From the IMG/VR virus record IMGVR_UViG_3300026549_000051, positions 1-64,000 of that record: a stretch of 64,000 nucleotides of DNA, one strand, 5' to 3'. The notes beneath the pieces are model-generated. The model was not told where the DNA came from and ran no database searches. It was given only the letters and a program-made list of their open reading frames with translations. A program made the translations under genes and the position numbers. Source of the DNA: a virus (Duplodnaviria; Caudoviricetes). This document shows, piece after piece, positions 1 to 64,000 of the stretch; positions within the stretch are counted from its first letter, which is position 1; every line of letters begins with the position of its first letter.

Positions 1-115
1 CCCCTTTTTTATATAATGATAGTGATTTTCCCATTTATTTTTTTTATTTATTTTTTTCACTCGATCATTTATATAAAAAATATAACTATATTTTTATATA
101 TAGTTATATGATTAT

Positions 116-150
116 AAAAATATACCGCCATTTTGCGGCGGTATATTTTT
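116..150. terminator. Intrinsic terminator (bidirectional)
   Basis: AAAAATATACCGCC-loop-GGCGGTATATTTTT downstream of 169-540. Confidence 0.75.
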
Positions 151-168
151 AGATGTTTTTATATAGTT

Positions 169-540
169 TTAAGCTTGTTCTAAGCGGTGTGCCCATGCTT
201 TAGCTTGTGCTTGTGCGACCTGTTCTTGCGTCGTGATATCATTATTTTGATGTGCCTCGACTTGTGTGAATTGCAAAAGCTTAGCCATATCGATATAATG
301 GCGTGCGCGTGCGCCCTTGTATGATAGTTTAGCCCCGCCATTACTGTAACGTTCTAAACTCTTTACGCCATAGCCCAAAAGTATATTGTATGCTTTTAGA
401 TTAAATTTTACGGTGATATTTTTAGAAGATAGCGTAACGGTATAGCATGGCAGTTCAGTGCTATAGCCTTCTTCTTGCGCTTCTTGTGCAAGTGCTTCTA
501 ATTCTTTGATTTTGTTATTGATACTTTCGAGTTTAGCCAT
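169..540 (-). CDS. hypothetical protein
   Basis: 123 aa ORF with AAGGAG RBS, upstream promoters and downstream terminator. Confidence 0.8.
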   Translation of the reverse strand: MAKLESINNKIKELEALAQEAQEEGYSTELPCYTVTLSSKNITVKFNLKAYNILLGYGVKSLERYSNGGAKLSYKGARARHYIDMAKLLQFTQVEAHQNNDITTQEQVAQAQAKAWAHRLEQA

Positions 541-568
541 AAAAAACTCCTTGTTATAGTTATTATTA

Positions 569-596
569 TTTTGTGTTTTGTGTTTTGTGTTTTGTG
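569..596. repeat. (TTTTGTG)x4 tandem repeat in the 5' UTR of 169-540
   Basis: Directly visible. Confidence 0.85.
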
Positions 597-679
597 CTAG
601 TCCCTAAATAGTTATAACTAGCTAATACTATTATTGCACAAGTGTGCTAAAAAAGAAAGCTTTCGTTGTAAATTTTACA

Positions 680-930
680 ACATTATATTATAACATAAAA
701 CGCCAAAAAATCAAGGAATAAAAGTTGATCGGATATTATAACATAAAAACAAAAAAATGCAAGTGATATAGTTTTGGCTTGTGTTTTAAGTGTTTTATGT
801 TTTTATATGCTTTTATACTTTTTTTAGCCGCAAAAACTAATCTAAAAAAATATAACTTTTTCTAGTAACTAATTTAAAAATTTTAAAAATTTTCGTGTAA
901 CTTATAACATATTATAAAATTTTTTCAAGC
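680..930 (-). promoter_or_regulatory. Three tandem leftward sigma70-type promoters
   Basis: On the minus strand TTGATT/TTGCAT/TTGAAA boxes followed by TGTTATAA(T/G); repeated ATATTATAACATAAAA on the plus strand. Confidence 0.65.
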
Positions 931-939
931 CTTTAGGAT

Positions 940-1520
940 TTGGCACACCCAAGACACCCCCATTTGACCGCATTTTGCCCCCGGCTTTGCTGGGGGTGGT
1001 TGTGGGGGTCTTACCTATTTCAAAAGCATATTACCTATTTCAAAAGCATAGAATTACCTAACAGATATTGCCAAAAAACAGTGGTAAAAATAAAAAAATA
1101 TATTTTTTCCCGGCAGCGGAGATCTATGCTATAATAGAGGTAGGTAAATGAGGTCTATTTGACCCCATGAAAGCCTGTTTTAAGCATTTCCAGAAAAAAT
1201 AATCCCCACTTGAGGGGATTGTTTTTTTGTGTTGTAATATGGTTTTTACCCGAAAAGTGGCAAAAAAGTATTTCGGGTAATTACAAGTATACCCCTGTTA
1301 AAACGTGTTTCGGGTAAAAAAAGTATAACAACCCAGACACTGCCCACAATCCACCCCTGTTACAGGCTTTATTAAATGAAAAAAATATTTTTTAATAATT
1401 TACAATAACAAAAAATATTATATGACGCTAAAAATGCAGGAAAATTGGGTATACCCCTGTTAGGCATTTCGGGTAGAAAAAAGTATATTTCGGGTAAATG
1501 AGACCAGAAAAAGTATTTTT
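940..1520. promoter_or_regulatory. Putative replication origin of unit 1 (iteron-like repeats)
   Basis: Non-coding, upstream of helicase operon; TTTCGGGTA x4 plus one inverted, ACCCCTGTTA x3, 20-bp direct repeat TTACCTATTTCAAAAGCATA x2 (1011-1050), AT-rich tract. Confidence 0.6.
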
Positions 1521-1596
1521 TTCAAGACTACCCACTAAATAGCCTTCCATATATAATGAGAGTATACAAACAATTTAACTTTAGGGAGAATGCGGC

Positions 1597-1836
1597 ATGC
1601 AACAGACAGACAATTATAAGATTCTGGCTAGACTAGCGGAAGAGGATATTAATATATTTAACGCCCACCAAGAGGGGGGCCAGCTGGTGATCGAGTATGA
1701 GTATGGGTGGCAACCGACGCAATACAAGACTAAGTGGACGAAGGCTATATATATGGTGGATTACCCTATCGAGCTGGGGACGGCGCTTCGGCATATCTTA
1801 GCAGAGGTGCAAGCTATTAGAGGCGAGTTGAGGTAG
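1597..1836 (+). CDS. hypothetical protein (positional homologue of 58630-58893)
   Basis: GGGAG RBS; shared INI...YE(Y/F)...KW(T/A)K pattern. Confidence 0.8.
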   Translation: MQQTDNYKILARLAEEDINIFNAHQEGGQLVIEYEYGWQPTQYKTKWTKAIYMVDYPIELGTALRHILAEVQAIRGELR

Positions 1837-1845
1837 GGGGCTGTC

Positions 1846-3588
1846 ATGGAGGGCGCGGTTTTACAGGGAGCACAGCCACTCACACCAGAGCAGATGCAGG
1901 AGCTTTTCAGCAAGATGCTGCAGACCAATGATGCAGAGCGGCTGGCCCAAGCTAAAGATAATGGCTTCACTAAGAGTGACTTTCAGCAAGAGAAGGTCAA
2001 GGAATATATATATTCTGAGTATGACTTCGTGAGGGTACGGAATGTGGGGCAATTTGGGACTATCTATTATTTGCCCAAGGATGGGGGGAGTGCTCACGAG
2101 CTTAAGGACGTGGATGCTCTTAAGATTGTGAGAGAGGCCTATATGCACATGTTTAATATGGCGCCGGCTAGCAAAATGCAGGCAACTATTGATACACTTA
2201 AGATGGGGGTGAGCAATGAGGTCGAGTCTATTAATAACGAGGTGGTGCGAGTGGCGGACACTCTTTACTGGGACACTAGAGATGGGAGGTTGACAGAAAC
2301 CCCGACTAGCATGTGCATGAGGGAGCTTTTTGATTCTCGTGGCACGCGCGAGATTAAGATTGACATTAATGACGTGCATGCGCCATTTATTATGTCGGCT
2401 CACCGCAAGATTGTGAGGGTGCTAGAAGAGACGGATGGACTTATTGAGCCGGGCGACCCTAAGTTTGACGTGCTTGGGTATACCGCGGAGCATCCTGTGT
2501 TTAAGACTTTTATGACATGGGCCAATAACGACTTGGACACATTTAACGATTTACTGAAGGCGACAGCGACTAACTTTATGTATAACAAGCCCAAGGGGGC
2601 ATTTGTGCTTATTGGTCTTAAGCGCAACGGCAAGTCGACTTACATAAAATTGCTACATGCGCTTTTTGGAAGAAATAACACATCTAGTGTCAGGCTTTCT
2701 GACTTTAATAACCATGGCTTAAATGGTGAGCTGTGGACCACTATGATGAATGCGCCGGACGAAGAGGATGAAGGTAGGGGCAAAGACCTGCTGGAGGCCC
2801 AGGGCAATTTTAAGAGCATAGCGGCTCACGAGAGTCTGAAGTTGCGCAAGCTATATGAGCAGAATGGTCAATGGGTCAACTCTGACTTTATGTGCTTCTT
2901 TCCTATGAACCATTTTCCAGAGTGGAAGGGGAATGGTGCGGCGGCCTGCATGCACAGGACATTACCTCTGTTTTTCAACAATGACCTCAGTAAGTACGAT
3001 AATAACGGCAAAGACTTTGCGACTGAGACTTACACATCAGGATTTTTCGAGACTTTTATCCCACTGATTTTGGCTATTGCTACATATTATCATGACAGGC
3101 CGATTAGCTTCTCTAATAAGATGAAACAAGACCAAGAGAAGGTTGCCGAAGAGGTGGATAACATATCTCTGTATCTTGACCGATTCAAGAGCTGGTTCAA
3201 CGGATACAAGAGCAAGAAGTTGGTCTACGAGGATTACAAGCTTTGGTGCCAAGAGAGAGACTTGCGCTGGCAGGAACGCTCAGTGTTTAACCATACCATA
3301 GAGATGCGAGGGCCAAAGCCAACTTCGTTTATTGACGGCGAACAGAAGATAAACGTCTATCGTCTGGGGGATAGACCTGGCAACGACTACTTCTATGAAG
3401 AATATGTGGTTAAACAGCTGAAATACCGCTCGGTCGGAGAGATTATTACGACTGATACAGAGAAGAAGCGCACGGAGCGAAGTGTGATAGCTATGCTTGA
3501 TGAGCTGAAGGATGCTGAGGACAACGAACCATTGGCCACTTCTACGCCAGAAGAAATACAAATGGACTTAGAAGAGATTGGGTGGTAG
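1846..3588 (+). CDS. D5/P4-type superfamily 3 helicase (no primase domain recognised)
   Basis: Walker A GLKRNGKST, NAPDE Walker B, FPMNHFP motif C. Confidence 0.85.
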   Translation: MEGAVLQGAQPLTPEQMQELFSKMLQTNDAERLAQAKDNGFTKSDFQQEKVKEYIYSEYDFVRVRNVGQFGTIYYLPKDGGSAHELKDVDALKIVREAYMHMFNMAPASKMQATIDTLKMGVSNEVESINNEVVRVADTLYWDTRDGRLTETPTSMCMRELFDSRGTREIKIDINDVHAPFIMSAHRKIVRVLEETDGLIEPGDPKFDVLGYTAEHPVFKTFMTWANNDLDTFNDLLKATATNFMYNKPKGAFVLIGLKRNGKSTYIKLLHALFGRNNTSSVRLSDFNNHGLNGELWTTMMNAPDEEDEGRGKDLLEAQGNFKSIAAHESLKLRKLYEQNGQWVNSDFMCFFPMNHFPEWKGNGAAACMHRTLPLFFNNDLSKYDNNGKDFATETYTSGFFETFIPLILAIATYYHDRPISFSNKMKQDQEKVAEEVDNISLYLDRFKSWFNGYKSKKLVYEDYKLWCQERDLRWQERSVFNHTIEMRGPKPTSFIDGEQKINVYRLGDRPGNDYFYEEYVVKQLKYRSVGEIITTDTEKKRTERSVIAMLDELKDAEDNEPLATSTPEEIQMDLEEIGW

Positions 3589-3590
3589 GT

Positions 3591-4049
3591 ATGGATAATT
3601 TAGCTGATAAAATCATCCAAGCTAACGAACAAGAGACAATGCGCAAGGGCAGTGACGACACTGCTCCAGAGGGGTATTACACTGACGACATGGGGATGTG
3701 GGTGGAGCAAGACATCCGCAAGAGCCCCAGTCGTTTCGCGGAGTATGTGTTTGTGCGCTGCCGGAAGCGCAACGAGCATTTATATTATGACACCGACTCA
3801 CTGACGCTATTTAACAGGCACAGAGAGATTATGCCTACCCAAAGGGATATAATCGAGTTAGCGAATCTGCCTGACACGATTTCAACAGCTCAGGCGATAT
3901 GGGTTCATAACAAACTCAAAGAGACCGTCCCTAGGTTGGATAAGAATCGGATAATCATTGCACCGGGGCTAGCCTGGGACATAGAGAAATCGGAGATTGT
4001 TGAGATAAAAGGAAAATATTATACTGTAGGAGGTGAAGATGAGCAGTAG
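3591..4049 (+). CDS. hypothetical protein resembling the helicase N-terminal domain
   Basis: Homologue at 60642; C-terminal IIIAPGLAWD resembles helicase VVRVADTLYWD. Confidence 0.7.
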   Translation: MDNLADKIIQANEQETMRKGSDDTAPEGYYTDDMGMWVEQDIRKSPSRFAEYVFVRCRKRNEHLYYDTDSLTLFNRHREIMPTQRDIIELANLPDTISTAQAIWVHNKLKETVPRLDKNRIIIAPGLAWDIEKSEIVEIKGKYYTVGGEDEQ

Positions 4050-4338
4050 CACGCCAGAGGGGAATTTTAAGAAGAGTTTTTGTTCTAGGTTGAGGAAGCT
4101 CGGATGCACCGTATTCCAGAATCAAGGGGTTGGAGTGCCGCGCGGATTCCCGGATACCTCTGTGCTCTTGCCAGAGGGGCTAACTATTTATATAGAGTTC
4201 AAGGCAAGCAAGCGAGCAAAGTTTCAGCCACTACAGAAGGAGTGGATCAAGAAATTAAATGAAAGGAACTTCTTTGCCTGGGTCTGTTACCCAGAAGTAT
4301 CAGACAAGATCATGGGCGAGATTAGGCGTCTATTATAA
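4039..4338 (+). CDS. VRR-NUC domain nuclease
   Basis: PE-x-x-F, GFPD, IYIEFK, PLQKEW PD-(D/E)xK motifs. Confidence 0.85.
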   Translation: MSSSTPEGNFKKSFCSRLRKLGCTVFQNQGVGVPRGFPDTSVLLPEGLTIYIEFKASKRAKFQPLQKEWIKKLNERNFFAWVCYPEVSDKIMGEIRRLL

Positions 4339-4363
4339 TATCCATGCTATAATTGGTTATGTT

Positions 4364-5029
4364 ATGGATAAAACCTTCAAAAATAAGATTTTGAACCTTC
4401 CGAGGTATACCGGAAAGAAGGTGTCGGAGCATTCGCTATATAGGTGTTGGGCATCTATGAAGAATAGATGTTACAACAAAAACGACAAAAAGAATTATAT
4501 ATGGTATGGTGGCCGCGGAATTAAGGTGTGCGATAGGTGGATCGGCGAAAATGGTTTTTGGAATTTCGTAGACGACATGGGGCCACGGCCGGACGGATGC
4601 TCTCTTGACCGCATAGACCCGAATGGGGACTATACACCAGAGAATTGCAGATGGGCGACGGCTAAAGAGCAGGCTGACAATAGAAGAACGTCATTAAAAT
4701 CGTATATGAATGGGGAATTAGTCACCCCGGCCGAGATGAGCAAGATAACCGGGCTAAATATCGCGACAATAAGGAAAAAGATTAGGGATGGGATGTCTGG
4801 AGATGACATCTCTCTAGTGAAGTCGTCCGGCAAGCCGAGAGGAGTCGTTTGTGTTGAGACCGGAGAGGTATTCAATAGTATTGCAGAGGCCGCGGAGGCT
4901 CATGGAATGAAAGCCCCGACTAGCATTAGTTCTGTTTTGGCGGGTAGAGCCCACAGCGCCTATGGGTTACATTGGAGATATGCAGAAAACGCCGACGAAA
5001 TAATGGGGGAAATAAGGAGGCTCTTATGA
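4364..5029 (+). CDS. HNH homing endonuclease with C-terminal NUMOD-like DNA-binding region
   Basis: W-x-SMKNRC...YGGRGIKVCDRW...LDRIDPNGDYTPENCRWAT; absent from unit 2. Confidence 0.85.
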   Translation: MDKTFKNKILNLPRYTGKKVSEHSLYRCWASMKNRCYNKNDKKNYIWYGGRGIKVCDRWIGENGFWNFVDDMGPRPDGCSLDRIDPNGDYTPENCRWATAKEQADNRRTSLKSYMNGELVTPAEMSKITGLNIATIRKKIRDGMSGDDISLVKSSGKPRGVVCVETGEVFNSIAEAAEAHGMKAPTSISSVLAGRAHSAYGLHWRYAENADEIMGEIRRLL

Positions 5030-5217
5030 GCAAGGGGGATAAATTACTATTAGCCGCAATTATAATATGTGGAGTGATAGCAGCTCTAATTTGGTTTATT
5101 ATTGGTAAAGCAGTGGAGCTGCTTTTTACTGGAAGCATCCGCACGCTCTGTTTTGGGCTGTCGGTGTTTGCCATTGTTTTAGTTGTTGTGTGTTGTATTG
5201 GAGCGAGAAATGAATGA
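5026..5217 (+). CDS. small two-TM membrane protein
   Basis: Two hydrophobic segments; AGGAGG RBS; ATGA overlap. Confidence 0.7.
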   Translation: MSKGDKLLLAAIIICGVIAALIWFIIGKAVELLFTGSIRTLCFGLSVFAIVLVVVCCIGARNE

Positions 5218-5482
5218 GTTTTTAGTAGTATGTAAATGTTCGGGGGTAAAAGAGAAGGCAGAAGCCGCATATAAGATTATGCGGCCAAAAGCCGAGCTCC
5301 CACCAGTGTATAAGGGGAAGGACGCCATCGTCAGCCTGGCTAATCAGTATAGTGGCACCGACTTTGGGGGATACCTTTTAGCGATTAGCAAGAAGAACGG
5401 ACGATACGCCTATCATCTGGGGGAGAGTGGCGGAGAGGTAGCATTAAGCTACGATTTAATAAAAGGAAAGAAGGTGGCATAA
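5210..5482 (+). CDS. CxC-motif protein A (possible thioredoxin-like fold)
   Basis: VVCKCSG; homologue 61376 keeps CTC. Confidence 0.7.
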   Translation: MNEFLVVCKCSGVKEKAEAAYKIMRPKAELPPVYKGKDAIVSLANQYSGTDFGGYLLAISKKNGRYAYHLGESGGEVALSYDLIKGKKVA

Positions 5483-5793
5483 TGGCATTACTTTGTGTTG
5501 CGTGTACTTGTGGATCCGTCGATAAGCTCGTGCGGTCGCGACTAGAGCACTATGGCTATCGTGATTTTTTGACTATCCCTATTATCCGAGGAAAAGAGAA
5601 ATCTAAGAGCGCCCTTAACTCTATTCCGCAGTATCCAGAGGTAGATATGGCGAAGCATTATTTAGACGGATGCTCAAAGTATGCTCTAGTTGTCGGCTAT
5701 GACGACGTGGGGTGTCGGTGGGTAGACTTAGCTAACGGAAAGGCGGTACAGAATAACATAGACCTAGAGTTCATATTGCGAGATTTTACATAA
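5482..5793 (+). CDS. CxC-motif protein B (possible thioredoxin-like fold)
   Basis: VACTCGS; homologue 61648 keeps CQC. Confidence 0.7.
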   Translation: MALLCVACTCGSVDKLVRSRLEHYGYRDFLTIPIIRGKEKSKSALNSIPQYPEVDMAKHYLDGCSKYALVVGYDDVGCRWVDLANGKAVQNNIDLEFILRDFT

Positions 5794-5835
5794 AAAATTT
5801 TTTAGTATATCATAAAAGTAATTAAGGAGACGTAA

Positions 5836-6330
5836 ATGGACAACAATTCTTTACCAAACGGCTTCATTTCTATAGATGATGCGGTGGAATTAATCAAAAC
5901 TAATACGTATAAGGCGCCAACGATCGACATCCGCTGGCTAGTTGGGCATATGGACTGGATTGAGGAAGCTCACAACTTCCGCATCCCGAAGGTTCGTTTA
6001 ATTACGAAAGAAGAGTACACGGATTATACGGAGAAGCACCATGGCCGTCGTCCTAGCGAGCTCGTGCAGCTAGGCTCTGTATTCGTGGCAATCAATACCT
6101 CGTTCGAGAAGGAGCTATTGCGTAAAACTATCCGCGACAACTATCGCGATGTAGCTGGTCGTGAGTATGTCCAACAAACAACGCGCGGCATCTCGACAGT
6201 TAAAGACGAAGAGACTGGTGGTAGCGAGCGCCCACGCGTTACCAAGAAGACAATTGCTAAAGAGGGCGAAATCATTGGTGAGTCTAGGGGCTCGGTAACA
6301 ACTAATTCAGCCGATGGGGCAGGAGTATAA
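5836..6330 (+). CDS. hypothetical protein (homologue 62004-62438)
   Basis: LPNGFI...EEAHNFRIP conserved. Confidence 0.85.
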   Translation: MDNNSLPNGFISIDDAVELIKTNTYKAPTIDIRWLVGHMDWIEEAHNFRIPKVRLITKEEYTDYTEKHHGRRPSELVQLGSVFVAINTSFEKELLRKTIRDNYRDVAGREYVQQTTRGISTVKDEETGGSERPRVTKKTIAKEGEIIGESRGSVTTNSADGAGV

Positions 6331-6331
6331 A

Positions 6332-6544
6332 ATGGAAAACGAAAAATATTTCAAAGAGATTCTTAAAAGGTTCGACAAACAGGTGAAGACGCTCAAAAGC
6401 GCAAAGACGCCAAATGACGTATCGACCTGTGAGCGCGAGATTGCTCCTATTATGAATGAGTTGCAGATGGTGCTTCCTCGCTTAGGTGATGACATTTTCA
6501 AGGCAGCCCGTGACCGCCGCAAAGAATTATTGGAAGGCAAATAG
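6332..6544 (+). CDS. hypothetical protein (homologue 62438-62650)
   Basis: Conserved QMV-x-PR...RDRR. Confidence 0.8.
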   Translation: MENEKYFKEILKRFDKQVKTLKSAKTPNDVSTCEREIAPIMNELQMVLPRLGDDIFKAARDRRKELLEGK

Positions 6545-6546
6545 AG

Positions 6547-6816
6547 ATGGACGGAGAAGTGATAGAGACTCGCGTTGAGTCTACTTCTCTTGAAACCGTC
6601 AACCGTCATATGTTGAATAAACTGGACGAGCTGATTGAGAGCGTCGACGCCAAGACGAACCCAGAGCTCGTCAAGGTCCTTACTGAGTCTGTGGCTAAAC
6701 TCAACTCAAGTTTCAAGGGGAACAATATCTTTGCTCCCCAAGAAACTGACGAGCAGCGGAGGGAGAGAGAGCAACGGGAGATTCTCGAAGGAGTGATGAG
6801 TGGCGAGGCTACTTAG
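6547..6816 (+). CDS. putative terminase small subunit
   Basis: Small helical ORF directly before TerL; conserved in unit 2. Confidence 0.5.
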   Translation: MDGEVIETRVESTSLETVNRHMLNKLDELIESVDAKTNPELVKVLTESVAKLNSSFKGNNIFAPQETDEQRREREQREILEGVMSGEAT

Positions 6817-8512
6817 TAATGAGTACGCAGATTCGGCGCCACTAGAGAATGAACAGATAAGGCGAGCCCTATCTGGAAATTTTGAGGGGTTTAAGTATTG
6901 GTTTGAGAATTGTATGGTCTTACAGGACCGCGATACTCGCCAATACGTCCACCCCAAGATGAACAAAGGCCAAGAGCTGATTGCTCGGACTATCCTGGGG
7001 TATGTAGACAAGGATACTCGTGCCACAGTCCACAAGGAGTGTGTCATCTTGGGCCCGCGCCAGTTTGGTAAATCTACATTGCTGACGGCGGTGGCTAGCT
7101 ACATAGAGGCCTACGTCCCGGGCATGGAGAACCTCAATGTGGTTCATACGCTACAGACCGGAACGACGGCCACTAAGTTTTTTAAGCAGAAGATTCAGCC
7201 AATCATTACAAACGTCCACCCCGCAATTTATCCAACTATAGAAAGAGACACTTTAGGCACTTCTACGCTTTTACACTACAAGGATGTAAAGGGGATTAGG
7301 CGTGGTGGCTATTATGAGATTACTTCGGCCGGCTCTAACTCTGTCCGCTCTGGCACTGTATCGGTCTGGCTTTGCGACGAGCCGTCTGAGTATAGAAATC
7401 CAGAGGCGGTCGAGGATGCTATCTCTGGCGCAATCTCATCTTATGGCTGGTCGTTTACAGCCTACATTGGTACCTTTTCTGACCGGCTTTCTTCCTATTT
7501 TCTAAATAAGATTCAGACCGCCTTAGACAACCCAAAGGAGATGGAGCTAGTTTTTATTCCGTGGTTCCTCGTCTACGGACGGGAGGGAGACGGCATCGGT
7601 TTAACGGCCGATGAATATACAGATTATGATAAGGACGTGATTATCCCAGCCATGATTAATTACGGCGTTCCCCAATCCGAGTGGCATGACAAGATAGGTT
7701 GGTACCATAGGCGGGCGCTGCGTACATCTAAAATGAAGTATGAATTCCCAACGAGCGTGGAAGACATCTTGGCACTGACTTCAGATAGGAGCGTCTTTAG
7801 CGCTGAGTCACTAGGCAAACAAGAAGATAATATTAGGGCTGGCGGTCATTACCGCTTTCTTACCGATAATGCCACGGGGAAGGTTGAAGCTCACGAGACG
7901 GATGTTAGTCCATTTATTATATACAGGAAGCCTATATACGGGCATAGATATAGAATCGTGATTGACCCGATAACTGCTCGCTCAGAGGATACTGATAACT
8001 TCGTGATGCACGTTATGGATTTGGAAAATAATGAGCAGGTCGCCACATTTGCGGAGAAGGGATTGCCCGATGAGGACTATGCCGACTGGGCTGTGTCGAT
8101 GGGCACAATATATAACAACGCTGAGCTTTGCCCGGAAATAAATGTGGCCAATGGCTTTATTGTGGCTGTGAATTCTCGTAGATATTATCACTGGTATTAC
8201 GAGAATAAAAAGGCGAGAGTTGACCGTATCCCCGGACTAAGAACTTCTGTTGCCACTAAGGAAAGAATGATAGACGCGCTGTCCAGTATGATTGACCGCG
8301 GGGTCATAATTATTCATGATGAGAATACTCTTGACGAACTGAGAACGGTCGTGAAGAAAATCAAGACCAGGTCTGATGGCACTAAGTCTATGAGACTAGA
8401 GGCGAAGAGAGGGCACCATGATGACCGCGTTGCCGCGCTTTGGATTTATGCCGGAAGCCTTAACCAACGCCAGCTTGAGGGTAGAAAGGGTCACGGCTGG
8501 GCGATAATTTAG
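6800..8512 (+). CDS. terL: terminase large subunit
   Basis: GPRQFGKST Walker A, WLCDE Walker B, IVIDP and HDDRV RNase H-like nuclease motifs. Confidence 0.95.
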   Translation: MARLLSNEYADSAPLENEQIRRALSGNFEGFKYWFENCMVLQDRDTRQYVHPKMNKGQELIARTILGYVDKDTRATVHKECVILGPRQFGKSTLLTAVASYIEAYVPGMENLNVVHTLQTGTTATKFFKQKIQPIITNVHPAIYPTIERDTLGTSTLLHYKDVKGIRRGGYYEITSAGSNSVRSGTVSVWLCDEPSEYRNPEAVEDAISGAISSYGWSFTAYIGTFSDRLSSYFLNKIQTALDNPKEMELVFIPWFLVYGREGDGIGLTADEYTDYDKDVIIPAMINYGVPQSEWHDKIGWYHRRALRTSKMKYEFPTSVEDILALTSDRSVFSAESLGKQEDNIRAGGHYRFLTDNATGKVEAHETDVSPFIIYRKPIYGHRYRIVIDPITARSEDTDNFVMHVMDLENNEQVATFAEKGLPDEDYADWAVSMGTIYNNAELCPEINVANGFIVAVNSRRYYHWYYENKKARVDRIPGLRTSVATKERMIDALSSMIDRGVIIIHDENTLDELRTVVKKIKTRSDGTKSMRLEAKRGHHDDRVAALWIYAGSLNQRQLEGRKGHGWAII

Positions 8513-8549
8513 ATTTTTCTTCTTAGTAGAATTGTTGTGTTATATATAA

Positions 8550-8719
8550 ATTATAGCCTAGCTACCAGATAGACTAGATTGCGATAAGCCCGGCGAACCG
8601 CTAATTTGCAGAGCCAATGTCGTGAGAGAGCCGATTTGAGATAGCAACTATGAGTTTAGACGACTAGCACTCGCCGAAAGACATAGGGGCAGAAAAACGT
8701 TAAATTTAATAGGATTTTT
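8550..8719 (+). ncRNA. Structured 5' leader of the capsid gene (candidate)
   Basis: Nested helices GCCC/GGGC, CGGCGA/TCGCCG, GCTA/TAGC, GTCGT/ACGAC. Confidence 0.45.
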
Positions 8720-9871
8720 ATGGCAACAATTAATACTGGCTATACCCAAACGGTTGTAACCACTCCAACTAAGCCATCGACGACCAGCGTATTCGATTAC
8801 GATATTATGTTCCCACTTTATCGTGACATCGTTGCTCGCAACCTCATCGATGAACCTAAGCTCCAACAGGAACTTAACTCCGCTCGCTCATTCTTTACCG
8901 GCGAACGCATGATTGATGACTCGACCCTCCTTTCCAACTTGAAATACGGTCAAGAACTCATCGTCAACATTAAGAAAGACCAAAACCCATTCAGCCTCTT
9001 CCAGAAAAAAGATATGCAGTACGCTGCTAACGAAGGTGATGAATGTCATGTCCACGTCGTCCTCGACTGTGAAGTCCCTTGCATCAACACATTGCCAACC
9101 TTTGAGCAACTTCGCTTCCGCTTTGACTGCGAATATGCCTACGGTGTCCGCATGTGCGACAAGAACAAAGATTTCTGGGATACTGCATTGTTTACTCAGC
9201 AATATGCTTTGTCTAAGCGTGCTTATGAGTTCGGCCGCGAAGTCGATCTCTGGAACAAGGTTATCGATGGTCTTGTAGCTGCTCCTGCCGCTACGGTTGA
9301 TGCCTTCTTGGCACAGACTCACCCAACTCACTACTGGGCTAACCAAGGTACGGTTACTGCTAACGCTCGCTGCTTAGTCCCAGAAGCTGTCCAATACATG
9401 ATTGACTCCTTCCAGGATGTCCGTCCTACCGTATTCATCACTAAAGAGTTCGCAACGGAACTTGTCAAGAGTGTTGAAACTCTTTACAACCTTAACTTCC
9501 AAACTCAACGCATCAATACGTTCGAGGATTGGGAATTGCCTGGCTTCGCTTTGGCTCCACGCGTCAAAGAAATCCTCGGCATCCCTGTAGATGTCGTCGT
9601 CTTAATGCGCAGCCCATGGATGACCACTGGTACCGGAACTCTCGCTACCCAATATCCACTCTGGAACGCTGACGCCACCAAGCAATATGTAGCTATCCTC
9701 GATCCACGCGTCGGTTATAGCTTCGAGAAGGAAGGCTACCACCTAGACATCAAGCCATACGACTGCGACAAGCTCTATGTCGGTATGATTGATACTGTCT
9801 ATGTTGGTACCGGTATCACCTTCCCTGTCTACGGCTTGATCATCGAATTCGACCAGTTTAATGCTTGCTAA
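8720..9871 (+). CDS. major capsid protein (putative)
   Basis: 383 aa after TerL, strongly biased codon usage, own leader and strong terminator; 8 Cys. Confidence 0.7.
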   Translation: MATINTGYTQTVVTTPTKPSTTSVFDYDIMFPLYRDIVARNLIDEPKLQQELNSARSFFTGERMIDDSTLLSNLKYGQELIVNIKKDQNPFSLFQKKDMQYAANEGDECHVHVVLDCEVPCINTLPTFEQLRFRFDCEYAYGVRMCDKNKDFWDTALFTQQYALSKRAYEFGREVDLWNKVIDGLVAAPAATVDAFLAQTHPTHYWANQGTVTANARCLVPEAVQYMIDSFQDVRPTVFITKEFATELVKSVETLYNLNFQTQRINTFEDWELPGFALAPRVKEILGIPVDVVVLMRSPWMTTGTGTLATQYPLWNADATKQYVAILDPRVGYSFEKEGYHLDIKPYDCDKLYVGMIDTVYVGTGITFPVYGLIIEFDQFNAC

Positions 9872-9894
9872 TTCCGGGAAGTCTTAGCTGTTAG

Positions 9895-9919
9895 AAAAAC
9901 CTCCTTCGGGAGGTTTTTT
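9895..9919 (+). terminator. Intrinsic terminator
   Basis: AAAAACCTCC-TTCG-GGAGGTTTTTT. Confidence 0.9.
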
Positions 9920-10004
9920 GTTTATGCGGATTTACTCCAGGAAGAATTGGGTAAGATAGACGGTCGTAAAGTATAATTAAATTAGATTAATAGAGGATTT
10001 TGCA

Positions 10005-10298
10005 ATGCCAGATTATAAACAATACAATAACTACTCAGAACAAGATAAAGATTCGATGCGCACTGACGCAGACATCAAGTCTAACACGAATGAAGAGACC
10101 ATCATATCTCAGACCGACCAAGTTGAGACATTGTTGGGCGACATCAAGACCGCTCTTGCTACCGTCAACACTAATTTAACTACCATTGCTGGCAAGATAG
10201 ATACTGTAAATACAAATCTTGGCACCATTCAAGGTAAGCAAGATACGGCTAAGGGTGTGCTCGACACGATTGCGTCAAATACCACTCCTACGGTTTAA
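10005..10298 (+). CDS. small coiled-coil protein (possible virion fibre/decoration)
   Basis: Heptad repeats TVNTNL x2. Confidence 0.7.
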   Translation: MPDYKQYNNYSEQDKDSMRTDADIKSNTNEETIISQTDQVETLLGDIKTALATVNTNLTTIAGKIDTVNTNLGTIQGKQDTAKGVLDTIASNTTPTV

Positions 10299-10316
10299 CG
10301 CATTATATAATTGAAT

Positions 10317-10379
10317 AGGTTCTTACCCACTCAAGAGCCGTAAAACCCGCCGCAGCTTTTCTCCCGCAGGCGGGTTTTT
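10317..10379 (+). ncRNA. Candidate sRNA A (two hairpins, anti-SD-like loop)
   Basis: TATAAT at 10306, hairpin GGTTCTT/AAGAGCC, terminator hairpin with loop AGCTTTTCTCCC; no ORF. Confidence 0.55.
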
Positions 10380-10445
10380 GCGTGCATAATAAAATTAGAC
10401 GCAAGTCGTACATTCGAGTCGTTGCTCAGATAAGGGGGTGTTATT

Positions 10446-10811
10446 ATGAGCAAGAAGAAGAGAAGGTGCAGGAGAACTCCGCCGCTTACTGCTAAGGACC
10501 GTCACCATATCTGCTATCAGGGGAGATATTGGAGCTGTGGTTATGCCAAGGCTATCCGCAACGCCTTTGTCCGCCCCGTGCCAGTTGTGTGGCATCGTGA
10601 GCTTCATTCTAAGCTCAGCACTGTGCCCGTACCTGACGGCTCGCTTCTAAAGCAGGCTTGGTTCGAGTATCAGAAGAACGCCGAGATTATCGACTCTATG
10701 GGAGTCTGCCAGGCTATCGCTTGGCTGTATGTTCATATCCCCGACGTTGAGTTTAGAAAGGCTATGCAGTATCAGTTGGACTTTTTCGCGACTCGCTCCG
10801 GGCAGCTTTAA
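10446..10811 (+). CDS. hypothetical protein, His-rich HNH-like metal-binding motif
   Basis: DRHH...WHRELH. Confidence 0.65.
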   Translation: MSKKKRRCRRTPPLTAKDRHHICYQGRYWSCGYAKAIRNAFVRPVPVVWHRELHSKLSTVPVPDGSLLKQAWFEYQKNAEIIDSMGVCQAIAWLYVHIPDVEFRKAMQYQLDFFATRSGQL

Positions 10812-10853
10812 TGGCTGCCCGTTTTTTTGTATAATGAAGAAAAAGGAGGGTTT

Positions 10854-11231
10854 ATGCCAGCAGGCTATAGTTATCTTTATAAGGGGACAGACGGGTTTAA
10901 GGAGCACGCGATTGCGTCACTGGCCACTATTACTGACGTTATTCAGTGGGGACGCAATAAGGGGTTGGACGACCCGAAGGCGCAACTCAACAAGGTGATT
11001 GAAGAGGTGGGAGAGATTGCGCATGAGATTACACGCAACCACTACGATTTAAATGCTCTCGAGCAGCCAGACGAGCTATATGATGCCATTGGAGATTCTC
11101 TTGTAACCATCATTATTCTTGCCGACATTCTTAATATGGACCCAATGGCTTGTCTTGAGATTGCCTATGAAGCCATCGCCAACCGTACTGGGGAGACGAA
11201 GAATGGTACATTCGTCAAGGCCGAGGAGTGA
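10854..11231 (+). CDS. MazG-like nucleotide pyrophosphohydrolase
   Basis: QLNKVIEEVGEIA...DAIGD...NRTG-x-x-x-NGTFVK; AGGAGG RBS. Confidence 0.85.
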   Translation: MPAGYSYLYKGTDGFKEHAIASLATITDVIQWGRNKGLDDPKAQLNKVIEEVGEIAHEITRNHYDLNALEQPDELYDAIGDSLVTIIILADILNMDPMACLEIAYEAIANRTGETKNGTFVKAEE

Positions 11232-11418
11232 GAGCGGCCCCTGCGAAGGAAAAGTGGTTTATAAGGGAGAGAACGACGCGAAAAAGACTAGCAAGTGGCT
11301 GAAGAGAAAGGGGCTAAACGAGCATCCGTACTTTTGCAAATATTGCAAGGCATGGCATCTTACGAGCGATAAATTAAAACAAAGGAGAAGAAGAGATGAC
11401 GATAGATATAATTGGTGA
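11203..11418 (+). CDS. small zinc-finger protein
   Basis: CEGK...YFCKYCKAWHLTS. Confidence 0.7.
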   Translation: MVHSSRPRSESGPCEGKVVYKGENDAKKTSKWLKRKGLNEHPYFCKYCKAWHLTSDKLKQRRRRDDDRYNW

Positions 11419-11611
11419 AATATTGAACCATAGTGATGAGGAAATTGTGGCTTATTTGGCTGCCGAATTGGCCGAGATTAAGCGTGTATACGTTAGAGCG
11501 ACAAAAGAGAAGACCCCGGAGCTGTTGTATATGGCGGCGCCTAGCCTAGACGAGGTATATAAGGTCGTGACGGCATTAAATAGACGAAACGAAGAACGTA
11601 AGCTAAAATAA
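11396..11611 (+). CDS. hypothetical protein
   Basis: GGAG RBS, operon position. Confidence 0.7.
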   Translation: MTIDIIGEILNHSDEEIVAYLAAELAEIKRVYVRATKEKTPELLYMAAPSLDEVYKVVTALNRRNEERKLK

Positions 11612-11638
11612 AAGTATTAATAAATAGAAAGGAACTTC

Positions 11639-12331
11639 ATGGAAAATACTCCAGAAGCGCCCGCTGCAGCACCAGCTGCAGAGAGTGTAGCAACTCCTAC
11701 CAACTCTAATCCAGCTCCAGCTCCAGAAATGCCAGACATGCATGGCTTCACGAGCGAGCAGCTTGCCGATATGCGCAAGTTCTACGACAACAATGGTGGG
11801 TGGGAAAAAGTTAAGGCTCGCATCAGCAACCCTACCCCGGCTCCAGCAGAGCAAAAGCCTGCTGAGCCAGCACAACCTGCTGAGCCTCCGAAACCAGCTT
11901 ATAAAGCCCCAGCCGGGTCGATTACTCCACAAGAGTTCTTAGCTCAGCAATATTTCGGCGCTCTCTCTCACGAGGAGAAATATGCAGCTATCGCGAAAGA
12001 GGTAGAAAGTGGCGCGGTTCTCAGGGACATGGCCGCCTTTAATATTCATCCAATGAATGAAGATGGCTCTATTAATGATGTAATGGTTCGCCGTTTCTTG
12101 GATATGAAGGCCGCAACGGTTGCTGCTCGCCAACCAGCTTCTATGCCAGAGGCAGGCGCAGCTCCAACGGTTGATTATGTGCCAGTAGAAGGCAACATTA
12201 AAGATATGCAACAGGCTATGGCAGTTCTCCAACAAGATTCTGCCCTTCGCGCTGCCGGTATGGCCGGGCACCCGTCTGCTGAAGCCGCGGAGAAATTCAT
12301 GCGCGAAACTCTCAATCAGGCCAAGAAATAA
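11639..12331 (+). CDS. putative scaffolding protein
   Basis: Pro/Ala/Glu-rich, Cys-free, between capsid and portal. Confidence 0.55.
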   Translation: MENTPEAPAAAPAAESVATPTNSNPAPAPEMPDMHGFTSEQLADMRKFYDNNGGWEKVKARISNPTPAPAEQKPAEPAQPAEPPKPAYKAPAGSITPQEFLAQQYFGALSHEEKYAAIAKEVESGAVLRDMAAFNIHPMNEDGSINDVMVRRFLDMKAATVAARQPASMPEAGAAPTVDYVPVEGNIKDMQQAMAVLQQDSALRAAGMAGHPSAEAAEKFMRETLNQAKK

Positions 12332-12345
12332 TGGTATACTAATTG

Positions 12346-12411
12346 AGTAGCTTTTTCTCCAATTAAAGCTCGACACCACCCCAGCTTGTTTAGTTCCAGG
12401 GTGGTGTTTTT
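12346..12411 (+). ncRNA. Candidate sRNA B (anti-RBS loop)
   Basis: TGGTATACT -10 at 12332-12340; stem AGCTTT/AAAGCT with loop TTCTCCAATT; terminator ACACCACCC/GGGTGGTGT-TTTT. Confidence 0.65.
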
Positions 12412-12445
12412 ATTGCTTATTAGGGACATATTGTAAAATAAAGTT

Positions 12446-12487
12446 ATGAACTCGTACGACTATTTTAATAACGAAGAGGTAGAGTAG
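12446..12487 (+). CDS. leaderless 13-aa minigene MNSYDYFNNEEVE before portal
   Basis: TAAAAT-N6-ATG; stop 1 nt before portal ATG. Confidence 0.4.
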   Translation: MNSYDYFNNEEVE

Positions 12488-12488
12488 G

Positions 12489-14696
12489 ATGCAGAATTAT
12501 GACTTTATAGACTGGAATCATGATTGGAACTATCCAATTCAATGGCTCGAAGAGTCGGATTTTGCCCGAACCTCGTACCATTACTGGCTTTGGAGGGCCA
12601 GTTTGGCTAAATTAGGCAAGCCTTGTAAGAACCTGTACCAGGAAGAGTTAAAAAGCAATTTGAGCAAAGTCGATTCCGTCGATCGTGCGAAGTATGAAGA
12701 ATATTGTCGTTGCGTTCCAGAGGGAACCTCTTTCGCTATCAAAAAAGCTGTAGACAACCGCGCCAATCAGATGGCGTCTGGCGTGGATACTTATGAGTAT
12801 AAGATTAACGACCCATTTGGTATTATCGATGACGATACTGAGGACTTGCTCTCAGCACAATGCCAAATAGACTATGTCCGCAACCGCCTCAACATCCTCT
12901 CGGCTACTTTCTCCCGTGACCTAACGTGGGCTGGGTTAGCTGCCGTTATCGTCAAATACGACCCAGTGTCCGACAAGAACAAAGTGCTTCGTGTTAACCC
13001 GAAGAACGTCTGGTTCGACACCAAATATTCGTCTCTCGGCCTCGAACGCTTCCGCGGCTATTCCACTATGATTAGCTGGAAGAAGCTCAAGGAGATGATT
13101 GCGAACGATGACAACGAAGAGGTGAACCTTGATATCAAGGCTCCAGATCGCTCAATTTTGAAGGAAGAGGACGACGGCAAAGGTAAAAAAGTTTGGAACG
13201 TTGACAAGGGCGCAAAGTATAGCAACCGCAAAATCCGCACTCTTAACGGTCTTGATATCTATGTGGAGGATTTAAACCGCATTGCTACTTCGACCCAGCT
13301 TATGGGCGGTATTAACCAGTTCGATGAATATGACCATGACCTTCGTACTTGCTACAACCTTAACTGGTATCGCACTTATGCCTCTGACCCGAAGGTTCGT
13401 AGCAAGTCGCTCTACAACGGCGACGATGTTGAGTTGACGGTTCTCTATGACCTTGACCAGAAGATTGAGTTCAAGATTATTAACCGTCGTTATGTGATTT
13501 CCGCAAATGGAAAAGCCTTCCACCGCAAAATCGCCTTTACGATTACGAACCCTGTTACGGGTGAGCAGAAGACTCGCATGGACGACTTTTGTCTTGACTG
13601 CCCTCTTAAAATTCAATTTGAAGAGGAAGAGAATATGGACAAGTTCCCACATCCGTGGTCCCCAGTCTTCTCCCTTCTCGACACGCATGACGAGCTATGT
13701 GGTTGGCGCGCAAAGCGTGACCATGTGAGCAAGATTCTCTCGATTCTCCGCATTGAAACTAACGCTGCTGATGCCGCCTCTCTCCGTGGTGTGCTCAACA
13801 TTATGGGCATTGTGCTTGATGACATCCAGGGCGATATCAACTCAATTAACTTCCAGTACGACTACACTCCGATTGATAGCGAAATTGCCTTCCGTGAACA
13901 GCGTATCCAGCAGATTCTCCACTCTTATGACCAGTTTGACGCGTTACAGGCTATGGGCGACCGTGCAAGTGCTGCTGAGTCTGGTATGGCTTTAGGCGCT
14001 GTAGCACAGGGTCTCTCGACACACCAGAACGCAATCATGCAGCTTTACGCAGATATTGCTCGCCAATGTATCGCTAACCGTGTGGCCTACTCTCCTCGTC
14101 AAGATTTCCCTATCAGTAATTATGGTGGCAACTCTTCTGTATCGATTCAGCAGATGGCGCTCGAGGCGATTGTCAATGTCCGCCCGGCCATGGCTGTTCA
14201 GATCCACGAGAAAGCAGTCGCCGCTAACGCACTCCAGCTTGTCGCTAACCTTGCTCAGAGTGGGCTTATTAACAAGGACGGTGTCGCTTATCTCATGGAG
14301 CGTGCTCTTATGGGAACCGTACCTCGTAAAGTGGCGTCCAGCTTTGTTCGCGAACAGGGTCCAAGCCAAGAGGAGATTGCTCTTGCTCAGCAACAGGCCC
14401 AGAATGAGGCTATGGCGCTTCAGCAGAACCAACAGGCGTATGAGCAGAACCCAGTTCCATATGAGGTGGATAATGTTATGCAGAATCAGTCTCCTGACGA
14501 AATTGATGCCATTATTGACGAATTAGCTGGAGGACAACCTATCCCAGATGAGCGTCAGCTAGCCGAGATGTCCGCAAATAGCGGTGGCCCTCAGGGCGTT
14601 GATATGGAGATGCAAGATGGGGCGATGTCTACTGGCTTAGAGGGGCTGACCCCAGAGACTGGTGGCGAGTACGCGAACCCAAACAGTATGTTATAA
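12489..14696 (+). CDS. portal protein (podovirus type)
   Basis: 735 aa; VLRVNPKNVWFD motif, C-terminal Gln-rich helical barrel and acidic tail as in P22-like portals. Confidence 0.8.
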   Translation: MQNYDFIDWNHDWNYPIQWLEESDFARTSYHYWLWRASLAKLGKPCKNLYQEELKSNLSKVDSVDRAKYEEYCRCVPEGTSFAIKKAVDNRANQMASGVDTYEYKINDPFGIIDDDTEDLLSAQCQIDYVRNRLNILSATFSRDLTWAGLAAVIVKYDPVSDKNKVLRVNPKNVWFDTKYSSLGLERFRGYSTMISWKKLKEMIANDDNEEVNLDIKAPDRSILKEEDDGKGKKVWNVDKGAKYSNRKIRTLNGLDIYVEDLNRIATSTQLMGGINQFDEYDHDLRTCYNLNWYRTYASDPKVRSKSLYNGDDVELTVLYDLDQKIEFKIINRRYVISANGKAFHRKIAFTITNPVTGEQKTRMDDFCLDCPLKIQFEEEENMDKFPHPWSPVFSLLDTHDELCGWRAKRDHVSKILSILRIETNAADAASLRGVLNIMGIVLDDIQGDINSINFQYDYTPIDSEIAFREQRIQQILHSYDQFDALQAMGDRASAAESGMALGAVAQGLSTHQNAIMQLYADIARQCIANRVAYSPRQDFPISNYGGNSSVSIQQMALEAIVNVRPAMAVQIHEKAVAANALQLVANLAQSGLINKDGVAYLMERALMGTVPRKVASSFVREQGPSQEEIALAQQQAQNEAMALQQNQQAYEQNPVPYEVDNVMQNQSPDEIDAIIDELAGGQPIPDERQLAEMSANSGGPQGVDMEMQDGAMSTGLEGLTPETGGEYANPNSML

Positions 14697-14705
14697 GGAG
14701 GCGGT

Positions 14706-15647
14706 ATGGAAGTCCTATACCATGATGACGGCATAGAAAGCTTTAACAGGTCGTCTGCCGATAAATATGATGGCTTCCTAGCAGTAGAGCTTGGCGGGGT
14801 AAAAGTCCCCGTCGAGTTCGACAATGTAGATTATATTAGCTGCGGGGAGGTGCATACGACCCCTGCTATCGTAAATGTCTCTAATAAATCGGGCTATACT
14901 GAGTACCCGAATGGGCATTTTGTGTCATCTAACATATTGACTGGCGACGACGCAGACGACATGGCTATAGCTTTTCACGCGGACGATGACCAGGTTATTG
15001 TTGAGTCGTCCGAAGCGCAGTTTAAAAACTTTTTGTCAGTAGATAATGGGTCGGAGAAAGTTCCTATTGAGTATGACCAAATCAACTATATTAACTGTAA
15101 TCAAGTGGATACTAGTAGTGCTATTGTTAGCACTGCTTCTGACGGCTACATCTACCCATCCGGCCACCTAGTACGAGCAAAAACTGGCATTGATGGCGAT
15201 GACATGGATGCCCCAAGCATCTTATATAACGAAGACAAGAGTGGCGTTCGTGTTCATTCATCTATTGACCAGTTCTCGACCTTCTTGTCCGCTGAGGTGG
15301 GCGGCGTAAATGTTCCGATTGAGTTTGATGCTATTGATTATATTGATTGCGGAAAGGTGGTTAGCCATCCAGTGATTGTCGATAATGGGCGCAATATCGG
15401 ATATATCTTCTCCGACGGGGCGCACGAGTATATCACAGACGAATATCCGCTTACTGACCGAAGCGAAGATGTGCTCAAGGAGTTGCCTGAATGGTTTGGG
15501 GACGGGTTTTATCAAGACCACGAAGACTATCAGGCTATCACTAACTTCGATGATTCTGCTTTAGGCACGCGCAACGTGAATAGGCTTCGTGTGGGGCAAC
15601 ATTACTACTTGGCTGACGAGATTTTACCGGCCGAAGACTTTGAATAA
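14706..15647 (+). CDS. acidic protein with three ~95-aa internal repeats
   Basis: FL-x5-G-x2-VP(V/I)E(F/Y)D-x-(V/I)-x-YI-x-C-like repeat x3. Confidence 0.8.
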   Translation: MEVLYHDDGIESFNRSSADKYDGFLAVELGGVKVPVEFDNVDYISCGEVHTTPAIVNVSNKSGYTEYPNGHFVSSNILTGDDADDMAIAFHADDDQVIVESSEAQFKNFLSVDNGSEKVPIEYDQINYINCNQVDTSSAIVSTASDGYIYPSGHLVRAKTGIDGDDMDAPSILYNEDKSGVRVHSSIDQFSTFLSAEVGGVNVPIEFDAIDYIDCGKVVSHPVIVDNGRNIGYIFSDGAHEYITDEYPLTDRSEDVLKELPEWFGDGFYQDHEDYQAITNFDDSALGTRNVNRLRVGQHYYLADEILPAEDFE

Positions 15648-15659
15648 TATAATGATAAT

Positions 15660-15905
15660 ATGAAATGTTGTGATGATTTCTTAATCATTGATAGTTCCAC
15701 CGATAAGAATTGCGACAATGCTTGTAATTGCTTTGGTTTAGTTAAAACTATTATTCCGGCTGCTCTCGGCGACGATTCTGCAGACTCAGAAGCCAAGCCT
15801 GTTAATGGGGCTTTTTCTAATAAGATTGTTGAATACGAGGCCAATGGGGCTGTCTATATTTACGATAGGGATGGGCTTTACACTAAAATAAAAGATGGAG
15901 CCTAG
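15660..15905 (+). CDS. Cys-rich virion protein, GDD...YEAN anchor family
   Basis: Paralogue of N-termini of 27048 and 28547; leaderless start. Confidence 0.75.
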   Translation: MKCCDDFLIIDSSTDKNCDNACNCFGLVKTIIPAALGDDSADSEAKPVNGAFSNKIVEYEANGAVYIYDRDGLYTKIKDGA

Positions 15906-15907
15906 CT

Positions 15908-16345
15908 ATGGCTAAGAAGATAAAACAAGTCGAAATGAAAGTGCCTAGGGAGCCTAGGAAGATAACTGTTAAAAAACCTAAAGAGAAAATGTCCGAAAAA
16001 ATTATCAAAAAAACGAAGAGTCTTGCTGACGTCATTACTGCTGTTGGAATTATAGGCGCTGCAGCTGTTGGAATTGGCTCCTGGTGCGTTACTCAGATAA
16101 ACGCTGGCACAAATCAGAAACTAGACACGATTATTGAGAAGGTTGATAAGGCCGAGCTTAACGCTACTCGTAGCCAGCTGCTAACACTTATGAGCGATTA
16201 TCCTGATAACGAGAGTGAGATTCTGAAGGTCGCCGACTATTACTTTAATGAGCTTGATGGTGATTGGTATATGACGGATCTATTCACGGAGTGGGCCGAC
16301 TCTCGTGGCATAGATGTCACAAAGATAGTCACCGTCAAGAAATAA
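15908..16345 (+). CDS. single-TM membrane protein (holin-like?)
   Basis: Basic N-terminus, one hydrophobic helix, coiled C-terminus. Confidence 0.6.
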   Translation: MAKKIKQVEMKVPREPRKITVKKPKEKMSEKIIKKTKSLADVITAVGIIGAAAVGIGSWCVTQINAGTNQKLDTIIEKVDKAELNATRSQLLTLMSDYPDNESEILKVADYYFNELDGDWYMTDLFTEWADSRGIDVTKIVTVKK

Positions 16346-16349
16346 CGGC

Positions 16350-16379
16350 AAAAACGCCTCATGGTCGGGGGCGTTTTTT
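16350..16379 (+). terminator. Intrinsic terminator
   Basis: AAAAACGCCTC...GGGGCGTTTTTT. Confidence 0.8.
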
Positions 16380-16424
16380 GGTGGAAAAAGAGTCGTCAAA
16401 AGATGGATAATATATACTAGAGGT

Positions 16425-17105
16425 ATGAACTTAGACGACTTTTCATACATCGACAACGACCGGAGATACGTCAATCCTCAGGTCAGTCTCAATGAGCAGA
16501 ACGCCTTTATTGATAATTTGCGTAATACGCAGGGGCAAAACACTGCTCAAATTCGTCAAGATACTTACAATCTCGGTACCGCCGTACCAAGCAATCTTGG
16601 CGGTTTAGCTGGCGGCAGTAATTATTTCAAGTCGCGCTATCAGACACCACAGACTAATTCTATGGTGGCAGACTTGCGCGCGGCGGCTCAGTCTCAGGCG
16701 CTCAGCACGCTTCTGAGCAACGAAATCGGCAAGGCGCAGAAACGCTATAATGACGCCTATCGGGCAGCTCAAAAACGCGCGAATAATGCTGGTGGCGGAA
16801 ACGACCCGAGCGATTACCTCGAAAATCTCAAGTTGCAGACTGAAGACGATGGGTCTGGTCCGAAACTTCCGACAGCTCCTAGTGAGCCTGGTGAGGTGGA
16901 GACATCACAGGGGACCGTTTCTGGCAGAAAGTGGGATTTAGCAGACACGGGAGCGGCATATGCTACAAATGTGGCGCTTGGTTTGGCCTCTCCGTTCATA
17001 GGCACTCTCCCGTTCTTTGCTCAGACTGGGTATGACATTTATAATGCAATTCACAACAACCCGTCGGCGCTCGAACAACTATATAACGCGATAAGAAACC
17101 GTTAA
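16425..17105 (+). CDS. putative ejection/internal virion protein
   Basis: Gln/Asn/Ala-rich helical, C-terminal hydrophobic segment, Cys-free; leaderless start. Confidence 0.55.
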   Translation: MNLDDFSYIDNDRRYVNPQVSLNEQNAFIDNLRNTQGQNTAQIRQDTYNLGTAVPSNLGGLAGGSNYFKSRYQTPQTNSMVADLRAAAQSQALSTLLSNEIGKAQKRYNDAYRAAQKRANNAGGGNDPSDYLENLKLQTEDDGSGPKLPTAPSEPGEVETSQGTVSGRKWDLADTGAAYATNVALGLASPFIGTLPFFAQTGYDIYNAIHNNPSALEQLYNAIRNR

Positions 17106-17109
17106 TGGA

Positions 17110-20100
17110 GTGGCTCACGATATGGCGAAGATAAAATACGAAGAAGTTAATGTTCTCGACGAGAATGGCAATGTGATAGGGACGCAGAGGTATCCAGAAG
17201 GGGGGTCTCTCTACGCAGAAGCTAAAAAGGCTAGGGAAGAGGGTGGTACTTACAGCGTGTACCAGACTAATGCTCCAGACGAAGAGGTTTATACCCCTGT
17301 ATCTGAAGCAAAGGCAACAACCACTATCGACCCAATGACCGGCACGATTACTGTCAGAGGCCCTAAATGGCTGACTGGCGAGATTATTAATTCTGACTCT
17401 TTTAAGAAGAATTACTCCGAGAATAAAGCGCTTCTTGGCCTTGTAAATATGTTCCGCGCTGACCCTAATTCTACTATTGCCGACCCAACGACTGGAGACC
17501 CAATTAAAGTGTCTGACGCATTGAGAACTTTCCAAGATTCGGCAAATAACTATGCGGGGTCTTTCGCGATGATAAAGAACTATAAGGAAGACATTTCCGC
17601 TAAGTATGGTGCTAGCTTTACAGACCAGGATGTTGCCGTTGCTAATACTTTTTACAACAAGGATGACTACAATAAGAGCGGCGCAGTTTATGTCCCCGAC
17701 TGGGCAATGGATAAATATGATTGGTCTGGTTTAGGGTCATGGGACAGCGAAAATAAAACTGTAAGTGCCGAGGATTTTTTCACGGCTGTATATAAACAGG
17801 ATTTTGACGATGCTACTGGCTCAAAACTACAGGAAGAAGCCCTGAAGCGCATGGAGGGGTTCCTCGATTACAACGTATATGACCCGAGCGACGAGGAAGA
17901 AACTAAGACACGCCAAGAGGTTATGGGGGATGCTGGTTATGCAACTGAGCTGGCGCGTACGATTCAAATGTACAATCTTGTAACACAGAATAGGCCAGAA
18001 ACAACGGCGCTATTTGATATGGCGATGTTTGGCGCAACAATGGTGACGGGCGTGGTGGGTTCAGCAATGAATGCTGGGTATAATTTTTCTGCCGTGTTGA
18101 CGCAGTCTTTTGAGTCGATTGTGGACTGGGGCCTTGATGCGGTTGGAGTTGAAGACGAGAACAGGACGGGAGTGGGGTGGCTTCTTCTCGGTAATCCAGC
18201 GTATCTCGCTGGTTATATGGCTGGCGAGTTCCTCAACCTTCTGCGAGATGGTGGCGACCCACAGAAGATTATCGCTGACCTTCAAGCTGATGCGCTAGCC
18301 TTAGCGAGAGGCCACCTTGGCGATCAATACGATAAATATAATGAAGAACTAACAAAAACTTTCGACGAATTCAATGAGCGGATGCAGATGATTTCTGGAT
18401 CCGCTGCGGCTGGCGAGATGGTCGGCAACCTTATTTGGAAAATCGCTGAGAATATTATTCTTCTCAACGCTGCTGGTGGCGCGATTGAAAAAGGTATCTC
18501 TGCATTAGGTAGTGGAACTGGCATAGCCACATTTATGGGCAAGGCAATGTCTGCTAAGAGTGTCGCTACTGTGTTCAAGGTGCTTGGCTTTGCCAGTAAC
18601 GTTACGGCGCAGGGTTTACTCGAAACCATGGTTGACGATAAACAGCTCGTCAATAAGGCTTTTGCTAGCGGTGAAATAACCCCAGAGTTGGCTGAGAAAA
18701 TCGTCTCCAATATCTGGTGGAACACCATCGGTGAGGGCGCGATGAGAGGTCTAGAAGGCTTCTTCAACAAGACTGTCAGTGGTCAGGTGATTTCTATGGG
18801 GGCCGGCAAAGTCACTGCAGCCGCCGGAAGGGCTCGAGACACTATTTTGAGTAAAATCTTTATGAGGCTTAACGGCTTTGGGGCTGGAGAAAAAGTCGCT
18901 GAAGTCGCCGCTCAAACTGGACGCACCGTAGAGGCGTTCAATATTGCCGGGATGGACATGGCGAATGCGATTCGTGACGCAATTCTAAAGAACCCAATCA
19001 TTGGCGAAGCGAGCGAAGACTTCGATGCTCTCGTTAAAAACATTTCTGACATTTTGTTCCCTGGCAAAACTTTAAGCACGGAGGAGCTTGAGGCTTTGTC
19101 CAAGGAGACAGCAGACGCGCTAGAGGATGTCCCTGGGGCTACTACTAAGGGCCTAACTCTTAAGGAGCGTGTTAATGCCAACTTCGAGCGTTATCAGAAG
19201 TTGCGCACCGCTAGAATAGACCTAGAAAACCAGATAGATGCTATCAGCAAAGGCGTTTCTATTAAGCAGACTGAAATTGAGCAGGCTATCGATGCCGATG
19301 GAACCTTCACCAGATTCCAACAGGCTGAAGCCGACATGGCAACGATTGAGAGCAAGCTTGCTTCCGAGGGGGCAGATTTGACTCTCCGTGAATCTGGTAG
19401 CCTGCTCTCGAAAGAGGCGAGCGAGACTATTAGCCTTAAGTCACAGCTAGGCCACTATAAATGGCAACTTGAGAATGCCGATGCGATTGGCTTGCCATCC
19501 ACCAGGATTAACACTATTAAGAAATTCGTAACTTCTGCTGAGGAAAAAATCGCTGGGTATGAGGCTAAATATGGCGCAGAGTGGGCAGCGTCAACCAATA
19601 GAACGCTGGAGGCGATCGGTCGTTATAACAAAGCATTAACGGACTATATGATTGACCATGGTTATGTGGACAGAGATTATGTAGACCTTATTTATAAGCT
19701 TCGTACTCAGGGCTACGGCGATGACGGCTCTTTGTATATACCGACGTCGCGCTTGTTCACTGACGAGGATATCGAGGCTGGTGTTAGAAGGTTTGCCAAC
19801 GAAAACTTTAGCGACAAGGTCGCACTTTTCCGCGCCCGCAAGGTTGTAGGAGATGACCCATTGTATCTTGAGCCAGGGGATATTGATAGCTCATTTATAG
19901 ACCCGACAATGGTGATTTTCACGAAGACGAGGGCTGCCGCTACGGTGGCTCAGGCGCAAGACCTTGGCCGAGCGGTTGAGGCCGCAAACATGATAACCAG
20001 ACAGCTTAAGGGCTTGTCGACTGATGGTTTTTCTGATTATGAGGTTTCGTTAGTTGAGAAGGGGCTTGCCGGACTAAAGAACGAGCTTAATAGTGTCGTG

Positions 20101-23100
20101 TCTCCGAACGGCGATGCTTTCTCTGCAATCATTAAAGATGAGTTCCTTAAAACGGACACTATGCGTGCAGCTTACGATTATCGCAAGTTGTTCGACAGAG
20201 CGCGAGCCGCAAAAGGTGCGGCCGACAGGGCTGAGAAGGCTTATAATGCTGCCATTAAGAAAGAAGTGACCGCAGCAAAACGATGGGGAATTGTTGAGCA
20301 ATCTAGCAGCGATGAGCTGACGGGTATTATTGATGCTATGCCGGCCGATATCTCGAAGCCGTCATTTGACATCCTTGGGCAAAATGCGAACACCTTTAGG
20401 AGTTGGTATGACAATCTCCCAGATTATTTACAGAAAAAGATTGTCAAGGATTTAGATGGCCAAAAACTTAATGTCACCAACGTGAAAAAATTGGCTCGCG
20501 GGTCTGATACTTATATCCGTGATTTGCAGAGCGACTTCATCTTGCACAACAAAAAAGCGGTGTCGAAGCTCGAGGAGTTCCAGGATTTTACCTTTAACAA
20601 GTATGACGCTCAGTTAGAGGCGGAGGGTAAGACTGTGCTGAGCAAGCCGCGCGAGGATTATTTGAGGGCGCTAGAGAAACAATATGCAGCCGAAGCTGAG
20701 TTTGAAGGTGCGCCAAAATGGGACCCGAAAGACCTAGAGACGCTAGGCAGCGACTTCAACAGTGGGGTTGTAGACCTTCGTCAAAAGGTTGTAGATGGCA
20801 TGATTGAAAAGCTTGAAAAGTCTACTGCCTTTAATGATGTCGTCAAAAATGTGATTAAACAGAGTAACGGCGCGTTCGGTGAGGGCGACGAGGCCTTAGC
20901 CGCGGCTAAGGAATATGTGGTTCTCAACCAGCTTCATAATATTAGTAATGGTAAGAAATTCGCGGCTCCACTTAATGAGAGTGTTAAGGGGGCGCGTTCG
21001 TTAGCCTTTAAGACGGCGCAAAAGGGGTTCGGCAAGGAACAGGCCAAACATAGCTACGATATTGCGAACGCTATCGGTAACGGACTTAAGGCTGATATCG
21101 ACAGTGAATACGCAAGGCTCGTCAACATCCTAAAGACTGGTGGCGGCAGCGAAGCCATAGATATGAAGACCTACTGGAATGACATCCAGAAAGAGATGAA
21201 GGAAATCGAGGGGCGTGGGCTGAAGGCTCCTAAGGATGGTTCTCGTATACCAGAATATAATTCGCGTAAAATTGTTCAGCTAATTGGTCCAGATGGCACG
21301 CTTAAGTATTATGAAACTGACCCGATGTACGCATTCGCTGCAAATGCGTCTATCGACTTCCGCAAGACGACTACTGACGCTCTCGCAAAAACTATTCTTG
21401 GGTTTAATGCTCAAACTAGCCAAATTTTCCGTTGGGGTACGACCGGTATTGACTTGGCTTCTTATGTAAATCAGTGGTTCCGAGACCCTATGGATGCTGT
21501 GTTTGTCGGCGCAGCTAAGCCATTTACGAATCTCCGTACGGGAAGCGCGAAAAGTTTTATGGCCTCTGTTGCTTCAGATTCTATCCCATTCGGCCAGAGA
21601 GTTTTCGGAAAGGCTGTTACGGACACCTTCACTGATAGTTTTATAGAGTCTGCCTATGAAAGCACCCAGAAGGGGTTAGTAGCCCAATATGGCCAAGAGT
21701 GGTGGGACGCGTTCGCCGAGAATGCCGTTAAGGGCGTTGCTCCAGAAGAAGCCGAACAAGCGCTCAAGCGTGCGACCGTTACTTTCTCCGTCGATACTAT
21801 GGGGATGAGCCGTATCCCAGGGCAAGGTGGTATGACAGAGGCGGAGTTCTATCGTGCCGGTGGCGGCAAAGTCGAGATGAAGGATGTGCGACGCGAACAG
21901 ATGCAGATTGCTTTTGGTGCGAAAGAGGGGCTTGGCACGGCCGAAGGGGACTTGGCCCAGTGGCAGGCCGCTTCTAGAAAGATGCAGGAGAAGCTTGATA
22001 ACTTCTTCCAAGACACCTCTCGCGGCAACTGGCGTGAATCGTTTGCCCGTAGGAGTGTTTACGCATCCCAGTACCGTATTGCTATCGAGTCTGGCATGAC
22101 TATGCAAGAGGCACAAATTTGGGCGACCAGGTTTGCATTAGATGCGACTACCGATTTCGGTCGTACCTTTGCGTATGCCAACAGGTTCATTAAGAGCGTC
22201 CCTTATCTCGGTGCGGCAATTAATGGCCATAAATCGTTCTTTAGATTGCTTGAGCTCGACCCAGCTGGCGTATCTACTCGCTTCACTTTTGGTTTAATTC
22301 TGCCTTATATGACTCTTCTGACAGAGAGCCTAAGTGACCCGAAGAACCGCGAGATTTACCAAACTATCCGCGAGTATGAAAAACAGGATTCTGCGTTCTT
22401 GGTCTATAAAGGGTCTAAGATACAAATCCCAATTCCTCAAGAGCTGTCCCGCTTCTTAGCTCCATTTCGCCATGTTGTAGAAAAGGCCGCCGATGCGCAA
22501 GACGCTTCTTGGAGGGACTTAGTGGCAAGTGATATCCTTGGGGTATTCCCGATTGACCTATCTGGCTTTGTCGATCTAGACGCGAATGATATTCTTATGG
22601 ACGATGAATCTACTGGGCTGTGGACTCGCATTGGTCGTGGCGTAGAGAAAGCGGCTTCTTCCCTGATGCCTCCAATCGTTAAGAGCGCTTACATGATTAA
22701 GAGTGGCCGTGACCCGTACACGGGGCGCGACATTGATACCAGCCATGTCTACATTGACGAGAACGGCGAAGAGCAGATTATGGATAGCACTAAGAGTGAT
22801 ATCGCTAAGAGCTTTGCCGAATTCAGTAAAAAGTTCGGCTGGAATCTGAGTGCCTCTGCAGCAAACAAGGTGTTGCAGTCTCTCTTTGGTCGCTCTACGA
22901 TTAGCGTGTTGGATAATGCGAAAAGCCTGTTCTCTGGCGACATTAAGTCATTTAATGAGGCGCTAGCAGCCGAAGTTACGAGCCCGGTAGATGGTGGCTC
23001 CGACTATAATGAGGTCAGGTCTAATTGGCAGAAGGCGATAGACATTGCCTACGCAAAGCGAGAAGAGCTTATCAATGATGATGGTTTGCAGAAGGCTTTA

Positions 23101-23811
23101 GCGGTTATTCGTGACGAAAAGTGGGACAGTGTCAATCCGACGAAACGCGAGAACGCTCTGCAGGTTTACCGCAATAAGATTGACGAGTATTCAAAGTTCG
23201 TATTGGACATTGCAAACAATATGCGTCAAAAGTACCCAGACCAGTATACTGATGTGCGTGTTGCTCAGATTGTAAGCTTGCTCACGTTCCCGACCGGCAT
23301 AACCTACAATGATACTGATTATTCGCGCGAGCTTCAGAAAGATAGCTATTACGATGCCCGTAACGCCGCTATCAGCACCCTCATAGACATGGGGTTCCCA
23401 ATGGAGACCTCCGACAATAACCTTCTTGGTCACGGCTATTACGATAAATATGGCCAGTACCAATTCAAGGTGAACACACCTTATGAGATACAATATCTCC
23501 AGAGCGCCAAGTATGGGAACACCGACCAAATCCAGGCTATGATAAAGAAGCAGCTAGACGATGCCGAGATTACATCGTCGAAGATGTGGAAAGCTTACTA
23601 TTCCGCCGGAAGTAAGGCCGCGCGCAAGCAGGTCAGCGACGAATGGAATACAATGGTCGTGAAAACGTTATATCCTATCATTAGCAGATACGGCGCGAAC
23701 TCTGTTTTGAGCGACTCGGCGACCAGAGATATGCTAGAAGATTATCTCTTAATAAGTAACCCTTATAAGAAGAAGCAGTATATGTATCAAATATTTGGAG
23801 GTGAGCAGTAA
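17110..23811 (+). CDS. large internal virion/ejection protein (LPD38-like C-terminal region)
   Basis: 2233 aa, Ala/Gly-rich segments, ALDATTDFGR...VPYLGAAING motif, no Cys seen; start may be 17122. Confidence 0.65.
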   Translation: MAHDMAKIKYEEVNVLDENGNVIGTQRYPEGGSLYAEAKKAREEGGTYSVYQTNAPDEEVYTPVSEAKATTTIDPMTGTITVRGPKWLTGEIINSDSFKKNYSENKALLGLVNMFRADPNSTIADPTTGDPIKVSDALRTFQDSANNYAGSFAMIKNYKEDISAKYGASFTDQDVAVANTFYNKDDYNKSGAVYVPDWAMDKYDWSGLGSWDSENKTVSAEDFFTAVYKQDFDDATGSKLQEEALKRMEGFLDYNVYDPSDEEETKTRQEVMGDAGYATELARTIQMYNLVTQNRPETTALFDMAMFGATMVTGVVGSAMNAGYNFSAVLTQSFESIVDWGLDAVGVEDENRTGVGWLLLGNPAYLAGYMAGEFLNLLRDGGDPQKIIADLQADALALARGHLGDQYDKYNEELTKTFDEFNERMQMISGSAAAGEMVGNLIWKIAENIILLNAAGGAIEKGISALGSGTGIATFMGKAMSAKSVATVFKVLGFASNVTAQGLLETMVDDKQLVNKAFASGEITPELAEKIVSNIWWNTIGEGAMRGLEGFFNKTVSGQVISMGAGKVTAAAGRARDTILSKIFMRLNGFGAGEKVAEVAAQTGRTVEAFNIAGMDMANAIRDAILKNPIIGEASEDFDALVKNISDILFPGKTLSTEELEALSKETADALEDVPGATTKGLTLKERVNANFERYQKLRTARIDLENQIDAISKGVSIKQTEIEQAIDADGTFTRFQQAEADMATIESKLASEGADLTLRESGSLLSKEASETISLKSQLGHYKWQLENADAIGLPSTRINTIKKFVTSAEEKIAGYEAKYGAEWAASTNRTLEAIGRYNKALTDYMIDHGYVDRDYVDLIYKLRTQGYGDDGSLYIPTSRLFTDEDIEAGVRRFANENFSDKVALFRARKVVGDDPLYLEPGDIDSSFIDPTMVIFTKTRAAATVAQAQDLGRAVEAANMITRQLKGLSTDGFSDYEVSLVEKGLAGLKNELNSVVSPNGDAFSAIIKDEFLKTDTMRAAYDYRKLFDRARAAKGAADRAEKAYNAAIKKEVTAAKRWGIVEQSSSDELTGIIDAMPADISKPSFDILGQNANTFRSWYDNLPDYLQKKIVKDLDGQKLNVTNVKKLARGSDTYIRDLQSDFILHNKKAVSKLEEFQDFTFNKYDAQLEAEGKTVLSKPREDYLRALEKQYAAEAEFEGAPKWDPKDLETLGSDFNSGVVDLRQKVVDGMIEKLEKSTAFNDVVKNVIKQSNGAFGEGDEALAAAKEYVVLNQLHNISNGKKFAAPLNESVKGARSLAFKTAQKGFGKEQAKHSYDIANAIGNGLKADIDSEYARLVNILKTGGGSEAIDMKTYWNDIQKEMKEIEGRGLKAPKDGSRIPEYNSRKIVQLIGPDGTLKYYETDPMYAFAANASIDFRKTTTDALAKTILGFNAQTSQIFRWGTTGIDLASYVNQWFRDPMDAVFVGAAKPFTNLRTGSAKSFMASVASDSIPFGQRVFGKAVTDTFTDSFIESAYESTQKGLVAQYGQEWWDAFAENAVKGVAPEEAEQALKRATVTFSVDTMGMSRIPGQGGMTEAEFYRAGGGKVEMKDVRREQMQIAFGAKEGLGTAEGDLAQWQAASRKMQEKLDNFFQDTSRGNWRESFARRSVYASQYRIAIESGMTMQEAQIWATRFALDATTDFGRTFAYANRFIKSVPYLGAAINGHKSFFRLLELDPAGVSTRFTFGLILPYMTLLTESLSDPKNREIYQTIREYEKQDSAFLVYKGSKIQIPIPQELSRFLAPFRHVVEKAADAQDASWRDLVASDILGVFPIDLSGFVDLDANDILMDDESTGLWTRIGRGVEKAASSLMPPIVKSAYMIKSGRDPYTGRDIDTSHVYIDENGEEQIMDSTKSDIAKSFAEFSKKFGWNLSASAANKVLQSLFGRSTISVLDNAKSLFSGDIKSFNEALAAEVTSPVDGGSDYNEVRSNWQKAIDIAYAKREELINDDGLQKALAVIRDEKWDSVNPTKRENALQVYRNKIDEYSKFVLDIANNMRQKYPDQYTDVRVAQIVSLLTFPTGITYNDTDYSRELQKDSYYDARNAAISTLIDMGFPMETSDNNLLGHGYYDKYGQYQFKVNTPYEIQYLQSAKYGNTDQIQAMIKKQLDDAEITSSKMWKAYYSAGSKAARKQVSDEWNTMVVKTLYPIISRYGANSVLSDSATRDMLEDYLLISNPYKKKQYMYQIFGGEQ

Positions 23812-24551
23812 TGTTTAGTGAACAGGAGCTAGACGCTAGAATAAAAGCCGCTAATGACGCATTTGTGACTGGGGACGAGATACCGAACGCTCCCCCGGAT
23901 CCAAATGCTAAACCAAGTGAAACCAGGAAGATTGGCTCGGGGGAGGAGCCATGGGTTCCGGTTGACCTTTATCAGCGTGACGCAACTCGTCGCATTGAGA
24001 ATGCAAAAAAGAAATTCCCGAAGGGGAGCTCGAAGTTAGTCAAGGCAACCGTCGCGGCCATCATCGACGGCGACGGCGTGCCAATGGCTGGCCTTGCCTA
24101 CGCCCGAAAGAGAGCAGAAGATGATAGTGAATCTCTTATGAGAAGAGGCGAAAAACAGAGAGCGAATATCGTTATTCAGCAATACATGCAGGAGAATTTC
24201 CTCCCTGCCGTTGAAGCGGTCATTGAATACACGAGCCCAGATGAGCTCCTTAACAGCAAGGAGGCCCTTGATATCTTAGACAAGATGGCTCTAGGTCTTG
24301 GCTCGATGAGCGGATATACGGCGTCTTATGTGCGTCAGGCTTACGGCAACCAGCTAGGCCAAAAAGAAGGGGCAAGCGACCCAGCCGTGCGTGACGCCGT
24401 ACGCAAGATTGTTATGCTCTCGAATAACGACGAAATCAGTACGGCTATCGGAATGGCCAAGAAGATGAAGCGTCAAATTGACGAGGGTGAGCATATCGCC
24501 TCAGACGACGACTACGCTTTAATTGGTCGCGTGGTGGCATACGCAAACTAA
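23811..24551 (+). CDS. putative internal virion protein
   Basis: Coupled to giant gene, helical, Cys-free. Confidence 0.55.
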   Translation: MFSEQELDARIKAANDAFVTGDEIPNAPPDPNAKPSETRKIGSGEEPWVPVDLYQRDATRRIENAKKKFPKGSSKLVKATVAAIIDGDGVPMAGLAYARKRAEDDSESLMRRGEKQRANIVIQQYMQENFLPAVEAVIEYTSPDELLNSKEALDILDKMALGLGSMSGYTASYVRQAYGNQLGQKEGASDPAVRDAVRKIVMLSNNDEISTAIGMAKKMKRQIDEGEHIASDDDYALIGRVVAYAN

Positions 24552-24590
24552 ATTTAATGTCTCAGGGTGGGTACTATTTATAATTAAGGT

Positions 24591-25286
24591 ATGAATCCAT
24601 TTTGTAATACATGTGGCGGACCATTAATGGGATGCGGGCATTGCGGACAGTGCCAGCCTAAATGTGGCTGTGAGAAGAAGTGCCCAAAGCCATGTGGCTG
24701 CCCAGAACAAATCCTCTCTATAGAGGCCGATACGACTCGCCCTGCGTATTTACGCTTTAACCTAGGCGGTCGCTCCGTTTGGTATGACTTTACTAGCGTT
24801 GTTAAGAGCGCGGAAACTTGTACCACTCTAAAACCAGACATTACCGCTCGCACGCTTATTTATGACGCTGAGTGCGGTCGTCAGACGATATCCGCTCCAG
24901 AGCTTGGCTCGATTCTTCACTTGGCTGACATTGGGGATGTGGACGCCACGACGATTAAAGATAACGCTATTCTTGTCTATAAGAAAGACGCTAACTGTGG
25001 CGAAAACTGCGACGGCAAGAATGGATGGGTTGGCATGGACCCAAGCGAAGAAGCTGGAGAGTCTCTAGATTATGTCATGGGGTCTGACGCTAATGGACGC
25101 GTTAGTAGCTTACAGCCACCGGCAAACTCCACCCAGTTTTATCAGCTCACCTGGGCTGGCGGGGATAAGGCAAAATGGCACCAACCAACAGAGGTGTCTG
25201 TTATCCCGAGAGATGGCGAAAATAAAGCGTGGCGTGTTTATATGGACCCGACGACTCGCGAATTAGTAATTGTGAAGGAGGATTAA
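24591..25286 (+). CDS. Cys-rich tail/fibre protein
   Basis: Metallothionein-like N-terminus; ET-x-T...L-x-D(I/L)-x-DVD shared with 25289 and 38219. Confidence 0.75.
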   Translation: MNPFCNTCGGPLMGCGHCGQCQPKCGCEKKCPKPCGCPEQILSIEADTTRPAYLRFNLGGRSVWYDFTSVVKSAETCTTLKPDITARTLIYDAECGRQTISAPELGSILHLADIGDVDATTIKDNAILVYKKDANCGENCDGKNGWVGMDPSEEAGESLDYVMGSDANGRVSSLQPPANSTQFYQLTWAGGDKAKWHQPTEVSVIPRDGENKAWRVYMDPTTRELVIVKED

Positions 25287-25288
25287 CG

Positions 25289-25927
25289 ATGACTAATATT
25301 GACGAGTTTTACCACAAAGACTGTGAGAAGATTGACGCTAACTGCGTTAATGCCTATGTTGACTATCATTTAGATGAAGAAAATCCGGCTGGGTTATGTG
25401 TCAACACTTCTTGGGGCGGCGATTGCTTAGACCTGACAAGTATCGTTAAGGCGGCCGAGACTGTTACCTCTCTTGAGCTAACGCCAACGGAAGACCCGAC
25501 ATGCCTTACGTTTAATCGCGAAGATGGACAGGCTGACTGCATTCACGGTGATGACCTCTCTCGTATCATCTCAATGACGAAGTTAAAGGACGTCGACCAG
25601 ACCACAGCTCCAGTTAACGGCGATGTTTATATGTATAATAACGGCAAGTTTTATACATTTAACCTCCAGCAGTATATGGACGATACTGCTAACACGATTA
25701 ACAATATGCAAGCTGCCATCCGCCAGTTGCAGGTATTGTTGAACTACTGGCAAGTTCCAGAAGACCTGCCAGCGAACGCTAAGATTATGCTTGGCAACAT
25801 TAACCTGTATTCGGATACAAATGCTGTTATTAACAGCGATGGCACGGTCCAGTCCCTCAATAAAAACAATGGTATCTATGGCCACGACTTGGATATCGAC
25901 AGAACGCAAGATGAAATCTTTGGTTAG
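25289..25927 (+). CDS. Cys-containing tail/fibre protein with coiled coil
   Basis: TSIVKAAETVT...LKDVD paralogy; AGGAGG RBS. Confidence 0.75.
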   Translation: MTNIDEFYHKDCEKIDANCVNAYVDYHLDEENPAGLCVNTSWGGDCLDLTSIVKAAETVTSLELTPTEDPTCLTFNREDGQADCIHGDDLSRIISMTKLKDVDQTTAPVNGDVYMYNNGKFYTFNLQQYMDDTANTINNMQAAIRQLQVLLNYWQVPEDLPANAKIMLGNINLYSDTNAVINSDGTVQSLNKNNGIYGHDLDIDRTQDEIFG

Positions 25928-25938
25928 AAAGGAGTAAG

Positions 25939-26505
25939 ATGAGTTGCGGTTGTGAAAATAACAAAGTAAAAACAGTGAAGATAGCAGATGTCGCGGTTGA
26001 CACTCTCAACTCTTTGCCAGATTACATCTTGGCGGAACGTGATGTCTTAGATGAATCTACCGGCGAAACGAAGCGCACGCTAGTCCGTGAGCCTGCCGAC
26101 AAGCTATTTCCTAATGCGAACAACGATAACGTTACTGGTGAGGCTATCAACAACCTCGCTATCACGGTCCCAGCAGGACAGGTTCGTGCTGGCTACATTA
26201 AGAATGAGGTCGGCATGAACACGATGCAGTATGCCGGCACAGACCATCCAGCAATCTTCCTAATGCTAGGCCTTCATACTGATGGTGTTATGCGCATCCA
26301 GAACAGCGGTTTCGTAGTCATCCCGGAGAAGCACTCGTATATTGTGGATACTCAGTATTACTTGGGCACAAATGGCGAGCCGGTCACAGACAGCACGATT
26401 ACGGGGCAACCCCTGTTTGTTCCGATCAGTGACACGAAGTTAGCAATCACCCTTGACGTTTCCAGGTGGCGCAGTCCGGCTCAACCCGATCCAACGATAC
26501 ACTAA
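25939..26505 (+). CDS. virion protein (possible capsid decoration/spike base)
   Basis: MSCGC start; YYLG-x-NG-x-P motif seen in spike-base proteins. Confidence 0.55.
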   Translation: MSCGCENNKVKTVKIADVAVDTLNSLPDYILAERDVLDESTGETKRTLVREPADKLFPNANNDNVTGEAINNLAITVPAGQVRAGYIKNEVGMNTMQYAGTDHPAIFLMLGLHTDGVMRIQNSGFVVIPEKHSYIVDTQYYLGTNGEPVTDSTITGQPLFVPISDTKLAITLDVSRWRSPAQPDPTIH

Positions 26506-26508
26506 GAG

Positions 26509-26531
26509 ATACCCCTTCGGGGGTATTTTTT
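26509..26531 (+). terminator. Intrinsic terminator
   Basis: ATACCCC-TTCG-GGGGTATTTTTT. Confidence 0.85.
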
Positions 26532-26566
26532 GTATGGCTATCTTGGGCACTCGTTATAATAATGGT

Positions 26567-27037
26567 ATGAGTAATGTTAATCAAAATCCCTGCAACTGTG
26601 AGCCTATGTGCACCACCTGTGGCCGCCCTTGGGTCGTGTGCAAAGGAGAATGCGGGTGCAAGAAATCTTGCTGCAACAATGTAAACTTCTGCGAATATGG
26701 GAAGAAAGTCTCTGGATGTCTTCGCAGTGTCGAGCCTAGCTGCCCAATGCAGGCGGTCATCCCGAGCGTAGTGGTAGAAGATGTGACTGGTCTTAAAAAC
26801 TTAGCTGATTGCTTTGTTCATGTCACAAACATCAATACTACTTTCTACATCGACGATAAACATCGCACGATGGTTACTTGGGCTGGCCCAGTAGAAGTAG
26901 AAAACTATGATTATGAAAATAATCCTTTAGGTCTTCGCAGCCAAATTGTATATGATTACGCCAATAACAAGGCCTATTACTACAACAAAACTGGCGAATG
27001 GAGACGGATAGAACTCTTTGGTGGCGACCCTGAATAG
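26567..27037 (+). CDS. Cys-rich virion protein
   Basis: About 13 Cys, mostly N-terminal; TATAAT-N6-ATG. Confidence 0.75.
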   Translation: MSNVNQNPCNCEPMCTTCGRPWVVCKGECGCKKSCCNNVNFCEYGKKVSGCLRSVEPSCPMQAVIPSVVVEDVTGLKNLADCFVHVTNINTTFYIDDKHRTMVTWAGPVEVENYDYENNPLGLRSQIVYDYANNKAYYYNKTGEWRRIELFGGDPE

Positions 27038-27047
27038 GAGATGATAA

Positions 27048-27434
27048 ATGCCTAAATGCGATTGCGAAAAAGATAACCACCTTACACCACAGGCGCTGGA
27101 GATTCATAATCATGAATGCCCTGTACTTTTTCATAAGGTGCTAGTCCCTGCCGCGATGGGGGATGATATCGACAACCCGCCTCGTAATGGACAGTATCGC
27201 AATGTACTTTTGCAATACGAGGCGAACAAACATATTTATATGTTTTCGTCAGACGGCATCCCGACCTATATATCAGACGGTAGCGAAGACAAAGACACTA
27301 CCGATTACAATGAGTTGACCAATAAGCCGCAGATTAATGATGTTGAGCTTATTGGCAACAAGTCATTTGAGGACCTTGATGCCTGGAGAATGACGAACAC
27401 AGATATTCAAAACATAATAGATTCGGTCGTTTAG
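27048..27434 (+). CDS. fibre anchor protein (GDD...YEAN family)
   Basis: DYNELTNKPQIN fibre motif; C-terminal MTNTDI module. Confidence 0.7.
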   Translation: MPKCDCEKDNHLTPQALEIHNHECPVLFHKVLVPAAMGDDIDNPPRNGQYRNVLLQYEANKHIYMFSSDGIPTYISDGSEDKDTTDYNELTNKPQINDVELIGNKSFEDLDAWRMTNTDIQNIIDSVV

Positions 27435-27447
27435 GAGGCGACCTAAT

Positions 27448-28212
27448 ATGCCTACACAAATTAAATATTTAGATTACGATGGCTTGGTCTACTACCACTC
27501 AAAGGTAAAGACAGCCCTCGGCAATAAAGTTGACAAGGTGAGTGGCAAGGGCCTCTCGACCAATGACTTTACGAACGCTTATAAAACTAAACTCGACGGG
27601 ATTGCAACCGGGGCTCAGGTAAACGTTATCGAGGGTATTACCGTTAATAGCACCGCCGTTCCGCTAACGAACAAGATTGCTAACCTCACCATCCCGACGA
27701 AACTTACTGACCTTACCAATGACGGCAACTTCGTTACCGATGCGAACTATGTCCACACCGACAACAACTTCACCACTACTCTAAAGAACAAACTAAATGG
27801 TATTGCTTCTGGCGCCGAAGTTAACGTCCAGTCCGACTGGTCTGTAACATCAACTTCTTCTGACGCTTATATCAAGAACAAGCCAACCAAGGTCTCTCAG
27901 TTTACTAACGATTCTGGCTTCCAAAACGCTACACAGGTTCAGAACGCGATCAATGCAGCAATAGAAGATATTACTGGCATCGAGTTCCAAATCGTCCAAA
28001 CTCTTCCGTCTACTGGCGAAAAGGGCGTCATCTACCTTGTCCCGAACAGCGGTTCAGGCAACAACAGCTATGACGAGTACATTTGGATTACTAATGGCAG
28101 CACGAGCAGGTTTGAGAAGATCGGCACGACCGATGTCGACCTATCTGGCTATGTGCTTTATACGGACTTAGTGGCTATCACCAACTCAGAAATTGATACA
28201 ATAGTAGCGTAA
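27448..28212 (+). CDS. fibre protein (head-fibre-like repeats)
   Basis: KVDKVSGKGLSTNDFT, KL(D/N)GIA-x-GA-x-VNV repeats, LPSTGEKGVIYLVP. Confidence 0.8.
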   Translation: MPTQIKYLDYDGLVYYHSKVKTALGNKVDKVSGKGLSTNDFTNAYKTKLDGIATGAQVNVIEGITVNSTAVPLTNKIANLTIPTKLTDLTNDGNFVTDANYVHTDNNFTTTLKNKLNGIASGAEVNVQSDWSVTSTSSDAYIKNKPTKVSQFTNDSGFQNATQVQNAINAAIEDITGIEFQIVQTLPSTGEKGVIYLVPNSGSGNNSYDEYIWITNGSTSRFEKIGTTDVDLSGYVLYTDLVAITNSEIDTIVA

Positions 28213-28223
28213 GGAGGACTCCT

Positions 28224-28547
28224 ATGCCTACTATAAAATATCTTGATTACGATGGTCTAGACTATTTCTGGGATAAGATTAACAATAAGAAGCAGGATAA
28301 GCTTACTGCTGGAAACCACATCGACATCTCTAACAACACAATCAAAGCAGTCGATTATGTTCACTCTGATAACCCAGTTCCTGCCTCTCAAGTGACGCCA
28401 GTTGTTACGAATAACATGATTGCGGATGGTACAATAACAGCAGATAAGTTAGCGTCTGGCGCAACCGTCAAGCTCACCTTGTCCACTTCGGATATCGGCG
28501 AAGGAGCCGCTTTAGCAGCTAATACGTTATATGGAGTTTATCAATAA
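28224..28547 (+). CDS. short fibre adaptor protein
   Basis: N-terminal KYLDYDGL, KQDKLTAG, C-terminal STSDIGEG module. Confidence 0.75.
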   Translation: MPTIKYLDYDGLDYFWDKINNKKQDKLTAGNHIDISNNTIKAVDYVHSDNPVPASQVTPVVTNNMIADGTITADKLASGATVKLTLSTSDIGEGAALAANTLYGVYQ

Positions 28548-29170
28548 TGGCAAAATTAAATTGTAGTTGCGGAAAACCAAAGGACGACTGCTGCCCGTTC
28601 CGCAAAATCGTAATACCAGCAGTAATGGGTGACGACTCGGAAGACAGCCCGAGCGCACCAGAAAATGGAGCATACCGCAATGCTCTAGTCGAATATGAAG
28701 CAAATGGCACTATGTACATGTATGCCAGTGATGGCATTTTTACGAAGCTGTCCATGGTGACTGGCGGCGCTGGCGCGGCTAGCATTACTTATGTGGATGC
28801 ACAGGACGCGAGGATATTGTCCGAAGCTAAGGCTTACACCGATGAGCACTCTGGCCAAGGCGGCGTTTCCCAACAGTATGTTGATGATAGAGATGCCGCT
28901 ATCTTAACCGAGGCAAAAACTTATGCCGACAACATTGGAGCGAATACTTTAAGCAGCGCTAAAACTTATGCCGAGGGAGAGGCAGAAACTGCCCTAAGTG
29001 ACGCTAAAGATTACGCCGATGGCGTTGGCGCAGCAACACTCGCCTCTGCGAACACAGCTATTTCTACGGCTATTGCCCAGGCGAATGTCCCTACCTTTAC
29101 TTTGTCTACCTCAGATATTGGAGAAGGCTCACCGCTCGCAGCTAATAACTTCTATGGAGTATACGAATAA
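28547..29170 (+). CDS. fibre protein with AK-x-Y(A/T)D coiled-coil repeats
   Basis: GDD...YEAN N-terminus; STSDIGEG C-terminus. Confidence 0.8.
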   Translation: MAKLNCSCGKPKDDCCPFRKIVIPAVMGDDSEDSPSAPENGAYRNALVEYEANGTMYMYASDGIFTKLSMVTGGAGAASITYVDAQDARILSEAKAYTDEHSGQGGVSQQYVDDRDAAILTEAKTYADNIGANTLSSAKTYAEGEAETALSDAKDYADGVGAATLASANTAISTAIAQANVPTFTLSTSDIGEGSPLAANNFYGVYE

Positions 29171-30381
29171 TGGCTACTAGCGGTTGGCAAAATGAGCAGA
29201 CGATTATAACGCAGACCTTCTCCAGATCTGTAATGCTAAAGGGTAATGTCTATATCGATACTATTACTCATAGTGGCACGAATCTGCGTGTAACCGGTAC
29301 GATTGCTCTTTGTACTCGTCAGCGACAGGGCTCTGGCGGTTCTATCACTTATTCTTACGACCAGTACGCAACTCCTGAAGGAGGTCCCGAGCGTGTAATC
29401 TGTTCCAAAGGGACGCGTATGCCAGTAGGAACAGATTTTTACTCCACATTCGATGTCACTATTGCGAATGTCCCAGCAACAGACACTGGCAGAAACTTTA
29501 CCGTTAACTTCCGTTGTCCGTCTGGGCAGTATGGCTATAATGTCAACCTTACTTGGTGGTTAAGCTTTGATTCCTCTGGTACTGCACCAACTGGTCTAGA
29601 TGTTTCTATCACGTCCATCCAGGACACAGGTGCAACCATGGCCGTCACTCTCGGTTCATATGGCTCGCCATCTAGCGAAGCAAACCGTTATATCGAAGCC
29701 GCTATTATGGGGCAGTCTACTTATGGCGGTCAATACCGTTTTGATATTGCGAAGGCTACAACGTCTGCCACGATTACAGTCAATAATAACTCGAGAACAA
29801 ATACCTCTAACCCATTGACGATTGTGCCAAACACCCAGTATTGGTATGGCGCGTATGCTTCTAACACCGTAATGTCTACCTATATGGTGAAGGGCACATT
29901 CATCACACTGCCGGCTTATATCACCAGCATTACGGCAAACGACGTTGGGCAGGGAGAAGTCTACTTTACCGTTAACCACGCCTCGGAGGGCACAGCAGAT
30001 ACGGCGATAACTGAACTGTCTTATAACCAAACCACCTGGCAGACAGTATCAGATAACTTCCATCTCGCCCTAACCGGGCAGACTACCTTATATGTCCGTC
30101 GGACTAACAGCTCAGGCTCAACGCCAGTTTATTCAATCTCGGTCGTACCAAGCACGCGCATTAAGCTTTATGGCTCCGTGAATGGACAAGCGCAGGAGAT
30201 TACAAAGCTCTACGGCTCTGTAAATGGTCAATCTAAGCGCATTCGTAAGCTTTACGGCTCAGTGAACGGACGTAGCAAGTTAATATTCGTTGATAGCGGC
30301 GACCCATGGTCTTCTCGTGGTTCCGGCACGGCTGGCGACCCGTATGTTATCTCGTCTAGCTTCGGGGATACAATTTCATAA
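29170..30381 (+). CDS. beta-rich fibre tip / receptor-binding protein
   Basis: Thr/Ser-rich Ig/Fn3-like strands; KLYGSVNG x3. Confidence 0.65.
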   Translation: MATSGWQNEQTIITQTFSRSVMLKGNVYIDTITHSGTNLRVTGTIALCTRQRQGSGGSITYSYDQYATPEGGPERVICSKGTRMPVGTDFYSTFDVTIANVPATDTGRNFTVNFRCPSGQYGYNVNLTWWLSFDSSGTAPTGLDVSITSIQDTGATMAVTLGSYGSPSSEANRYIEAAIMGQSTYGGQYRFDIAKATTSATITVNNNSRTNTSNPLTIVPNTQYWYGAYASNTVMSTYMVKGTFITLPAYITSITANDVGQGEVYFTVNHASEGTADTAITELSYNQTTWQTVSDNFHLALTGQTTLYVRRTNSSGSTPVYSISVVPSTRIKLYGSVNGQAQEITKLYGSVNGQSKRIRKLYGSVNGRSKLIFVDSGDPWSSRGSGTAGDPYVISSSFGDTIS

Positions 30382-30396
30382 TGGGAAAGGAAAAGA

Positions 30397-30669
30397 ATGG
30401 CAGCAGATGTTTGGCAGTTTAGTGTGAGCGCGTTAGCGAACGAGCTGAAAATCGCCGTTCCGACTTCAACGGCGGTCTATTATAAAATAATTCTCCCGGT
30501 TGCATTAGGCGGAAACGGCGACGGGGTGCGCGTCGATATAAGCTCTTCTTGCATGGAGAGCGGAACTTCACTTTCCTTCAGCGGGACTTGCAATGTTGCC
30601 GGTGCCAATGCCGTCACATTTGCGTATGACACTACGTCAGCTAGAATCGTCGCATGGTCAGTGGAATAA
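30397..30669 (+). CDS. small beta-rich virion protein
   Basis: ORF within fibre cluster. Confidence 0.55.
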   Translation: MAADVWQFSVSALANELKIAVPTSTAVYYKIILPVALGGNGDGVRVDISSSCMESGTSLSFSGTCNVAGANAVTFAYDTTSARIVAWSVE

Positions 30670-30682
30670 AGAAAGGAGGGCT

Positions 30683-31294
30683 ATGGCTACATATATTAAG
30701 ACACTAAAAGAAGACAATGGGGACATTACCTATCCCCAAACCAAGGCAGAAGCCGTCCTATTAAATAACGGTTCTGACCTCGAGACCGAGATTTCCCAGT
30801 ATGTGACGGCCGAGGAGATTGGTTCTACGGCGGCGGTTGATTATAGCGAAATATTGAGCAGGATATACCCAGTTGGTTCGATATATATGTCGGCCACCTT
30901 ATCCACTGCAGCCCAGGTCAATGCTACCCTTGGCGGAACATGGGTCGCATGGGGATCTGGTCGTGTCCCTGTTGGCGTCGACTCTTCACAGACGGAGTTT
31001 GATACGGTCGAAGAAACAGGGGGGAGCAAGTATATACAAAACCACACGCATGACATTCGATGGAATGGTCAGTCTGGCCGTAGGGTCCTTATGTCGTACA
31101 CTAGTGGTAGCGTGGCATCATTTGATTTGTCTGGGTGGCAGGCGGTTAATGCAGTCTCGAGCGACACCTCTCCGGTTAACCTAATGGCTGGGAAAGTCCA
31201 TGAGCCTAGTGACAACTTTGGGCTGTTAGACACCGGAAGCGCAGGAAACTTGCAGCCATATATAACCTGTTATATGTATAAAAGAATCTCATAA
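30683..31294 (+). CDS. tail fibre protein with gp10/collar-like C-terminal domain
   Basis: IYPVGSIYMS...GRVPVGVD...TGG...NLQPYITCYMYKR. Confidence 0.8.
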   Translation: MATYIKTLKEDNGDITYPQTKAEAVLLNNGSDLETEISQYVTAEEIGSTAAVDYSEILSRIYPVGSIYMSATLSTAAQVNATLGGTWVAWGSGRVPVGVDSSQTEFDTVEETGGSKYIQNHTHDIRWNGQSGRRVLMSYTSGSVASFDLSGWQAVNAVSSDTSPVNLMAGKVHEPSDNFGLLDTGSAGNLQPYITCYMYKRIS

Positions 31295-31305
31295 GGAATT
31301 TTGAC

Positions 31306-31839
31306 ATGGCAAAAGCAGTTACATTAAAGAATAGTAACAACGAAGAGGTTTATCCAGTAACGGACATATCTCTCGTGAATGGAGAGCTACCGACAGCTCG
31401 CATTGCAGACGACGCAATCACAACAGATAAGGTGGCAGATGGCGCAGTAACTTCGGACAAGATAGATTGGACGACATTTATCAAACAGACGGAAATGCCG
31501 ATAGTTTCATCTACCTCTATATCGTCTGCATGGACGGCAACGAATTTAGGTTCGGCGCTGACCGTGAGCGGCCTTGATGCGTCCGCGACCTATTCGGTTT
31601 TCGCCATGACCATCTATGCAGAAACCACCGGCGTGGGAGAGTTCAGGCTTCGGGCGACAGGGGCAAACACGGTTCAATGTAATTCATACGCGCCAGGACT
31701 TTTATGCGCAACGCCGTACCAGTTACAGGGTGTTCGACCAAACGCCTCTGGACAAATTACTTTTCAGAGGGTGTACAGCGGCGACGCGGGCAATGTTCGT
31801 TGCGGGCAATGCTATATAACGATTCTGCGTACCGCCTAG
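31306..31839 (+). CDS. tail fibre protein
   Basis: IADDAITTDKVADGAVTSDKIDW repeat. Confidence 0.75.
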   Translation: MAKAVTLKNSNNEEVYPVTDISLVNGELPTARIADDAITTDKVADGAVTSDKIDWTTFIKQTEMPIVSSTSISSAWTATNLGSALTVSGLDASATYSVFAMTIYAETTGVGEFRLRATGANTVQCNSYAPGLLCATPYQLQGVRPNASGQITFQRVYSGDAGNVRCGQCYITILRTA

Positions 31840-31854
31840 TATGCTATAATCAAA

Positions 31855-31978
31855 TTGCCATCCAAGGCAGAATAATGTGTATGATTTGCAGGCGTGCCAT
31901 CGCCGGTATAATCAGCAAGAGACCGCCGACAACTTCGCCCCTCTTTGTTCGAATGGAGGGGAGAAGCGGTGGTTTTTT
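31855..31978 (+). ncRNA. Candidate sRNA/leader ending in a large terminator hairpin
   Basis: GCTATAAT at ~31843, GGTATAAT at ~31904, stem ACCGC...CCCTC/GAGGG...GCGGT then T-tract. Confidence 0.35.
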
Positions 31979-32013
31979 GATGTCGCAACTGGGCTCAACA
32001 GTATAATAGAAGT

Positions 32014-32688
32014 ATGAAATATACAGTAAGCCAATTTGAGGAAATCTTCCGCACCCATATCGGTGACGGCACGATAGATATTCCTGAAGACTTTGTTATT
32101 AAGGCGCTCAACTGGTCTTTTAATGCGCTTCCTATGGTGCCTAAGCTAGCAAAGCTCTTTTCTAAACACAAACAAGTCCAGCTAGATGCCGAAGGGCATT
32201 ATCGCTGGAATCTGAACGGAGACTTTCGTCGTCTTCTTGACATTCCTATGATGAACTTTTGGACATCTACTGGCGGTGATATTTGCAAGCTTAAGATTTG
32301 CCACCGCGACGTTAAAGAGTTTTACGACCATAACGGTATCGTCTCTTTGAAGCATGCTGGCAGACCATGTGAATACACGATTGAGCAGGAGGACGACAAT
32401 ATCTGGCTCGTCTTCGATAGACCATTAGATGTGCCAGTAATCATTGACTACATCGCTTACGGCATCCCGAAACCAGTTAAAAGCAAGGATGATGTAATCG
32501 AGATTTCTGGCATTGCGGAGAACCTTATCTTAGATGTCATGCGCACGGTCTATTACCACGAGGCGGATGACTTTGCCTTTGCTGCCGACATCAATTCTTA
32601 TCTCGACAACAAGAAGGTGCTTGAGGCTATCCAGCAACTTAACCGTCGTTGGGGGGTTGAAGAAGCGACCATTGTAGGAGAAATCTAA
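32014..32688 (+). CDS. head-tail adaptor / tail tubular protein A-like
   Basis: Size and position before nozzle; GRPCEYTI...LVFDRP; leaderless start. Confidence 0.6.
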   Translation: MKYTVSQFEEIFRTHIGDGTIDIPEDFVIKALNWSFNALPMVPKLAKLFSKHKQVQLDAEGHYRWNLNGDFRRLLDIPMMNFWTSTGGDICKLKICHRDVKEFYDHNGIVSLKHAGRPCEYTIEQEDDNIWLVFDRPLDVPVIIDYIAYGIPKPVKSKDDVIEISGIAENLILDVMRTVYYHEADDFAFAADINSYLDNKKVLEAIQQLNRRWGVEEATIVGEI

Positions 32689-35243
32689 TGAGTGCTTGGC
32701 GCAACCAGAACAACTCACACCCACACGGACGCACCCCCAGCTATTATGCCAACCACAGGCTTTACCCGGGGGCTTATGCTCAGCCAGAGGCGCAGACCCG
32801 TACCAGCCGCCGCGTACACGATGGGTTCACGATTAATAACAACTACGGCCTTGATACTACCTCAGACGACATTAATTCCAGCCCGTATTCCAGCCCATAC
32901 TATATTAATGGCCGCTATAACTCCGATAACCTGACCACCCAGCGAGGCAATTCAGCCTCAGTCCAGGGGTGTGAGTTCCTTCTCCTACCGGACAAGGTAA
33001 GGATAAATAAAAAGGGCGAAACCGTTAAACTCTCTACTACAGAAGATTTTTCATACGATGACATGCAGACCACGATTGAGATGTGGCAAGGCAAACAAAT
33101 TAAGTTTGAGATTCCGTACGATGGTAAGGTAGTCGGCAATACAATCATGCTTAAAAACACAGGTGAGTGCACCGGCATTCTCTCTATTTACTTCTCCACA
33201 AAGCCAGACGCTGTGCCAATCTATGAAACTGCCATTGACCTCTGTAAAGTATCTTCTGACCGCTTCGAGAAATACACACTACATTCGATGACGGTTATCC
33301 CGCAATTAGCTAATCCAAAGAAGAAGCTTTATGTGCGCATGGAGATTTGGGACGAAGTAGACCAGAAGCGCTCCGCCAACCCATTCAATCCTGGTCGCAA
33401 GATTGAAATTGCAGCCACTGGCCTCGGCAACCATGAGGCGTGCGTTTATCGTTTACAAGATAAGAATACGATGGTGGAGGAAAAGTACGAGTACAAACCG
33501 TACCCAAGCCGTCCGCTTATCGGCTTAGTCTACAGCGACTTTGTCTCTGTCCCGGTTGACCGCATAGACAACATGAAGACTGGTGGAACAGTCTCTTATA
33601 ATAAATACCGTTACGATATCTTTTGCGTTAAAAATGGGTCAGCTGCTAGAGTTCTTATCTACGATAAAGAAATGAACAGACTTATCTGGAACGAGATAAA
33701 GGTGGATGGTCGCGTTAAACAACTAAATATCGCACAGGTTACAGATACTAATAAAGAAACCTGGATTTATTATGTGGACGGCTATTCTCCTTTGCAAAGA
33801 TTTAGGCTCAGACAGTGGAACGACGACGACCTCGAAAACGAGCCGATAGAGAGCATGGCGTTCAACACCGGCTCGGCGGACAACGTCATAGCGGAAATTG
33901 ATAGCGCCACCTTCTTCGATACTGACCTTGGTCAGCAGTCTGGCTATTATGTCTTCACCTTCAATGATGGTACTTGGTGGTACAACGAACAAGAGATAGA
34001 TATCGCGACATATGGCATCACCTTAGTGGGCGGCTCACCAAGCGTCGGCGCAGTCATTAATATCTCTTACACGGTTACTTCTGGTGGTACTAAGACGGTC
34101 GAGAGCATTGAATATGTTGATGCTCGCCCGGTTGTAGGTGCAAGCCTGATTATGTTCCACAATAACCGTCTCTTCCTCTCTGGCTTCCGTAGTGACCCTA
34201 ACCTCGTTCAGATATCTTCTATCGAGGCCGCAGGACCAAACTTCACGCAGTTCCCATACCGCTTCTATACCCCTAACCGCAGTCCGTACGACACCTCTCT
34301 CACACCTATTACGGCTATGGTGGAATACGCCTCTGACCAGATTATGTTCCTCGGTAAAACCTTCTTTACTATTTTCCAGACTTACTCGAGCAGTTCAGCT
34401 TCTAGCTTAGAGGGCGGCATGCCAACGCAAGTCTCTACCTATGTAGACTCGGCTGGCGTACAGAGCCAAGGCGATGTAGTCAATTATAAGGGTGTCATCT
34501 ATTCATTCGATCAGAAAGAGGGTATCCGTCGTTACTCGGGTGCGACTTGGTCTCGCCTCCCAACCACAGTTGATAGCCACTATGACCGTGTCGATATGAC
34601 GAAGCCTCGCAAGATTTGGGGCTACGCCAACAAGCTTTACTTCAACTACACTGATAGCATAGACGGCAAGGCTAAGTGCCTTATCTGGGACATGCAGATG
34701 AATTACCAACAATACCCATGGTTCCAAGATGTGGACATCCCATTCTGCGATGCCCGCTTCGACGAAACAGAAGAGCTCGTAGGCATTCACCCAGACTATC
34801 CGTGCATTATGCGTCTATACGCAGAGGACACCTGGGCTCGCCTAGACACCCCAATCGTCTTTAGGCGCGATACGAAGTACCTCAATCTACCCGGAAACGC
34901 TGCCGACTTCATCGTCAAGCGTGTTCATGTGAAGATTATCAATAACGCTAACCGATGGTGGTGGTTGTCTATTAATGGCGACAAACAAAATATGACCCAG
35001 TTTAGGGGTCACGATAAGTGGTTCCGCCAGCCAGTTTGGGACACTATTACGGTAGAGGAACCAGCTGAAACGCCATTCCCGGTAGAGGACGTGTTCGAGG
35101 AGAATGCTATTTATAGGATGTCCCTCACGAACCTCCGTCTTACCTGTTCGGCAGTGCAAGTGCGCACGAGAGTAAAAACTTTCCGCTCACAAGCAAATCT
35201 TGTCAGCGTTGAGCTAGAGGTTGCTCCAAAGCAATATCTCTAG
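32688..35243 (+). CDS. tail nozzle / stabilisation protein (beta-propeller)
   Basis: 851 aa beta-rich; FHNNRLFLSG and YKGVIYSF propeller blades typical of P22 gp10/T7 gp12-like proteins. Confidence 0.7.
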   Translation: MSAWRNQNNSHPHGRTPSYYANHRLYPGAYAQPEAQTRTSRRVHDGFTINNNYGLDTTSDDINSSPYSSPYYINGRYNSDNLTTQRGNSASVQGCEFLLLPDKVRINKKGETVKLSTTEDFSYDDMQTTIEMWQGKQIKFEIPYDGKVVGNTIMLKNTGECTGILSIYFSTKPDAVPIYETAIDLCKVSSDRFEKYTLHSMTVIPQLANPKKKLYVRMEIWDEVDQKRSANPFNPGRKIEIAATGLGNHEACVYRLQDKNTMVEEKYEYKPYPSRPLIGLVYSDFVSVPVDRIDNMKTGGTVSYNKYRYDIFCVKNGSAARVLIYDKEMNRLIWNEIKVDGRVKQLNIAQVTDTNKETWIYYVDGYSPLQRFRLRQWNDDDLENEPIESMAFNTGSADNVIAEIDSATFFDTDLGQQSGYYVFTFNDGTWWYNEQEIDIATYGITLVGGSPSVGAVINISYTVTSGGTKTVESIEYVDARPVVGASLIMFHNNRLFLSGFRSDPNLVQISSIEAAGPNFTQFPYRFYTPNRSPYDTSLTPITAMVEYASDQIMFLGKTFFTIFQTYSSSSASSLEGGMPTQVSTYVDSAGVQSQGDVVNYKGVIYSFDQKEGIRRYSGATWSRLPTTVDSHYDRVDMTKPRKIWGYANKLYFNYTDSIDGKAKCLIWDMQMNYQQYPWFQDVDIPFCDARFDETEELVGIHPDYPCIMRLYAEDTWARLDTPIVFRRDTKYLNLPGNAADFIVKRVHVKIINNANRWWWLSINGDKQNMTQFRGHDKWFRQPVWDTITVEEPAETPFPVEDVFEENAIYRMSLTNLRLTCSAVQVRTRVKTFRSQANLVSVELEVAPKQYL

Positions 35244-35575
35244 TCGCCAAGGTCAATCTTGAGTTCTGCCGCAAAGCGACGAATCTCACGCCTTAGACGC
35301 TCAATATCAAGCTCGGAGTAATAGAACTCTCCGAGCTTTTTGAGATACACATTCTTCTTACGAATCATATCGTTCGAGATAATCTCTTGATCGATGCAGT
35401 CTAAAAACGCTCCGCCTACATCCATATTCTTTGCCTCATAGACGATGAGACTCTTAATATAAGAGGCATTAGTGAGCACTCTTTTAATGTTTGCGACAGA
35501 AAAAACGGACACAATATGTGCCGCCAGCACCCGATACGGGTCGTCATACTCTTTGTGTTTGCCTATACACCCCAT
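35240..35575 (-). CDS. hypothetical protein
   Basis: AGGAGG RBS inside HNH-AP2 tail. Confidence 0.7.
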   Translation of the reverse strand: MGCIGKHKEYDDPYRVLAAHIVSVFSVANIKRVLTNASYIKSLIVYEAKNMDVGGAFLDCIDQEIISNDMIRKKNVYLKKLGEFYYSELDIERLRREIRRFAAELKIDLGD

Positions 35576-36114
35576 GAGCTTCTACTCCTCCTATCTATCT
35601 CTGAGCCATACAACTGCTTTTCTAGTTCCTTTCTCTTTTTTATGGCGTCATCTACATTATTAAAATATCCAGTATACTGAAACTTTTCCTTGAGTTTTAT
35701 CGTTACCTCCCAAGTGTCGTACGTTCCACCTGTTTTTTTATTCCTCACCCTCCTAACTCCAGGGTATGGTCTATTTTCTTTTGCAGATTTTCGCCTACTA
35801 CGATTAGCGGAGTTTAGACTGTACGAGACCTCTCTAAGGTTTTCTCTGCGATTATCTAATTTATTTCTATTTATGTGGTCTATCACCATACCTTTATCTG
35901 GTTTCTTATAGACAACATGGTGTAGAGAGATATTTTTTGTTTTCCCGTTCTCTTTTACCGACTTTATAGCGTAACCGTGTGAGTCTAATCTCCAGCTATT
36001 CATTTCTACTTTGTACACATCATCAGCAGATACAAGAGCGTACCCTTGTTTTGCGTTTTCGCCTAGCGGGACAAACCCAACACCGTCTTTTATAATAATA
36101 GCCCTAGCCTTCAT
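35563..36114 (-). CDS. HNH-AP2 homing endonuclease
   Basis: IDHINRNKLDNRRENLR plus AP2-like YPGVR...W...GYF...A...R. Confidence 0.9.
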   Translation of the reverse strand: MKARAIIIKDGVGFVPLGENAKQGYALVSADDVYKVEMNSWRLDSHGYAIKSVKENGKTKNISLHHVVYKKPDKGMVIDHINRNKLDNRRENLREVSYSLNSANRSRRKSAKENRPYPGVRRVRNKKTGGTYDTWEVTIKLKEKFQYTGYFNNVDDAIKKRKELEKQLYGSEIDRRSRSSWGV

Positions 36115-36425
36115 AAACCCCAAGACCCCCTTCGCCGTCTACTCCCTCTCCTGCGAGAGTTCTCTTTTTTACCGCGGTTTGTTTTGCGGGAAACCACCCG
36201 AAGGTTACTTGAGACGTTGTGCCTAGGGTTACTATCTTTATGGTCGATATCTTTTCCGTCGCCCTTATGCACTCTGCCAGATTTGAGGGCTGAGCGTCGG
36301 GCGGAGTTGCGAGACGCACGCTCCGCCTTAGCTTTTGCCGAGCTTTGGAACTTCTCGTATTCGTGCTTAACGCCAGCAGCCGTGCGCTTGCGTTTGCCGT
36401 TTACTGTAACCCAAAGCCTGCCCAC
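36111..36425 (-). CDS. small basic HNH protein
   Basis: DIDHKDSNP...NLRVVSRKTNR. Confidence 0.8.
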   Translation of the reverse strand: MGRLWVTVNGKRKRTAAGVKHEYEKFQSSAKAKAERASRNSARRSALKSGRVHKGDGKDIDHKDSNPRHNVSSNLRVVSRKTNRGKKENSRRRGSRRRRGSWGL

Positions 36426-36427
36426 GA

Positions 36428-36889
36428 TTAAGCCTTTGCTGCAGCTTCGATTTGAGCTTGCATCTTAGCGTATTCTTCTTCGGCCTTCTCTTTTGACATG
36501 CCGTTTAAGATAGCCTTGAAGATGTCTGTCTTGTGTTGGGCGTCCATAAACTCTTTACGAGCAGCTTCGAGTTCGTTGGCTTTTGCGGCGTTAGCCTTTT
36601 CAAAGCCCTCAAAATCTTTAACAGCCTCTTCCGTTGAAGGCAGTGCACGGTATTCGTCTTCAAGCTCCTTGGTAAGTAGGCCTCTGCGCCATAGCAAGAA
36701 CATAATATTGTTGGCTTGAGAAACCATCCAACCCTTGAGCATAGCTTCGCAATACCCATCCCCGTTCACCATGCCAGAAGCGTTGTTGAAAATCTCTGGC
36801 ACATTAGAGAAGTGCGCGATGTCGTTCTCGTCCGTCAAAATATCTAAGGCTTTTTTAATTAACTGGTTTGCTTGTTTAGCAGTTTCCAT
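36428..36889 (-). CDS. hypothetical protein
   Basis: GAGGAG RBS, helical. Confidence 0.75.
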   Translation of the reverse strand: METAKQANQLIKKALDILTDENDIAHFSNVPEIFNNASGMVNGDGYCEAMLKGWMVSQANNIMFLLWRRGLLTKELEDEYRALPSTEEAVKDFEGFEKANAAKANELEAARKEFMDAQHKTDIFKAILNGMSKEKAEEEYAKMQAQIEAAAKA

Positions 36890-36926
36890 GCTTTCTCTCC
36901 TCGTTTAGATTACTAATCTAAGTTTA

Positions 36927-37610
36927 TCATTCTACCAGCTTCAAGCCAAGTCGGTTAAGGAAAGCGGTGTCTTCTGGAGAGAGGCGCGTGCCGTAGTTCA
37001 TATCGACATAACTATCGCCCACATTGTATGCAAGGTTTGGAAGTTTAGTACCCTGGTTGCGAGTAACGATATTATAAAGCTGGTTGTACTCCTGCTCATT
37101 TAGTGCTCGTGCTGCTGCATCAAGAATCTGTTGGTTAGTAGTGAGACCAGCACGTTGTGCCACAGTGCCAAAGCGGATAGGAGACTTGTTGGCATTACGG
37201 AATTGTGAACCTCCACTAAGGTCCTTGTAGTAATAATCTCCAGCCTCGTTCAATACGGTCGCGCCGCTCGGCAATGAGGTGTTGGTGTTCGTCTCGTTGA
37301 GGTCATTGATGGCATCGTTAATACTAGCCAGTTGGTTTATATAGTTCGTTGTATTACTGCGTAACTTGTCGAGCCCGGTCTGATAAGACTGCTGAAGTTT
37401 TATCTGGGCGGGGAGATAGGTATTGGTATCATACTGCATCTTTGCACGCTCGGGGAAGTTAGAGTACATCATTCCAGCAGTGTTGGCAGCCCCCATAAGG
37501 TTCTGAAACTGGTTGCGCCTATTGTTCTCCAGGTTCTGCACGCCCAAATCACGCTGGCGATCCAACTCGTTTCGATAGTTAGCAATAAATGAATTTACTT
37601 CATCGTTCAT
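36927..37610 (-). CDS. putative ejection/internal virion protein
   Basis: Gln/Asn-rich coiled N-terminus like 16425; Cys-free; leaderless start. Confidence 0.55.
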   Translation of the reverse strand: MNDEVNSFIANYRNELDRQRDLGVQNLENNRRNQFQNLMGAANTAGMMYSNFPERAKMQYDTNTYLPAQIKLQQSYQTGLDKLRSNTTNYINQLASINDAINDLNETNTNTSLPSGATVLNEAGDYYYKDLSGGSQFRNANKSPIRFGTVAQRAGLTTNQQILDAAARALNEQEYNQLYNIVTRNQGTKLPNLAYNVGDSYVDMNYGTRLSPEDTAFLNRLGLKLVE

Positions 37611-37632
37611 ATCTTTATTTTATAATAACTAT
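37611..37632. promoter_or_regulatory. 22-bp bidirectional leaderless promoter
   Basis: TATAAT-N6-ATG on plus overlapping TAAAAT-N6-ATG on minus. Confidence 0.65.
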
Positions 37633-38178
37633 ATGCCTAGACAACTTTTTCCACGCATAACGCCAGTGATGCTAGACCGCAATCCTGACCAGGTGTGTGA
37701 CATCTTAAACCGTGCCCTCGGCGAATTAAATACTCTCTACCAAAGCATAGACGAGATAAACAATGGGATGACCTCTATCAAGAACAGGCTCTCTGCTCTC
37801 GAAAACGCGCCCACGCCTTCTTATACGGAATTTGTACAGACTGTGCTCTTTAACTCTGCCAACATGGGCACCACCCCTGGTATGTGCTTGCGGAACTGCC
37901 GCCTCGGCTTCGGTATTCAGTCCGGGACTTATGCTAACGCAAGGGCTGACTGGGAGAGCCAGATTGCTAACGGTACGCTCCATACTGGGTATCCGCCGAG
38001 CTATCTTCAGGTGCCAGTATATGCTGATACGGGAACGACGAATGGCCACGTCGTGGTCTGGGATAGGGGCACAGTATGGGAAGATGGCTACGTTGTGCCA
38101 GATGGTCTCATTCATTATTCCAACATTATTGGCTGGGGTGAACTCTGCGACGGTGTCAGAGTGGTCCAGAGAGTCTAG
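37633..38178 (+). CDS. coiled-coil (needle-like) protein with CHAP/NlpC-like peptidase domain
   Basis: GMCLRNC...A-x-x-x-W...GHVVVW Cys-His dyad. Confidence 0.6.
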   Translation: MPRQLFPRITPVMLDRNPDQVCDILNRALGELNTLYQSIDEINNGMTSIKNRLSALENAPTPSYTEFVQTVLFNSANMGTTPGMCLRNCRLGFGIQSGTYANARADWESQIANGTLHTGYPPSYLQVPVYADTGTTNGHVVVWDRGTVWEDGYVVPDGLIHYSNIIGWGELCDGVRVVQRV

Positions 38179-38218
38179 TTTTTCTTAGTGTAGACTGCAC
38201 CTCATTTATAATATGGGT

Positions 38219-39364
38219 ATGAGTTGTAATTGTAATAAATGCGGTAACGACCCTTGCAGCTGCGGCGGCTGCCAGCCAGCTCGTTACTCTTGCGATTTCT
38301 CCATTGAGGTTGACCCATTCAACCCATATATTTGGCTACTAAATAACTGTGGCAAACTGAGCCGCATTAATATTCCTAAGATTCCAGAGACCTGTACTAG
38401 TCTGCAGTCCAATTTCTCGGCTGCGAGCCTTGTTTATAATGGCGAGTGTGGTCAAGACGTTATTACTGGGCGCCAGCTTGGTCAGCTTATTAATCTCGAC
38501 GACCTACGCGATGTCGATGTTGCCGATGCAGACTCCTGCGATTTAATGGTTTTCGACCCAGGCTGTACTGCTTGTGGCGATGGCTGTAAACCAAAGCCAG
38601 CCATGTGGCGCAAATATCATATCCCTGATGCTGGCGATTGCGAGGTTGAGCCTGATTCTGATGGGTATTACCATGTGCTTATTAAGGACGACTGTGGCTG
38701 TATCAAAGAGTGCCGTATCCCAGTAGTGCCTGATGGTAGCGCGATTATTAACTATGTGCGCGACTCGGTGCCTGATGACCCAGATTTCCCGTGGTATTAT
38801 GGCAACTACAATGACACCATCAATCTCTACTTGTCTCAGAACTTCGCTCAGTGGTTCGGCAAGTACGACCTTGAAGTGACGATTAACTACGGTGTACAGT
38901 GCGTCCGCCCAGTCGCTGGTAAGAACGTGAACTTCCGTTCTCTTATCGTCCCAGTGGTAGAAGGCACTGAGCCTAATGTGGAAATGATGTCGTCTATCCT
39001 ACAAGACGACTGTACTACCCGTAACCTAGCGAACCAGCGTGTTATTCCGTGGGGCACTAAGTCCCTGCGTGGCACTTTCGCCTTTATAGTTCCTAAGGGG
39101 AAAGAGGCCTATCTCCACCATGAGTTCCGTCTTCGCACAGTTGATTCCAGTGCTAACTACTGGATCGACCCTACCTATGACGGCAAAATCGTTCCAGCAG
39201 AGATTGCTGGCCAGATTAACACCATGCCGCATAATGCTTCTCGTCTTCACGCTTTACAGGTAATCGTTAAGCCTGCTCGTGGTGTCGTAAGCTACGACCC
39301 AGTTAAAGACGCTGACCGTACTCAGCTCGACGCTCCAGTTGATTTATACCCTAATATCGGATAG
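38219..39364 (+). CDS. Cys-rich tail/fibre protein
   Basis: About 20 Cys; paralogue of 24591; TATAAT-N6-ATG places start at second Met. Confidence 0.75.
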   Translation: MSCNCNKCGNDPCSCGGCQPARYSCDFSIEVDPFNPYIWLLNNCGKLSRINIPKIPETCTSLQSNFSAASLVYNGECGQDVITGRQLGQLINLDDLRDVDVADADSCDLMVFDPGCTACGDGCKPKPAMWRKYHIPDAGDCEVEPDSDGYYHVLIKDDCGCIKECRIPVVPDGSAIINYVRDSVPDDPDFPWYYGNYNDTINLYLSQNFAQWFGKYDLEVTINYGVQCVRPVAGKNVNFRSLIVPVVEGTEPNVEMMSSILQDDCTTRNLANQRVIPWGTKSLRGTFAFIVPKGKEAYLHHEFRLRTVDSSANYWIDPTYDGKIVPAEIAGQINTMPHNASRLHALQVIVKPARGVVSYDPVKDADRTQLDAPVDLYPNIG

Positions 39365-39372
39365 GAGGGATT

Positions 39373-40128
39373 ATGGCCAAACAATATCAATGGCAAGTAA
39401 GCATGGATGCCGTAGGCCCAATCGCCGCTGGCGTCCTATCTGGCGATACTTCTTTGCACACCACAGACGTTCTCTCTGGTACATCGACTGCTCAATATTA
39501 CTATCTCGATAGTAACGTGGTCACTAGCGGAACTGCTAACACCTCTCGCGTCGTGATACAAGTGACAGATACTTGGACGGTATCTTTCGACTCTCGCAAT
39601 AACCTGACCGTTAGTGTGTCAAGCGTGCTAGACTCTATCGTTCGTGACAATGTGAACGGCAACCCTGCCGGCTCTTCCAACCTGGCTCGTGACATGAACG
39701 CCTATCAGTACGAGGGCGGTACGTCTCTCTGGTATTATCGTGATACAAATATTAGTGCGGCAAAGACGATCGCCACTAATATCAGCTTGGGCACACATGT
39801 GTTTACTCTAGCCCCTGGTCAAATGGCGTCACGCCACAGTATGTTCTTCTTTAACAAGACTGTTGGCGCTCAGACTGCCGGCGACCGCCTCAATATGGGT
39901 GTTAAGTTCGTGAACATTTTGCCACCTGACTATCGCCCCGGCGCGACACTCGATAGTGGCAGCCTATGGCAGTCTCATAACCGAGAGGGCGGCAAGGCAC
40001 ACATTCTAGGCTCAGGCGGTACATGGGCTGAGATGAGAACTATAGCAGGTCTAGAAGATTCAGACAATCCACCAAGTATCAGATTAAACGATAAATGGTT
40101 CAATCAGCGGAAGATTGGCAAAGAATGA
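39373..40128 (+). CDS. beta-rich fibre tip protein
   Basis: Follows fibre gene; three Trp-containing C-terminal segments. Confidence 0.55.
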   Translation: MAKQYQWQVSMDAVGPIAAGVLSGDTSLHTTDVLSGTSTAQYYYLDSNVVTSGTANTSRVVIQVTDTWTVSFDSRNNLTVSVSSVLDSIVRDNVNGNPAGSSNLARDMNAYQYEGGTSLWYYRDTNISAAKTIATNISLGTHVFTLAPGQMASRHSMFFFNKTVGAQTAGDRLNMGVKFVNILPPDYRPGATLDSGSLWQSHNREGGKAHILGSGGTWAEMRTIAGLEDSDNPPSIRLNDKWFNQRKIGKE

Positions 40129-40138
40129 TATAATAAGC

Positions 40139-40165
40139 AAAAACCCCGGGCAAAACCGGGGTTTT
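40139..40165. terminator. Bidirectional terminator
   Basis: AAAAACCCCGG...CCGGGGTTTT between convergent operons. Confidence 0.8.
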
Positions 40166-40169
40166 GAGA

Positions 40170-40300
40170 CAGCCATCCGCACACACTATTTTTAACAAAA
40201 GATCTTGAACAAATAAGGTGCAACTGTTTGTTTTTCGTGTTTGTTTTGCGATATAAAAGCGAGAGATGAATTACAAGAGATATAGTGTGTGCGAAAGGCC
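40170..40300. ncRNA. Candidate structured RNA (12-bp stem enclosing ~90 nt)
   Basis: CGCACACACTAT (40178-40189) / ATAGTGTGTGCG (40282-40293). Confidence 0.4.
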
Positions 40301-40321
40301 GCCCCAAGTGGGGCGACTTTT

Positions 40322-40564
40322 TTATTTCTTCGCAATGTTTTGCGCAATGGTGATGTAGCCCGAAGTCGCCAAGCCAAACACCATGCCGACCAAGAAATTG
40401 GCGCCGAATACGAGGCCGCCTAGCCCGCCGATAAGAGCAGCAACGATGATAGTGATTGCTGCACGCCAGTCTTTATCGAAGAGGCGCTTAATGAGCTCCA
40501 CTCCGCCAGCCACGAGGCCAGTTAAAACTGCTGTTGCTAAGGTTGATAGACCTAAGATTTCCAT
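40322..40564 (-). CDS. holin
   Basis: 80 aa, 2-3 TM helices, directly downstream of endolysin. Confidence 0.75.
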   Translation of the reverse strand: MEILGLSTLATAVLTGLVAGGVELIKRLFDKDWRAAITIIVAALIGGLGGLVFGANFLVGMVFGLATSGYITIAQNIAKK

Positions 40565-40565
40565 C

Positions 40566-41735
40566 TTATTCTCCTTGTTTTTTAGTGATTAATTCGATTA
40601 TATGCTTAATGAAAGCAATAATCTTCTCAAGAATGCCCACCGTCGGGTCTGCCGGTTCTGGTTCAGGGGTCGGCTCCGGCTCTGGAGTTGGCTCTGGTTC
40701 CGGTTCTGGTGCAGGAATCTCATGCAAGTCCGAAAAAGCAAAGCCGTTATTGATGTTCTTAGAAGAACTGTATTTCGTGCGAAGATAAAGCACGCCATTA
40801 AACGTCGCCTTTTGGTCGAACTCCATGCGCACATCCGCGCCATAGGTTTTCACGACCTCTCCAGTCTCAACGTTGACCAGCTTTGCTCCGTCGTTAGTAA
40901 GCAGAATACGAGGTTCGTCCATCGGCACCCAGGTTAGCTTCTCTGGATATACTGGGTTAGGATAAGTAAAGCCGTTAGATTTAAGGCTGTTATAGGTTAT
41001 CGGGCCTACGTTGCCGTCGGCCTCGAGGCCATTAAGCTCTTGGTATCGTTTGACTGCACCAGCGATATTGTCACCGTAGTAATCGCCCAGGGCTGCCTCA
41101 GGAGTGAACTCTGGATACTTGGCGCGCATCCAGTTGGCGAGCACCGCAATGCGTTCATTTTGGTCGCCCTTCGTCCAGTATCCATTAGGGTATGGCAAGA
41201 AGCCGTCGCAGTATGACGGGTTAAATTGCTCACCACTATTAATGGCGTTAGCTCGGTTTGCTAGCTCCTGCATCTTGCCACGGAGATAATCTCCAGGGCA
41301 GGTCGTAGCGGCATACATCGAGTGCCAGGTTAAGTTCTTACCTGGGACTAATGTTCCTAGTCCGTTACGCTTAGCGATGTCTGCCACCAATTCCACCAGC
41401 TTATTGAAGGTGAGTTCTGATACTGGCCAGCTGCCGCCAGTAGAGCTATTAGACGTTTCGATCGAAACGGTAGTGCAGTTTGATTGCCAGTTGCTGTCTG
41501 ACCATGCACGGTCACTCTCGTTAACATATAGGCCAATCTTCCCATCAGAGCCGACACCGTAATGGGCGGAGCCATTCCGACCAGCTTTCGCAAAAATGCT
41601 ACCGCATTGTGCAGCGGTTAGTACGCCAGCCATATGATGGACAGTGATGTGGGTGATTTTATATCCCCCACGACCAGCCGTATAGTTACCGGAGTGTGCC
41701 TTTACAGTTACGTTCACAAGAGGGCTGTTGCTCAT
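40566..41735 (-). CDS. endolysin, N-acetylmuramoyl-L-alanine amidase with peptidoglycan-binding domain
   Basis: ITVHHMA, SAHY, AWSD, SIE, H...TCPG; AVKRYQELNGLEADGNVGPIT. Confidence 0.92.
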   Translation of the reverse strand: MSNSPLVNVTVKAHSGNYTAGRGGYKITHITVHHMAGVLTAAQCGSIFAKAGRNGSAHYGVGSDGKIGLYVNESDRAWSDSNWQSNCTTVSIETSNSSTGGSWPVSELTFNKLVELVADIAKRNGLGTLVPGKNLTWHSMYAATTCPGDYLRGKMQELANRANAINSGEQFNPSYCDGFLPYPNGYWTKGDQNERIAVLANWMRAKYPEFTPEAALGDYYGDNIAGAVKRYQELNGLEADGNVGPITYNSLKSNGFTYPNPVYPEKLTWVPMDEPRILLTNDGAKLVNVETGEVVKTYGADVRMEFDQKATFNGVLYLRTKYSSSKNINNGFAFSDLHEIPAPEPEPEPTPEPEPTPEPEPADPTVGILEKIIAFIKHIIELITKKQGE

Positions 41736-41863
41736 TTCTTAGCCCCTTTCTTCTTACCAGGCTTTTTGCCTGGACCCATATCGGCAAGCTCGTTGTCGAT
41801 AAAGGACTTTTCCTCCTTATGAACGGTAATGGCTGAGAGAAGAGTTTTTAGCTTTCCCATCAT
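41732..41863 (-). CDS. small basic protein (43 aa)
   Basis: AGGAGG RBS; ATGA overlap with amidase. Confidence 0.6.
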   Translation of the reverse strand: MMGKLKTLLSAITVHKEEKSFIDNELADMGPGKKPGKKKGAKK

Positions 41864-41892
41864 TTCCTCCTTTTCATATATACTTATTATAT

Positions 41893-42297
41893 ATGGAAGA
41901 ACCTAACACTAGCAAAACATTCGACCATGCTAAAGCTGGGATAGGGGACAGAATCGCGGCCATAGGAGAGATGGAACACGCTCGCCGTCATGCCATCAGG
42001 TCTGCTATTTCAGCCGAAGATGAGGGGACTTCGTTTAACTTCTTAGTGTGGGCTAAACAGTTACAAGATATGCGCCGTGCTTATATGAATAAACACTTCG
42101 GCGACATAGATGATAAGTATTGGTGTCTCTGCAAGAGCGCTGCATGCCTAAGGCAGATCGCCTATGAGGTGGACGGAGACGACCTAGAGTTTCTTAAAGA
42201 GGTGGATAACCTCGTGGATAATATTTGGGGCACCGCAGTGGACAAAGACCTGTCTGACTGTGAGGCATGCAGGGACGATAAAAACGCCCCAGAGTAG
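41893..42297 (+). CDS. helical protein with WCLCK and C-terminal CxxC
   Basis: WCLCKSAAC and DCEAC motifs. Confidence 0.7.
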   Translation: MEEPNTSKTFDHAKAGIGDRIAAIGEMEHARRHAIRSAISAEDEGTSFNFLVWAKQLQDMRRAYMNKHFGDIDDKYWCLCKSAACLRQIAYEVDGDDLEFLKEVDNLVDNIWGTAVDKDLSDCEACRDDKNAPE

Positions 42298-42344
42298 AGC
42301 GTTGGTTATAATAAAACTATGAGTGATAATAAGGAAAATAAATA

Positions 42345-43268
42345 ATGGCATTTGTAGATACACTGCGGGAAACGCAAAGATATACCCAAGACGACGCTGA
42401 GCGTAGGGCTAACATTGTAAAAGATTGGGACAAGCTATCCCAGCAATTTACAGATTCTTATAATTCATACCTGAAGAATACAGGTCGGAAAGAAATATCT
42501 GAATTAACTGCTCGCCAGAAGCTACGCGACTTCATTGGAAAAGCCGGAACAGAAGACGGGAAATGGTCCAGCGATGATTACTCGAATTCCAATTACGACG
42601 AGTATGACTTCCAAAAGTATGGAACCCAGACAATCAAAGACTTGCTCGGCGAAAATGGAACTATGGACTTCGGCTCCTATGTAGCGAAATATGGAAATGC
42701 TGACCAGAAAAGAGCTTACGAAAAACAAAACAAAGAACAAAGCACTGGAGAGAAAGTAGCAAAGGGTGTGGGACTTGGGGCAGGACTTGGTGCCCTAGCA
42801 GCGACAGGCCCAATTGGTTGGGCGGCATTTTCGACTGGAGCTGGAATTGGGTCACTATTAAAGTCTGGTTCCGAGAAGTCGCTATCAGATTTAGAGAAAA
42901 AATATACAGAGGAACATAATAACGCACTTAATACTGCGTTTGATGCTTTTGAAAATGCAGACAAGTACCTATCTAATAGAGACAAGGTGGGAGCAGGAGC
43001 AGGAGCAGGAGCTAGCACCGGAGGCGATAGCTCGACCGCCGCAGCTTCTGGTGACGAAGTAACATTCCAACTCGATCGTGCCAACGACCCGAACTACAAA
43101 GGTTTTGGCCAGAAAATCGTTGACCTTGGTCTCGCTACGGATAAAGGTCTATGGGGAAGTAATGGAGATGTCGCCTTCTACACCAAACAGCTTTATGACC
43201 AGGGTGCACTTGACGCAAATGGCAATCTTAAGATTGGTGTACCGATTAAACTTAAAAGGCGTAAATAG
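42345..43268 (+). CDS. putative ejection protein with glycine-zipper TM and LysM-like C-terminus
   Basis: GVGLGAGLGALAATG; NLKIGVPIKL; Cys-free. Confidence 0.55.
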   Translation: MAFVDTLRETQRYTQDDAERRANIVKDWDKLSQQFTDSYNSYLKNTGRKEISELTARQKLRDFIGKAGTEDGKWSSDDYSNSNYDEYDFQKYGTQTIKDLLGENGTMDFGSYVAKYGNADQKRAYEKQNKEQSTGEKVAKGVGLGAGLGALAATGPIGWAAFSTGAGIGSLLKSGSEKSLSDLEKKYTEEHNNALNTAFDAFENADKYLSNRDKVGAGAGAGASTGGDSSTAAASGDEVTFQLDRANDPNYKGFGQKIVDLGLATDKGLWGSNGDVAFYTKQLYDQGALDANGNLKIGVPIKLKRRK

Positions 43269-43296
43269 GCAAGCAAGAACATCGGACGCTAACACT

Positions 43297-43327
43297 AAAA
43301 AAGAAGCCCCATCTGGGGCTCTTTTTT
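43297..43327. terminator. Bidirectional terminator
   Basis: AAAAAAG-AGCCCC...GGGGCT-CTTTTTT. Confidence 0.8.
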
Positions 43328-43408
43328 ATTTCTTCTTTTTAGTTTCGCCTTCCATCACAACGATGAAAGCTACGGCTAAGAAGAGTCCAAACAATATAAC
43401 ACCTAACA

Positions 43409-43672
43409 TTATTCTGTAAACCACTCGTCTTCAATATGCGGTTCTTTTTTGTTCTTAGCTGGACCTCGTCGCGAAATAACTCCGCCTTTAGCTCCTGCTA
43501 CCTTGGCTCGCTCTGGGCCAGTAAGCCCATCCTTGCCTGGTTCTTCAGAAGCGAACCCACCAGTGTGTCCGTTCTTTCCGCCTTTGCGACCAATGTTAAC
43601 GTAGAACTCTCTACCATATTTTGCTTTATTTGTTGCGGCGGCTTTAAGACCACCAGCTACCGTGCCTGGCAT
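43409..43672 (-). CDS. KGG-repeat (stress-induced motif) protein
   Basis: IGRKGG...AGAKGG repeats. Confidence 0.85.
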   Translation of the reverse strand: MPGTVAGGLKAAATNKAKYGREFYVNIGRKGGKNGHTGGFASEEPGKDGLTGPERAKVAGAKGGVISRRGPAKNKKEPHIEDEWFTE

Positions 43673-43709
43673 AGCTTTTTCTCCTTATATTAATTATGGT
43701 TATATTTTA

Positions 43710-44558
43710 TTACGCTTGTGTATCTTCGTCAAGCAGTTTGTCGATTTCGTCGAACACTCCTCCGCTAAATGGATTTTGGAGGTTACGGATATTATCCTTC
43801 TCGTTTGCCTTCTCCATTGCTTCCTGCCATTCCCCCTGACTCTTATATGGGGAATTGTAGGTATTTTCCCCCACAATAACCTTCCATCCCTTCCAGCGCT
43901 TGTGTCTAGGGACATCTTCCTCGTAGAATTTAATGTCATACTTCTTGATTAGCGACAGCATCTCGTCTCGGAGTTCTGGGACATCCACATACTCTAGGTA
44001 TGTGCCATAGACCCTGAGCGGCTCGTCCTTATGCTCGAGGTTATACTTATGCACAAGACTGAAGCAGTTTTCCACAACCCTTAACACATATGATTTTGGG
44101 TATAGTGGGTTCTTGTTCTTAAACATCGTGATAAGTCTGCCACTATGGATGCCGTCATGGCAGGTGCGACAGATAGCTACCACACGCTCGAACTTACCAG
44201 TCTGCTTATCGTAGTCATAACTGAACAGCTCATGAGCATGAAGGTCGCCCTTCTTTGGTTCACGACCACAAATCTCGCACTTATACCCAGCGTTGTAATA
44301 TGCGCTCTTTCGCATGAAGTCCCAAGTAGTCTTGCCGAAGATGGTGCGAGGCTGCATACCCTGACCATGAAGAGGACGAGGGACATTCGGCATTGTGATT
44401 AACGGGATACCAGTCCCCTCAGGACATCGCCATTGCTTGACCTTTTCCACATCGAATGGCTCCATCGGTTTAAGAAGATCTCTAGCCTCGGCTTCCCCCA
44501 TAGCCATCATAGAGTCGTCCACCATCTGCTCGGTCAATAACTTTTTAACCGCCCCCAT
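43710..44558 (-). CDS. HNH-family protein
   Basis: CEICG...LHAHE...ICRTCH. Confidence 0.75.
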   Translation of the reverse strand: MGAVKKLLTEQMVDDSMMAMGEAEARDLLKPMEPFDVEKVKQWRCPEGTGIPLITMPNVPRPLHGQGMQPRTIFGKTTWDFMRKSAYYNAGYKCEICGREPKKGDLHAHELFSYDYDKQTGKFERVVAICRTCHDGIHSGRLITMFKNKNPLYPKSYVLRVVENCFSLVHKYNLEHKDEPLRVYGTYLEYVDVPELRDEMLSLIKKYDIKFYEEDVPRHKRWKGWKVIVGENTYNSPYKSQGEWQEAMEKANEKDNIRNLQNPFSGGVFDEIDKLLDEDTQA

Positions 44559-44860
44559 TAGTCTTTCATCCTATTATTTTCAGTCACCGTAGCCTCTTCG
44601 CTACTCTCCAAGAGTGCATCAATAATTTTAAGCAGATGCCTATACTCATCTTCGCTAGCCTTAAAAGCTTTCTTAGAACGACGGATATCTATATCTGCAC
44701 CATTATCAAGCATCTCCTGCATATATTCCTCAAAGTCTTCAGCACGATACTTGAGGAATTTTTCCCCAGCCTCTTTTATCATTCTACGCACGGCTGTAAC
44801 GCTTACAAAGAAACCATCCGGCGTGAACACCGCCTCAGGTTTTTTATTTTTCTTAAACAT
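44558..44860 (-). CDS. hypothetical protein
   Basis: Coupled operon ORF. Confidence 0.7.
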   Translation of the reverse strand: MFKKNKKPEAVFTPDGFFVSVTAVRRMIKEAGEKFLKYRAEDFEEYMQEMLDNGADIDIRRSKKAFKASEDEYRHLLKIIDALLESSEEATVTENNRMKD

Positions 44861-45065
44861 TCTCTTTCTCCTCTCTTGCTTTTATCTCGTCCAGTTTCTC
44901 CTTATTATGCTCACGCCAAGCCTTTTGTTTCACGGTAGCTTCGTCGTTGCCACACCATGCGCACCTTCCTTCCGCCACAAAGAAACCATGATTTTCTTTG
45001 CCACATTTTGGGCATCGGACCATATAAAACATATCGTCAGAGGCAAAATTTTCTCCCCAACTCAT
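44853..45065 (-). CDS. zinc-ribbon protein
   Basis: CPKC...CAWC. Confidence 0.7.
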   Translation of the reverse strand: MSWGENFASDDMFYMVRCPKCGKENHGFFVAEGRCAWCGNDEATVKQKAWREHNKEKLDEIKAREEKENV

Positions 45066-45442
45066 TCTTCCTCCTCTCCGCATAGTTCGGCGATAGTATG
45101 TACCTCGCCGTCTTTAAGCGTTGGTATCCAACCGACGAGTTCGATGCTGAAGTCATCGTCGCTCATGTCCGTTAGAACATATATACTTCTGTCTGACTTC
45201 TCGGCATATAAGACGTTCTTAATCGAGTTGATTTCTGCCCACGCTCTGACTGCCTTGCGAATCTTCTCATCTTTGATGAGTGGCTCTTTTGGCGGGTTGT
45301 ATTCCTCGTATGCGGCGTAATCGCCCATTAAATCTTCCACAGTGTCGTAGCCATCTACCTGCATAACTCCGTCGGAGTCGAGGTACATCGCTATAACTCT
45401 GGCTTCCGCGCCAGTCTTCTTGTTTACAAACTTATGTTTCAT
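45062..45442 (-). CDS. hypothetical protein
   Basis: Coupled operon ORF. Confidence 0.75.
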   Translation of the reverse strand: MKHKFVNKKTGAEARVIAMYLDSDGVMQVDGYDTVEDLMGDYAAYEEYNPPKEPLIKDEKIRKAVRAWAEINSIKNVLYAEKSDRSIYVLTDMSDDDFSIELVGWIPTLKDGEVHTIAELCGEEEE

Positions 45443-45852
45443 TACTCTCCTTTCAAGGTTTTCCTTAAAATATAACCAGTGGACTCTACGCCGTCAGGAA
45501 GTTTGCCATTAAGCTCAATGTATGACTTAACTTTTTTATTATTAATAGTCTTCTTGATATCACATAATGAGTCGTCTACGCTGTCGATATCTGCGGCTTT
45601 GTATTTGCCACTTGGTGTCAGCTTGAGCTTAATATAATCATTCTCGTGCTCGGACATCTTATGCTCAATCATATACTCTTTAACCATTGCCCATAGAGCT
45701 TCGAGAGCTTCGTCGTTATGTTTCTTCTCGGCAAGATAGTCGGCGAACTGTTTACTCTGTAACGCCAGTTCGTCTGCGCGAATTGCCAAGCTTTTCTCTT
45801 TATCTACTGCCTCGTCAATTAACTGATCGAGAGCCTCCAAATCATTGTTCAT
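45442..45852 (-). CDS. Gp157/Gam-like coiled-coil protein
   Basis: Coiled coil plus KK-x-K...G-x-LPDGVE; next to recombination genes. Confidence 0.5.
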   Translation of the reverse strand: MNNDLEALDQLIDEAVDKEKSLAIRADELALQSKQFADYLAEKKHNDEALEALWAMVKEYMIEHKMSEHENDYIKLKLTPSGKYKAADIDSVDDSLCDIKKTINNKKVKSYIELNGKLPDGVESTGYILRKTLKGE

Positions 45853-45863
45853 TGCTTTTCCCC

Positions 45864-46082
45864 CTATACGCTCAGCATAATCATCATTGCAAGGACGAAT
45901 ATTATACCTAATACAATTTCAAATACGCCTAACACCTTAGCCCAAGCGCTCCCCTTGAGTGCCAGCGCACCGAGTACAATGGACGCAATGCCCATAATGC
46001 CGCCCATCACAAAGATGCCAATAATAATAGTTACGATTCCTGCAATAGCGAAGCCGTTGCTTGTTTGTTCTTGATTGTTCAT
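45864..46082 (-). CDS. small membrane protein (DUF4190-like)
   Basis: SNGFAIAG...GIASIVLG...AKVLG. Confidence 0.65.
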   Translation of the reverse strand: MNNQEQTSNGFAIAGIVTIIIGIFVMGGIMGIASIVLGALALKGSAWAKVLGVFEIVLGIIFVLAMMIMLSV

Positions 46083-46251
46083 TTCTTCTTCTCCAAATTC
46101 TTACTTAAAAATTCACATATATCGTAGGCAAGCGTGAGACTTTTTTCTTCTTCCCACTCTGCCACCATTGCTTTTAATTGTTCTAGTTTTGTCATAGCTT
46201 ACCTCCAAATTTAGTTTTTAGTTGCCCCACTAGGCAGGGGCACGCCTTATA

Positions 46252-46773
46252 TTAAAACGGTAAATCAACGTCAGATAAGTCGACTTCTTCCGCACCAGCC
46301 ATTGGCTCTTCCTTCTTGTCGCTGTCACGACGCATGGCGACTGAGCGATCGGTAAACTCTGCGCGAGAGTATTTACCTTCAGTATAGACTTCGATTTCTA
46401 CCTCAGGCTTTTTAGCGAGTAAGGTCTCAAAGCCCTTAAGATATGCTTTAGCCGCATACTCGAAGTCATCCTTCGCTTCGGCTAGTTCGCAACACTTCTT
46501 GGCTTTCTCTTCAGTAGCACCGAGAGCTACGAACAAATCTTTCATATGCTTAATACGCCAGCCAGCTTTGTCTTTAACCATCCAGTGGTCGGCGGTTGGG
46601 AACTGGAAGTTGTCAGTGTCTTCAAAGTGGAACTTAACAACTTTGTTGCCCTTAGTACCAGCGTCTTTAATTTCTACGCCGTCACACTTTACTGTGTATG
46701 TGCCATCATCAGCGTAGTCTTTGTATTGTGAGCCATACTGCTCTTCAATATCATCCCAGTTAATACCTGCCAT
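46252..46773 (-). CDS. single-stranded DNA-binding protein (DUF669-like)
   Basis: GTYTVK, acidic tail DVDLPF, downstream of Sak4-like gene. Confidence 0.75.
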   Translation of the reverse strand: MAGINWDDIEEQYGSQYKDYADDGTYTVKCDGVEIKDAGTKGNKVVKFHFEDTDNFQFPTADHWMVKDKAGWRIKHMKDLFVALGATEEKAKKCCELAEAKDDFEYAAKAYLKGFETLLAKKPEVEIEVYTEGKYSRAEFTDRSVAMRRDSDKKEEPMAGAEEVDLSDVDLPF

Positions 46774-46775
46774 AA

Positions 46776-47483
46776 CTATTTCTCCTTTTTAGGTTTTAAG
46801 ATTTCATTAATATCTACCTCATCGATATCGACTTCACCAGTCTTACCGAGGCGGTTTTTAGCCAACGCAACGTTATCGCTTTCGAGCACCAACTTGCGTT
46901 TGCCTTCGGCATCCTTCTTAAGATAGAAGACGTTATCACACCACTCCACAAATACATTCATGGTGTTCACGTCGATCTTCGGACTAATCTGCTCAACATC
47001 CACACCATCAGCATCCATAATATGCTTCTTATCGGCATGGGCGATGAGGCAAATGCCGTAGCCCTTTTTATTTAATGCCACTAAAGTAGGCAACAACTTT
47101 GTGCGGATATGGTTCTCAAGCACCTGCTTGCCATTACCGTAGCCACCGTTAGAACGGTTAAGTGTTTCCTCGAGGTTGCGGGAGTCAATGCCAGCAGCCT
47201 GTTCTACCACCTTACGCACCATCCAGTCGGTCGAGTCGATAACTAGCGTATCGAACTGACGCTCCTTCGCATGGTACAAGTCGGCGAGGTCTTCGTAGAA
47301 CTTCTTTAAGTCTTGGTATTGCTTGGTGCGTTTGACGCCAAGGTAATTCAAGCCTCCCTCGAAGTCCATAAACAATGGATTCTTGAGCTTCGATGCCAGC
47401 GTAGATTTGCCTACGCCGCTGAGACCATAGATCATTACCTTTGGTGCGGTCAATGTGACACCTTCAATAATGTCTAAACTCAT
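46776..47483 (-). CDS. Sak4-like AAA recombinase
   Basis: IYGLSGVGKST, DFEGG, LVIDS, LIAH, AKNR. Confidence 0.85.
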   Translation of the reverse strand: MSLDIIEGVTLTAPKVMIYGLSGVGKSTLASKLKNPLFMDFEGGLNYLGVKRTKQYQDLKKFYEDLADLYHAKERQFDTLVIDSTDWMVRKVVEQAAGIDSRNLEETLNRSNGGYGNGKQVLENHIRTKLLPTLVALNKKGYGICLIAHADKKHIMDADGVDVEQISPKIDVNTMNVFVEWCDNVFYLKKDAEGKRKLVLESDNVALAKNRLGKTGEVDIDEVDINEILKPKKEK

Positions 47484-47568
47484 CCGAGTCCTTTCCAAAT
47501 TGTATTGTTATTATTTATAGTTTCCCCCTACCTTCATTTTACCATACATATTCGACCATGTGTATGGA

Positions 47569-47710
47569 GCAGATGGGCAATGGAACCAAGAACTTTTTGA
47601 CAAAAAGTTTATCAACTCACGAGGTACAAATGTGAATTTTTTGATGAAAAGTCTATGCGTAAAAGTGAAGGTAATACAACAAAGATTGTAAAAATACGCT
47701 ACCCATCTGC
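47569..47710. ncRNA. Candidate structured RNA (stem enclosing ~125 nt)
   Basis: GCAGATGGG (47569-47577) / CCCATCTGC (47702-47710) in 270-nt intergenic gap. Confidence 0.4.
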
Positions 47711-47770
47711 CTCTAGTTTGTGAAGAACCACCACGCTCTTTAACGCCTGACATGGCACGAAGGCATTTGT

Positions 47771-48139
47771 TTAGTGGAAGAAGCCTTTTGGCTTCGTATT
47801 GTCCGCGATAAGCGAGACCTTCTCGAGAATCTTGTTCAAGACCTCGATGACGATTTCAGCCTGAGCTTCCGTGAAATTGATTTCAAGTGGCGTGGTTACA
47901 GACTCGCTAATTGCCTCTGCAATTCTCTCCCCCTCGGTTTTACTAGAGGTGTTCTTTTGTAGGACAAAAGTTCGATATTCATCAAGGTCTTCTGCCTTCT
48001 TAATACGCCAGAATGTTGACTGGCTAATATTCATAGCTCGCTGGATCTCTCTGCCAGATAAGCCTGTGTCAATTAGTGTTTTGACTGCATTAAAACTATG
48101 CTCGTCAATTTTGCGATATTTACGAACCTTCTTGTTCAT
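47771..48139 (-). CDS. helix-turn-helix DNA-binding protein
   Basis: GLSGREIQRAMNISQSTFWRIK. Confidence 0.8.
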   Translation of the reverse strand: MNKKVRKYRKIDEHSFNAVKTLIDTGLSGREIQRAMNISQSTFWRIKKAEDLDEYRTFVLQKNTSSKTEGERIAEAISESVTTPLEINFTEAQAEIVIEVLNKILEKVSLIADNTKPKGFFH

Positions 48140-48203
48140 TTGTTTTCTCCAATTAAATTAATATTACATTCACTTTTGTTTGTGTTGTTTTAAACATATC
48201 ACA

Positions 48204-48863
48204 CTATTTTCCTTCAGTCAATTCCTCCTCCAATTTCTTGCACCAGTTCTTCTCCGAGAAGTCTGACTTGCCTTTTAAACAGGCGTAGATGTCATCTTCG
48301 ATAGTTCCCACCGACTTTTGTCTTTTGTAGGCGTCTCGCTTCTGCTTGAGCCTAGCATTATGGCGGCACTCATCGCTACAATATTTTGTTGTACCACTTG
48401 GGACAAATTCTTCGCCACAGAAACTGCAACGCGGATAATCGCCAGCTTTTATACGCTTATATGTTTTGGTGTACTTATAGCCATTATTTTTAAGCGACCT
48501 CCTATTTACCTCCCTTCTCCCATTAAGTCTACACTCGCTACTGCAATATGTATTATGTTTCTCATATGGAACAAATTTTTTTCCACAGAAACAACAGTAA
48601 GCTGTTCTTTTGACATACGGTGCTCTAATAGGCTCGTTATTTGCATGCCATTTCTTATGGCACTTCACGCAAAGCCAGGAAACTTCCAGAGGTTTATTAT
48701 AATCGTTATGGTGTGCTTCCACTTTCTCAGTAGAGCCACAGCATTCACACGGCATCTTAGCCATTGTCCCAGACTTAATCGCCTTACGGACTAATGAGTG
48801 AGCCCTGTGCTCAGCCCTGAACTTCATATATTGATCATGCGTTTTCTCTTGTTCTGTCTTCAT
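48204..48863 (-). CDS. HNH homing endonuclease with zinc-finger repeats, fused to a helicase-like C-terminus
   Basis: CECCG...EAHHNDY...WLCVKCH; CxxCG-x-x-F...YCS-x-ECR x2. Confidence 0.85.
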   Translation of the reverse strand: MKTEQEKTHDQYMKFRAEHRAHSLVRKAIKSGTMAKMPCECCGSTEKVEAHHNDYNKPLEVSWLCVKCHKKWHANNEPIRAPYVKRTAYCCFCGKKFVPYEKHNTYCSSECRLNGRREVNRRSLKNNGYKYTKTYKRIKAGDYPRCSFCGEEFVPSGTTKYCSDECRHNARLKQKRDAYKRQKSVGTIEDDIYACLKGKSDFSEKNWCKKLEEELTEGK

Positions 48864-50067
48864 TTTGACACCACACTTTCTCCGAAAAATCTTGCTTATT
48901 CTTTAAGCACCTCATAATATCCTTTTCTATTGTATCACAACAATAACAGTAGTAGAAGAACATCGGCTTAGTTTGCCCGATACGCTTAATGCGACCGCGT
49001 GCCTGTAATGATGTGCTATATGAGTAATTCGGCGATACCGAGCACCAGTAGTGCATGAACTGTAAGTTCAACGCTTCGCCACCACTAGCGTAGTGAGCGA
49101 CCACGATGTCATATTTGCCTATCGTATCAGGTGTAGGTATCTCATGGTGCTTACCATCAATTCGCCATATCTTCGTCCCCTTAGGCAGAGCCTTCTTGGC
49201 TATTTCGCAAACCACCTCTTCCTCTTCAATGTAATTACAGAAGAAGACGCAGTTATCGCCCAGCCCCTCGATGAACTCCGACAGCCACTCTTGCTTCTCC
49301 TTAGTGAAGCATATCTGCCTGAGGTAATGGCACAAGCCCATCGTGGTTTCGATGAACTCGCCATCCTCTTTGGTGCGGGTCTTCATAATCTTGCGATAGT
49401 TCTTTGGGGCTTTGAACTCAACCACCTTATGTGTTTCCTTTGGCAACTCCCTGAACATCTGAGAGGCATCAGGCGTGGTAACAATGTCATCCCACATCTT
49501 CTTCAACTCATCGACCCTTACATAGTGGTCTATCTCTGGGAAGCCTCGGTATGTATGGACTATGGCATAATTATTCATAAAGTCCGTCTTGTGCTTGACC
49601 TTCCCACACACTGTAAAGTATGTAATAAAGTCTTTCCAGTCGTCCCCAGGCGTGGCTGTGTAGCCAGTCCATACTGTGCAATGGTCGCAGATACGACGGA
49701 AGCCATACCCCATACCAGTCGTATATCCCTTGCACTTCTGCACCTCATCGAACGCGAAGGCATAATTGCCGAGTCGTAATAGAGGCAACTGCAATGAATA
49801 TTTATCCAGCTTGTGCCACGAGATTACCTCAAAACTTTCAAGACTGTCGAGCCATTCCTGACCGTTCCATAGCACGGCTTCCTTCTGCATATCACCTGAC
49901 CTAGCCTTAGTGGCTGTTGTAACGATTACAACACGCTTCCTGCCAGTATCTCTCAGCCAGTTAAACATCACGGCAGTCTTACCTGCACCAGTTGGCAGAA
50001 TGCAAATGCGACTCCCAGCGTCAAGATCGGCAACAGCCTGCTCTTGGAACTTATACAGGCTAGGCAT
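48835..50067 (-). CDS. SF2 (SNF2-like) helicase
   Basis: PTGAGKT, DEVQ, TATP, EALNLQ, QARGRIKRIGQ. Confidence 0.92.
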   Translation of the reverse strand: MPSLYKFQEQAVADLDAGSRICILPTGAGKTAVMFNWLRDTGRKRVVIVTTATKARSGDMQKEAVLWNGQEWLDSLESFEVISWHKLDKYSLQLPLLRLGNYAFAFDEVQKCKGYTTGMGYGFRRICDHCTVWTGYTATPGDDWKDFITYFTVCGKVKHKTDFMNNYAIVHTYRGFPEIDHYVRVDELKKMWDDIVTTPDASQMFRELPKETHKVVEFKAPKNYRKIMKTRTKEDGEFIETTMGLCHYLRQICFTKEKQEWLSEFIEGLGDNCVFFCNYIEEEEVVCEIAKKALPKGTKIWRIDGKHHEIPTPDTIGKYDIVVAHYASGGEALNLQFMHYWCSVSPNYSYSTSLQARGRIKRIGQTKPMFFYYCYCCDTIEKDIMRCLKNKQDFSEKVWCQNEDRTRENA

Positions 50068-50386
50068 AGTATTCGCTCTTGATACGAGTTTTCTTCTCTA
50101 AGATAGCACGGACTTCGTCTGATGTATTCGCCTGCATTACCTCAAAGATGAGTTCCTGCATGGCTTGCTCACGGCGTGCCTCGCGTCGGCGTCGGTTGCC
50201 TGATGCATTAGAAGCAATACGCTTCTTACGAAACTCGTCATCAGTATGGTAGCGATTAGTAATGTTCTTTGTGGTCGTTTTTGTGTGTGCCTTACGGCGA
50301 CATTCTTCCGAGCAAACTTGTGGCACTCTGCCACGCTTCTTCTCCACTTCAAACTCTTTGCCACAGATTTTGCATTTAACTAACAT
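50060..50386 (-). CDS. zinc-finger protein
   Basis: CKICGKEF...CSEECR. Confidence 0.75.
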   Translation of the reverse strand: MLVKCKICGKEFEVEKKRGRVPQVCSEECRRKAHTKTTTKNITNRYHTDDEFRKKRIASNASGNRRRREARREQAMQELIFEVMQANTSDEVRAILEKKTRIKSEYYA

Positions 50387-50841
50387 CGTCCGTTCCTTTC
50401 TGCTAGTTCATCTAGCGTATATTTTTGGTCTGATACCATATCTTGGATACACTCTTCCTCAAAGTCGGCGAGTGCATCTGCCAACCAGTCCCTCGCGTAA
50501 TATAGTATATCGCTATACTCTTCATCGGTTAGGTCAAGGTGTTGGTCTTCAATATAGTCTATGAGGTTGCCCTCACAGGCTTGCTCGCAGAGGTCTTCAA
50601 AGTTTTCAAAGTAATATTCAGTATGTCCCTCATCGTCCTCGCCAGCCCCATACTCAGCGTTGGCACGCAACCAACTGCGTAGGTTTTCCATATGTAAAGT
50701 CTTCGCATAAACCTGCTCGCCGATACGCTTGATGTCTGCTTCTTGAACAGCATTATAAAATGCTTTGTCGTACTTATGTGGCTCAGGCATGAGGTCATCA
50801 ATGCCCTCTTTAATCGCCAACAAATCTTTAATCTTGCTCAT
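50380..50841 (-). CDS. acidic hypothetical protein
   Basis: GGAGG RBS; Asp/Glu-rich. Confidence 0.75.
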   Translation of the reverse strand: MSKIKDLLAIKEGIDDLMPEPHKYDKAFYNAVQEADIKRIGEQVYAKTLHMENLRSWLRANAEYGAGEDDEGHTEYYFENFEDLCEQACEGNLIDYIEDQHLDLTDEEYSDILYYARDWLADALADFEEECIQDMVSDQKYTLDELAERNGRC

Positions 50842-51256
50842 CTTCGTTGTCCTCCACCTTATCAATAAACTGCTGTGCTTTGTTATAAAAATCGTCAAAC
50901 ATATCTTGGCACAACTCCAAATGTTCCTGTAAATGTTTTGGCTCGGCTGGGGCAGGGGCAGAAGATGATGATAGTGAAGCCCTAGTCATATCGAAGAGGG
51001 CTTTGTGAATATCGCCCTGTCGCTTGCCGAACTTTGCCATGTGGTTTTCAAGGCTATCGAAACTCCAATGCTCTTCGCCATCTCCCCAACCATTCTCATC
51101 TAGGGGTTCATTGCCTACCTCAATGTCGCAATGCCACTCGCCTTGCCCATCTCGGTTCTGGTCGCTCGCATAGATATAATAATGGTCATAGCGTTTAATG
51201 TCGTTTAATAGTCGGTGCAAGTCTGACACCTTCATTACAATATTCTTATCTTCCAT
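50828..51256 (-). CDS. hypothetical protein
   Basis: AGGAG RBS. Confidence 0.75.
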   Translation of the reverse strand: MEDKNIVMKVSDLHRLLNDIKRYDHYYIYASDQNRDGQGEWHCDIEVGNEPLDENGWGDGEEHWSFDSLENHMAKFGKRQGDIHKALFDMTRASLSSSSAPAPAEPKHLQEHLELCQDMFDDFYNKAQQFIDKVEDNEDEQD

Positions 51257-51266
51257 GGTCTTCTCC

Positions 51267-51752
51267 TTATAGGTCAGCAGTCATCATGCAATAACCTTTT
51301 TGTTTAAGTTCGTTATAGATATTCAAGCCTAACTGAACACGGCTCGCAGCCAACTCCTTCTCGCTACTAATAGGGTACATAACTGGCTTGTCATCCCCCA
51401 TGTGATAACCACATGCCTTATGCCCCATAGCGTCCTTAGTCTGTTCTTCGGTCAAGTAATACTTGGCTAAGTCTTCCCACACATAATTCCCCACATCGTC
51501 TAGTTCATACTTGCGTTCATCTTTTGGCACGCCCAGTATATCGTACTGTTTGTCTAATCGCTTCTTGATACGCTCGGCATCATAGCACTCGTAATCTACA
51601 TAGCATTCGCCGTAGCCATCATCCTCTCCCTGGTCGGCATCATCTGCTGGGACTTCGTTCATCCCATAAATATCTTTGGGGTCGGTGCTTGGTTGCACGG
51701 CAAACCAAAACTTACCTTCCCTGCCTGAATTAAAATAGTAATATCTTCCCAT
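51267..51752 (-). CDS. hypothetical protein
   Basis: GGAG RBS, own promoter. Confidence 0.8.
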   Translation of the reverse strand: MGRYYYFNSGREGKFWFAVQPSTDPKDIYGMNEVPADDADQGEDDGYGECYVDYECYDAERIKKRLDKQYDILGVPKDERKYELDDVGNYVWEDLAKYYLTEEQTKDAMGHKACGYHMGDDKPVMYPISSEKELAASRVQLGLNIYNELKQKGYCMMTADL

Positions 51753-51794
51753 AGTTTTTTCTCCAATTAGTTTTAATAGTTCCCCTCTGATTTA

Positions 51795-51823
51795 ATACTA
51801 GCACACTTGCTAACTATTGTCAA
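51795..51823 (-). promoter_or_regulatory. sigma70-type early promoter
   Basis: TTGACA-17-TAGTAT. Confidence 0.7.
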
Positions 51824-51825
51824 TA

Positions 51826-52065
51826 CTATTCTTCCATCTCCTTATATAATTCATTACGCAACTCGCTCAATGCATATGGCATGTGTCCATAGTTCATGTG
51901 CATTAGCCAAATCAACATGGCTGTTCGCATATGCTCTTCTCGTCCATCAATGATGGCTTCAATAACAGCACGCTCGCTGTGCCAGTTCTCATCGGTCAAT
52001 TTATCTAAGAATTGTTGCACGGTCATCTTATCTATTTCTGTGGCTGAGTTATTCCAGTATGCCAT
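51826..52065 (-). CDS. hypothetical protein
   Basis: AGGAG RBS. Confidence 0.75.
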   Translation of the reverse strand: MAYWNNSATEIDKMTVQQFLDKLTDENWHSERAVIEAIIDGREEHMRTAMLIWLMHMNYGHMPYALSELRNELYKEMEE

Positions 52066-52391
52066 TACTTATTCTCCTTTCTTAATTGCTTAACGCACTC
52101 ATAACATAAGGCACAATAATCTTCATCTTCTGCCATGATGTTATCAATTAAATCTTGGTCGTATTCAGGGTCAAGATATTCAACCCAACACAACTCTTCG
52201 CTAGGGTACAACGCCCCACACTTGTCGCAGATATTGAACTCTATCGGCATTAACACATCATCTATTGCTTCTATCGGTTCATCTCCCTCGTACTCTGCAC
52301 AACTAATCTCCAAATTGAGGTCATCAAAATAGCCTATGCTGTTGTGCCTTACTCGGCTCTGCAACTCTTCTATCTTCTCTTGTCGTGTCAT
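52065..52391 (-). CDS. acidic zinc-finger protein
   Basis: CDKC...CYEC. Confidence 0.75.
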   Translation of the reverse strand: MTRQEKIEELQSRVRHNSIGYFDDLNLEISCAEYEGDEPIEAIDDVLMPIEFNICDKCGALYPSEELCWVEYLDPEYDQDLIDNIMAEDEDYCALCYECVKQLRKENK

Positions 52392-52597
52392 AGTTCAATA
52401 TAATCTCCATCTTCCGTTATTACATTATGCCCTTGAAACTCCAAACGATACCACTCTTCGCCCTCTTGCCCACACTCTTTACACTTGTATGGGAAGTAGC
52501 ACATATCGTCTGTGTATTTAATCGGTTGGTAGTCCAAACTAATCTCCCCACATCTCGGACACTCGCCTTGTCTGTTCATATAGTCTTCTTTATTCAT
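52388..52597 (-). CDS. zinc-ribbon protein
   Basis: CPRC...CKEC. Confidence 0.75.
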   Translation of the reverse strand: MNKEDYMNRQGECPRCGEISLDYQPIKYTDDMCYFPYKCKECGQEGEEWYRLEFQGHNVITEDGDYIEL

Positions 52598-52760
52598 CTT
52601 CTTCCTCTGCTTTCTTATTAGCGTTTAATACTATTTCCACATCTTTAATCATGTCGTTGATATCGCCATAGCGACAACTGCCACCATCATTAAAATCTTT
52701 GATGTCATCAGCAAACCATAGCGACTGCAACTCCCAGTCAATTACTAGATATCTGCTCAT
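52590..52760 (-). CDS. small acidic protein (56 aa)
   Basis: Fills operon gap with overlapping start/stop. Confidence 0.6.
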   Translation of the reverse strand: MSRYLVIDWELQSLWFADDIKDFNDGGSCRYGDINDMIKDVEIVLNANKKAEEEDE

Positions 52761-52966
52761 CTTCCACTCCCATCTGTGGCTAGGTTAGCACCTGCCATCA
52801 AGTCCATCATGATATTCACATAGCGTTCTTTCTCTGCCCCCTCACTACACATAGCACAGCCATAAAAATACTTAACGGCTTCGGCTCGGTCTTCCCACTT
52901 ATCAATATGCCCATAGCATATGGTCGTGATATCTTCTTTTCCCTTGATTTCTTTTTTGCTTGACAT
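52757..52966 (-). CDS. hypothetical protein
   Basis: AGGAG RBS; SEGAEKERY. Confidence 0.75.
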   Translation of the reverse strand: MSSKKEIKGKEDITTICYGHIDKWEDRAEAVKYFYGCAMCSEGAEKERYVNIMMDLMAGANLATDGSGR

Positions 52967-52983
52967 TTTCTTCTCCTTTCTTA

Positions 52984-53259
52984 TTAATAGTCCAGCATTA
53001 CCCAGTCTAGGTCATCGTCTGTGTAGCCCCAAAAGTCCAACAACCTTTGTGCTACCTCTTCAAGTTCTAGGTCTTTGATATACTCAGATGTCATCATCTG
53101 CCCACCATCTTCTAGCACTACATCTTCCCCATCAACACCATATACTGATGTCATCATGTAGTCTTTCAAGCCTTCGGCTTCATCTTCTTTGGTCAAGTTA
53201 TCGCCAGTCCCCTCAACTGCCGTAATTAACTTGTTGATATCTCTAATAAAAAGTATCAT
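52984..53259 (-). CDS. highly acidic hypothetical protein
   Basis: AGGAG RBS. Confidence 0.75.
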   Translation of the reverse strand: MILFIRDINKLITAVEGTGDNLTKEDEAEGLKDYMMTSVYGVDGEDVVLEDGGQMMTSEYIKDLELEEVAQRLLDFWGYTDDDLDWVMLDY

Positions 53260-53723
53260 TACTTTTCTCCTAACCAGTCTGCTACTGTTTTATTACCGTT
53301 GCTAATACCATCAGCATATTCTTGGGCTTTGTTCGTTCCCATCATGCCATCAAGTTCTTGTAGTTTCTTATAGGTGTTCAACTGCTCTTCGGTCATGGCT
53401 GGCTTCTCTTTCTCCTTTTCTCGTTGAATAAAGTACAAGATGTCTTCGGCGTGCATTTCACAATACGCTTCTGATAACATATACTCCTGTGCCACAGCAT
53501 ACGCTTGCTTGTCGGTCAGTTTAATATCGTGGTTCTCTGCCACATACTCTACATCTTCCTTAACCCACTCCAAGTCTTCACGCTCTTTAATCTTGATATA
53601 CTCTTCACGCAAATCATGGGCTAGGGCTTCAATGCTCCATGATGGGTCATCTGCTTCGCTTTCGCCAAAGTTCTTCTTAACCCACTCATACAAAAATGTC
53701 TTAAATGCTTCTTCTACATTCAT
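53259..53723 (-). CDS. acidic hypothetical protein
   Basis: Start at MNVEE after AAGGA. Confidence 0.75.
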   Translation of the reverse strand: MNVEEAFKTFLYEWVKKNFGESEADDPSWSIEALAHDLREEYIKIKEREDLEWVKEDVEYVAENHDIKLTDKQAYAVAQEYMLSEAYCEMHAEDILYFIQREKEKEKPAMTEEQLNTYKKLQELDGMMGTNKAQEYADGISNGNKTVADWLGEK

Positions 53724-53724
53724 C

Positions 53725-53985
53725 TTAAAAGTCCTTTCCGATATATACTCGTTTAAGTAATTTACTCTTGCCGTTGCCAAACAAATTGGCTTGGCATTTT
53801 GGGCATAGCCCAGTCTTGATGAACTCACGCTCCACAGCGTTCAGTTCTCCAAACAACTCTTGAATATACCCATGCCCATGCTCATACTCATAGAGTTTTT
53901 TCATCTGTTCTTCATCTAGTGGCAAGCCATAGTCATCACTACAACTCGGACATCGTATAATCAATTCGTCTTCGCCTACCATCAT
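53725..53985 (-). CDS. zinc-binding protein
   Basis: CPSC...ERE...TGLCPKC. Confidence 0.75.
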   Translation of the reverse strand: MMVGEDELIIRCPSCSDDYGLPLDEEQMKKLYEYEHGHGYIQELFGELNAVEREFIKTGLCPKCQANLFGNGKSKLLKRVYIGKDF

Positions 53986-54224
53986 GCTTCTTCTCCAATT
54001 AACTCAAAATCTTCATTATATAGTTCCACCCCTAATGCGTGTGCCAGCTCATTTAGCACCCACTCTTTGCCACTATTAAAATAATATTCATCTCTATACT
54101 TACGCTTATCTCCTTTCTGCTTTTTAATCGTATCGTTCAAGGCTTCTAACTCTGCCTTGTATTTTCGGCGTATAATCTTAGCCAATTCACTCTGCTTCAT
54201 AAAACTCCCTTTCGCTTTTATCAT
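53982..54224 (-). CDS. hypothetical protein
   Basis: Operon ORF; start may be the second Met. Confidence 0.65.
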   Translation of the reverse strand: MIKAKGSFMKQSELAKIIRRKYKAELEALNDTIKKQKGDKRKYRDEYYFNSGKEWVLNELAHALGVELYNEDFELIGEEA

Positions 54225-54405
54225 TAGCCTTAATGCTTAGCACATACTCAACACCGTCAATAACTATCGCTATCTTCGGCTCACCATTATCTTGCCAGTC
54301 ATTAGCCACACACATATCTTTTGCCATGCTTGGCTCAAACTGTTCTTGCTCATCATTATCTGCTAACTTGTCGTATATCATGTCCATTAATTTATACTTG
54401 TCCAT
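54187..54405 (-). CDS. hypothetical protein
   Basis: Operon ORF. Confidence 0.7.
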   Translation of the reverse strand: MDKYKLMDMIYDKLADNDEQEQFEPSMAKDMCVANDWQDNGEPKIAIVIDGVEYVLSIKANDKSEREFYEAE

Positions 54406-54408
54406 ATC

Positions 54409-54948
54409 TTATAGCCTTTCTTCTCTTAAAATGCTTCGCAACTCATAGTGTGCCACGCCGTCCATAAGCCCATATGCTTCTTCACGCAATGCCACGATTT
54501 TGTTCGCTATCTCATCAAAATTACTCAGCACATCTTCTAACTCATTAGCAATATGCTTATAGTATTCAATACGCTTGCTAATCTCTGCTTCTATCTCATC
54601 TGGTGTCAATTCAATGCAAGGGTGTAAATACTGCCCACGATTTATTAGCCGTCCTTGCTTCTCATACTCTTTCGCTTCTTCCTTGTCAAACACAGTCTTA
54701 GTGATGTTAATGGTGTCATCAAAATAATGCCCATTGTCATCACGCTTGCACACACTAATCTCTTTTTCGCTTGCGTTGTATCTGTTATTGCGAATTGCCC
54801 CCTTAGTAAAGTTCTGTGCAAGGTTCTTGAAGTCCTTGCCGTCCTTAGTCTTATAGCGTTCAATATCTGCCCATGCTTCAATAAGCACATCACATTCATG
54901 CTTGCGTTGTTCTAGTTTTTTCTTCGCTTGTTCTGCGTAATAGTCCAT
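54409..54948 (-). CDS. hypothetical protein
   Basis: AAGGA RBS, own promoter. Confidence 0.8.
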   Translation of the reverse strand: MDYYAEQAKKKLEQRKHECDVLIEAWADIERYKTKDGKDFKNLAQNFTKGAIRNNRYNASEKEISVCKRDDNGHYFDDTINITKTVFDKEEAKEYEKQGRLINRGQYLHPCIELTPDEIEAEISKRIEYYKHIANELEDVLSNFDEIANKIVALREEAYGLMDGVAHYELRSILREERL

Positions 54949-54979
54949 AATATTCCTTTCACTTTTACTTTATAATCTT

Positions 54980-55008
54980 AGTATAGCAAACTATTCTTTA
55001 ATTGTCAA
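54980..55008 (-). promoter_or_regulatory. sigma70-type early promoter
   Basis: TTGACA-17-TATACT. Confidence 0.8.
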
Positions 55009-55267
55009 TACTATTTACTCCATAAGTTATAATAAACTTTACATTTTTAATTGTGTCGGTGTCATAGCCACCACCTGCCACTAGTGCTAAATCATGCTTA
55101 ATATAACTATCAATAGCATCCTTGCACCAAAAACTATCTGTATCTATGTGGTATATATCGCAAAACTCAAACTCGTTATTGCGTTCTGCTTCGTCAATAT
55201 ATTTTAAGTCAGGGTGGTTCTTCTTTACCTTATACTTAATTACACCCTTAACATTTATAATTGCCAT
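54998..55267 (-). CDS. hypothetical protein (first gene of early arm)
   Basis: 89 aa ORF; DLALVAGGGY. Confidence 0.75.
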   Translation of the reverse strand: MAIINVKGVIKYKVKKNHPDLKYIDEAERNNEFEFCDIYHIDTDSFWCKDAIDSYIKHDLALVAGGGYDTDTIKNVKFIITYGVNSIDN

Positions 55268-55269
55268 AG

Positions 55270-55738
55270 TGTTTATACCCTTTTGCGATTATTAATAACA
55301 TTAAAGCCGTTTATAGTTATCGCATTACCATAAACGGCTTATTGTATTATCAATTTTCACATGAAATTATTTGGCTTATGCTATACGGCGTTTCTATGTC
55401 TATACTTTACCCATAAGCCCATTTTTCTCGTAAAATTATGGTATTAGTCGGTCATCTATTATATGCCTTAGTCTATACCCACTTAAAACGCTAGTGTTAT
55501 GGCTTGCTATTGCCCACTAGTCAAATTGTCAAAATACAGGACGCATAATTCTAGTTATGCTAGCCAGCCCCTTACCCTATACACGATTACATCATTCTTT
55601 TTGATGTTGATAATAGCATCAAAAACATTGTCTGCTTACGCTATCTGTCGGGGTGCTTTGAATAATAAAATCTCAGTTGCATAATTTATAGTTGTCATGC
55701 TTAACTATGTGCGATAAATTAATTAATTAACTTATCAT
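55270..55738 (-). ncRNA. ~470-nt multi-hairpin leader/ncRNA candidate
   Basis: No credible ORF; at least five hairpins; near-consensus promoter just upstream. Confidence 0.5.
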
Positions 55739-55744
55739 AATTAC

Positions 55745-55773
55745 ATTATAAGCCATATGTGCTAAAAAGTCAA
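55745..55773 (-). promoter_or_regulatory. sigma70-type early promoter
   Basis: TTGACT-17-TATAAT. Confidence 0.8.
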
Positions 55774-56134
55774 GCATATTTTTAAAAAATGTTATAGTTT
55801 TTTGTTTAAGCCTTGATTAAATTACTTATGCTAATCTAAAAAACTTAATACGCTAATTTAGTTTAACGGCTTTAATGTGCTTAGATAGTTATTTATTAAC
55901 TTATCTTGATTAAATTATAGCACACTTATTCAATGTTGCATAGACTTGATTTTTAAGATTTTTGATGTTCTAATATAGACTATATGCCAAAATTAGATTA
56001 AAACAGTAATAACACATAATATGCAATTTTGAGCCTACTTTTAAAAAAAACGGCTTTACTTACTTAATAATTTATTAATTTTGTCAAGTTTAGCATAATC
56101 ATCAATAGCAAAAGCAAAAGCATTAGCAATATAA

Positions 56135-56201
56135 ACGCATGGACGCATACACACATACATGGGGAAGCCGACGCCACCTCCTCCTTTTAATCACTATCAT
56201 C
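56135..56201. repeat. Diverged repeat module copy 1 (copy 2 at ~57101-57174)
   Basis: ACGCA..ACGCA..TACAT-x-G-x-GG-x-AGCCG..ACCTC..TAA..TCACTATCATC. Confidence 0.6.
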
Positions 56202-56358
56202 GCATTTATCCTACGGATAATTGCTTCTTAGCCTCCAGCTCTTGCTCCTCAGCCATCATAGAAGACACGAAGACGTGTTCTCTAGTTGCCTTGTGGGGTG
56301 CAGGGGGTTTTGACCATTAAAATCGCTCTGAGGGGCTCTGGTGAGCTCAGAGAGGCAA

Positions 56359-56386
56359 CAAAAAAGCCCCCTGGTTGGGGGCTGTT
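56359..56386 (-). terminator. Intrinsic terminator
   Basis: AGCCCCC/GGGGGCT with A-tract on plus strand. Confidence 0.75.
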
Positions 56387-56391
56387 CTTGC

Positions 56392-56649
56392 TTAGATGCC
56401 GAAGCGGATGCGGGCGTACTCTCGATCGAGAGGTGCTGGTTTCATATGGTTTGGCTCGACTGCTCTCCAGGTGTAGTAAGCTTCGACTTCCCATTCGTCA
56501 TCTCTGAGACCAGACTTGTTATAAGCGACATAAGAGACGGGTTCGTCTTTATACATATAACCAGTGTCGCCATATTCGCATTCAGTCAATCCGTGCTTCT
56601 CGGCGTACTCTTTAGCTTTGTAGTAGTCAGTAAAATAAATGGTTTCCAT
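56392..56649 (-). CDS. hypothetical protein
   Basis: AGGAG RBS. Confidence 0.75.
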   Translation of the reverse strand: METIYFTDYYKAKEYAEKHGLTECEYGDTGYMYKDEPVSYVAYNKSGLRDDEWEVEAYYTWRAVEPNHMKPAPLDREYARIRFGI

Positions 56650-56696
56650 TGTAGTTTTTTCTCCTGTTGCCCCTCCGAAGAGGGGCGTTATTGTTA

Positions 56697-56939
56697 TTAT
56701 TTTGTGCTGTTTATAGCTTCAATTATCTGTTTTCTATCTTTATGCACGGCGTTCCAGAATTTTTCTGGAGAGTAGTTTTTGTTTTGTTTTCTTAGTTCGT
56801 TGTCTATTGCGTCGTGCAGTTCTTCGAGGAGGAGTCCGTCTTCAGCGTTGCCGTCACCAATGATGAAGCACCCGTCCTTAAGATGAAAACTTAAAATTGA
56901 TATGAGTTTTGCTATAACTTGGAAGTCTTTTCGAGTCAT
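56697..56939 (-). CDS. hypothetical protein (MTRKDF-type phage early protein)
   Basis: MTRKDF..IA...N.N...KF..A; AGGAG RBS. Confidence 0.75.
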   Translation of the reverse strand: MTRKDFQVIAKLISILSFHLKDGCFIIGDGNAEDGLLLEELHDAIDNELRKQNKNYSPEKFWNAVHKDRKQIIEAINSTK

Positions 56940-57207
56940 AACTTTTTCTCCTGTTTAGTTGTTAACTTTCGAGATGTTTTTTCTTCACATCTCTTATTAT
57001 AAGGATATCAAATTATTTTAAAATTGTCAATAACTTTTTTACACTTTTTTGCACTTTTTTTATGCATAACATTCATCATCATGGCGTGCGTGTAACAAGC
57101 AACGCACCAACGCACCAACTCATATATACATAGAGGCAGCCGCGGACCTCTTTTCCTCTAATATCACTATCATCAGATTCCTCTCCCCGAAGGGAGAGGA
57201 TCGAGAG

Positions 57208-57381
57208 CTATTGCACTTCTGCTTCCTCCTTCACATCTTCGATGATGTGCCAATCTTCGTCGCAATGGTTGTGCTCGAAGATATCGAACTCGGTTAGAGT
57301 CATGCCCCAGCATTCTGTATCACAGTCTGGGAGGACATTTTTCTTCATGCGGTTGATTTCGCTTCTAGTAATAAATAACAT
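57208..57381 (-). CDS. small acidic protein (57 aa)
   Basis: AGGAG RBS, followed by hairpin. Confidence 0.65.
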   Translation of the reverse strand: MLFITRSEINRMKKNVLPDCDTECWGMTLTEFDIFEHNHCDEDWHIIEDVKEEAEVQ

Positions 57382-57422
57382 AGTTTTTTCTCCTTACTGG
57401 GGCGGTTGCCCGCCCCTGTTAA

Positions 57423-57569
57423 TTAATATTCCCACCAGTGTTTATGTATGCCTCGTTTTTCGTCCTCGGCTTTTCGGGCTTTTATCTCCTTGGCGCAGGT
57501 GTAAATCGTCCAAAGGCAGAAGCCGAAGCAGATGCCGTTAATGAGGTCGATACTGTTAAGGTTTTGCAT
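57423..57569 (-). CDS. small single-TM protein (48 aa)
   Basis: AGGAG RBS. Confidence 0.6.
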   Translation of the reverse strand: MQNLNSIDLINGICFGFCLWTIYTCAKEIKARKAEDEKRGIHKHWWEY

Positions 57570-57631
57570 TTTTCTCCTTATGCCACCCCCGTGGGGCGCT
57601 TGGGGGGTGGCTAGTTATTAAAATTTAGCAG

Positions 57632-57904
57632 TTACGCTTTGATGCCTTCGTGCATCTCCTTAGCCTTGCGTATGGCTTCTTCTTTATCGTCGGCTCGCCA
57701 GATGTGGTAAAACTCCATACCTTGGTCGAGATAGTAACGGTCAAGGCTTCCATATGTGAGGTCATAATCTCGCATATCTGTTTTACGCCAGCCTTGTATG
57801 AGTTGCGTAATTAGCGCATGGGGTAGCTCGCAAGGGCTTGCGATATACTCCCAGTTATCTGTTACAGCCTGTTTGATGGCTACTACGATGTAAGATGTGT
57901 TCAT
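57632..57904 (-). CDS. hypothetical protein
   Basis: AAGGAG RBS; promoter TTGCAA-17-TACCAT at 57950-57978. Confidence 0.75.
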   Translation of the reverse strand: MNTSYIVVAIKQAVTDNWEYIASPCELPHALITQLIQGWRKTDMRDYDLTYGSLDRYYLDQGMEFYHIWRADDKEEAIRKAKEMHEGIKA

Positions 57905-57979
57905 TTTAAACTCCTTGATATTAATTTACTTGGTCGCCCCACTAATTACATGGTAGCACACTTTTAAAATATTTGCAAG

Positions 57980-58510
57980 CCTAAAATAACAGGGGTGGAT
58001 GCTATGATTTTTAAAAATCTTTTACGATTTTACGAGCTAAAATGCTAAAAAATTTAGCGATATTTTACGCCCATAATTTAGACGGGGCAGAGACCCCCAG
58101 GAGTATAGATATAACCCCTCGCCCCAGCGAGGGGTGGTTTGGGGTGTCATACCCCTTTCCGCCTTCTTTTCGCCTTCTTTATACCTCTTTTTATTATTAA
58201 TGCCCCCCTCTATAACCTTGACAACCCCTGCCATAAATATGTTGTAATATGGAAAAATATATGTCTAAATTTAGCTTAAGCTCAATAAAAATGGCCGATT
58301 TTGGCAAAAATATATGTCAAAATGTGCGAAATATATGTCAAAAATGGAGCATAAGCATGATGTTTTGGCATATATATTACAAAAGCTTATTGACAAGTCT
58401 GAAATTCGGTGTTCTGGCTAAATCCAATTTAGACATATATTTTTAAATTTAGACATATATATTCCGCAAAAAAGCATATATTTTACTATATATTTGCATA
58501 TATTTGTCAA
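57980..58510. promoter_or_regulatory. Putative replication origin of unit 2
   Basis: AAATATATGTC x3 direct and several inverted copies; GC-rich cluster; same position as unit-1 origin. Confidence 0.6.
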
Positions 58511-58629
58511 CCCCCTCTCGGCCGTCTAATTCCGTGCCATATTCACATTTATGTGTTGACACCACAACCATCGGCCATGGTATAGTGGAAGTATCAACAA
58601 CAAATAACATGCAGCGAAAGGAGAGAGGC

Positions 58630-58893
58630 ATGAAAAGTGAACTTAGCCAACGTATCAGCACATTAGAGGAGCTGAACGCGACACCAGAGCTGAGCGCTCA
58701 GATGGCGAACTATGAGATCAACATTCTAGCCATCACGGACAGTTATATATTATATGAGTTCTCATATATTAACGATGAGACCAAAATGAAAAAATGGGCG
58801 AAGCGGCTGGCGCCGCTGCAGGGGGGCATCACGAGTACATACGAGTATCTTATAAAGACTGTTAAACGTGAGCGCGAGGCGATGGGGCAGTAA
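58630..58893 (+). CDS. hypothetical protein (homologue of 1597)
   Basis: Synteny and motif similarity. Confidence 0.75.
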   Translation: MKSELSQRISTLEELNATPELSAQMANYEINILAITDSYILYEFSYINDETKMKKWAKRLAPLQGGITSTYEYLIKTVKREREAMGQ

Positions 58894-58894
58894 T

Positions 58895-60649
58895 ATGGAT
58901 GGTGCGGAGGTAGCGGCGGTCCCGATGGCCACCGTGAATGACTTACTGAATGCGGCGCCGGACTTGAAGATGAGCGCGGCGGACTGGACTCGGAAGCGGA
59001 CACTGGAGGCGGTGCGCAAACAATACGAGTTTATATATGTGGACGCGGCGAGGGCGGTGTATTATCGGCCGATGCCAGACGAGATGAACCCGGAGGAGGC
59101 GTTTAAGAGGCTGACGGACATAAGGGCGAGTCAGCTCATCGTGAGTATTTGCCGGAAGCTGTATCCACACAAGGTGATGGCGCCGAGGACCGTGACGGAG
59201 CTGAGTGATACAATTAGCCTATACACAGACCGGCACTTGGACCGGCTGAACGACAATATAATAAAGGTAGGAGCGGACATGTATTGGGACGAGGAGAAGG
59301 CCGCCTTGACCGAATTTCCGGATGGGGTGTGCATGCGTGAGCTGTTTGACGCCAGTTCTCTGGACGAGATTAAGCTGAACATACACGACATATCAACAGC
59401 GTATATGAGAGGGGTGTATAAGAAGACCCTTGCGCACTTAGAGAAGAATAACGGGAATATTACGCCGTGGGAGCTGTTGGGCCCCAAACAGCAGACAGAG
59501 ATGGGGTGCAGTATGTTGTCGCTGGACTCGGCTGCACTAGCGCCGTTTTGGGTGTGGGCGAATGAAGACCTGGACACCTTTAATGATCTGTTGAAGGCGA
59601 CTGCGTCTATTTTTATGCTCCACAAGCCGAAGGGGGCGTTTATCTTAATTGGGCGTACGCGCAATGGCAAATCGAGTTTCATTAAGATGCTCCATACCCT
59701 CCTAGGGCGGAATAATACCTCAGCGGTGAAACTGGCTGACCTCGAGGACCCCCATTTTGTATATGACCTTACTACTACTATGCTGAATGCGCCGGATGAA
59801 GATGACGAGGGAAAAGGGGCGGAGTTGAAACGCAGCCAGAGCTATTTCAAGTCTATATCTGCGCATGAGCCGATTCCACTGAAGCTGCTCTTCTCTTCTG
59901 AGCCAGTGAAAGTCTCGACTCAGTTCATGAGCTTTTATCCGATGAATAAGTTGCCGGAGTGGACTGGCAGTGGGAAAGAGGCATGTATGCGTCGCTCGTT
60001 AATTCTGATGTTCAACAATGACCTCAGTAAATTCGACAACAACGGTCGGAATTTCGAGAAGGAGACTTATACCGAGGCCTTCTATAGTGAGCTGTTGGGG
60101 GTTGTGCTAGCGATTGCGCATTACTATCGTGACAGACCGCTGGAGTTCTCGACTACGATGCAGGCGAATCGCGAGAGCGTATCTGAGGCGATTGACTCGG
60201 CCACGACCTACCTCAATTTGTTTGTTAAATACTTTAGCGGCTATCAGGTCACGCCACTAGTGGATGACTATGAGCTGTGGTGCGTGGAGAACGGATATCA
60301 GTATAACCGCAAGGAGTTGAAGCAGAAGCTCTTGACCGCCAATTCGCAGAAGAGCACGGCGTATTCTGACGGTGCTGTGCTTACCGTATACAAGTTCCCT
60401 GGCACGAAGGACAGCAAGTTGCCGAACTTTATGCCACAGTATATGGTGCCGGAGTTCAAGCGCTATGTGTCAGACATTATTAATACGGCGACTGTGGGGG
60501 TCGGGCCGAATAAGCAGCCGGCTCGCAGTGTGGTGGCTATGCTCGAGGAGTATTATGCGACCCACGATAACCCAAACGAGTTGCCTGAGCAGATGCAGTT
60601 CGAGGGGCCAGTGGTGGACGGCGACATCGAGGACTTAATCAATGAGTAG
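58895..60649 (+). CDS. D5/P4-type superfamily 3 helicase
   Basis: GRTRNGKSS, NAPDE; homologue of 1846. Confidence 0.85.
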   Translation: MDGAEVAAVPMATVNDLLNAAPDLKMSAADWTRKRTLEAVRKQYEFIYVDAARAVYYRPMPDEMNPEEAFKRLTDIRASQLIVSICRKLYPHKVMAPRTVTELSDTISLYTDRHLDRLNDNIIKVGADMYWDEEKAALTEFPDGVCMRELFDASSLDEIKLNIHDISTAYMRGVYKKTLAHLEKNNGNITPWELLGPKQQTEMGCSMLSLDSAALAPFWVWANEDLDTFNDLLKATASIFMLHKPKGAFILIGRTRNGKSSFIKMLHTLLGRNNTSAVKLADLEDPHFVYDLTTTMLNAPDEDDEGKGAELKRSQSYFKSISAHEPIPLKLLFSSEPVKVSTQFMSFYPMNKLPEWTGSGKEACMRRSLILMFNNDLSKFDNNGRNFEKETYTEAFYSELLGVVLAIAHYYRDRPLEFSTTMQANRESVSEAIDSATTYLNLFVKYFSGYQVTPLVDDYELWCVENGYQYNRKELKQKLLTANSQKSTAYSDGAVLTVYKFPGTKDSKLPNFMPQYMVPEFKRYVSDIINTATVGVGPNKQPARSVVAMLEEYYATHDNPNELPEQMQFEGPVVDGDIEDLINE

Positions 60650-61082
60650 TCTAGCTGATGCGATTATCCAGCAAAATGAGCGCAAGGGCGCTTCCCCTGA
60701 GGGGAATACTCCCGAGGGGTATTATCGTGACGACATGGGGTATTTAGTAGAAGAAGACCTCGTGGAGGATAAGGAGAGGTATGCGGAGTATGTGCTGCTT
60801 CGCATACTGAGGCTGCACCATAATATATATATGCGCTATGGGCGGCTGTACTGTGGGCACCACCTACTGGAGTGCAATATGCAGGAGGCGCTGGAGCTGG
60901 CGGACTCACCGAGGGTGAGGCTGAACCCTGGGCAGGTGGCGTGGATTTTTAACCGCCTGAGGGAGCTGGCGCCAGAGATAGACGAGACCAAGATCCTGAT
61001 TGCTGATGGGGTATACTGGGACATGGATAAGGCCGAGCTGGTCGATTTAGATGAATCAATTAAGTTAACAACCATGAGGTAG
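60642..61082 (+). CDS. hypothetical protein (homologue of 3591)
   Basis: PEGYY-x-DDMG conserved. Confidence 0.8.
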   Translation: MSSLADAIIQQNERKGASPEGNTPEGYYRDDMGYLVEEDLVEDKERYAEYVLLRILRLHHNIYMRYGRLYCGHHLLECNMQEALELADSPRVRLNPGQVAWIFNRLRELAPEIDETKILIADGVYWDMDKAELVDLDESIKLTTMR

Positions 61083-61085
61083 GAA

Positions 61086-61379
61086 ATGTTGGAGAGAGAT
61101 TTTAAGAAGAATTTTCAGAAGAGACTAAAGAAAGAAGTGAAGCCGTTGGCGATTTTACAATATAAACAGGACGCCACGACAGTTGCTGGCTTTCCTGATA
61201 CCCTGGTGATACTTGAAGGTATAACGATTTTTATAGAGTACAAAAAGAGCAAGACGGCTAAATTCCGTCCCGGGCAGAAGGAGTGGAATGCGAAACTCAA
61301 TGAGAATGGTCACTTTGCCTTTATCTGTTACCCGGAGAACGCAGATAAGATTATCGAGGAGATAAAGAGGATAGCATGA
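61086..61379 (+). CDS. VRR-NUC domain nuclease (HNH-free allele)
   Basis: GFPD, FIEYK, PGQKEW. Confidence 0.85.
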   Translation: MLERDFKKNFQKRLKKEVKPLAILQYKQDATTVAGFPDTLVILEGITIFIEYKKSKTAKFRPGQKEWNAKLNENGHFAFICYPENADKIIEEIKRIA

Positions 61380-61648
61380 AATATATTATCAGATGCACAT
61401 GTGGGGGCGTGAAGACTAAGATGGAGGCAGCGATGCAGCTGATTGCCCCGGGGGAGCCACTCCCCCCGGAGGTGAAAGGCGGCGACGCCATGAGAAAACT
61501 GGCGGAGAAGTGGCCAAACACTAACTTCGGTAATCATCTATTGGTGCTTGCGAAGAAACATGGGCGCTACTGCTATTATGTTGAGATAACTGATAAGGGC
61601 GACATTAAGGATATGCGCGACCTGATGACTGGCAGGAGGATGTACTAA
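61376..61648 (+). CDS. CxC-motif protein A
   Basis: IRCTCGG. Confidence 0.75.
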   Translation: MKYIIRCTCGGVKTKMEAAMQLIAPGEPLPPEVKGGDAMRKLAEKWPNTNFGNHLLVLAKKHGRYCYYVEITDKGDIKDMRDLMTGRRMY

Positions 61649-61956
61649 TGTTGAAGGCGGTGTCATGCCAGTGTGGCAGTAGCGACAATCTGATACGGGG
61701 GAAGCTGGCGAAGTTCCACTGTAGCCAGGCGCTGACCATTCCGATCATCAAGGGGAAAGAGAAATCTCTCTCGGCATTAAATACGCTTCCGCAATTCCCA
61801 GAAGTCTCAGGCTTACGGCTACATATCGAGGCTCACTCGAAGTGGGCTATTATTATTGGCTATGACGATGAGCGTCTGAAGTGGGTGGATTTAGCGAACG
61901 GGTCTTATCTTAAAAATGACGTGGACGCTGAACTCCTGCTAACACATTTTGCATAA
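61648..61956 (+). CDS. CxC-motif protein B
   Basis: VSCQCGS. Confidence 0.75.
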   Translation: MLKAVSCQCGSSDNLIRGKLAKFHCSQALTIPIIKGKEKSLSALNTLPQFPEVSGLRLHIEAHSKWAIIIGYDDERLKWVDLANGSYLKNDVDAELLLTHFA

Positions 61957-62003
61957 AAAATTTAATTATTATACTATGTAATTAGCAATAAGGAGGGAAA
62001 TCC

Positions 62004-62438
62004 ATGCAACCAACTTTACCAAATGGCTTCATTACAATAGAAGAAGCAGTGAAGCTCATTCAGTCCGATACGCGCTCGGACGCAAAAGTAGATACCAGCT
62101 GGCTAGTCAGACATATTGACTGGGTGGAAGAGGCACATAATTTCCGTATTCCACTCATGAAAACTACTAGCGATAAGAAGGTCGTAGGCATCGGTTCTAA
62201 GTATGTCGCCGTCATGACTTCTTATGATAAAGAGGTCTTAAAGAAGGCTATTCGTGACCATTACCGTGATATGGTCGGTCATGAATATGACGCGCCTGTA
62301 ACGAAGGCTGTCTCAACCGTCGCTGATGAAGAGCAGACAGGTGGCAACGTTCGCCCACGCAAGAGCAAATCGATTGCGAAAGAGGGTGCCGTTATCGGTA
62401 CTGGTGAGACTATTAAGACTAATGGTGCTGACTTATAA
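62004..62438 (+). CDS. hypothetical protein (homologue of 5836)
   Basis: Sequence similarity. Confidence 0.85.
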   Translation: MQPTLPNGFITIEEAVKLIQSDTRSDAKVDTSWLVRHIDWVEEAHNFRIPLMKTTSDKKVVGIGSKYVAVMTSYDKEVLKKAIRDHYRDMVGHEYDAPVTKAVSTVADEEQTGGNVRPRKSKSIAKEGAVIGTGETIKTNGADL

Positions 62439-62650
62439 TGGAAAACCTAGAGTATCTAAAGGGGCTGATTAAGCGCATAGAGGACTCGGTTAAAATTGTT
62501 AAAAAGGCAGAATCGCCAGACCAGATATCCGAGCAGGAGCGCTTAACCCACCCTGTATTAAAAGAAATGCAGATGGTCACGCCTAGGGTGTGGGATGACT
62601 ATATCCGTGTAACCCGTGACCGACGCAGAGAAATTGCGGAAGGTAAATAA
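62438..62650 (+). CDS. hypothetical protein (homologue of 6332)
   Basis: Sequence similarity. Confidence 0.8.
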   Translation: MENLEYLKGLIKRIEDSVKIVKKAESPDQISEQERLTHPVLKEMQMVTPRVWDDYIRVTRDRRREIAEGK

Positions 62651-62913
62651 TGGACGGAGAGGTGATTGAGGCCAAGGTCAGAGACCATGCCACTATAGAG
62701 GATGTTAACGTCCATCTCCTAGACAAGCTCGATGAGTTGATTGACGATATCAATCCGAAGGATGCTGATATGGTGCGCGCTTTAACTGAGAGCGTCGCGA
62801 AGCTCAACGCCTCTCTCAAGGGGAATAATATCTTTACCCCTCAAGAAACCGAAGAAGAGAGAAGGGAGCGTGAGGCTCAAGAGGCGATTCTCGGTGCAAT
62901 GAAAGGAGAATAG
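62650..62913 (+). CDS. putative terminase small subunit
   Basis: Homologue of 6547. Confidence 0.5.
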   Translation: MDGEVIEAKVRDHATIEDVNVHLLDKLDELIDDINPKDADMVRALTESVAKLNASLKGNNIFTPQETEEERREREAQEAILGAMKGE

Positions 62914-64000
62914 TGGGAAAGCTCCTACTTAATGACTATCAAGACGATAATATCTTAACTAATGACCAGATAAAGAAGGCTTTGTCTGGTGATTTTGATG
63001 GGTTTAAGTATTTCTTCGAGAACTGTATTCTCATCCAAGACCGCGATACCCGTCAGTTTATCCACCCGAAGATGAATAAGGGGCAGGAGATGATTGCCCG
63101 TACGATTCTGGGGTATGTGGATAAAAACAGTCGAGCTACTGTGCACAAGGAGTGCGTAATCTTGGGGCCCCGTCAGTTCGGTAAATCTACTCTGCTGACA
63201 GCGATCGCTAACTATATTGTGGCTTATGTGGCTGGGATGGAGAACCTTAACGTCGTGCATACGATGCACCAGGCGACTGCGGCAGCCAAATACTTCAAGC
63301 AGAAGATTGCCCCGATTGTGACGAGTGTTCATCCGTCTATTTTCCCGACAATCGAGCGCGATACTCTCGGCACCTCTACTCTATTGAAATATAAAGACGT
63401 CAAAGGGATTCGTCGTGGCGGATATTACGAGGTTACGTCGGCGGGCTCTAACTCTGTCCGTTCCGGCACTGTATCAGTCTGGCTTTGTGACGAGCCGTCT
63501 GAATACCGTAATCCGGGGGCAGTTGAGGACTCTGTGTCTGGTGCTATCTCTAGCTATGGCTGGTCGTTCACTGCATATATCGGTACTTTCTCTGACCGCT
63601 TGACGGAGTATTTCTTGAATAAAATCCAGACCGCACTTGATAACCCAGAAGAGATGGAGCTCGTGTTTATTCCGTGGTTTTTGGTGTATGGGCGCAAGGG
63701 AGATGGAGCTGGCCTAACAGAGGCTAGCTACACTGACTATGACAAAGAGGTCGTCATCCCAGAGATGCAGAAGTACGGGATACCGAGAGAAGAGTGGCAC
63801 GACAAGATTGGCTGGTACCATCGTCGTGCGCTTCGTACCTCGAAGATGAAGTTTGAGTTCCCGACGTCGATCGAGGATATCTTAGCTTTAACCGCCGATC
63901 GGTCGGTGTTCAATAAGGACTCTCTTGATAAACAGGAGAAGAACATCATCGCAGGTGGGACTTATAGAATCGTTACAGACAATCAGACTGGAAAGGTTGA
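62913..64000 (+). CDS. terL: terminase large subunit (truncated by window end)
   Basis: GTG start, GPRQFGKST, WLCDEPSEY; missing from ORF track because no stop falls in the window. Confidence 0.92.
   Translation, partial: MGKLLLNDYQDDNILTNDQIKKALSGDFDGFKYFFENCILIQDRDTRQFIHPKMNKGQEMIARTILGYVDKNSRATVHKECVILGPRQFGKSTLLTAIANYIVAYVAGMENLNVVHTMHQATAAAKYFKQKIAPIVTSVHPSIFPTIERDTLGTSTLLKYKDVKGIRRGGYYEVTSAGSNSVRSGTVSVWLCDEPSEYRNPGAVEDSVSGAISSYGWSFTAYIGTFSDRLTEYFLNKIQTALDNPEEMELVFIPWFLVYGRKGDGAGLTEASYTDYDKEVVIPEMQKYGIPREEWHDKIGWYHRRALRTSKMKFEFPTSIEDILALTADRSVFNKDSLDKQEKNIIAGGTYRIVTDNQTGKV

Follow-up and report, generated by a model that had tools for sequence, protein, structure and literature searches.

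An HNH-type homing endonuclease gene that probably occupies the 3' end of a phage VRR-NUC gene as an intron-free gene-end replacement cassette

The stretch of phage DNA analysed here (hereafter the window) is the first 64 kb of an IMG/VR record of 111,102 bp. In it a VRR-NUC gene is followed by an open reading frame (ORF) for an HNH-like endonuclease, and the two end in similar peptides, YPEVSDKIMGEIRRLL for VRR-NUC (to 4338) and YAENADEIMGEIRRLL for the endonuclease (stop at 5029), which raises the question of which is the original end of the VRR-NUC gene and how the gene came to have two. The statements made about the sequence of this locus in an original prediction, according to which the endonuclease gene had captured the VRR-NUC C-terminus and supplied a recoded one, were all borne out on re-reading. 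The VRR-NUC assignment lies above the Pfam gathering cut-off for PF08774 (30.4 bits vs 23.8), and the conserved start of the endonuclease ORF is ATG 4364 rather than 4259, its relatives P0097 and P0098 beginning at the same MDKT. We consider it likely that a free-standing homing endonuclease gene of the HNH type has been placed in the 3' end of the VRR-NUC gene as part of an intron-free, gene-end replacement cassette. The features concerned are listed in Table 1.

Table 1. Coordinates of the VRR-NUC locus, its neighbours and the two further endonuclease genes of the window.
Feature	Position	Strand	Remarks
DUF5906-type primase/helicase gene	1846-3588		unit 1
155-aa gene	3582-4049		unit 1
VRR-NUC gene	GTG 4033 or ATG 4039 to 4338	+	PF08774, E=4.5e-7
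Resident VRR-NUC body to insertion point	4039-4296 (alternative GTG start 4033)	+	0/258 mismatches to empty alleles
CAGAA, upstream copy of the 5-nt junction microhomology	4292-4296	+	repeated at 4983-4987
Inserted cassette, 691 bp: replacement tail, spacer, HNH ORF	4297-4987	+	absent from L088-L095
Cassette-borne replacement VRR-NUC tail, VSDKIMGEIRRLL + TAA	4297-4338	+	15/42 nt differ from empty alleles
Spacer, 25 nt	4339-4363	+	between VRR-NUC stop and HNH ATG
Putative extended -10 TGCTATAAT in spacer	4345-4353	+	sequence reading; 10 nt 5' of ATG 4364
HNH-like homing endonuclease ORF, 221 aa	4364-5029	+	phrog_3377 match
Displaced resident VRR-NUC tail, NADEIMGEIRRLL + TGA	4988-5029	+	42/42 to empty alleles; HNH C-terminus
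63-aa predicted membrane protein gene	5026-5217	+	ATG overlaps HNH-ORF stop
HNH_3 endonuclease gene, second case	35563-36123	-	PF13392, E=3.8e-10
Zinc-ribbon HNH-type endonuclease gene, third case	48204-48863	-	phrog_2340, phrog_1271
Unit-2 VRR-NUC, HNH-free allele, diverged lineage	61086-61379	+	ATGA-coupled to next gene

The record (G000) consists of two syntenic, diverged phage genomes in head-to-tail order; unit 1 occupies about 1-57 kb and unit 2 about 58-111 kb, with proteins that are 33-95% identical between the units and with one block in inverted orientation (40.3-42.3 kb vs 82.0-83.9 kb). Contigs assembled from its relatives are about 53-62 kb long, and the two-unit record may represent either a tandem arrangement or a chimeric assembly. 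All three of the endonuclease sites described below are empty in unit 2, whose tail-fibre region also contains, outside the window (89169-89620), tandem repeats of about 81 nt with copies 83-86% identical. The VRR-NUC allele of unit 2 ends in YPENADKIIEEIKRIA*. The genomic context given in the original prediction needs correction with regard to the next gene, the 63-aa gene, which has no homologue in unit 2. Only 9% of the sequence found a match at 70% identity in the phage GenBank collection, which contained no annotated close relative, and four VRR-NUC loci were found in IMG/VR, the closest of them no nearer than 78%.

The two ends can be told apart by comparison with relatives that do not carry the endonuclease. 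A protein search with VRR-NUC resulted in 95 relatives, the three closest of which (94-97% identity) end in NADEIMGEIRRLL, that is in the tail now fused to the endonuclease and not in the present tail of VRR-NUC. The contigs encoding P0001 (L088-L095) lack the HNH gene. The window shows no mismatches over the 258 nt from 4039 to 4296 when compared with the empty alleles L088, L090, L092 and L095, and its HNH-fused tail (4988-5029) is identical at 42/42 nt to L088, L089, L092, L095 and L111, whereas the upstream tail (4297-4338) differs from the empty alleles at 15 of 42 nt and at 3 of 13 residues. Eight empty alleles agree with the HNH-fused copy in 41-42 positions out of 42 and with the upstream copy in 27, showing that the copy borne by the endonuclease is the original tail, as had been predicted; the reverse pattern, with empty alleles nearer to the upstream copy, was looked for, and the opposite was found. 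At the protein level the HNH tail is identical at 13/13 residues to the VRR-NUC tails of P0001-P0003, while 600 random 13-mers taken from HNH proteins reach at most 5/13, so that the match is not due to chance.

Homology to the empty alleles resumes at 4983 and CAGAA stands at each of the two junctions, which delimits the insert to the 691 bp from 4297 to 4987, and when it is removed in silico no mismatches to L088, L092 and L095 remain from -300 to +150 around the junction. The locus thus presents the presence or absence of a gene at a fixed site between identical flanks, with L088-L095 empty, as is characteristic of free-standing homing genes, and also the pattern of co-conversion, in which the tail directly beside the ORF is foreign and the neighbouring 258 nt are those of the empty alleles. 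Two direct 42-nt copies flanking an insert, with a CAGAA microhomology at the junctions, could also be expected if the 3' end of the gene had undergone local tandem duplication (by target-site duplication or slippage) at the insertion of an unrelated gene, the copies then diverging in place. This we consider very improbable: all 15 differences lie in the upstream copy, there being none in the adjacent 258 nt or in the downstream 42 nt, and divergence in place cannot be so localised or so one-sided. Moreover, other phage lineages show the same cassette layout with HNH genes that are no more than 48-67% identical.

Both allelic states are also found in public sequencing runs. A 19-kb contig from manure (run X5) skips 4292-4982, i.e., 691 nt, the joint 4291 to 4983 being ambiguous by five letters, and an exact skip of 691 nt is present in contigs of both X5 and X3. 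In the latter run, from bovine gut and belonging to another study, the filled contig (4267-5020) has a depth of 71 and the empty joint a depth of 81, against about 160 for the common flanks, so both alleles coexist in one sample. The filled allele was found at about 97% identity in run X2, from gut in a third study; run X1 is probably the source sample of the record and is not independent.

The way in which the cassette is fitted into the gene accounts for the two ends. Insertion took place directly after VRR-NUC codon Glu-86 (GAA 4294-4296), 13 codons before the end of the gene, and the cassette carries 13 codons and a TAA of its own (4297-4338; the upstream tail copy reads GTATCAGAC...), so VRR-NUC stays full length, as a protein of the 99-residue type. 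Residues 1 to about 208 of the HNH ORF are cassette-borne, and its last 13 codons and stop are those of the resident tail: the ORF has no stop of its own, runs into the resident tail in the tail's original frame (frame 0) and terminates at the resident TGA (5027-5029), and the Shine-Dalgarno sequence and the TGA/ATG overlap of the downstream gene are therefore left intact. This agrees with the original prediction that the old tail keeps the AGGAGG ribosome-binding site (5015-5020) and the ATGA coupling (ATG 5026) for the next gene, and the 63-aa gene lies directly 3' of VRR-NUC, with the same ATGA overlap, in the empty alleles L088-L095. On direct reading, one of the two other frames of the resident tail contains a TAA and the other enters the frame of the next gene; frame 0 alone ends at the tail's native stop. 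The RR codons of the replacement tail are AGG CGT, so the original Shine-Dalgarno sequence is lost in that copy.

This arrangement also bears on whether the insert could be a group I intron or an intein with an HNH ORF, spliced out to rejoin VRR-NUC and its downstream tail. HNH enzymes of the I-HmuI type are classically intron-encoded, and the downstream tail does lie in the frame of VRR-NUC if the empty allele is taken as reference. No Rfam intron model, however, matched anywhere in 3900-5400, even at E<=1, only 25 of the 691 nt are non-coding, and the VRR-NUC tail is complete with its stop ahead of the ORF; the HNH ORF, furthermore, is not read in the frame of the VRR-NUC body, which excludes an intein. 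We therefore give almost no credence to splicing, and the insertion was rightly described as intron-free in the original prediction.

The 25-nt spacer (4339-4363) contains an exact extended -10, TGNTATAAT, and no Shine-Dalgarno sequence, and in the cassette of L096 and L098, whose HNH protein is 67% identical, TGATATAAT is found in the spacer at an equal distance from its ATG. The same TGNTATAAT stands exactly 10 nt 5' of the ATG in both the spacer of L096 (2473-2500) and that of the window (4345-4353), and a Shine-Dalgarno sequence is present in neither. A scan of the window spacer for consensus promoters and terminators made no call, because there is no -35. Read in this way, the spacers suggest that the endonuclease cassette may have its own promoter and a nearly leaderless mRNA.

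The endonuclease belongs to a very large family (3471 matches at E<=1e-10), 120 listed members of which were used for the tail and motif counts given here; an exact look-up of the 221-aa protein gave no match. In more distant relatives that share this C-terminal DNA-binding module, the protein stops 1-5 residues beyond a G-x-[HY]-W-x-Y motif, and the solved domain 8b6e ends at the same point; judged by these natural ends, a tail of the VRR-NUC type is foreign to the endonuclease. Among the relatives listed, the 20 closest (48-67% identity) all have 12-18 extra residues of the VRR-NUC-tail type, and the tail of each close relative resembles that of a different VRR-NUC lineage (P0097 that of L005, P0103 that of P0092 and P0100 that of P0094). 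A known VRR-NUC tail is matched at 7/13 residues or better by 13 of the 120 listed relatives, nearly all of these being among the closest, with a null maximum of 5/13. The order VRR-NUC, spacer, HNH, overlap and next gene recurs in L096, L098, L099 and L100, and the filled allele L096 and the empty allele L005 have the insertion point in common in a background of about 90% identity. With VRR-NUC tails and the same site recurring throughout it, this clade is thus a long-standing specialist of the VRR-NUC site.

Some further relatives are built differently. A more distant one, P0149 (294 aa), combines a VRR-NUC domain (PF08774) and an HNH of this type in one predicted protein, either through loss of the upstream stop or as a true gene fusion. 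P0122, P0132, P0133 and P0147 (186-200 aa) align with only 56-64% of the length of the window endonuclease and end in VRR-NUC-like tails such as NWEETKKELESML; more than one endonuclease architecture may therefore make use of the VRR-NUC site.

Whether the protein is still a nuclease is a separate question. It matches phrog_3377, 'HNH endonuclease', with E=2.3e-49, PHROG names being annotations rather than tested functions, and has no match to a Pfam HNH family at E<=10. An AlphaFold2 model (mean pLDDT 80) contains a beta-beta-alpha core (strands 80-83 and 95-98, helix 100-109), its best fold match is I-HmuI (1u3e, E=6e-5, probability 1.00), and the C-terminal DNA-binding module matches 8b6e (E=5.6e-6). 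In a weak alignment (hhalign E=0.08) chained through the HNH_3 protein of the window, the catalytic D74-H75 of I-HmuI corresponds to D82-R83, the His being replaced by Arg, and the metal ligand Asn-96 corresponds to Gln-103. Arg-83 is invariant in 22/22 close relatives, and of the 120 listed family members 110 have the D-R motif and none has D-H; over residues 82-108 (window 4607-4687) the family reads D-R...N...Q, compared with D-H...N...N in I-HmuI. A further feature of the family is a conserved additional segment at the N-terminus, in which H23, C28, C36 and C56 are near-invariant and may bind zinc.

These substitutions are what could be expected if the element were a decayed or domesticated one, which arose by homing but whose protein no longer cuts and is now a passenger or has a DNA-binding or regulatory role, the element spreading through ordinary recombination or by means of another nuclease acting in trans. 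Both the predominance of D-R over D-H and the missing Pfam HNH match fit such decay, and mobilisation in trans has a precedent in T4, where mobE mobilises the defunct endonuclease gene I-TevIII according to the available text of that report (PMC2790892). On the other hand, the ORF is undisrupted, and 36 alignment columns do not vary among relatives of 40-67% identity, which places the endonuclease protein under purifying selection; the size of the family is likewise difficult to reconcile with decay, and the finding of filled and empty alleles with otherwise identical flanks in one sample suggests recent gain or loss. We regard decay as unlikely, if less so than duplication or splicing, and we infer the nuclease activity of the HNH-like protein from its mobility.

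The replacement tail differs from the resident one in an unusual manner. The two tails of the window have 27 of 42 nt and 10 of 13 residues in common, and within the shared IMGEIRRLL six of nine codons differ, all synonymously (7 nt), exactly as first reported; when seven random substitutions were made in this segment, all were synonymous in none of 200,000 trials. Compared with the resident tail, natural VRR-NUC lineages show 11-21 differences in 42 nt and have 4-8 of the 13 residues in common with it (7-8 in the three nearest). By this comparison of tails, the nucleotide divergence of the cassette tail is no greater than that of a foreign allele would be, and its protein match is unusually good. 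As the divergence of 15/42 is within the natural range, a diverged donor may be all that is needed to account for the tail. Its origin may accordingly lie in a donor lineage whose tail had this peptide or in selection for differences in spelling, both of which fit the data; an exact search of IMG/VR with 26 nt of the cassette tail gave no match, and no candidate donor lineage for it was found there. The same pattern is known from fungal mitochondrial gene hybrids, in which the copies are about 64% identical in nucleotide and 91% in amino-acid sequence (PMC3630166). The recoding may also, as originally proposed, make the target immune.

If the cassette is indeed a homing element, its spread could be envisaged as follows. 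During mixed infection the endonuclease would nick or cut cassette-free alleles near the VRR-NUC site, and recombinational repair from a cassette-bearing genome would copy the cassette in, the VRR-NUC body on one side and the resident tail with the downstream genes on the other serving as homology arms. The cassette tail would descend from the VRR-NUC tail of another lineage, and its 15/42 divergence would both remove the contiguous target at the upstream junction and leave direct repeats with too little identity for the element to be looped out. The downstream junction retains the whole 3' half of the target together with CAGAA, and therefore an enzyme reading only the downstream sequence would still find a site in its own genome.

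Two further endonuclease genes of the window, from families different from the first and from each other, show the same logic. The HNH_3 gene ends in 30 nt (35563-35592) that constitute the resident tail of the gene upstream of it (36111-36425): with L101, L105 and L106 as empty and L102 and L103 as filled alleles, the HNH-fused copy is identical to the empty alleles at 30/30 nt and the copy on the host gene has 13 mismatches in its last 36 nt. The third ORF reads into the resident tail of a helicase gene (48835-50067), empty alleles being L108 and L110 and filled ones L107 and L109; here the HNH-fused copy matches the empty alleles at 106/114 nt, whereas the helicase's own tail has only 65 identities, in a gapped alignment. 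The claim of one pattern occurring three times with three HNH families, at 35563 and 48204 in addition to the VRR-NUC site, is thus upheld by empty alleles at both additional sites.

More tentatively, gene-end replacement might be a general route by which homing genes enter packed phage operons, with the differences in spelling kept by selection and the D-R...N...Q branch being active, a wider reading that we regard as possible rather than probable. The resident gene end, read in its original frame, would in each case serve as the stop for the incoming ORF, so preserving the ribosome-binding site and coupling of the next gene; the spelling differences would have been selected against self-cleavage and against loss through recombination between repeats; and the many His-Me finger nucleases that form the D-R...N...Q branch would be homing enzymes active through a non-canonical site.

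The closest known counterparts are the mORF gene hybrids of fungal mitochondria, described for atp6 of Allomyces macrogynus, atp6, atp9, cox2 and nad3 of Glomus sp., atp9 of Rhizopus oryzae and cox2 of Mortierella verticillata (PMC3630166), which confirms the precedent cited in the original prediction for C-terminus duplication by homing endonucleases. In these hybrids a foreign C-terminal segment 5' of the endonuclease ORF completes the host gene, and the native C-terminus is displaced downstream and is identical or nearly identical to that of relatives without the ORF (PMC3630166). The inserted segment completes the host gene in the phage as well, and at all three sites the native end is the one nearer to ORF-less relatives (42/42 vs 27/42 for VRR-NUC). 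The differences are that the fungal elements reside in an organelle and carry LAGLIDADG or GIY-YIG ORFs, that the duplicated segment in the phage is much shorter (42 nt) and that the displaced end in the phage supplies a Shine-Dalgarno sequence and a stop/start overlap to the next gene in a densely packed operon. Coming from a phage record and having an HNH-like ORF, the locus therefore works like an mORF hybrid yet falls outside the described set, and the element is a phage, HNH-type form of a kind of mobile element known from fungal mitochondria.

Among phage elements, SegF, SegG and MobE of T4-like phages are likewise free-standing, variably present among close relatives, spread together with flanking markers and, in the part of the review available, described as having no recognisable ribosome-binding site of their own (PMC2988022). 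They differ in lying between genes or overlapping the upstream gene, and the same part of that review mentions no duplication, no replacement copy of a gene end and no ORF running into a displaced end (PMC2988022). I-HmuI of the Bacillus phage SPO1 (PDB 1u3e) has in common with the window protein a beta-beta-alpha core followed by small helical DNA-binding modules ending in a motif of the G-x-H-W-x-Y type; it is intron-encoded with D-H...N...N, whereas the window protein has D-R...N...Q, a conserved additional segment some 60 residues long at its N-terminus, and no match to a Pfam HNH model. In nrdA of Aeh1, as Friedrich et al. reportedly found in 2007, the host protein is divided between two polypeptides, which reassemble, unlike VRR-NUC, which remains whole because a spare copy of its gene end is supplied. 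The mobE insertion in that gene ('genes in pieces') is similar in that an HNH gene has been inserted without an intron and the phage gene still functions (Friedrich et al. 2007, cited in PMC8351571). No description of the gene-end-replacement layout in phages was found in the literature covered, most subscription journals being outside that coverage.

An arrangement of this kind allows a selfish endonuclease gene to enter a phage coding sequence within an overlapping operon at a cost near zero, needing neither an intron nor an intein nor a split gene. It is also of practical importance for annotation: an endonuclease whose C-terminus duplicates that of the gene upstream is the mark of a homing site, of the former end of that gene and of a likely recombination boundary, and gene-end replacement explains both puzzling short duplications and endonuclease ORFs that seem overlong. 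With filled and empty alleles that have identical flanks co-circulating in the cattle gut, and with three independent cases in a genome of about 57 kb, the locus lends itself well to tests of target recognition, of self-immunity and of what carriage of the element costs.

A recombination boundary at the insertion site was sought in the cassette-free genomes and the idea was dropped, L111 and L088 differing instead in a patch 60-240 nt upstream and not at the site. Runs X2 and X3 hold a different 92-nt segment in place of the 89 nt at 4072-4162, and in this region L111 differs from L088, yet their tails are identical; the middle of the VRR-NUC gene behaves as a swappable patch.

Follow-up and report, generated by a model that had tools for sequence, protein, structure and literature searches.

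What does the short intergenic segment between a 230-aa gene and the portal-size gene encode in this uncultured phage, and could its product act on genes elsewhere in the same genome? We analyzed the first 64 kb (the window) of a 111,102-bp IMG/VR virus record, in which a first-pass annotation had placed a promoter, a unit of about 65 nt and a terminator at this locus and had interpreted the product as a late RNA directed against the ribosome-binding sites (RBSs) of early genes. The promoter, unit and terminator were all recovered with the sequence and positions that had been proposed (Table 1). The predicted promoter P1, of the extended −10, sigma-70 type, carries a TGnTATAAT-like motif, TGGTATACT, from which transcription is predicted to start about 7 nt downstream; no match to a −35 box was found upstream of this motif. 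The same arrangement of hexamer and six-base spacer also lies ahead of leaderless ATGs elsewhere in the genome. The terminator has the organization of an intrinsic (Rho-independent) terminator, a G+C-rich hairpin directly followed by a U-run, and the whole unit folds with a minimum free energy of −24.3 kcal/mol (z = −3.3 against 200 dinucleotide shuffles). A consensus promoter/terminator scan missed both P1 and the terminator owing to the limits of its rules, the latter because its loop exceeds 8 nt. The exposure of CTCC that had been claimed for the 5′ hairpin is borne out by the predicted fold, in which the 10-nt loop TTCTCCAATT (12355–12364) presents CTCC, the proposed anti-Shine-Dalgarno (anti-SD) seed, at 12357–12360. 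As a second promoter, P2, follows the terminator, P1 appears dispensable for expression of the next gene.

Table 1. Positions of the intergenic unit, its neighbouring genes and the candidate target start regions (TIRs) in the window
Feature	Position	Strand	Details
230-aa gene	11639–12331	+	Upstream of the unit; no family match; stop codon TAA at 12329–12331
Promoter P1 (predicted)	12332–12340	+	Extended −10 box TGGTATACT, directly 3′ of the 230-aa gene stop codon
Predicted non-coding RNA, 65 nt	12347–12411	+	Starts at the 7th base past the −10 box and includes the whole T-run
5′ hairpin	12349–12370	+	AGCTTT (12349–12354) pairs with AAAGCT (12365–12370)
Intrinsic terminator	12372–12411	+	10-bp G+C-rich stem (12372–12408), structured loop, T5 (12407–12411)
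Promoter P2 (predicted)	12434–12448	+	TAAAAT (12434–12439), 6 nt, ATG (12446); next gene
735-aa portal-size gene	12489–14696	+	Downstream of the unit; rightward structural arm
Candidate target 1, TIR of 87-aa KGG-repeat gene (43409–43672)	43672–43684	−	13 nt, GGAGAAAAAGCTA; SD to A of ATG
Candidate target 2, TIR of 122-aa HTH_7 protein gene (47771–48139)	48143–48157	−	15 nt, TTTAATTGGAGAAAA
Candidate target 3, TIR of 161-aa gene (51267–51752)	51756–51769	−	14 nt, TAATTGGAGAAAAA
Candidate target 4, TIR of 86-aa ORF (53725–53985)	53991–54002	−	12 nt, TTAATTGGAGAA

The record itself comprises two related phage genomes of about 55–60 kb placed end to end rather than one: genome A takes up roughly the first 56.4 kb and genome B the remainder, up to 111.1 kb, and the two share syntenic blocks with 65–91% nucleotide identity. 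The genome B unit is identical to that of a stand-alone 59.9-kb metagenome contig (L034), and the record probably arose through chimeric assembly or concatenation and does not represent a single genome. Searches of PHROGs and Pfam left the 230-aa and 735-aa genes unnamed, along with three of the four target genes, the products of target genes 3 and 4 being proteins of no named family. Among 50,697 phage records, no cultured relative was detected by megablast with the region 11600–14700 or by tblastn with the 735-aa protein. The group is common in ruminant-gut metagenomes, and about 20 ruminant and pig gut runs contain 0.4–0.5 of the sequence words, a value used as a habitat label only. A 2.5-kb contig (L110, CAMYWN010000110.1) with a copy of the 230-aa gene of the L004 type and the unit is binned in a Candidatus Saccharibacteria MAG, which is a weak hint at a host from that group.

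Neither strand of the unit contains an ORF. Rfam 15 returned no family at the gathering threshold anywhere in the window, and among 13 related loci the sole match at that threshold was an unrelated tRNA, with neither RybB nor any other small-RNA family reaching it. The best sub-threshold match was RybB (RF00110; 26.9 bits, E = 0.0012, at 12342–12414), for which the gathering threshold is 40 bits. RybB is of similar size, about 80 nt, and likewise has a terminator downstream of a U-rich 5′ seed; it depends on sigma-E, is found in enterobacteria and acts on the coding regions and 5′ UTRs of porin mRNAs. On the minus strand, the sequence TTTAATTGGAGAAAAAGCTA has the form of a classic TIR of the early genes of this phage, and the segment might accordingly be taken for the real or vestigial RBS of a minus-strand gene. 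The first-pass annotation had argued that no ATG follows on that strand, which is true in the window and extends to most relatives: among 39 related units, 33 lack an ATG, GTG or TTG 3–12 nt past the GGAG, and the remaining six open minus-strand ORFs of just 2–24 codons. Moreover, the polarity of promoter and terminator is that of the plus strand, as are the G·U pairs described below, and we regard a minus-strand RBS as barely conceivable. Nor does the unit resemble a cis-encoded antisense RNA of the sar/OOP type, as the DNA opposite it contains no gene start and the candidate targets lie at 43.7–54.0 kb.

To follow the unit in relatives, viral, metagenome and genome contigs were searched with the 230-aa protein, which yielded about 80 loci with 46 distinct intergenic versions and identities of the flanking protein from about 40% to 99%. 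A TATAAT, TATACT or TAAAAT hexamer lies just past the stop codon in 44 of these versions, the −10 box beginning 0–21 nt downstream of it, and a terminator is present in 45, with differing stem sequences. CTCC occurs 6–18 nt past the −10 box in 41 of the 46 versions, or in 42 when L032, whose unit sits further downstream, is included; the expectation for a chance CTCC in so short an interval is a few percent by our own estimate, the sequences being related and the comparison not a formal test. A second −10 box, followed by 6–7 nt and an ATG, is found past the terminator in 38 versions. The relatives without CUCC are G005/L033, which have the promoter and terminator only, L040 (CUUCC) and L030 (UUCU).

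The CUCC seed is placed in one of two ways, either in the loop (type I) or at positions +2 to +6 (type II), and is the sole element common to both types. Type I comprises the window, genome B and lineages L002, L003, L004, L032, L036 and L050. Here, the predicted +1 is the first base of the hairpin and CUCCAA lies in the loop; the motif is invariant in 15 distinct type I sequences with a mean column identity of 55%. In type II, the predicted RNA starts (G/A)(U)CUCCUUUC, that is, +1 followed at once by (U)CUCC, and this 5′ end pairs with a downstream GAAAGG, so that CUCC stands at the 5′ end, partly within a stem. Many type II hairpin loops contain a second CUCC. Between the 5′ hairpin and the terminator of type II units, we also observed a conserved single-stranded AUAGUUGUU (L005, L010, L045, L052, L057–L059, L061, L070 and L072); the TTG within it was considered as a start codon and rejected, since stops follow in L005 and L045 on inspection by eye.

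The 5′ hairpin is weak (−0.2 to −7 kcal/mol) and is kept by compensatory changes between lineages. At least six lineage-specific stems surround the invariant CUCCAA, namely AGCUUU/AAAGCU, GCUUUU/AAAGGU, GUUCUUU/AAAGAAU, AUCUUUUG/CGAAAGAU, GAACUU/AAGUUU and UAAACUU/AAGUUUA. Native arms pair with −3.9 kcal/mol, compared to −1.9 kcal/mol for arms swapped between lineages, and none of 20,000 permutations of these phylogenetically related sequences reached the native mean; this arm-swap test was used instead of a formal covariation count because the MAFFT alignment (A2) was out of structural register. Several of the stem pairs are G·U, which on the minus strand become A·C mismatches; thus, the hairpin structure belongs to the plus-strand RNA. 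Among close relatives, the hairpin is the best-conserved segment, with identities of 100%, 100% and 92% for the 24-nt hairpin against 94%, 90% and 85% for the neighbouring coding sequence. Taken with the lack of an ORF and of an Rfam match, this conservation and plus-strand structure make an ORF-less plus-strand transcription unit the most economical reading, and on the strength of these sequence features we consider it probable that the locus is a real, conserved non-coding RNA unit of uncultured ruminant-gut phages with genomes of about 55–60 kb. If the RNA is real, it represents a new and widely conserved small-RNA family in phages that are common in this habitat.

The invariance of the two adenines in CUCCAA is better explained by closure of the hairpin on its U-rich arm than by the targets, as TIRs mostly read AAGGAG and do not account for an invariant AA past CUCC. 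UUGGAG start regions were considered as the cause of this invariance and rejected, TTGGAG TIRs being frequent in genome A only. Mimicry of the tRNA-Trp anticodon loop (CUCCAAA) was rejected as well, given loop sizes from 4 to 10 nt.

The central claim of the first-pass annotation concerned four exact antisense matches of 15, 14, 13 and 12 nt to RBS regions of early genes. All four are present in minus-strand TIRs at the positions that had been reported, each directly upstream of the ATG of a minus-strand ORF (Table 1). In addition, the loop and 3′ arm match TTAATT upstream of GGAG in three early genes. As TIRs resemble each other, we used three null models for these matches. In the first, the 20-mer matched two sites at up to three mismatches, compared to none in 100 whole-window shuffles. 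In the second, CTCC and the composition of each flank were kept and the flanks shuffled, which gave a probability of 0.002 for a longest match of at least 15 nt and of 0.003 for four matches of at least 12 nt. In the third, 40 real GGAG-containing TIRs of genome A served as pseudo-seeds: no mutual match exceeded 13 nt, eight of them had a partner of at least 12 nt, and none had more than two such partners. The segment thus surpasses both shuffles and real TIRs, and none of the real start regions is as central to the early set as this segment; it is also the only non-TIR site of the late region that is matched by several TIRs. In cofold calculations for genome A, the KGG gene scored best (ddG −16.5 kcal/mol), with −16.2 kcal/mol for the 161-aa gene and −12.4 kcal/mol for the HTH gene, and these three rank 1, 2 and 4 of 83 genome A genes when the opening cost of both RNAs is included.

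These results bear on the possibility that the locus has no separate function, with the terminator serving the mRNA of the 230-aa gene, the −10 box being fortuitous or residual, and the likeness to RBSs reflecting low complexity or an old inverted copy of a TIR. Start regions are sufficiently alike that any TIR-like string finds partners, as the eight pseudo-seeds illustrate, arms made of U-runs and A-runs pair trivially, and some relatives lack the CUCC hairpin. Nevertheless, the −10 box, CUCC and hairpin persist where the flanking proteins are only 40–50% identical, native arms pair more stably than swapped ones, the hairpin is better conserved than the flanking coding sequence, and the window segment tops every real TIR in both length and number of matches. 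We therefore find a locus with no function of its own improbable.

How far does the complementarity hold beyond the window? For three of four RNAs compared, the longest exact TIR match lies in the RNA's own genome, with 15 nt against at most 10 nt in foreign genomes for RNA A, 12 nt against at most 10 nt for RNA B, and 14 nt against at most 10 nt for RNA C (G001). In the fourth, the complete genome G006, the RNA matches its own TIRs over at most 9 nt and does no worse in foreign genomes. Genome B and G001 have one long TIR match apiece, and these 12–14-nt matches are no better than those of real TIRs among themselves. The three longest matches come from TTAATTGGAG start regions, a type confined to genome A. 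On the 5′ side, the best matches begin at GGAG and reach the start codon: the KGG gene of genome A gives 13 nt, in genome B a 69-aa gene at 100212 gives 12 nt, and the KGG gene of G001 gives 14 nt with the ATG included. Furthermore, the window RNA has T5 facing A5 in the KGG site, and the G001 RNA has T4 facing A4 in its KGG site. Covariation of loop and RBS in relatives had been put forward as a check, and this is one correlated change; the four pairings themselves are confined to the lineage of the window. The G001 orthologues of the KGG and 161-aa genes are among the top three predicted targets of the G001 RNA; the 161-aa gene and its G001 orthologue both begin MGRYY. KGG was also considered as a universal target and rejected, its TIR being complementary in genome A and G001 but not in genome B or G006.

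Neither duplexfold nor cofold produced a clear diagonal of own-genome specificity, the scores do not separate own from foreign genomes for two of the four RNAs, and by energy each RNA pairs about equally with 15–30% of the TIRs in any genome. As these energies are alike across genomes, specificity is weak, and the RNA, if it pairs with mRNAs at all, would be a broad, low-specificity anti-SD RNA with lineage-specific extensions. That the four sites in the window are its physiological targets is doubtful.

The early mRNAs had been described as GGAGAA-led, which agrees with our counts. When early genes (in the window, minus strand, 40000–56400) are compared with late genes (plus strand, 6500–40200), GGAGAA occurs in 17 of 55 early and 5 of 63 late TIRs over both genomes (p = 0.0018), whereas GGAGG in genome A is found in 1 of 28 early and 8 of 32 late genes. 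The RNA is also predicted to pair more strongly with early TIRs than with late ones (Mann-Whitney p = 0.02 and 0.012). The first-pass annotation had further proposed a translational switch from which leaderless late transcripts escape. Most late genes still have SD sites, mainly GGAGG, and therefore a simple switch between SD-led and leaderless initiation is too simple and leaderless escape is at best partial; as a global switch, we rate this idea as quite improbable. Judging from its position, the unit itself would be expressed late. Independently of the unit, we observed a string GG(R)AACTAT(A/T)(T/A)AA 15–35 nt upstream of several early-gene start regions (window about 51780–51800, 54010–54030 and 47500–47530, minus strand), which may be an early or middle promoter motif.

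The available RNA data are assembled metatranscriptome contigs of low depth from four RNA runs. One 230-nt RNA-library contig covers 12352–12581 with one mismatch; only five bases at the 5′ end of the predicted RNA are missing from it, and it continues past the terminator into the following gene. The contig hints weakly at initiation at P1 with read-through, or equally at DNA carry-over, and its end at 12352 could be due to chance at this depth. No RNA contig covers 11000–12337, a gap that proves nothing, and contigs from two studies begin at 12425 and 12439, ahead of the ATG at 12446 taken as 'leaderless', ends that are not read as start sites here.

Read-through of this kind is what a cis-acting leader would produce, in which P1, hairpin and terminator form an attenuation or processive-antitermination module that gates read-through into the portal/structural operon and a factor of phage or host origin recognizes the CUCC hairpin. 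Lambdoid phages provide precedents in the PR′ 6S RNA with Q and boxB with N, as well as the put elements of HK022. Like the PR′ 6S RNA and boxB, the unit would give a short transcript ending at a terminator ahead of the late genes and has a conserved loop on variable stems, and both the order of promoter, hairpin and terminator ahead of a long late operon and the invariant loop with co-varying stems, as in boxB, fit such a leader, as would the contig that runs from 12352 across the terminator to 12581 and the presence of several other mini-units of TATAAT, N6, hairpin and terminator in these genomes. In contrast to the lambdoid leaders, there is a second promoter past the terminator, we saw nothing resembling boxA or qut, and no gene for an antiterminator was identified. 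Moreover, this separate −10-N6-ATG promoter is kept in 38 of the 46 relatives, the next gene has no SD in most relatives and read-through RNA would be translated poorly, predicted folds contain two independent hairpins with no alternative antiterminator pairing, and the differing placement of CUCC in types I and II fits a linear pairing motif better than a fixed protein site. A cis-acting leader is therefore unlikely in our view.

Several other mini-units were seen in these genomes. In the window, a unit termed 'sRNA A' (10318–10379) has the same build, with TATAAT-N6, a hairpin from +1 and a terminator, and its terminator loop contains AGCUUUUCUCCC, identical to the seed of the present unit (sRNA B) at 11 of 12 bases. 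Its homologue in genome B has UUUCCC in that place and no CUCC, and no such unit was seen in G001. Further examples lie at 5073–5127 and 31919–31978 of the window, at 31797–31834 and 45249–45271 of G005, and at 19654–19690 of G006. In some of these, TATAAT is exactly six bases ahead of the base of the terminator hairpin with nothing between. Such mini-units would yield RNAs of 23–38 nt, or would point to another role for the −10 box beside terminators.

A further alternative is that the RNA is real and binds protein, either as a decoy or sponge for a factor that recognizes the pyrimidine-rich CUCC, for example a reader of the 16S 3′ tail, or as the operator at which a regulator of the phage binds RNA. 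Protein-binding hairpins, too, have a constant loop on stems that co-vary, evidence for co-variation with targets across genomes is weak, and the type II 5′ end CUCCUUUC would, by our own comparison, equal part of the 16S 3′ tail of many bacteria. Yet no protein emerged as a candidate partner, CUCC is placed differently with respect to the structure in types I and II, and the long TIR matches of the window lineage would have to be coincidence (flank-shuffle p = 0.002). We give such a protein-binding role a small chance.

The reading that we prefer is masking of RBSs by an RNA acting in trans. CUCC is the core of the anti-SD sequence, and the U-rich 5′ arm of type I complements the A-rich spacer past GGAG in early genes. 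A host-type −10 promoter right after the stop codon of the 230-aa gene would start the RNA at the base of the weak, A-U-rich hairpin, and the strong intrinsic terminator would stop it at about 50–75 nt. The CUCC, displayed in the type I hairpin loop or as the extreme 5′ terminus of the second subtype, would nucleate on the GGAG of RBSs, and pairing would then spread through the U-rich 5′ arm or weak A-U stem along the spacer of GGAGAA-type TIRs to the AUG, so that masking from SD to AUG would block binding of the 30S subunit. The sequences show a conserved anatomy, strand and motif and, in this genome, the complementarity; from these we infer transcription, action in trans, targets and timing along the lines given, and tentatively suggest, with confidence a little short of even, that the unit represents a new phage small-RNA family that masks GGAGA-type RBSs by anti-SD pairing. 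If true, a phage of virulent type would shut its own early genes at the RBS by means of an RNA instead of a nuclease, which makes this a testable case, and genomes with a mixture of SD-led and leaderless genes offer a possible natural system to ask whether the two initiation modes are regulated against each other. In a bolder version, the RNA would be an abundant late mimic of the 16S anti-SD tail, as suggested by the type II 5′ end, that coats early GGAGA-type SDs and perhaps those of the host, freeing ribosomes for leaderless late mRNAs; such an RNA-only counterpart of RegB, acting as a switch between translational classes and possibly in Saccharibacteria phages, strikes us as a long shot.

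RBS masking has precedents among phage RNAs. P1/P7 c4 and P22 sar are about 70 nt long and block translation by pairing of a loop or hairpin at the RBS of a phage gene; c4 is processed from the operon that it regulates, sar is encoded opposite its target, and both act in temperate-phage immunity. The c4 RNA of P1/P7 is among the phage RNAs mentioned previously (PMC12197685). The present unit is likewise phage-encoded and about 70 nt long, with RBS occlusion by a hairpin or loop as its proposed action, but it has its own predicted promoter in the late region, several candidate targets 31–42 kb away with matches of 12–15 nt, and no sequence similarity to either RNA. C-rich loops that pair with SD sequences are also known from RsaE/RoxS and the RNAIII hairpins of Firmicutes and from the 'cuckoo' RNAs CcsR/alpha-r14 of Alphaproteobacteria. 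The unit shares with these an exposed seed of the UCCC/CCUCC type, the combination of hairpin and terminator, and many potential targets, but differs in being phage-borne rather than chromosomal, in its unrelated sequence without a match to an Rfam model, and in its single CUCC and its 3′ UTR position right after the stop codon of a late gene.

In their location, a parallel is provided by DapZ and MicL, bacterial small RNAs embedded in 3′ UTRs, which are Hfq-dependent and have their own promoters inside coding sequence. As in the unit, transcription of the small RNA is driven from close to the 3′ end of the preceding gene and the terminator is common to small RNA and mRNA; in the phages, the −10 box is located 0–21 nt past the stop codon, not within the coding sequence. 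The endoribonuclease RegB of phage T4 inactivates the phage's own early mRNAs at the GGAG of their SDs (PMC1702504, PMC3014915). The likeness to RegB is functional only and limited to the proposed logic, in which early mRNAs are hit at the SD GGAG; RegB is a protein nuclease assisted by S1, whereas the unit is an RNA proposed to mask the site. The unit resembles the RBS-occluding antisense RNAs, the C-rich-loop small RNAs and RegB in its proposed action but belongs to none of these three groups, being without sequence or covariance-model similarity to them, not cis-encoded and not a protein.

Downstream of the unit, a mini-ORF of 13 codons, MNSYDYFNNEEVE-stop (window 12446–12491), begins at the leaderless ATG at 12446 and duplicates the N-terminus of the portal-size protein of relatives (MDSYDF...), and the real start of the portal-size gene at 12489 has gained a GAGG of its own. 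An analogous 12-codon mini-ORF with the end TAA-ATG is present in L004 and L110. Judging from these sequences, a short duplication seems to have changed the mode of initiation from leaderless to SD-led or coupled.

Follow-up and report, generated by a model that had tools for sequence, protein, structure and literature searches.

An HNH endonuclease gene and a foreign gene end in a phage SF2 helicase gene: a probable homing cassette that carries a replacement tail

The 3' end of an SF2 helicase gene of this rumen phage very probably houses a free-standing HNH homing-endonuclease cassette, which brings a replacement tail with it and thereby keeps the helicase whole. The window (the whole stretch of DNA that was analysed, 64,000 nucleotides) contains on its minus strand the helicase open reading frame (50067..48835, 410 aa, ending in ...FFYY followed by CYCCD...) and the HNH open reading frame (48863..48204, 219 aa, of which the last 37 aa are KSVG...TEGK). 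They share 29 nt, read in different frames, with the ATG of the HNH gene preceding the stop codon of the helicase gene, and the final 9-10 codons of the helicase are the 5' end of the HNH gene read in another frame. The HNH frame has no stop codon of its own here and runs into a second helicase tail. The features of the locus are as follows.

48949..50067, minus strand: body of the SF2 helicase, codons 1-373 (through FFYY), of the resident lineage; 5 amino acid differences from P0001; PHROG 62.
48835..48948, minus strand: foreign replacement tail of the helicase, codons 374-410 and stop; abrupt break with respect to P0001, nearest tail that of P0042.
48319..48948, minus strand: inserted cassette of 630 nt, comprising the replacement tail and HNH codons 1-182; skipped in contigs of runs X3, X7 and X19.
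48318..48863, minus strand: HNH endonuclease proper, residues 1-182, with its ATG at 48863; matches phrog_2340 and phrog_1271, N-terminus conserved from residue 1.
48645..48749, minus strand: HNH catalytic core with a Cys4 zinc site, residues 39-73; residues invariant in the HNH alignment.
48366..48596, minus strand: two CxxCG...YCSxxC zinc-ribbon repeats, residues 90-111 and 146-166; Pfam and PHROG matches, invariant cysteines.
48204..48317, minus strand: displaced resident helicase tail, 37 codons and stop, in frame with the HNH gene; 35/37 identical to the P0001 tail.
48929..48937, minus strand: TGATACAAT, candidate extended -10 element within the replacement tail; seen in the sequence, not listed by the consensus scan.
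48880..48883, minus strand: GGAG in the FSEK codons, doubtful as a Shine-Dalgarno sequence; 16 nt upstream of the HNH ATG.
49985..49988, minus strand: Walker A codons, the intein site of relatives, with no intein in the window; the contig of run X2 has 833 extra nt here.

The neighbours on the same strand are a gene for a small zinc-ribbon protein upstream and genes for an HTH protein, an AAA_24 ATPase and further early functions downstream; two related viral contigs (L001 and L002) have the same gene order without the HNH gene. The source record is 111 kb long and includes two diverged sibling genomes, which lie ~56 kb apart and are 65-91% identical in patches; the helicase gene of the second sibling has no such cassette. 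Another pair of open reading frames of the same genome, at 4033-5029, also ends alike (12/16 residues, E=9e-6).

The upstream protein is an SF2 helicase of the PHROG 62 type, as indicated by its match to the PHROG 62 DNA helicase (E=4e-51), by weak Pfam DEAD and Helicase_C matches, and by the GxGK, DE and QxxGRxxR motifs, which are invariant in the helicase alignment. Among GenBank phages there is no close DNA match to the locus, and the helicase relatives found there are all less than 30% identical. In the AlphaFold2 model of the helicase (mean pLDDT 91.4), residues 369-376 form the last beta-strand of the second RecA-like domain and are followed by predicted helices at residues 380-389 and 396-409, with pLDDT values of 96, 94, 86 and 76 for successive ten-residue blocks of the tail (371-410). 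The cassette junction falls within a core beta-strand of this predicted fold. Because the tail is evidently part of the fold and is conserved even in phage helicases only 25-28% identical, truncation at codon 373 would very likely leave a defective helicase. The open reading frame, however, is continuous through codon 410 to its own stop, with the foreign segment in phase with the resident core, and the tail positions that are invariant or nearly invariant in a 47-sequence helicase alignment are all retained in the foreign tail (T379, I380, E381, I384, L388, K391, F394, E396 and W399).

In four relatives of 688-699 aa (P0002, P0025, P0045 and P0103), the Walker A site of the helicase is occupied by an intein. 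All four end in ...THN before TG, and a Hint-type domain (PF14623) is recorded for P0002, P0025 and P0103. With the cassette described here and the intein of these relatives, the helicase gene is a hotspot for selfish elements. An endonuclease gene borne by a group I intron or an intein was rejected for the window: the Rfam search returned no family at E<=1 beyond chance hits, and hence no intron or other RNA family at the locus, the helicase has its own stop codon, and the window gene has no Hint domain.

The downstream protein matches the phrog_2340 endonuclease (E=1.7e-22) as well as the phrog_1271 HNH endonuclease; none of the Pfam HNH models reached E<0.01 against it. In the alignment of its homologues C39, C42, H51, H52, D54, C65, H69, H73 and N76 are invariant, and these catalytic and zinc residues, together with the family profile matches, identify it as an HNH (beta-beta-alpha-Me) endonuclease. 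A Pfam Ecl1-type zinc-ribbon match covers residues 88-115, PHROG matches extend over both repeats, and the zinc-ribbon cysteines are likewise invariant; the ribbons are taken to be the DNA-binding part of the enzyme.

The HNH core domain has 27,046 relatives at E<=0.001 and matches hundreds of phage genes annotated as endonucleases; in GenBank phages only the core matches. No relative of the HNH protein turned up in viral_contigs. When metagenomes were scanned with the HNH alignment, 80 loci were recovered whose similarity is confined to the 60-aa core, and only one of these (L011) adjoins a related helicase gene: there the HNH gene is free-standing just after the stop codon of a 46%-identical helicase, with no tail swap, an arrangement that could be the ancestral state. 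The same fused tail is found in the HNH protein cluster P0121 (94% identical, 26 member sequences). The relatives P0123, P0124 and P0126-P0128 possess no helicase tail and have instead a Lys/Arg-rich C-terminal segment, which is missing from the HNH protein of the window.

A sequence-only reading of this DNA had proposed that the helicase and the HNH protein share the same tail motif of ~37 aa, and both the open reading frames and the tails are as it quoted them. By BLASTP the two C-termini are identical at 16/23 aa (E=4e-7, as a single comparison), and the similarity is far beyond chance because the last 37 aa of the HNH protein match the tails of homologous helicases that have no HNH gene beside them. 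At the DNA level, 41 of 69 nt in the core of the two tails are identical (59%), the longest identical run is 8 nt, and 10 of the 16 shared residues are spelled by different codons. With such strong divergence and recoding, the tails are therefore not two recent copies of one sequence.

The same reading had taken the helicase tail for the replacement and the HNH tail for the ancestral one, and the homologues bear this out. They comprise 921 helicase sequences, for which body and tail were compared separately after splitting the helicase at motif VI. The closest helicases (P0001 and P0003-P0007) are 84-96% identical overall, are 411 aa long and end in FFYY-L-KSVG.... The helicase of the window differs from P0001 at 5 of 373 residues in the body (99% identity), and from residue 374 there is an abrupt break, with 18 of 37 residues different. 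The tail borne by the HNH protein, in contrast, is 35/37 identical to that of P0001, and is identical in protein sequence to the HNH-free tail of run X7 as rebuilt from the listed differences. The nearest tail to the CYCCD tail belongs to P0042 (82%), though the body of P0042 is just 65% identical to that of the window. In the alignment of helicase homologues, which had been set beforehand as the refuting test, P0001, P0003-P0007 and the contigs of X3, X7 and X19 all have LKSVG-type tails, not CYCCD. Because it is the HNH-borne tail that ends the closest helicases (99% identity in residues 1-373), the comparison supports the view that the HNH-borne copy is resident and the CYCCD tail a foreign replacement. 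The gene has the composition of a gene hybrid, in that a C-terminal segment of foreign type stands in phase with the resident helicase core, and the native C-terminus lies downstream of the endonuclease gene and is closest to element-free relatives. A homology search with the last 45 residues of the helicase gave no candidates, and viral_contigs contained no match to a degenerate DNA pattern of the CCDTIE.DIM tail.

Comparison of Logan contigs from four public runs of four studies (X2, X3, X7 and X19) over positions 47000-51000 reveals both an empty and a filled allele. Contigs of X3, X7 and X19, from three studies, join 48317/48318 to 48948/48949 and skip 629-630 nt; at the junction, 1-2 nt complete a Leu codon (CTA, TTA or TTG), which gives FFYY-L-KSVG. 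A 7.8-kb contig of X2, from the fourth study, spans the whole cassette at ~96.6% identity (86 differences in 2519 nt). Since different studies show the empty and the filled allele, the cassette is real and not an artefact of assembly. In these bovine gut samples its presence or absence is polymorphic at one exact site, as is characteristic of a homing endonuclease gene.

The listed differences of the contigs, when applied to the 114-nt remnant of the resident tail, distinguish two haplotypes at the listed positions: the remnant in the window (with the cassette) equals the X7 tail (without it), and the remnant in X2 (with the cassette) equals the X3/P0001 tail (without it), 8 of the 9 listed X2 remnant differences being common to X3. 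That both haplotypes occur in filled as well as in empty alleles is consistent with repeated homing or with precise loss, so that the cassette may have been gained or lost repeatedly at the exact site, unless crossovers took place right at the junction. To the left of the junction, X3 and X19 each have 4 differences in ~150 nt and there is no excess divergence; therefore either co-conversion tracts are short, or donors and recipients are alike in this part.

Tail replacement recurs in other helicase lineages. The bodies of P0050 and P0073 differ at 4 residues (99% identity), and the two break abruptly apart at residue 375, P0050 continuing with a YCC-type tail and P0073 with an LKTTR-type tail that ends in LADNGLADV. 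An HNH protein 65% identical to that of the window (P0122) has the N-terminus MQKISKEKAH, which in the +1 frame corresponds exactly to CAKNIEGESS-stop, the last 10 codons of P0042 and P0050; when 120 helicase ends were tested against 9 HNH N-termini for such a frame relation, just two pairs were consistent (P0122 with P0042 and P0122 with P0050). The C-terminus of P0122 is the last 9 aa of the resident tail of P0073 (LADNGLADV). From the +1-frame match and the shared LADNGLADV end, we infer that a P0122-type HNH gene overlaps the YCC tail of P0042 and P0050 as in the window, and reads into the tail remnant of that lineage. P0042 and P0050 are the only close helicases with YCC-type tails, and both would thus carry an HNH gene as well; YCC-type tails are also present in P0117 and P0120. 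In a third case, the HNH protein P0129 (46% identical to that of the window) ends in a helicase-like tail (VTEKTIEQ...NWCINNN...) that is 73% identical to the tail of a helicase of a much more distant lineage without an HNH gene (L090), and the match begins one residue after the FFYY equivalent, at the same position as in the window. An in-frame fusion to a helicase tail is found in three HNH lineages (the window with P0121, P0122, and P0129), the cassettes at the P0042, P0050, P0122 and P0129 loci being judged from the protein sequences.

The replacement tail had further been proposed to supply the expression signals of the invader, which would explain the odd CYCCD sequence. The promoter-like and GGAG sequences on which this proposal was built are present, but their roles as promoter and ribosome-binding site are poorly supported. 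The TGATACAAT sequence at 48937..48929 (-) fits TGnTAnAAT, with 3/6 matches at -35, and is a possible candidate for an extended -10 element (TGnTAcAAT). The promoter consensus scan did not list this site, and promoter-like matches in the region are no commoner than in shuffled sequences; a dedicated internal promoter for the HNH gene is a putative and rather unlikely feature. GGAG at 48883..48880 (-) lies 16 nt from the HNH ATG, outside the spacing of 4-10 nt (mode 7) of the genes of this phage (~60 genes). It sits in the conserved FSEK codons, which are found in the resident tail as well. As the HNH start codon lies within the extension of the new tail, its signals are located there in a trivial sense. 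The claim that the new tail serves as a source of expression signals is not sustained by these results, nor is the explanation of CYCCD that was derived from it, for which there is an equally good alternative: these five codons border the insertion site, and if that site is what the nuclease recognises, they cannot be the same as the resident LKSVG codons. Most likely the HNH gene is co-transcribed with the helicase gene, and its translation is probably low or coupled, because the HNH start codon precedes the helicase stop codon by 29 nt and the putative Shine-Dalgarno sequence is poorly spaced.

The mobile unit may accordingly be pictured as a foreign helicase tail plus the HNH gene, inserted one codon after FFYY (codon 374). 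Being in phase and keeping every conserved tail residue, the foreign tail would leave the helicase complete; the resident tail lies displaced downstream, where the HNH frame reads into it. The HNH protein would nick or cut HNH-free alleles in or close to the FFYY-L-KSVG codons. The filled allele has this target split by 630 nt, and each of the five codons that follow FFYY is a different one (CYCCD versus LKSVG), which would make the carrier immune. With the rest of the replacement tail only 59% identical at the DNA level, recombination between the two tail copies presumably could not excise the cassette. In a co-infected cell, a genome that had been cut would be mended from a carrier genome and so acquire the cassette, the left homology arm being the helicase body and the right one the displaced tail together with the DNA downstream of it. 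The persistence of the remnant and the sharpness of the junctions would follow from the helicase body and the displaced tail serving as homology arms.

The phages of this group have mosaic genomes, as the two sibling genomes of the record illustrate with their patches of 65-91% identity, and homologous recombination between co-infecting phages could move a segment without any nuclease. Tail and HNH gene might therefore have been gained together by ordinary recombination, with the HNH gene a passenger and possibly inactive. This passive origin is unlikely, given that the same sharp left break one codon after FFYY occurs in two pairs of helicases with 99% matches and that the remnant tail of the third lineage begins at the same position; moreover, the catalytic residues are invariant, both tail haplotypes occur with and without the cassette, and a polymorphism of presence and absence at a single exact position is the hallmark of homing elements. 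The two tail copies that flank the HNH gene also bring to mind a local tandem duplication, in which insertion of the HNH gene duplicated the 3' end of the helicase gene and one copy diverged in place. The downstream copy, however, is nearly identical to HNH-free tails, whereas the upstream one is 59% identical to it at the DNA level, has 10/16 shared residues recoded and groups with the tails of helicases whose bodies are 65% identical; divergence of one copy beside a body that is 99% identical is not credible, and we regard such a duplication as extremely improbable.

The in-frame tail fusion in three HNH lineages (window/P0121, P0122 and P0129), with the remnant intact, could alternatively mean that the HNH protein has been domesticated as an accessory nuclease of the replication module, its fused tail binding a partner or surface of the helicase tail. 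Against this stand the phages with 99%-identical helicases that have no such gene and the P0122 protein, in which no more than 9 tail residues are left; a single insertion that was inherited and then spread by homing accounts for the common junction. Domestication is thus very unlikely, and a homing cassette with a replacement tail remains the preferred reading.

The known homing endonuclease genes of phages lie between genes, within introns or inteins, or at positions where they split a gene into two. A cassette with a recoded replacement end indicates by what route a free-standing nuclease can reach the best-conserved part of an essential gene with no need for splicing. Such cassettes give rise to chimeric gene ends and spurious "fusion" open reading frames, which will be misread by annotation pipelines, and in phage populations they mark the exact limits of recombination; from the natural pairs of filled and empty alleles, the site that a new HNH specificity probably recognises can also be read. 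We tentatively suggest that tail replacement could be a general strategy, not yet named, by which homing endonucleases settle at conserved sites within essential phage genes, a third one in addition to introns and inteins, and that the captured tail, kept in three HNH lineages, might itself be functional. It may, for example, tether the nuclease to helicase-tail contacts, or allow it to borrow the resident stop codon and downstream signals.

By analogy of layout, the closest known system is the mORF gene hybrid of fungal mitochondria, described for atp6, atp9, cox2 and nad3 of Glomus (PMC3630166), with an atp6 gene hybrid of Allomyces macrogynus cited in the same paper. In those hybrids, as apparently here, an endonuclease open reading frame arrives with a foreign in-phase C-terminal segment, and the native C-terminus is displaced downstream and is closest to element-free relatives (91-98% nucleotide identity in the fungi; PMC3630166). 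The inserted and native copies are 64-81% identical at the DNA level in the fungi (PMC3630166) and 59% identical here. Unlike the fungal hybrids, which involve LAGLIDADG or GIY-YIG enzymes and mitochondrial respiratory genes, the present case combines an HNH enzyme with a helicase gene of a dsDNA phage. The fungal mORF is often in phase with the upstream gene, whereas the HNH gene is a separate open reading frame that overlaps the new tail in another frame and, again unlike the fungal genes, captures the displaced native tail in frame. A full-text literature search for the concept in phages, of limited coverage and no proof of novelty, found fungal papers alone.

The free-standing endonuclease genes of T4-like phages, of the Seg and Mob families, carry out intronless homing with co-conversion of flanking markers, and in T4 seven of them are promoter-less cassettes read from upstream promoters (PMC2988022). 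Like them, the HNH gene is located in or beside a replication gene that is essential, probably lacks a promoter of its own and depends on upstream transcripts, and would spread by break repair with co-conversion; like the Mob proteins, it combines an N-terminal HNH domain with C-terminal zinc-finger type modules that presumably bind DNA. The T4-like genes are either intergenic or interrupt a gene so that it yields two polypeptides, as do mobE in nrdA of Aeh1 and mobA in gene 39/60 of T4 (PMC2988022), whereas here a replacement gene end is supplied. The insertions covered by that review and by a study of nuclease genes at recombination boundaries in ICP1 (PMC10448857) are intergenic, intron-borne or gene-splitting; no such layout is given in either, and in the review no nuclease is described that supplies a new gene end and takes over the old one.

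Like inteins and group I introns with homing endonucleases, the cassette has invaded a conserved site of an essential gene whose function is kept, but there is no RNA or protein splicing here, and the helicase ends at its own stop codon. In some integrating elements, the attachment site includes a new 3' end for the tRNA or protein gene that is targeted. The cassette resembles them in its insertion into the 3' end of a gene and in the substitute end that keeps the gene intact, and differs from them in that they employ site-specific recombinases and a near-identical replacement, whereas the phage cassette would depend on an endonuclease with homologous repair and has a strongly recoded replacement.

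The helicase gene (SF2) in which the HNH cassette with its foreign replacement tail is lodged is interrupted in relatives by a second type of insertion, an intein of about 277 aa within the Walker A motif of the helicase relatives P0002, P0025, P0045 and P0103, with a Hint-type domain (PF14623) on record for P0002, P0025 and P0103. The C-terminal end of the relatives' intein is ...THN, followed by TGAGKT of the helicase. The contig from public sequencing run X2 that carries the filled allele of the HNH cassette also carries an 833-nt intein insert, and thus the helicase gene is host to two kinds of selfish element. The features of this locus and its relatives are:

Window 49985-49988: position of the intein site in relatives P0002, P0025, P0045 and P0103 and the X2 contig
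Window 50060-50386 (-): small gene upstream of the helicase (phrog_1271, E=2.5e-6)
Window 48221-48193 (-): promoter-like TTGACT-17-TATGTT whose -10 is preceded by TG, a consensus match
L011:1432-3210 (+): helicase (46% identical) and HNH locus from another metagenome
L008:1495-2739 (-): helicase (414 aa) of the second sibling genome
L008:1278-1493 (-), G000 about 104230-104445: 71-aa ORF directly after that helicase

HNH genes seem to land recurrently at the helicase 3' flank. The HNH gene of L011 (172 aa, core at the C-terminus) is free-standing, starting 19 nt past the stop codon of the helicase, and the tail is not duplicated there.

The promoter-like site lies upstream of an HTH gene (48139) and coincides in part with the final codons of the displaced tail. 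It is a single consensus match, not significant against shuffles; if real, it would be a reason for retaining the end of the resident tail.

The product of the small upstream gene has one CxxCG...CSxxC zinc ribbon, similar to the putative DNA-binding repeats of the HNH protein, and an Arg-rich segment. Its conservation in the HNH-free relatives L001-L003 rules out a nuclease remnant and identifies it as a resident gene.

The complete record (G000, 111,102 nt; window 1-64000 plus 64001-111102) consists of two diverged sibling phage genomes, head to tail, offset by about 55-59 kb with patchy DNA identity of 64-91%. No HNH gene accompanies the second genome's helicase, whose tail is ordinary. The 71-aa ORF that follows this helicase, abundant in K/R/Y/N/E repeats (…KYFDKYRENNREKLREY…), resembles the Lys/Arg-rich segments of HNH relatives and may be what is left of an endonuclease gene.

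A second cassette (window 4033-5029, +) has the same design as that of the HNH gene and helicase: overlapping ORFs of 101 aa and 256 aa have the common ending ...IMGEIRRLL (12/16, E=9e-6), and the ATG is preceded by GGAG at an unusual 16-nt spacing, as in the HNH cassette (48204-48960).

Follow-up and report, generated by a model that had tools for sequence, protein, structure and literature searches.

Contigs in IMG/VR that exceed twice the expected length, with the same genome repeated 2.0–6.8 times, have been judged probable assembly artefacts (CheckV, PMC8116208). Unitigs common to mosaic phage genomes also cause chimeric contigs (Phables, PMC10104058). The IMG/VR record analysed here is one linear contig of 111,102 bp, of which positions 1–64,000 form the window, the whole stretch of DNA under analysis; IMG/VR classes it as linear and not a provirus, with a CheckV completeness of 100%. 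Like CheckV-type concatemers, it measures about twice the family genome length and carries whole genomes in direct order. Concatemers of that type, however, repeat the same genome and have a k-mer frequency of ~2 or more, whereas the copies here are different species-level genomes that share almost no k-mers, so a k-mer concatemer test would miss the record.

Repeat-mediated chimeric contigs contain an exact repeat twice, one genome length apart, and excision yields two complete genomes of unequal depth that match independent monomers. The record agrees with them in the repeat, its spacing and the match of the excised genomes to monomers, but it is built of siblings (65–91% identity), which makes the product look like a tandem duplication and not like an obvious chimera. 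A Campbell-type cointegrate, from a single crossover between two circular replicons, would show this order too, each joint being marked by a direct repeat of the common segment, but here the depths are unequal and the relatives are all monomers. The repeated segment (X) also bears the mark of phage mosaicism, being identical with a sharp edge amid ~70% identity, as in module exchange. Mosaicism at X is ordinary real biology; it explains a misled assembler, not the tandem arrangement.

Results

The two halves of the record are collinear end to end in a self-blastn of all 111,102 bp, at 65–91% nucleotide identity and an offset of 55–59 kb, with many unalignable stretches between them. The record consists of two complete sibling phage genomes in direct order and not of a terminal repeat; copies of the same genome, or a terminal redundancy, would be near-identical. 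The original prediction, that the gene order of 1597–8512 recurs at 58630–64000 in something other than a terminal repeat, is thereby confirmed, and tblastx likewise joins 54–64 kb to 1–10 kb in one collinear chain. Within this chain, the primase-like ATPases share 54% amino acid identity in the core and 39% overall, and the TerL proteins 77.6% over 375 aa; matches extend to the VRR-NUC region and to several small ORFs. The gene that had been labelled a helicase is a DUF5906/primase-type ATPase. Features of the window are listed in Table 1, among them a divergent intergenic region (57905..58503) with iteron-like copies that is a candidate origin or operator.

Six-frame searches of the record for tyrosine and serine recombinases (PF00589, PF00239) gave no match, and all control genomes were positive. 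Neither a resolvase, an integrase nor host-like DNA was found in the record, in agreement with the earlier reading of no recombinase and no host DNA, and the window contains no tRNA. Megablast of positions 1–20,000 matched no GenBank phage, and IMG/VR scans with the 123-aa protein at the record start, the 63-aa protein at its end and a 36-mer from the start all came back empty.

Table 1. Coordinates and strands of features in the 64,000-bp window
Feature	Position	Strand	Basis or remark
Genome I right-hand part ('A-start')	1..10496	+	ORF calling, family searches, monomer linkage
Bidirectional terminator, A-start	115-151		Terminator prediction
123-aa gene, leftward, A-start	169-540		Followed by divergent intergenic region
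79-aa ORF, A-start	1597-1836
Primase-type ATPase (DUF5906), A-start	1846-3588		VRR-NUC/HNH region next
TerL, A-start	6800-8512
383-aa protein, A-start	8720-9871
Repeat X, copy 1	10497..10789	+	Inside 121-aa ORF 10446-10811; exact-match scan, alignment
Genome II body ('A-rest')	10790..54380		MazG-like gene; structural genes including 2233-aa protein
Endolysin, A-rest	40566-41735	-
Leftward early operon	43710-55267		Contains SF2 helicase, 48835-50067
Block common to record 110,137-110,849	53982..54405	-	Exact 34-40-mers
Segment 'c'	54381..56340	-	Natively contiguous with the DNA that comes next
Leftward genes of segment c	54409-54948; 54998-55267		179 aa; 89 aa
Non-coding AT-rich stretch of segment c, 1.07 kb			Best leftward promoter-like site 55773-55745
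Intrinsic terminator, end of genome II short leftward operon	56365..56383	-
Five small leftward ORFs (85, 80, 57, 48, 90 aa)	56392..57904	-	Acidic early-type, no known family
Divergent intergenic region	57905..58503		Iteron-like AAAATATATGTC(A/T)AAA copies, both orientations, 58253-58510
Genome II start module ('B-start')	58504..64000	+	One small ORF first, further small ORFs
Primase-type ATPase, B-start	58868-60649
VRR-NUC-like gene, B-start	61086-61379
TerL, 5' part, B-start	62913-64000+

The head-to-tail junction had been placed at 56.0–57.3 kb. Contigs of the source run (X1; Logan, k=31, covering 46–64 kb) include one of 10 kb that runs from 54,341 to beyond 64,000 with 0 differences. Three other studies also cross the point, with contigs at 56,044–56,381 (X2), 55,675–56,374 (X3) and 55,951–56,673, the last joined to 58,211–62,753 (X4). 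Segment c and the 56.25-kb point are bridged in six independent relatives (L036, L040, L042, L052, L053 and G004), with single HSPs running across 56.25 kb in L036 and L042, and a promoter-like site and a terminator occupy the expected places nearby. A single phage accounts for all of 46–64 kb as native, unbroken DNA, and the 56.2-kb point falls in an ordinary intergenic stretch of genome II that leads from the leftward early operon to the start module. A division of the record into units at 1–56 kb and 56–111 kb is wrongly phased. The check proposed for 56.0–57.3 kb, spanning reads and no step in coverage, would be passed, but passing it does not show that the dimer is real.

K-mer overlaps or terminal repeats among the record start, the record end and 54–58.6 kb were limited to chance 12–13-mers and the 34–40-mers at 54.06–54.38 kb, and no att-like repeat was present at 55–58 kb or between the record ends and that region. 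By eye, the first 30 bases of the record have a 12-mer inverted match at ~56,190, which we judge to be chance. An initial model placed the crossovers at the common 34–40-mers (54.06–54.38 and 110.2–110.8 kb), in whose block at 53982–54405 the k=31 source-run contigs break. It was dropped because single reads span such short matches, because the depths misfit a clean swap and because a longer repeat, combined with the relatives, accounts for all the observations.

That repeat, X, is an exact 293-bp match between 10,497–10,789 and 66,257–66,549, identified by exact-match scan and alignment. Its second copy begins 2,257 bp past the window end, 55,760 bp from the first, and this spacing is about one family genome length (monomers of 54,741–59,902 bp). 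It is by far the longest exact stretch common to both genomes (the next measure 82, 78 and 62 bp), and a twofold exact repeat of this length exceeds the typical k-mer or read size. Identity is 100% throughout X and stops abruptly at its right-hand edge, in surroundings of ~70% identity, and relatives combine modules at the same edge. The 121-aa ORF that holds it has no Pfam, PHROG or PDB relative, and an IMG/VR scan gave nothing for a 30-mer from X. Cutting the record at X yields two ~55.5-kb genomes: genome II (10,497–66,256) and genome I (66,257–111,102 followed by 1–10,496). We propose X as the assembly crossover node.

Independent single-genome relatives are collinear with the genomes obtained by this cut. 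All six (G001, G002, G004, L027, L041 and L053) are monomers of 48–60 kb. G001 spans 54,868 bp with a 127-bp end overlap, closing into a circle of 54,741 bp (CheckV 100%); further single genomes measure 54,836, 59,571, 59,902 and 59,065 bp. Genome II is represented by G004, L041 and L053. Over its entire length, G004 (54.8 kb) is collinear with 59,003–66,550 and then 10,384–56,227, its best matches falling on A-rest for 23.7 kb versus 1.5 kb on B-rest. L041 is 87–90% identical to B-start and 87.9% identical to 11,392–13,303, and L053 has the same arrangement, with B-start linked to A-rest.

Genome I is represented by L027, G002 and, mostly, G001, in all of which A-start is linked to record positions 66.5–110.8 kb and not to 10.8–54 kb. 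L027 follows the order 103,880–110,677, then 1,077–10,789 (89–96%), then 66,550–70,286, where its identity is 93.6% versus 77.5% to A; over 67,091–70,286 it is likewise 93.6%. G002 runs from A-start into 67–97 kb. The cis phasing of the uncut record occurs in none of the six relatives. Runs X5–X24 contain 0.19–0.25 of the sampled words, values from which no habitat or strain conclusion is drawn.

Depth in the source run was read from the same Logan contigs. Genome II stands at 32.5 over 46–54 kb (version A; contig 46,058–54,088) and at 42 over 54.3–64.4 kb. The genome I values come from two short unitigs: 25.2 for the B version at the 46,001–46,039 bubble and 20.3 for the B version between 54,201 and 54,337. 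A common 78-mer node has a depth of 57.9, roughly the sum of both versions. Since the putative genome II differs in depth between its two parts, the sample must contain at least a third genotype or recombinants, and two clean circles understate the complexity of the real population.

Discussion

The repeat, its spacing, the native 46–64 kb region, the two monomer arrangements and the unequal depths were all observed, and the most likely reading is that the record follows a figure-8 assembly path that runs through two phages present together. Two distinct but related, circularly assembling genomes of ~55.5 kb, with an identical X in common, would have been present in one bovine gut (rumen) sample. 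The path would begin inside genome I, arrive at X (10,497–10,789), exit there into genome II and go once round it, from 10,790 to 66,256. On meeting X again at 66,257–66,549, it would complete genome I through 66,550–111,102 and end one short gap before its own start. We infer that the cis links across X arose in the assembler and not through recombination. Among the four options first listed, a chimeric contig is the best supported, and tandem integration and ancient duplication both fall away.

A heterodimeric cointegrate or hetero-concatemer, formed by a single homologous crossover at X during co-infection by genomes I and II and kept as a replication intermediate or episome, is an unlikely alternative. 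It would give exactly the topology of the record (part of I, X, II, X, part of I) with a 293-bp direct repeat at each joint, and the identity of X amid ~70% shows that DNA was exchanged recently, so that the two lineages meet in the same cells. A repeat of 293 bp should not normally defeat a paired-end assembler; that the assembler chose the cis path hints weakly at some cis-linked molecules, and the depths can be decomposed with up to ~13x of a true dimer beside monomers. The parts are nevertheless not equimolar (32.5, 42, 25.2 and 20.3), an observation that concerns the bulk of molecules only. The relatives also argue against such a molecule, as all six are monomers, one of them a closed 54.7-kb circle, and a head sized for ~55–60 kb, to judge by the monomers, could not package 111 kb. 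Direct repeats of 293 bp would moreover resolve readily, and a short-read assembly reads the same from a cointegrate as from a graph walk.

We give very little credence to an ancient whole-genome duplication, or to end-to-end pasting of two separately assembled contigs. Either would produce the twofold length and the collinearity, and pasting would fit the finding that the record ends and the 56-kb point correspond to one and the same part of the genome. A duplication is contradicted by other monomers that are closer to the copies (L027 at 89–96%, L041 at ~88%) than the copies are to each other (65–91%). Pasting at 56 kb is contradicted by the independent k=31 source-run assembly and by three other studies, all of which run through the point, and phasing by the relatives puts the breaks at X. 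Less credible still are tandem prophages, two related temperate phages side by side with trimmed host flanks: two complete genomes do follow each other directly in the same orientation, but no recombinase was detected in six frames where every control scored, the linear, non-provirus record is free of host DNA and of att-like repeats at 55–58 kb or between its ends and that region, and free monomer genomes carry the supposed boundary as native intergenic sequence.

The record serves mainly as a data-quality warning: scored as 100% complete in IMG/VR, it holds two genomes and would mislead studies of genome size, of duplicated genes or of 'paralogue' pairs within it. For the phages themselves, the remaining biology is modest. 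One bovine gut sample contains both sibling lineages, which turn up again in independent metagenome data sets, with bovine gut as the origin of the close matches. In recent time the lineages have traded a 293-bp gene segment, at a sharp mosaic edge. If the record were a true cointegrate, common enough in co-infected cells to be assembled, it would capture phage recombination between species directly, as it happens in nature.

Results

The window comprises positions 1-64,000 of a 111,102-bp IMG/VR record, a single contig of class linear with a CheckV completeness of 100%, which occurs in full in a bovine gut metagenome run from 2018. The claimed recurrence of gene order is borne out by a tblastx collinear chain between 54-64 kb and 1-10 kb and by self-blastn of the whole record, in which the collinearity of both halves extends over their full length, with DNA identities of 65-91%. 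The TerL copies share 77.6% identity across 375 aa, the primase-type ATPase copies (family matches DUF5906 and PHROG 'DNA primase') share 54% amino acid identity in the core and 39% overall, and the VRR-NUC region and small ORFs match as well. In the first half the endolysin gene, encoding Amidase_2 and PG_binding_1 domains, is a minus-strand gene at 40.3-41.8 kb; its second-half counterpart is on the plus strand, at 82.5-83.9 kb. The related public contig G004 has the first-half arrangement and G002 the second-half one. The tail-fibre region is far longer in the second half. Tyrosine and serine recombinases are absent from the whole record, with positive controls scoring, and a tRNA search of the window returned none.

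The point at ~56 kb, originally taken as the genome junction, is native DNA. In the source run, a single independent k=31 Logan contig spans 54,341-64,000 and beyond with 0 differences, and contigs from metagenome runs of three other studies span 56,044-56,381 (X2), span 55,675-56,374 (X3) or link 55,951-56,673 with 58,211-62,753 (X4, 6.6 kb). Among related public contigs, L036 and L042 each give one alignment running across 56.25 kb, and the 55.7-56.2 kb segment adjoins the 57-66 kb module in L040, L052, L053 and G004. Because source-run, other-study and public contigs cross this point, 46-64 kb is contiguous DNA of one phage. A 1.1-kb stretch of AT-rich non-coding DNA separates the final gene of the leftward early set (54,998-55,267) from the small leftward ORF that opens the following block (56,392-56,649).

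In an exact-match scan of the record, one repeat stood out: 293 bases shared without mismatch by 10,497-10,789 and 66,257-66,549, spaced by 55,760 bp; the exact repeats ranking below it measure 82, 78 and 62 bp. The repeat lies within an ORF of 121/124 aa that matched no known family, and at the repeat's right edge identity gives way abruptly to unalignable sequence. Cutting at the repeat yields two genomes. Genome II is 55,760 bp long (10,497-66,256); genome I joins 66,257-111,102 to 1-10,496 and totals 55,342 bp, to which a gap left by the assembly must be added.

Family members assembled alone measure 54.7-59.9 kb, and G001, because its ends overlap by 127 bp, is a closed 54,741-bp circle. 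G004 (54,836 bp) follows 59,003-66,550 and then 10,384-56,227 over its full length and shares first-half-specific traits, the location of the endolysin among them. L041 matches 58.4-66.1 kb at 87-90% and 11.4-13.3 kb at 87.9% identity, and L053 has the order of these two. The 59,902-bp contig L027 comprises 103.9-110.7 kb, 3.9 kb of its own DNA and 1,077-10,789 at 89-96%, and past 10,789 continues directly into 66,550-70,286 (93.6%, versus 77.5% for the first-half copy), an order also present in G002 and most of G001. With the bases of each of six relatives assigned by best hit, four were cleanly 'trans' and two had mixed start modules; the 'cis' phasing first proposed (units 1-56 and 56-111 kb) occurs in none of the six and is abandoned. 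By this sequence comparison, the relatives confirm the phasing predicted by cutting at the repeat.

Source-run contigs were compared with 46-64 kb of the window. Depth was 32.5 for the contig at 46,058-54,088 and 42 for that at 54,341-64,393; in a bubble at 46,001-46,039, the second-half version had a depth of 25.2 and the other version 35.5, with their shared 78-mer node at 57.9, about the sum. With the second-half version at 20.3 over 54,201-54,337, the depths of 32.5, 42, 25.2 and 20.3 mean that the record parts are not equimolar. The source run shows more than two genotypes or recombinants.

Coordinates of regulatory, repeated and variable features
Feature	Position	Strand	Remarks
Best leftward promoter-like site of the 56-kb region	55,773-55,745	minus	11/12 consensus positions
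Intrinsic terminator	56,383-56,365	minus	closes short leftward operon 57,904-56,392
Equivalent terminator near record start	115-151		within first 170 bases of record
Iteron-like AAAATATATGTC(A/T)AAA copies	58253-58510		direct and inverted; just upstream of small ORF and primase-type ATPase
Perfect inverted repeat among iteron-like copies	58253-58271 / 58426-58444		19 nt
HNH-cassette site	48318-48948		exactly 629-630 bp missing in X2 (depth 108) and X3 (depth 16) contigs; one letter between sides
Early-operon indel	51832-52390		557 bp skipped by an X2 contig (depth 51); four letters between sides
Presence/absence site	54202-54340 vs record 110357-110784		exact 34-40-mers on both flanks
Endolysin	40335-41815 vs record 82480-83916	minus vs plus	78-83% identical
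81-bp tandem repeat array	record 89169-89620		inside long second-half tail-fibre region; copies 83-86% identical
Hypervariable stretch between early operon and start module	1-1600; 55268-58500; L004 1-4540; L027 5317-9226		2-4 kb, made up of small ORFs and AT-rich sequence

The iteron-like copies form a putative origin of replication or operator array. Since the X2 and X3 contigs skip the 48-kb site, alleles without the HNH cassette occur in other samples, the pattern expected of a mobile homing cassette. The early-operon indel, a further polymorphism, removes most of a 108-aa ORF (52065-52391). At the presence/absence site, the second genome in record order, G004 and a contig of run X2 carry an extra 152-aa Cys-rich ORF (CxxC pairs), in place of which the first has 139 bp. 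In the family-wide hypervariable stretch, similarity between close relatives is undetectable; three contig ends (record start, record end and G004 right end) lie in or beside it.

Discussion

The simplest account, and probably the correct one, is that the record is an assembly artefact. Two circular genomes would touch at the 293-bp node in a figure-8 graph, from which the assembler would output one path, running from part of genome I through the repeat, around the whole of genome II and through the repeat again into the remainder of genome I, with its ends where the less abundant genome is AT-rich and hypervariable. The record resembles the over-long IMG/VR contigs that the CheckV authors judged probable assembly artefacts (PMC8116208), and Phables describes how unitigs common to mosaic phage genomes give rise to chimeric contigs (PMC10104058). 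A real cointegrate, formed by a single crossover at the repeat, is unlikely: its predicted sequence would equal the record's exactly, and the depths leave room for a true-dimer minority of up to about 13x, but for the bulk of molecules the unequal abundance of the record parts speaks against it. Tandem prophages, duplication or plain pasting are, even jointly, very improbable.

Two sibling phage lineages coexist within a single sample of bovine gut. Segments related or nearly identical to theirs occur both in metagenome contigs deposited independently and in contigs from three other studies, of which two carry the label bovine gut and the third terrestrial metagenome. The 293-bp gene segment, with its sharp mosaic edge, was recently exchanged between both lineages, an instance of ordinary phage mosaicism.
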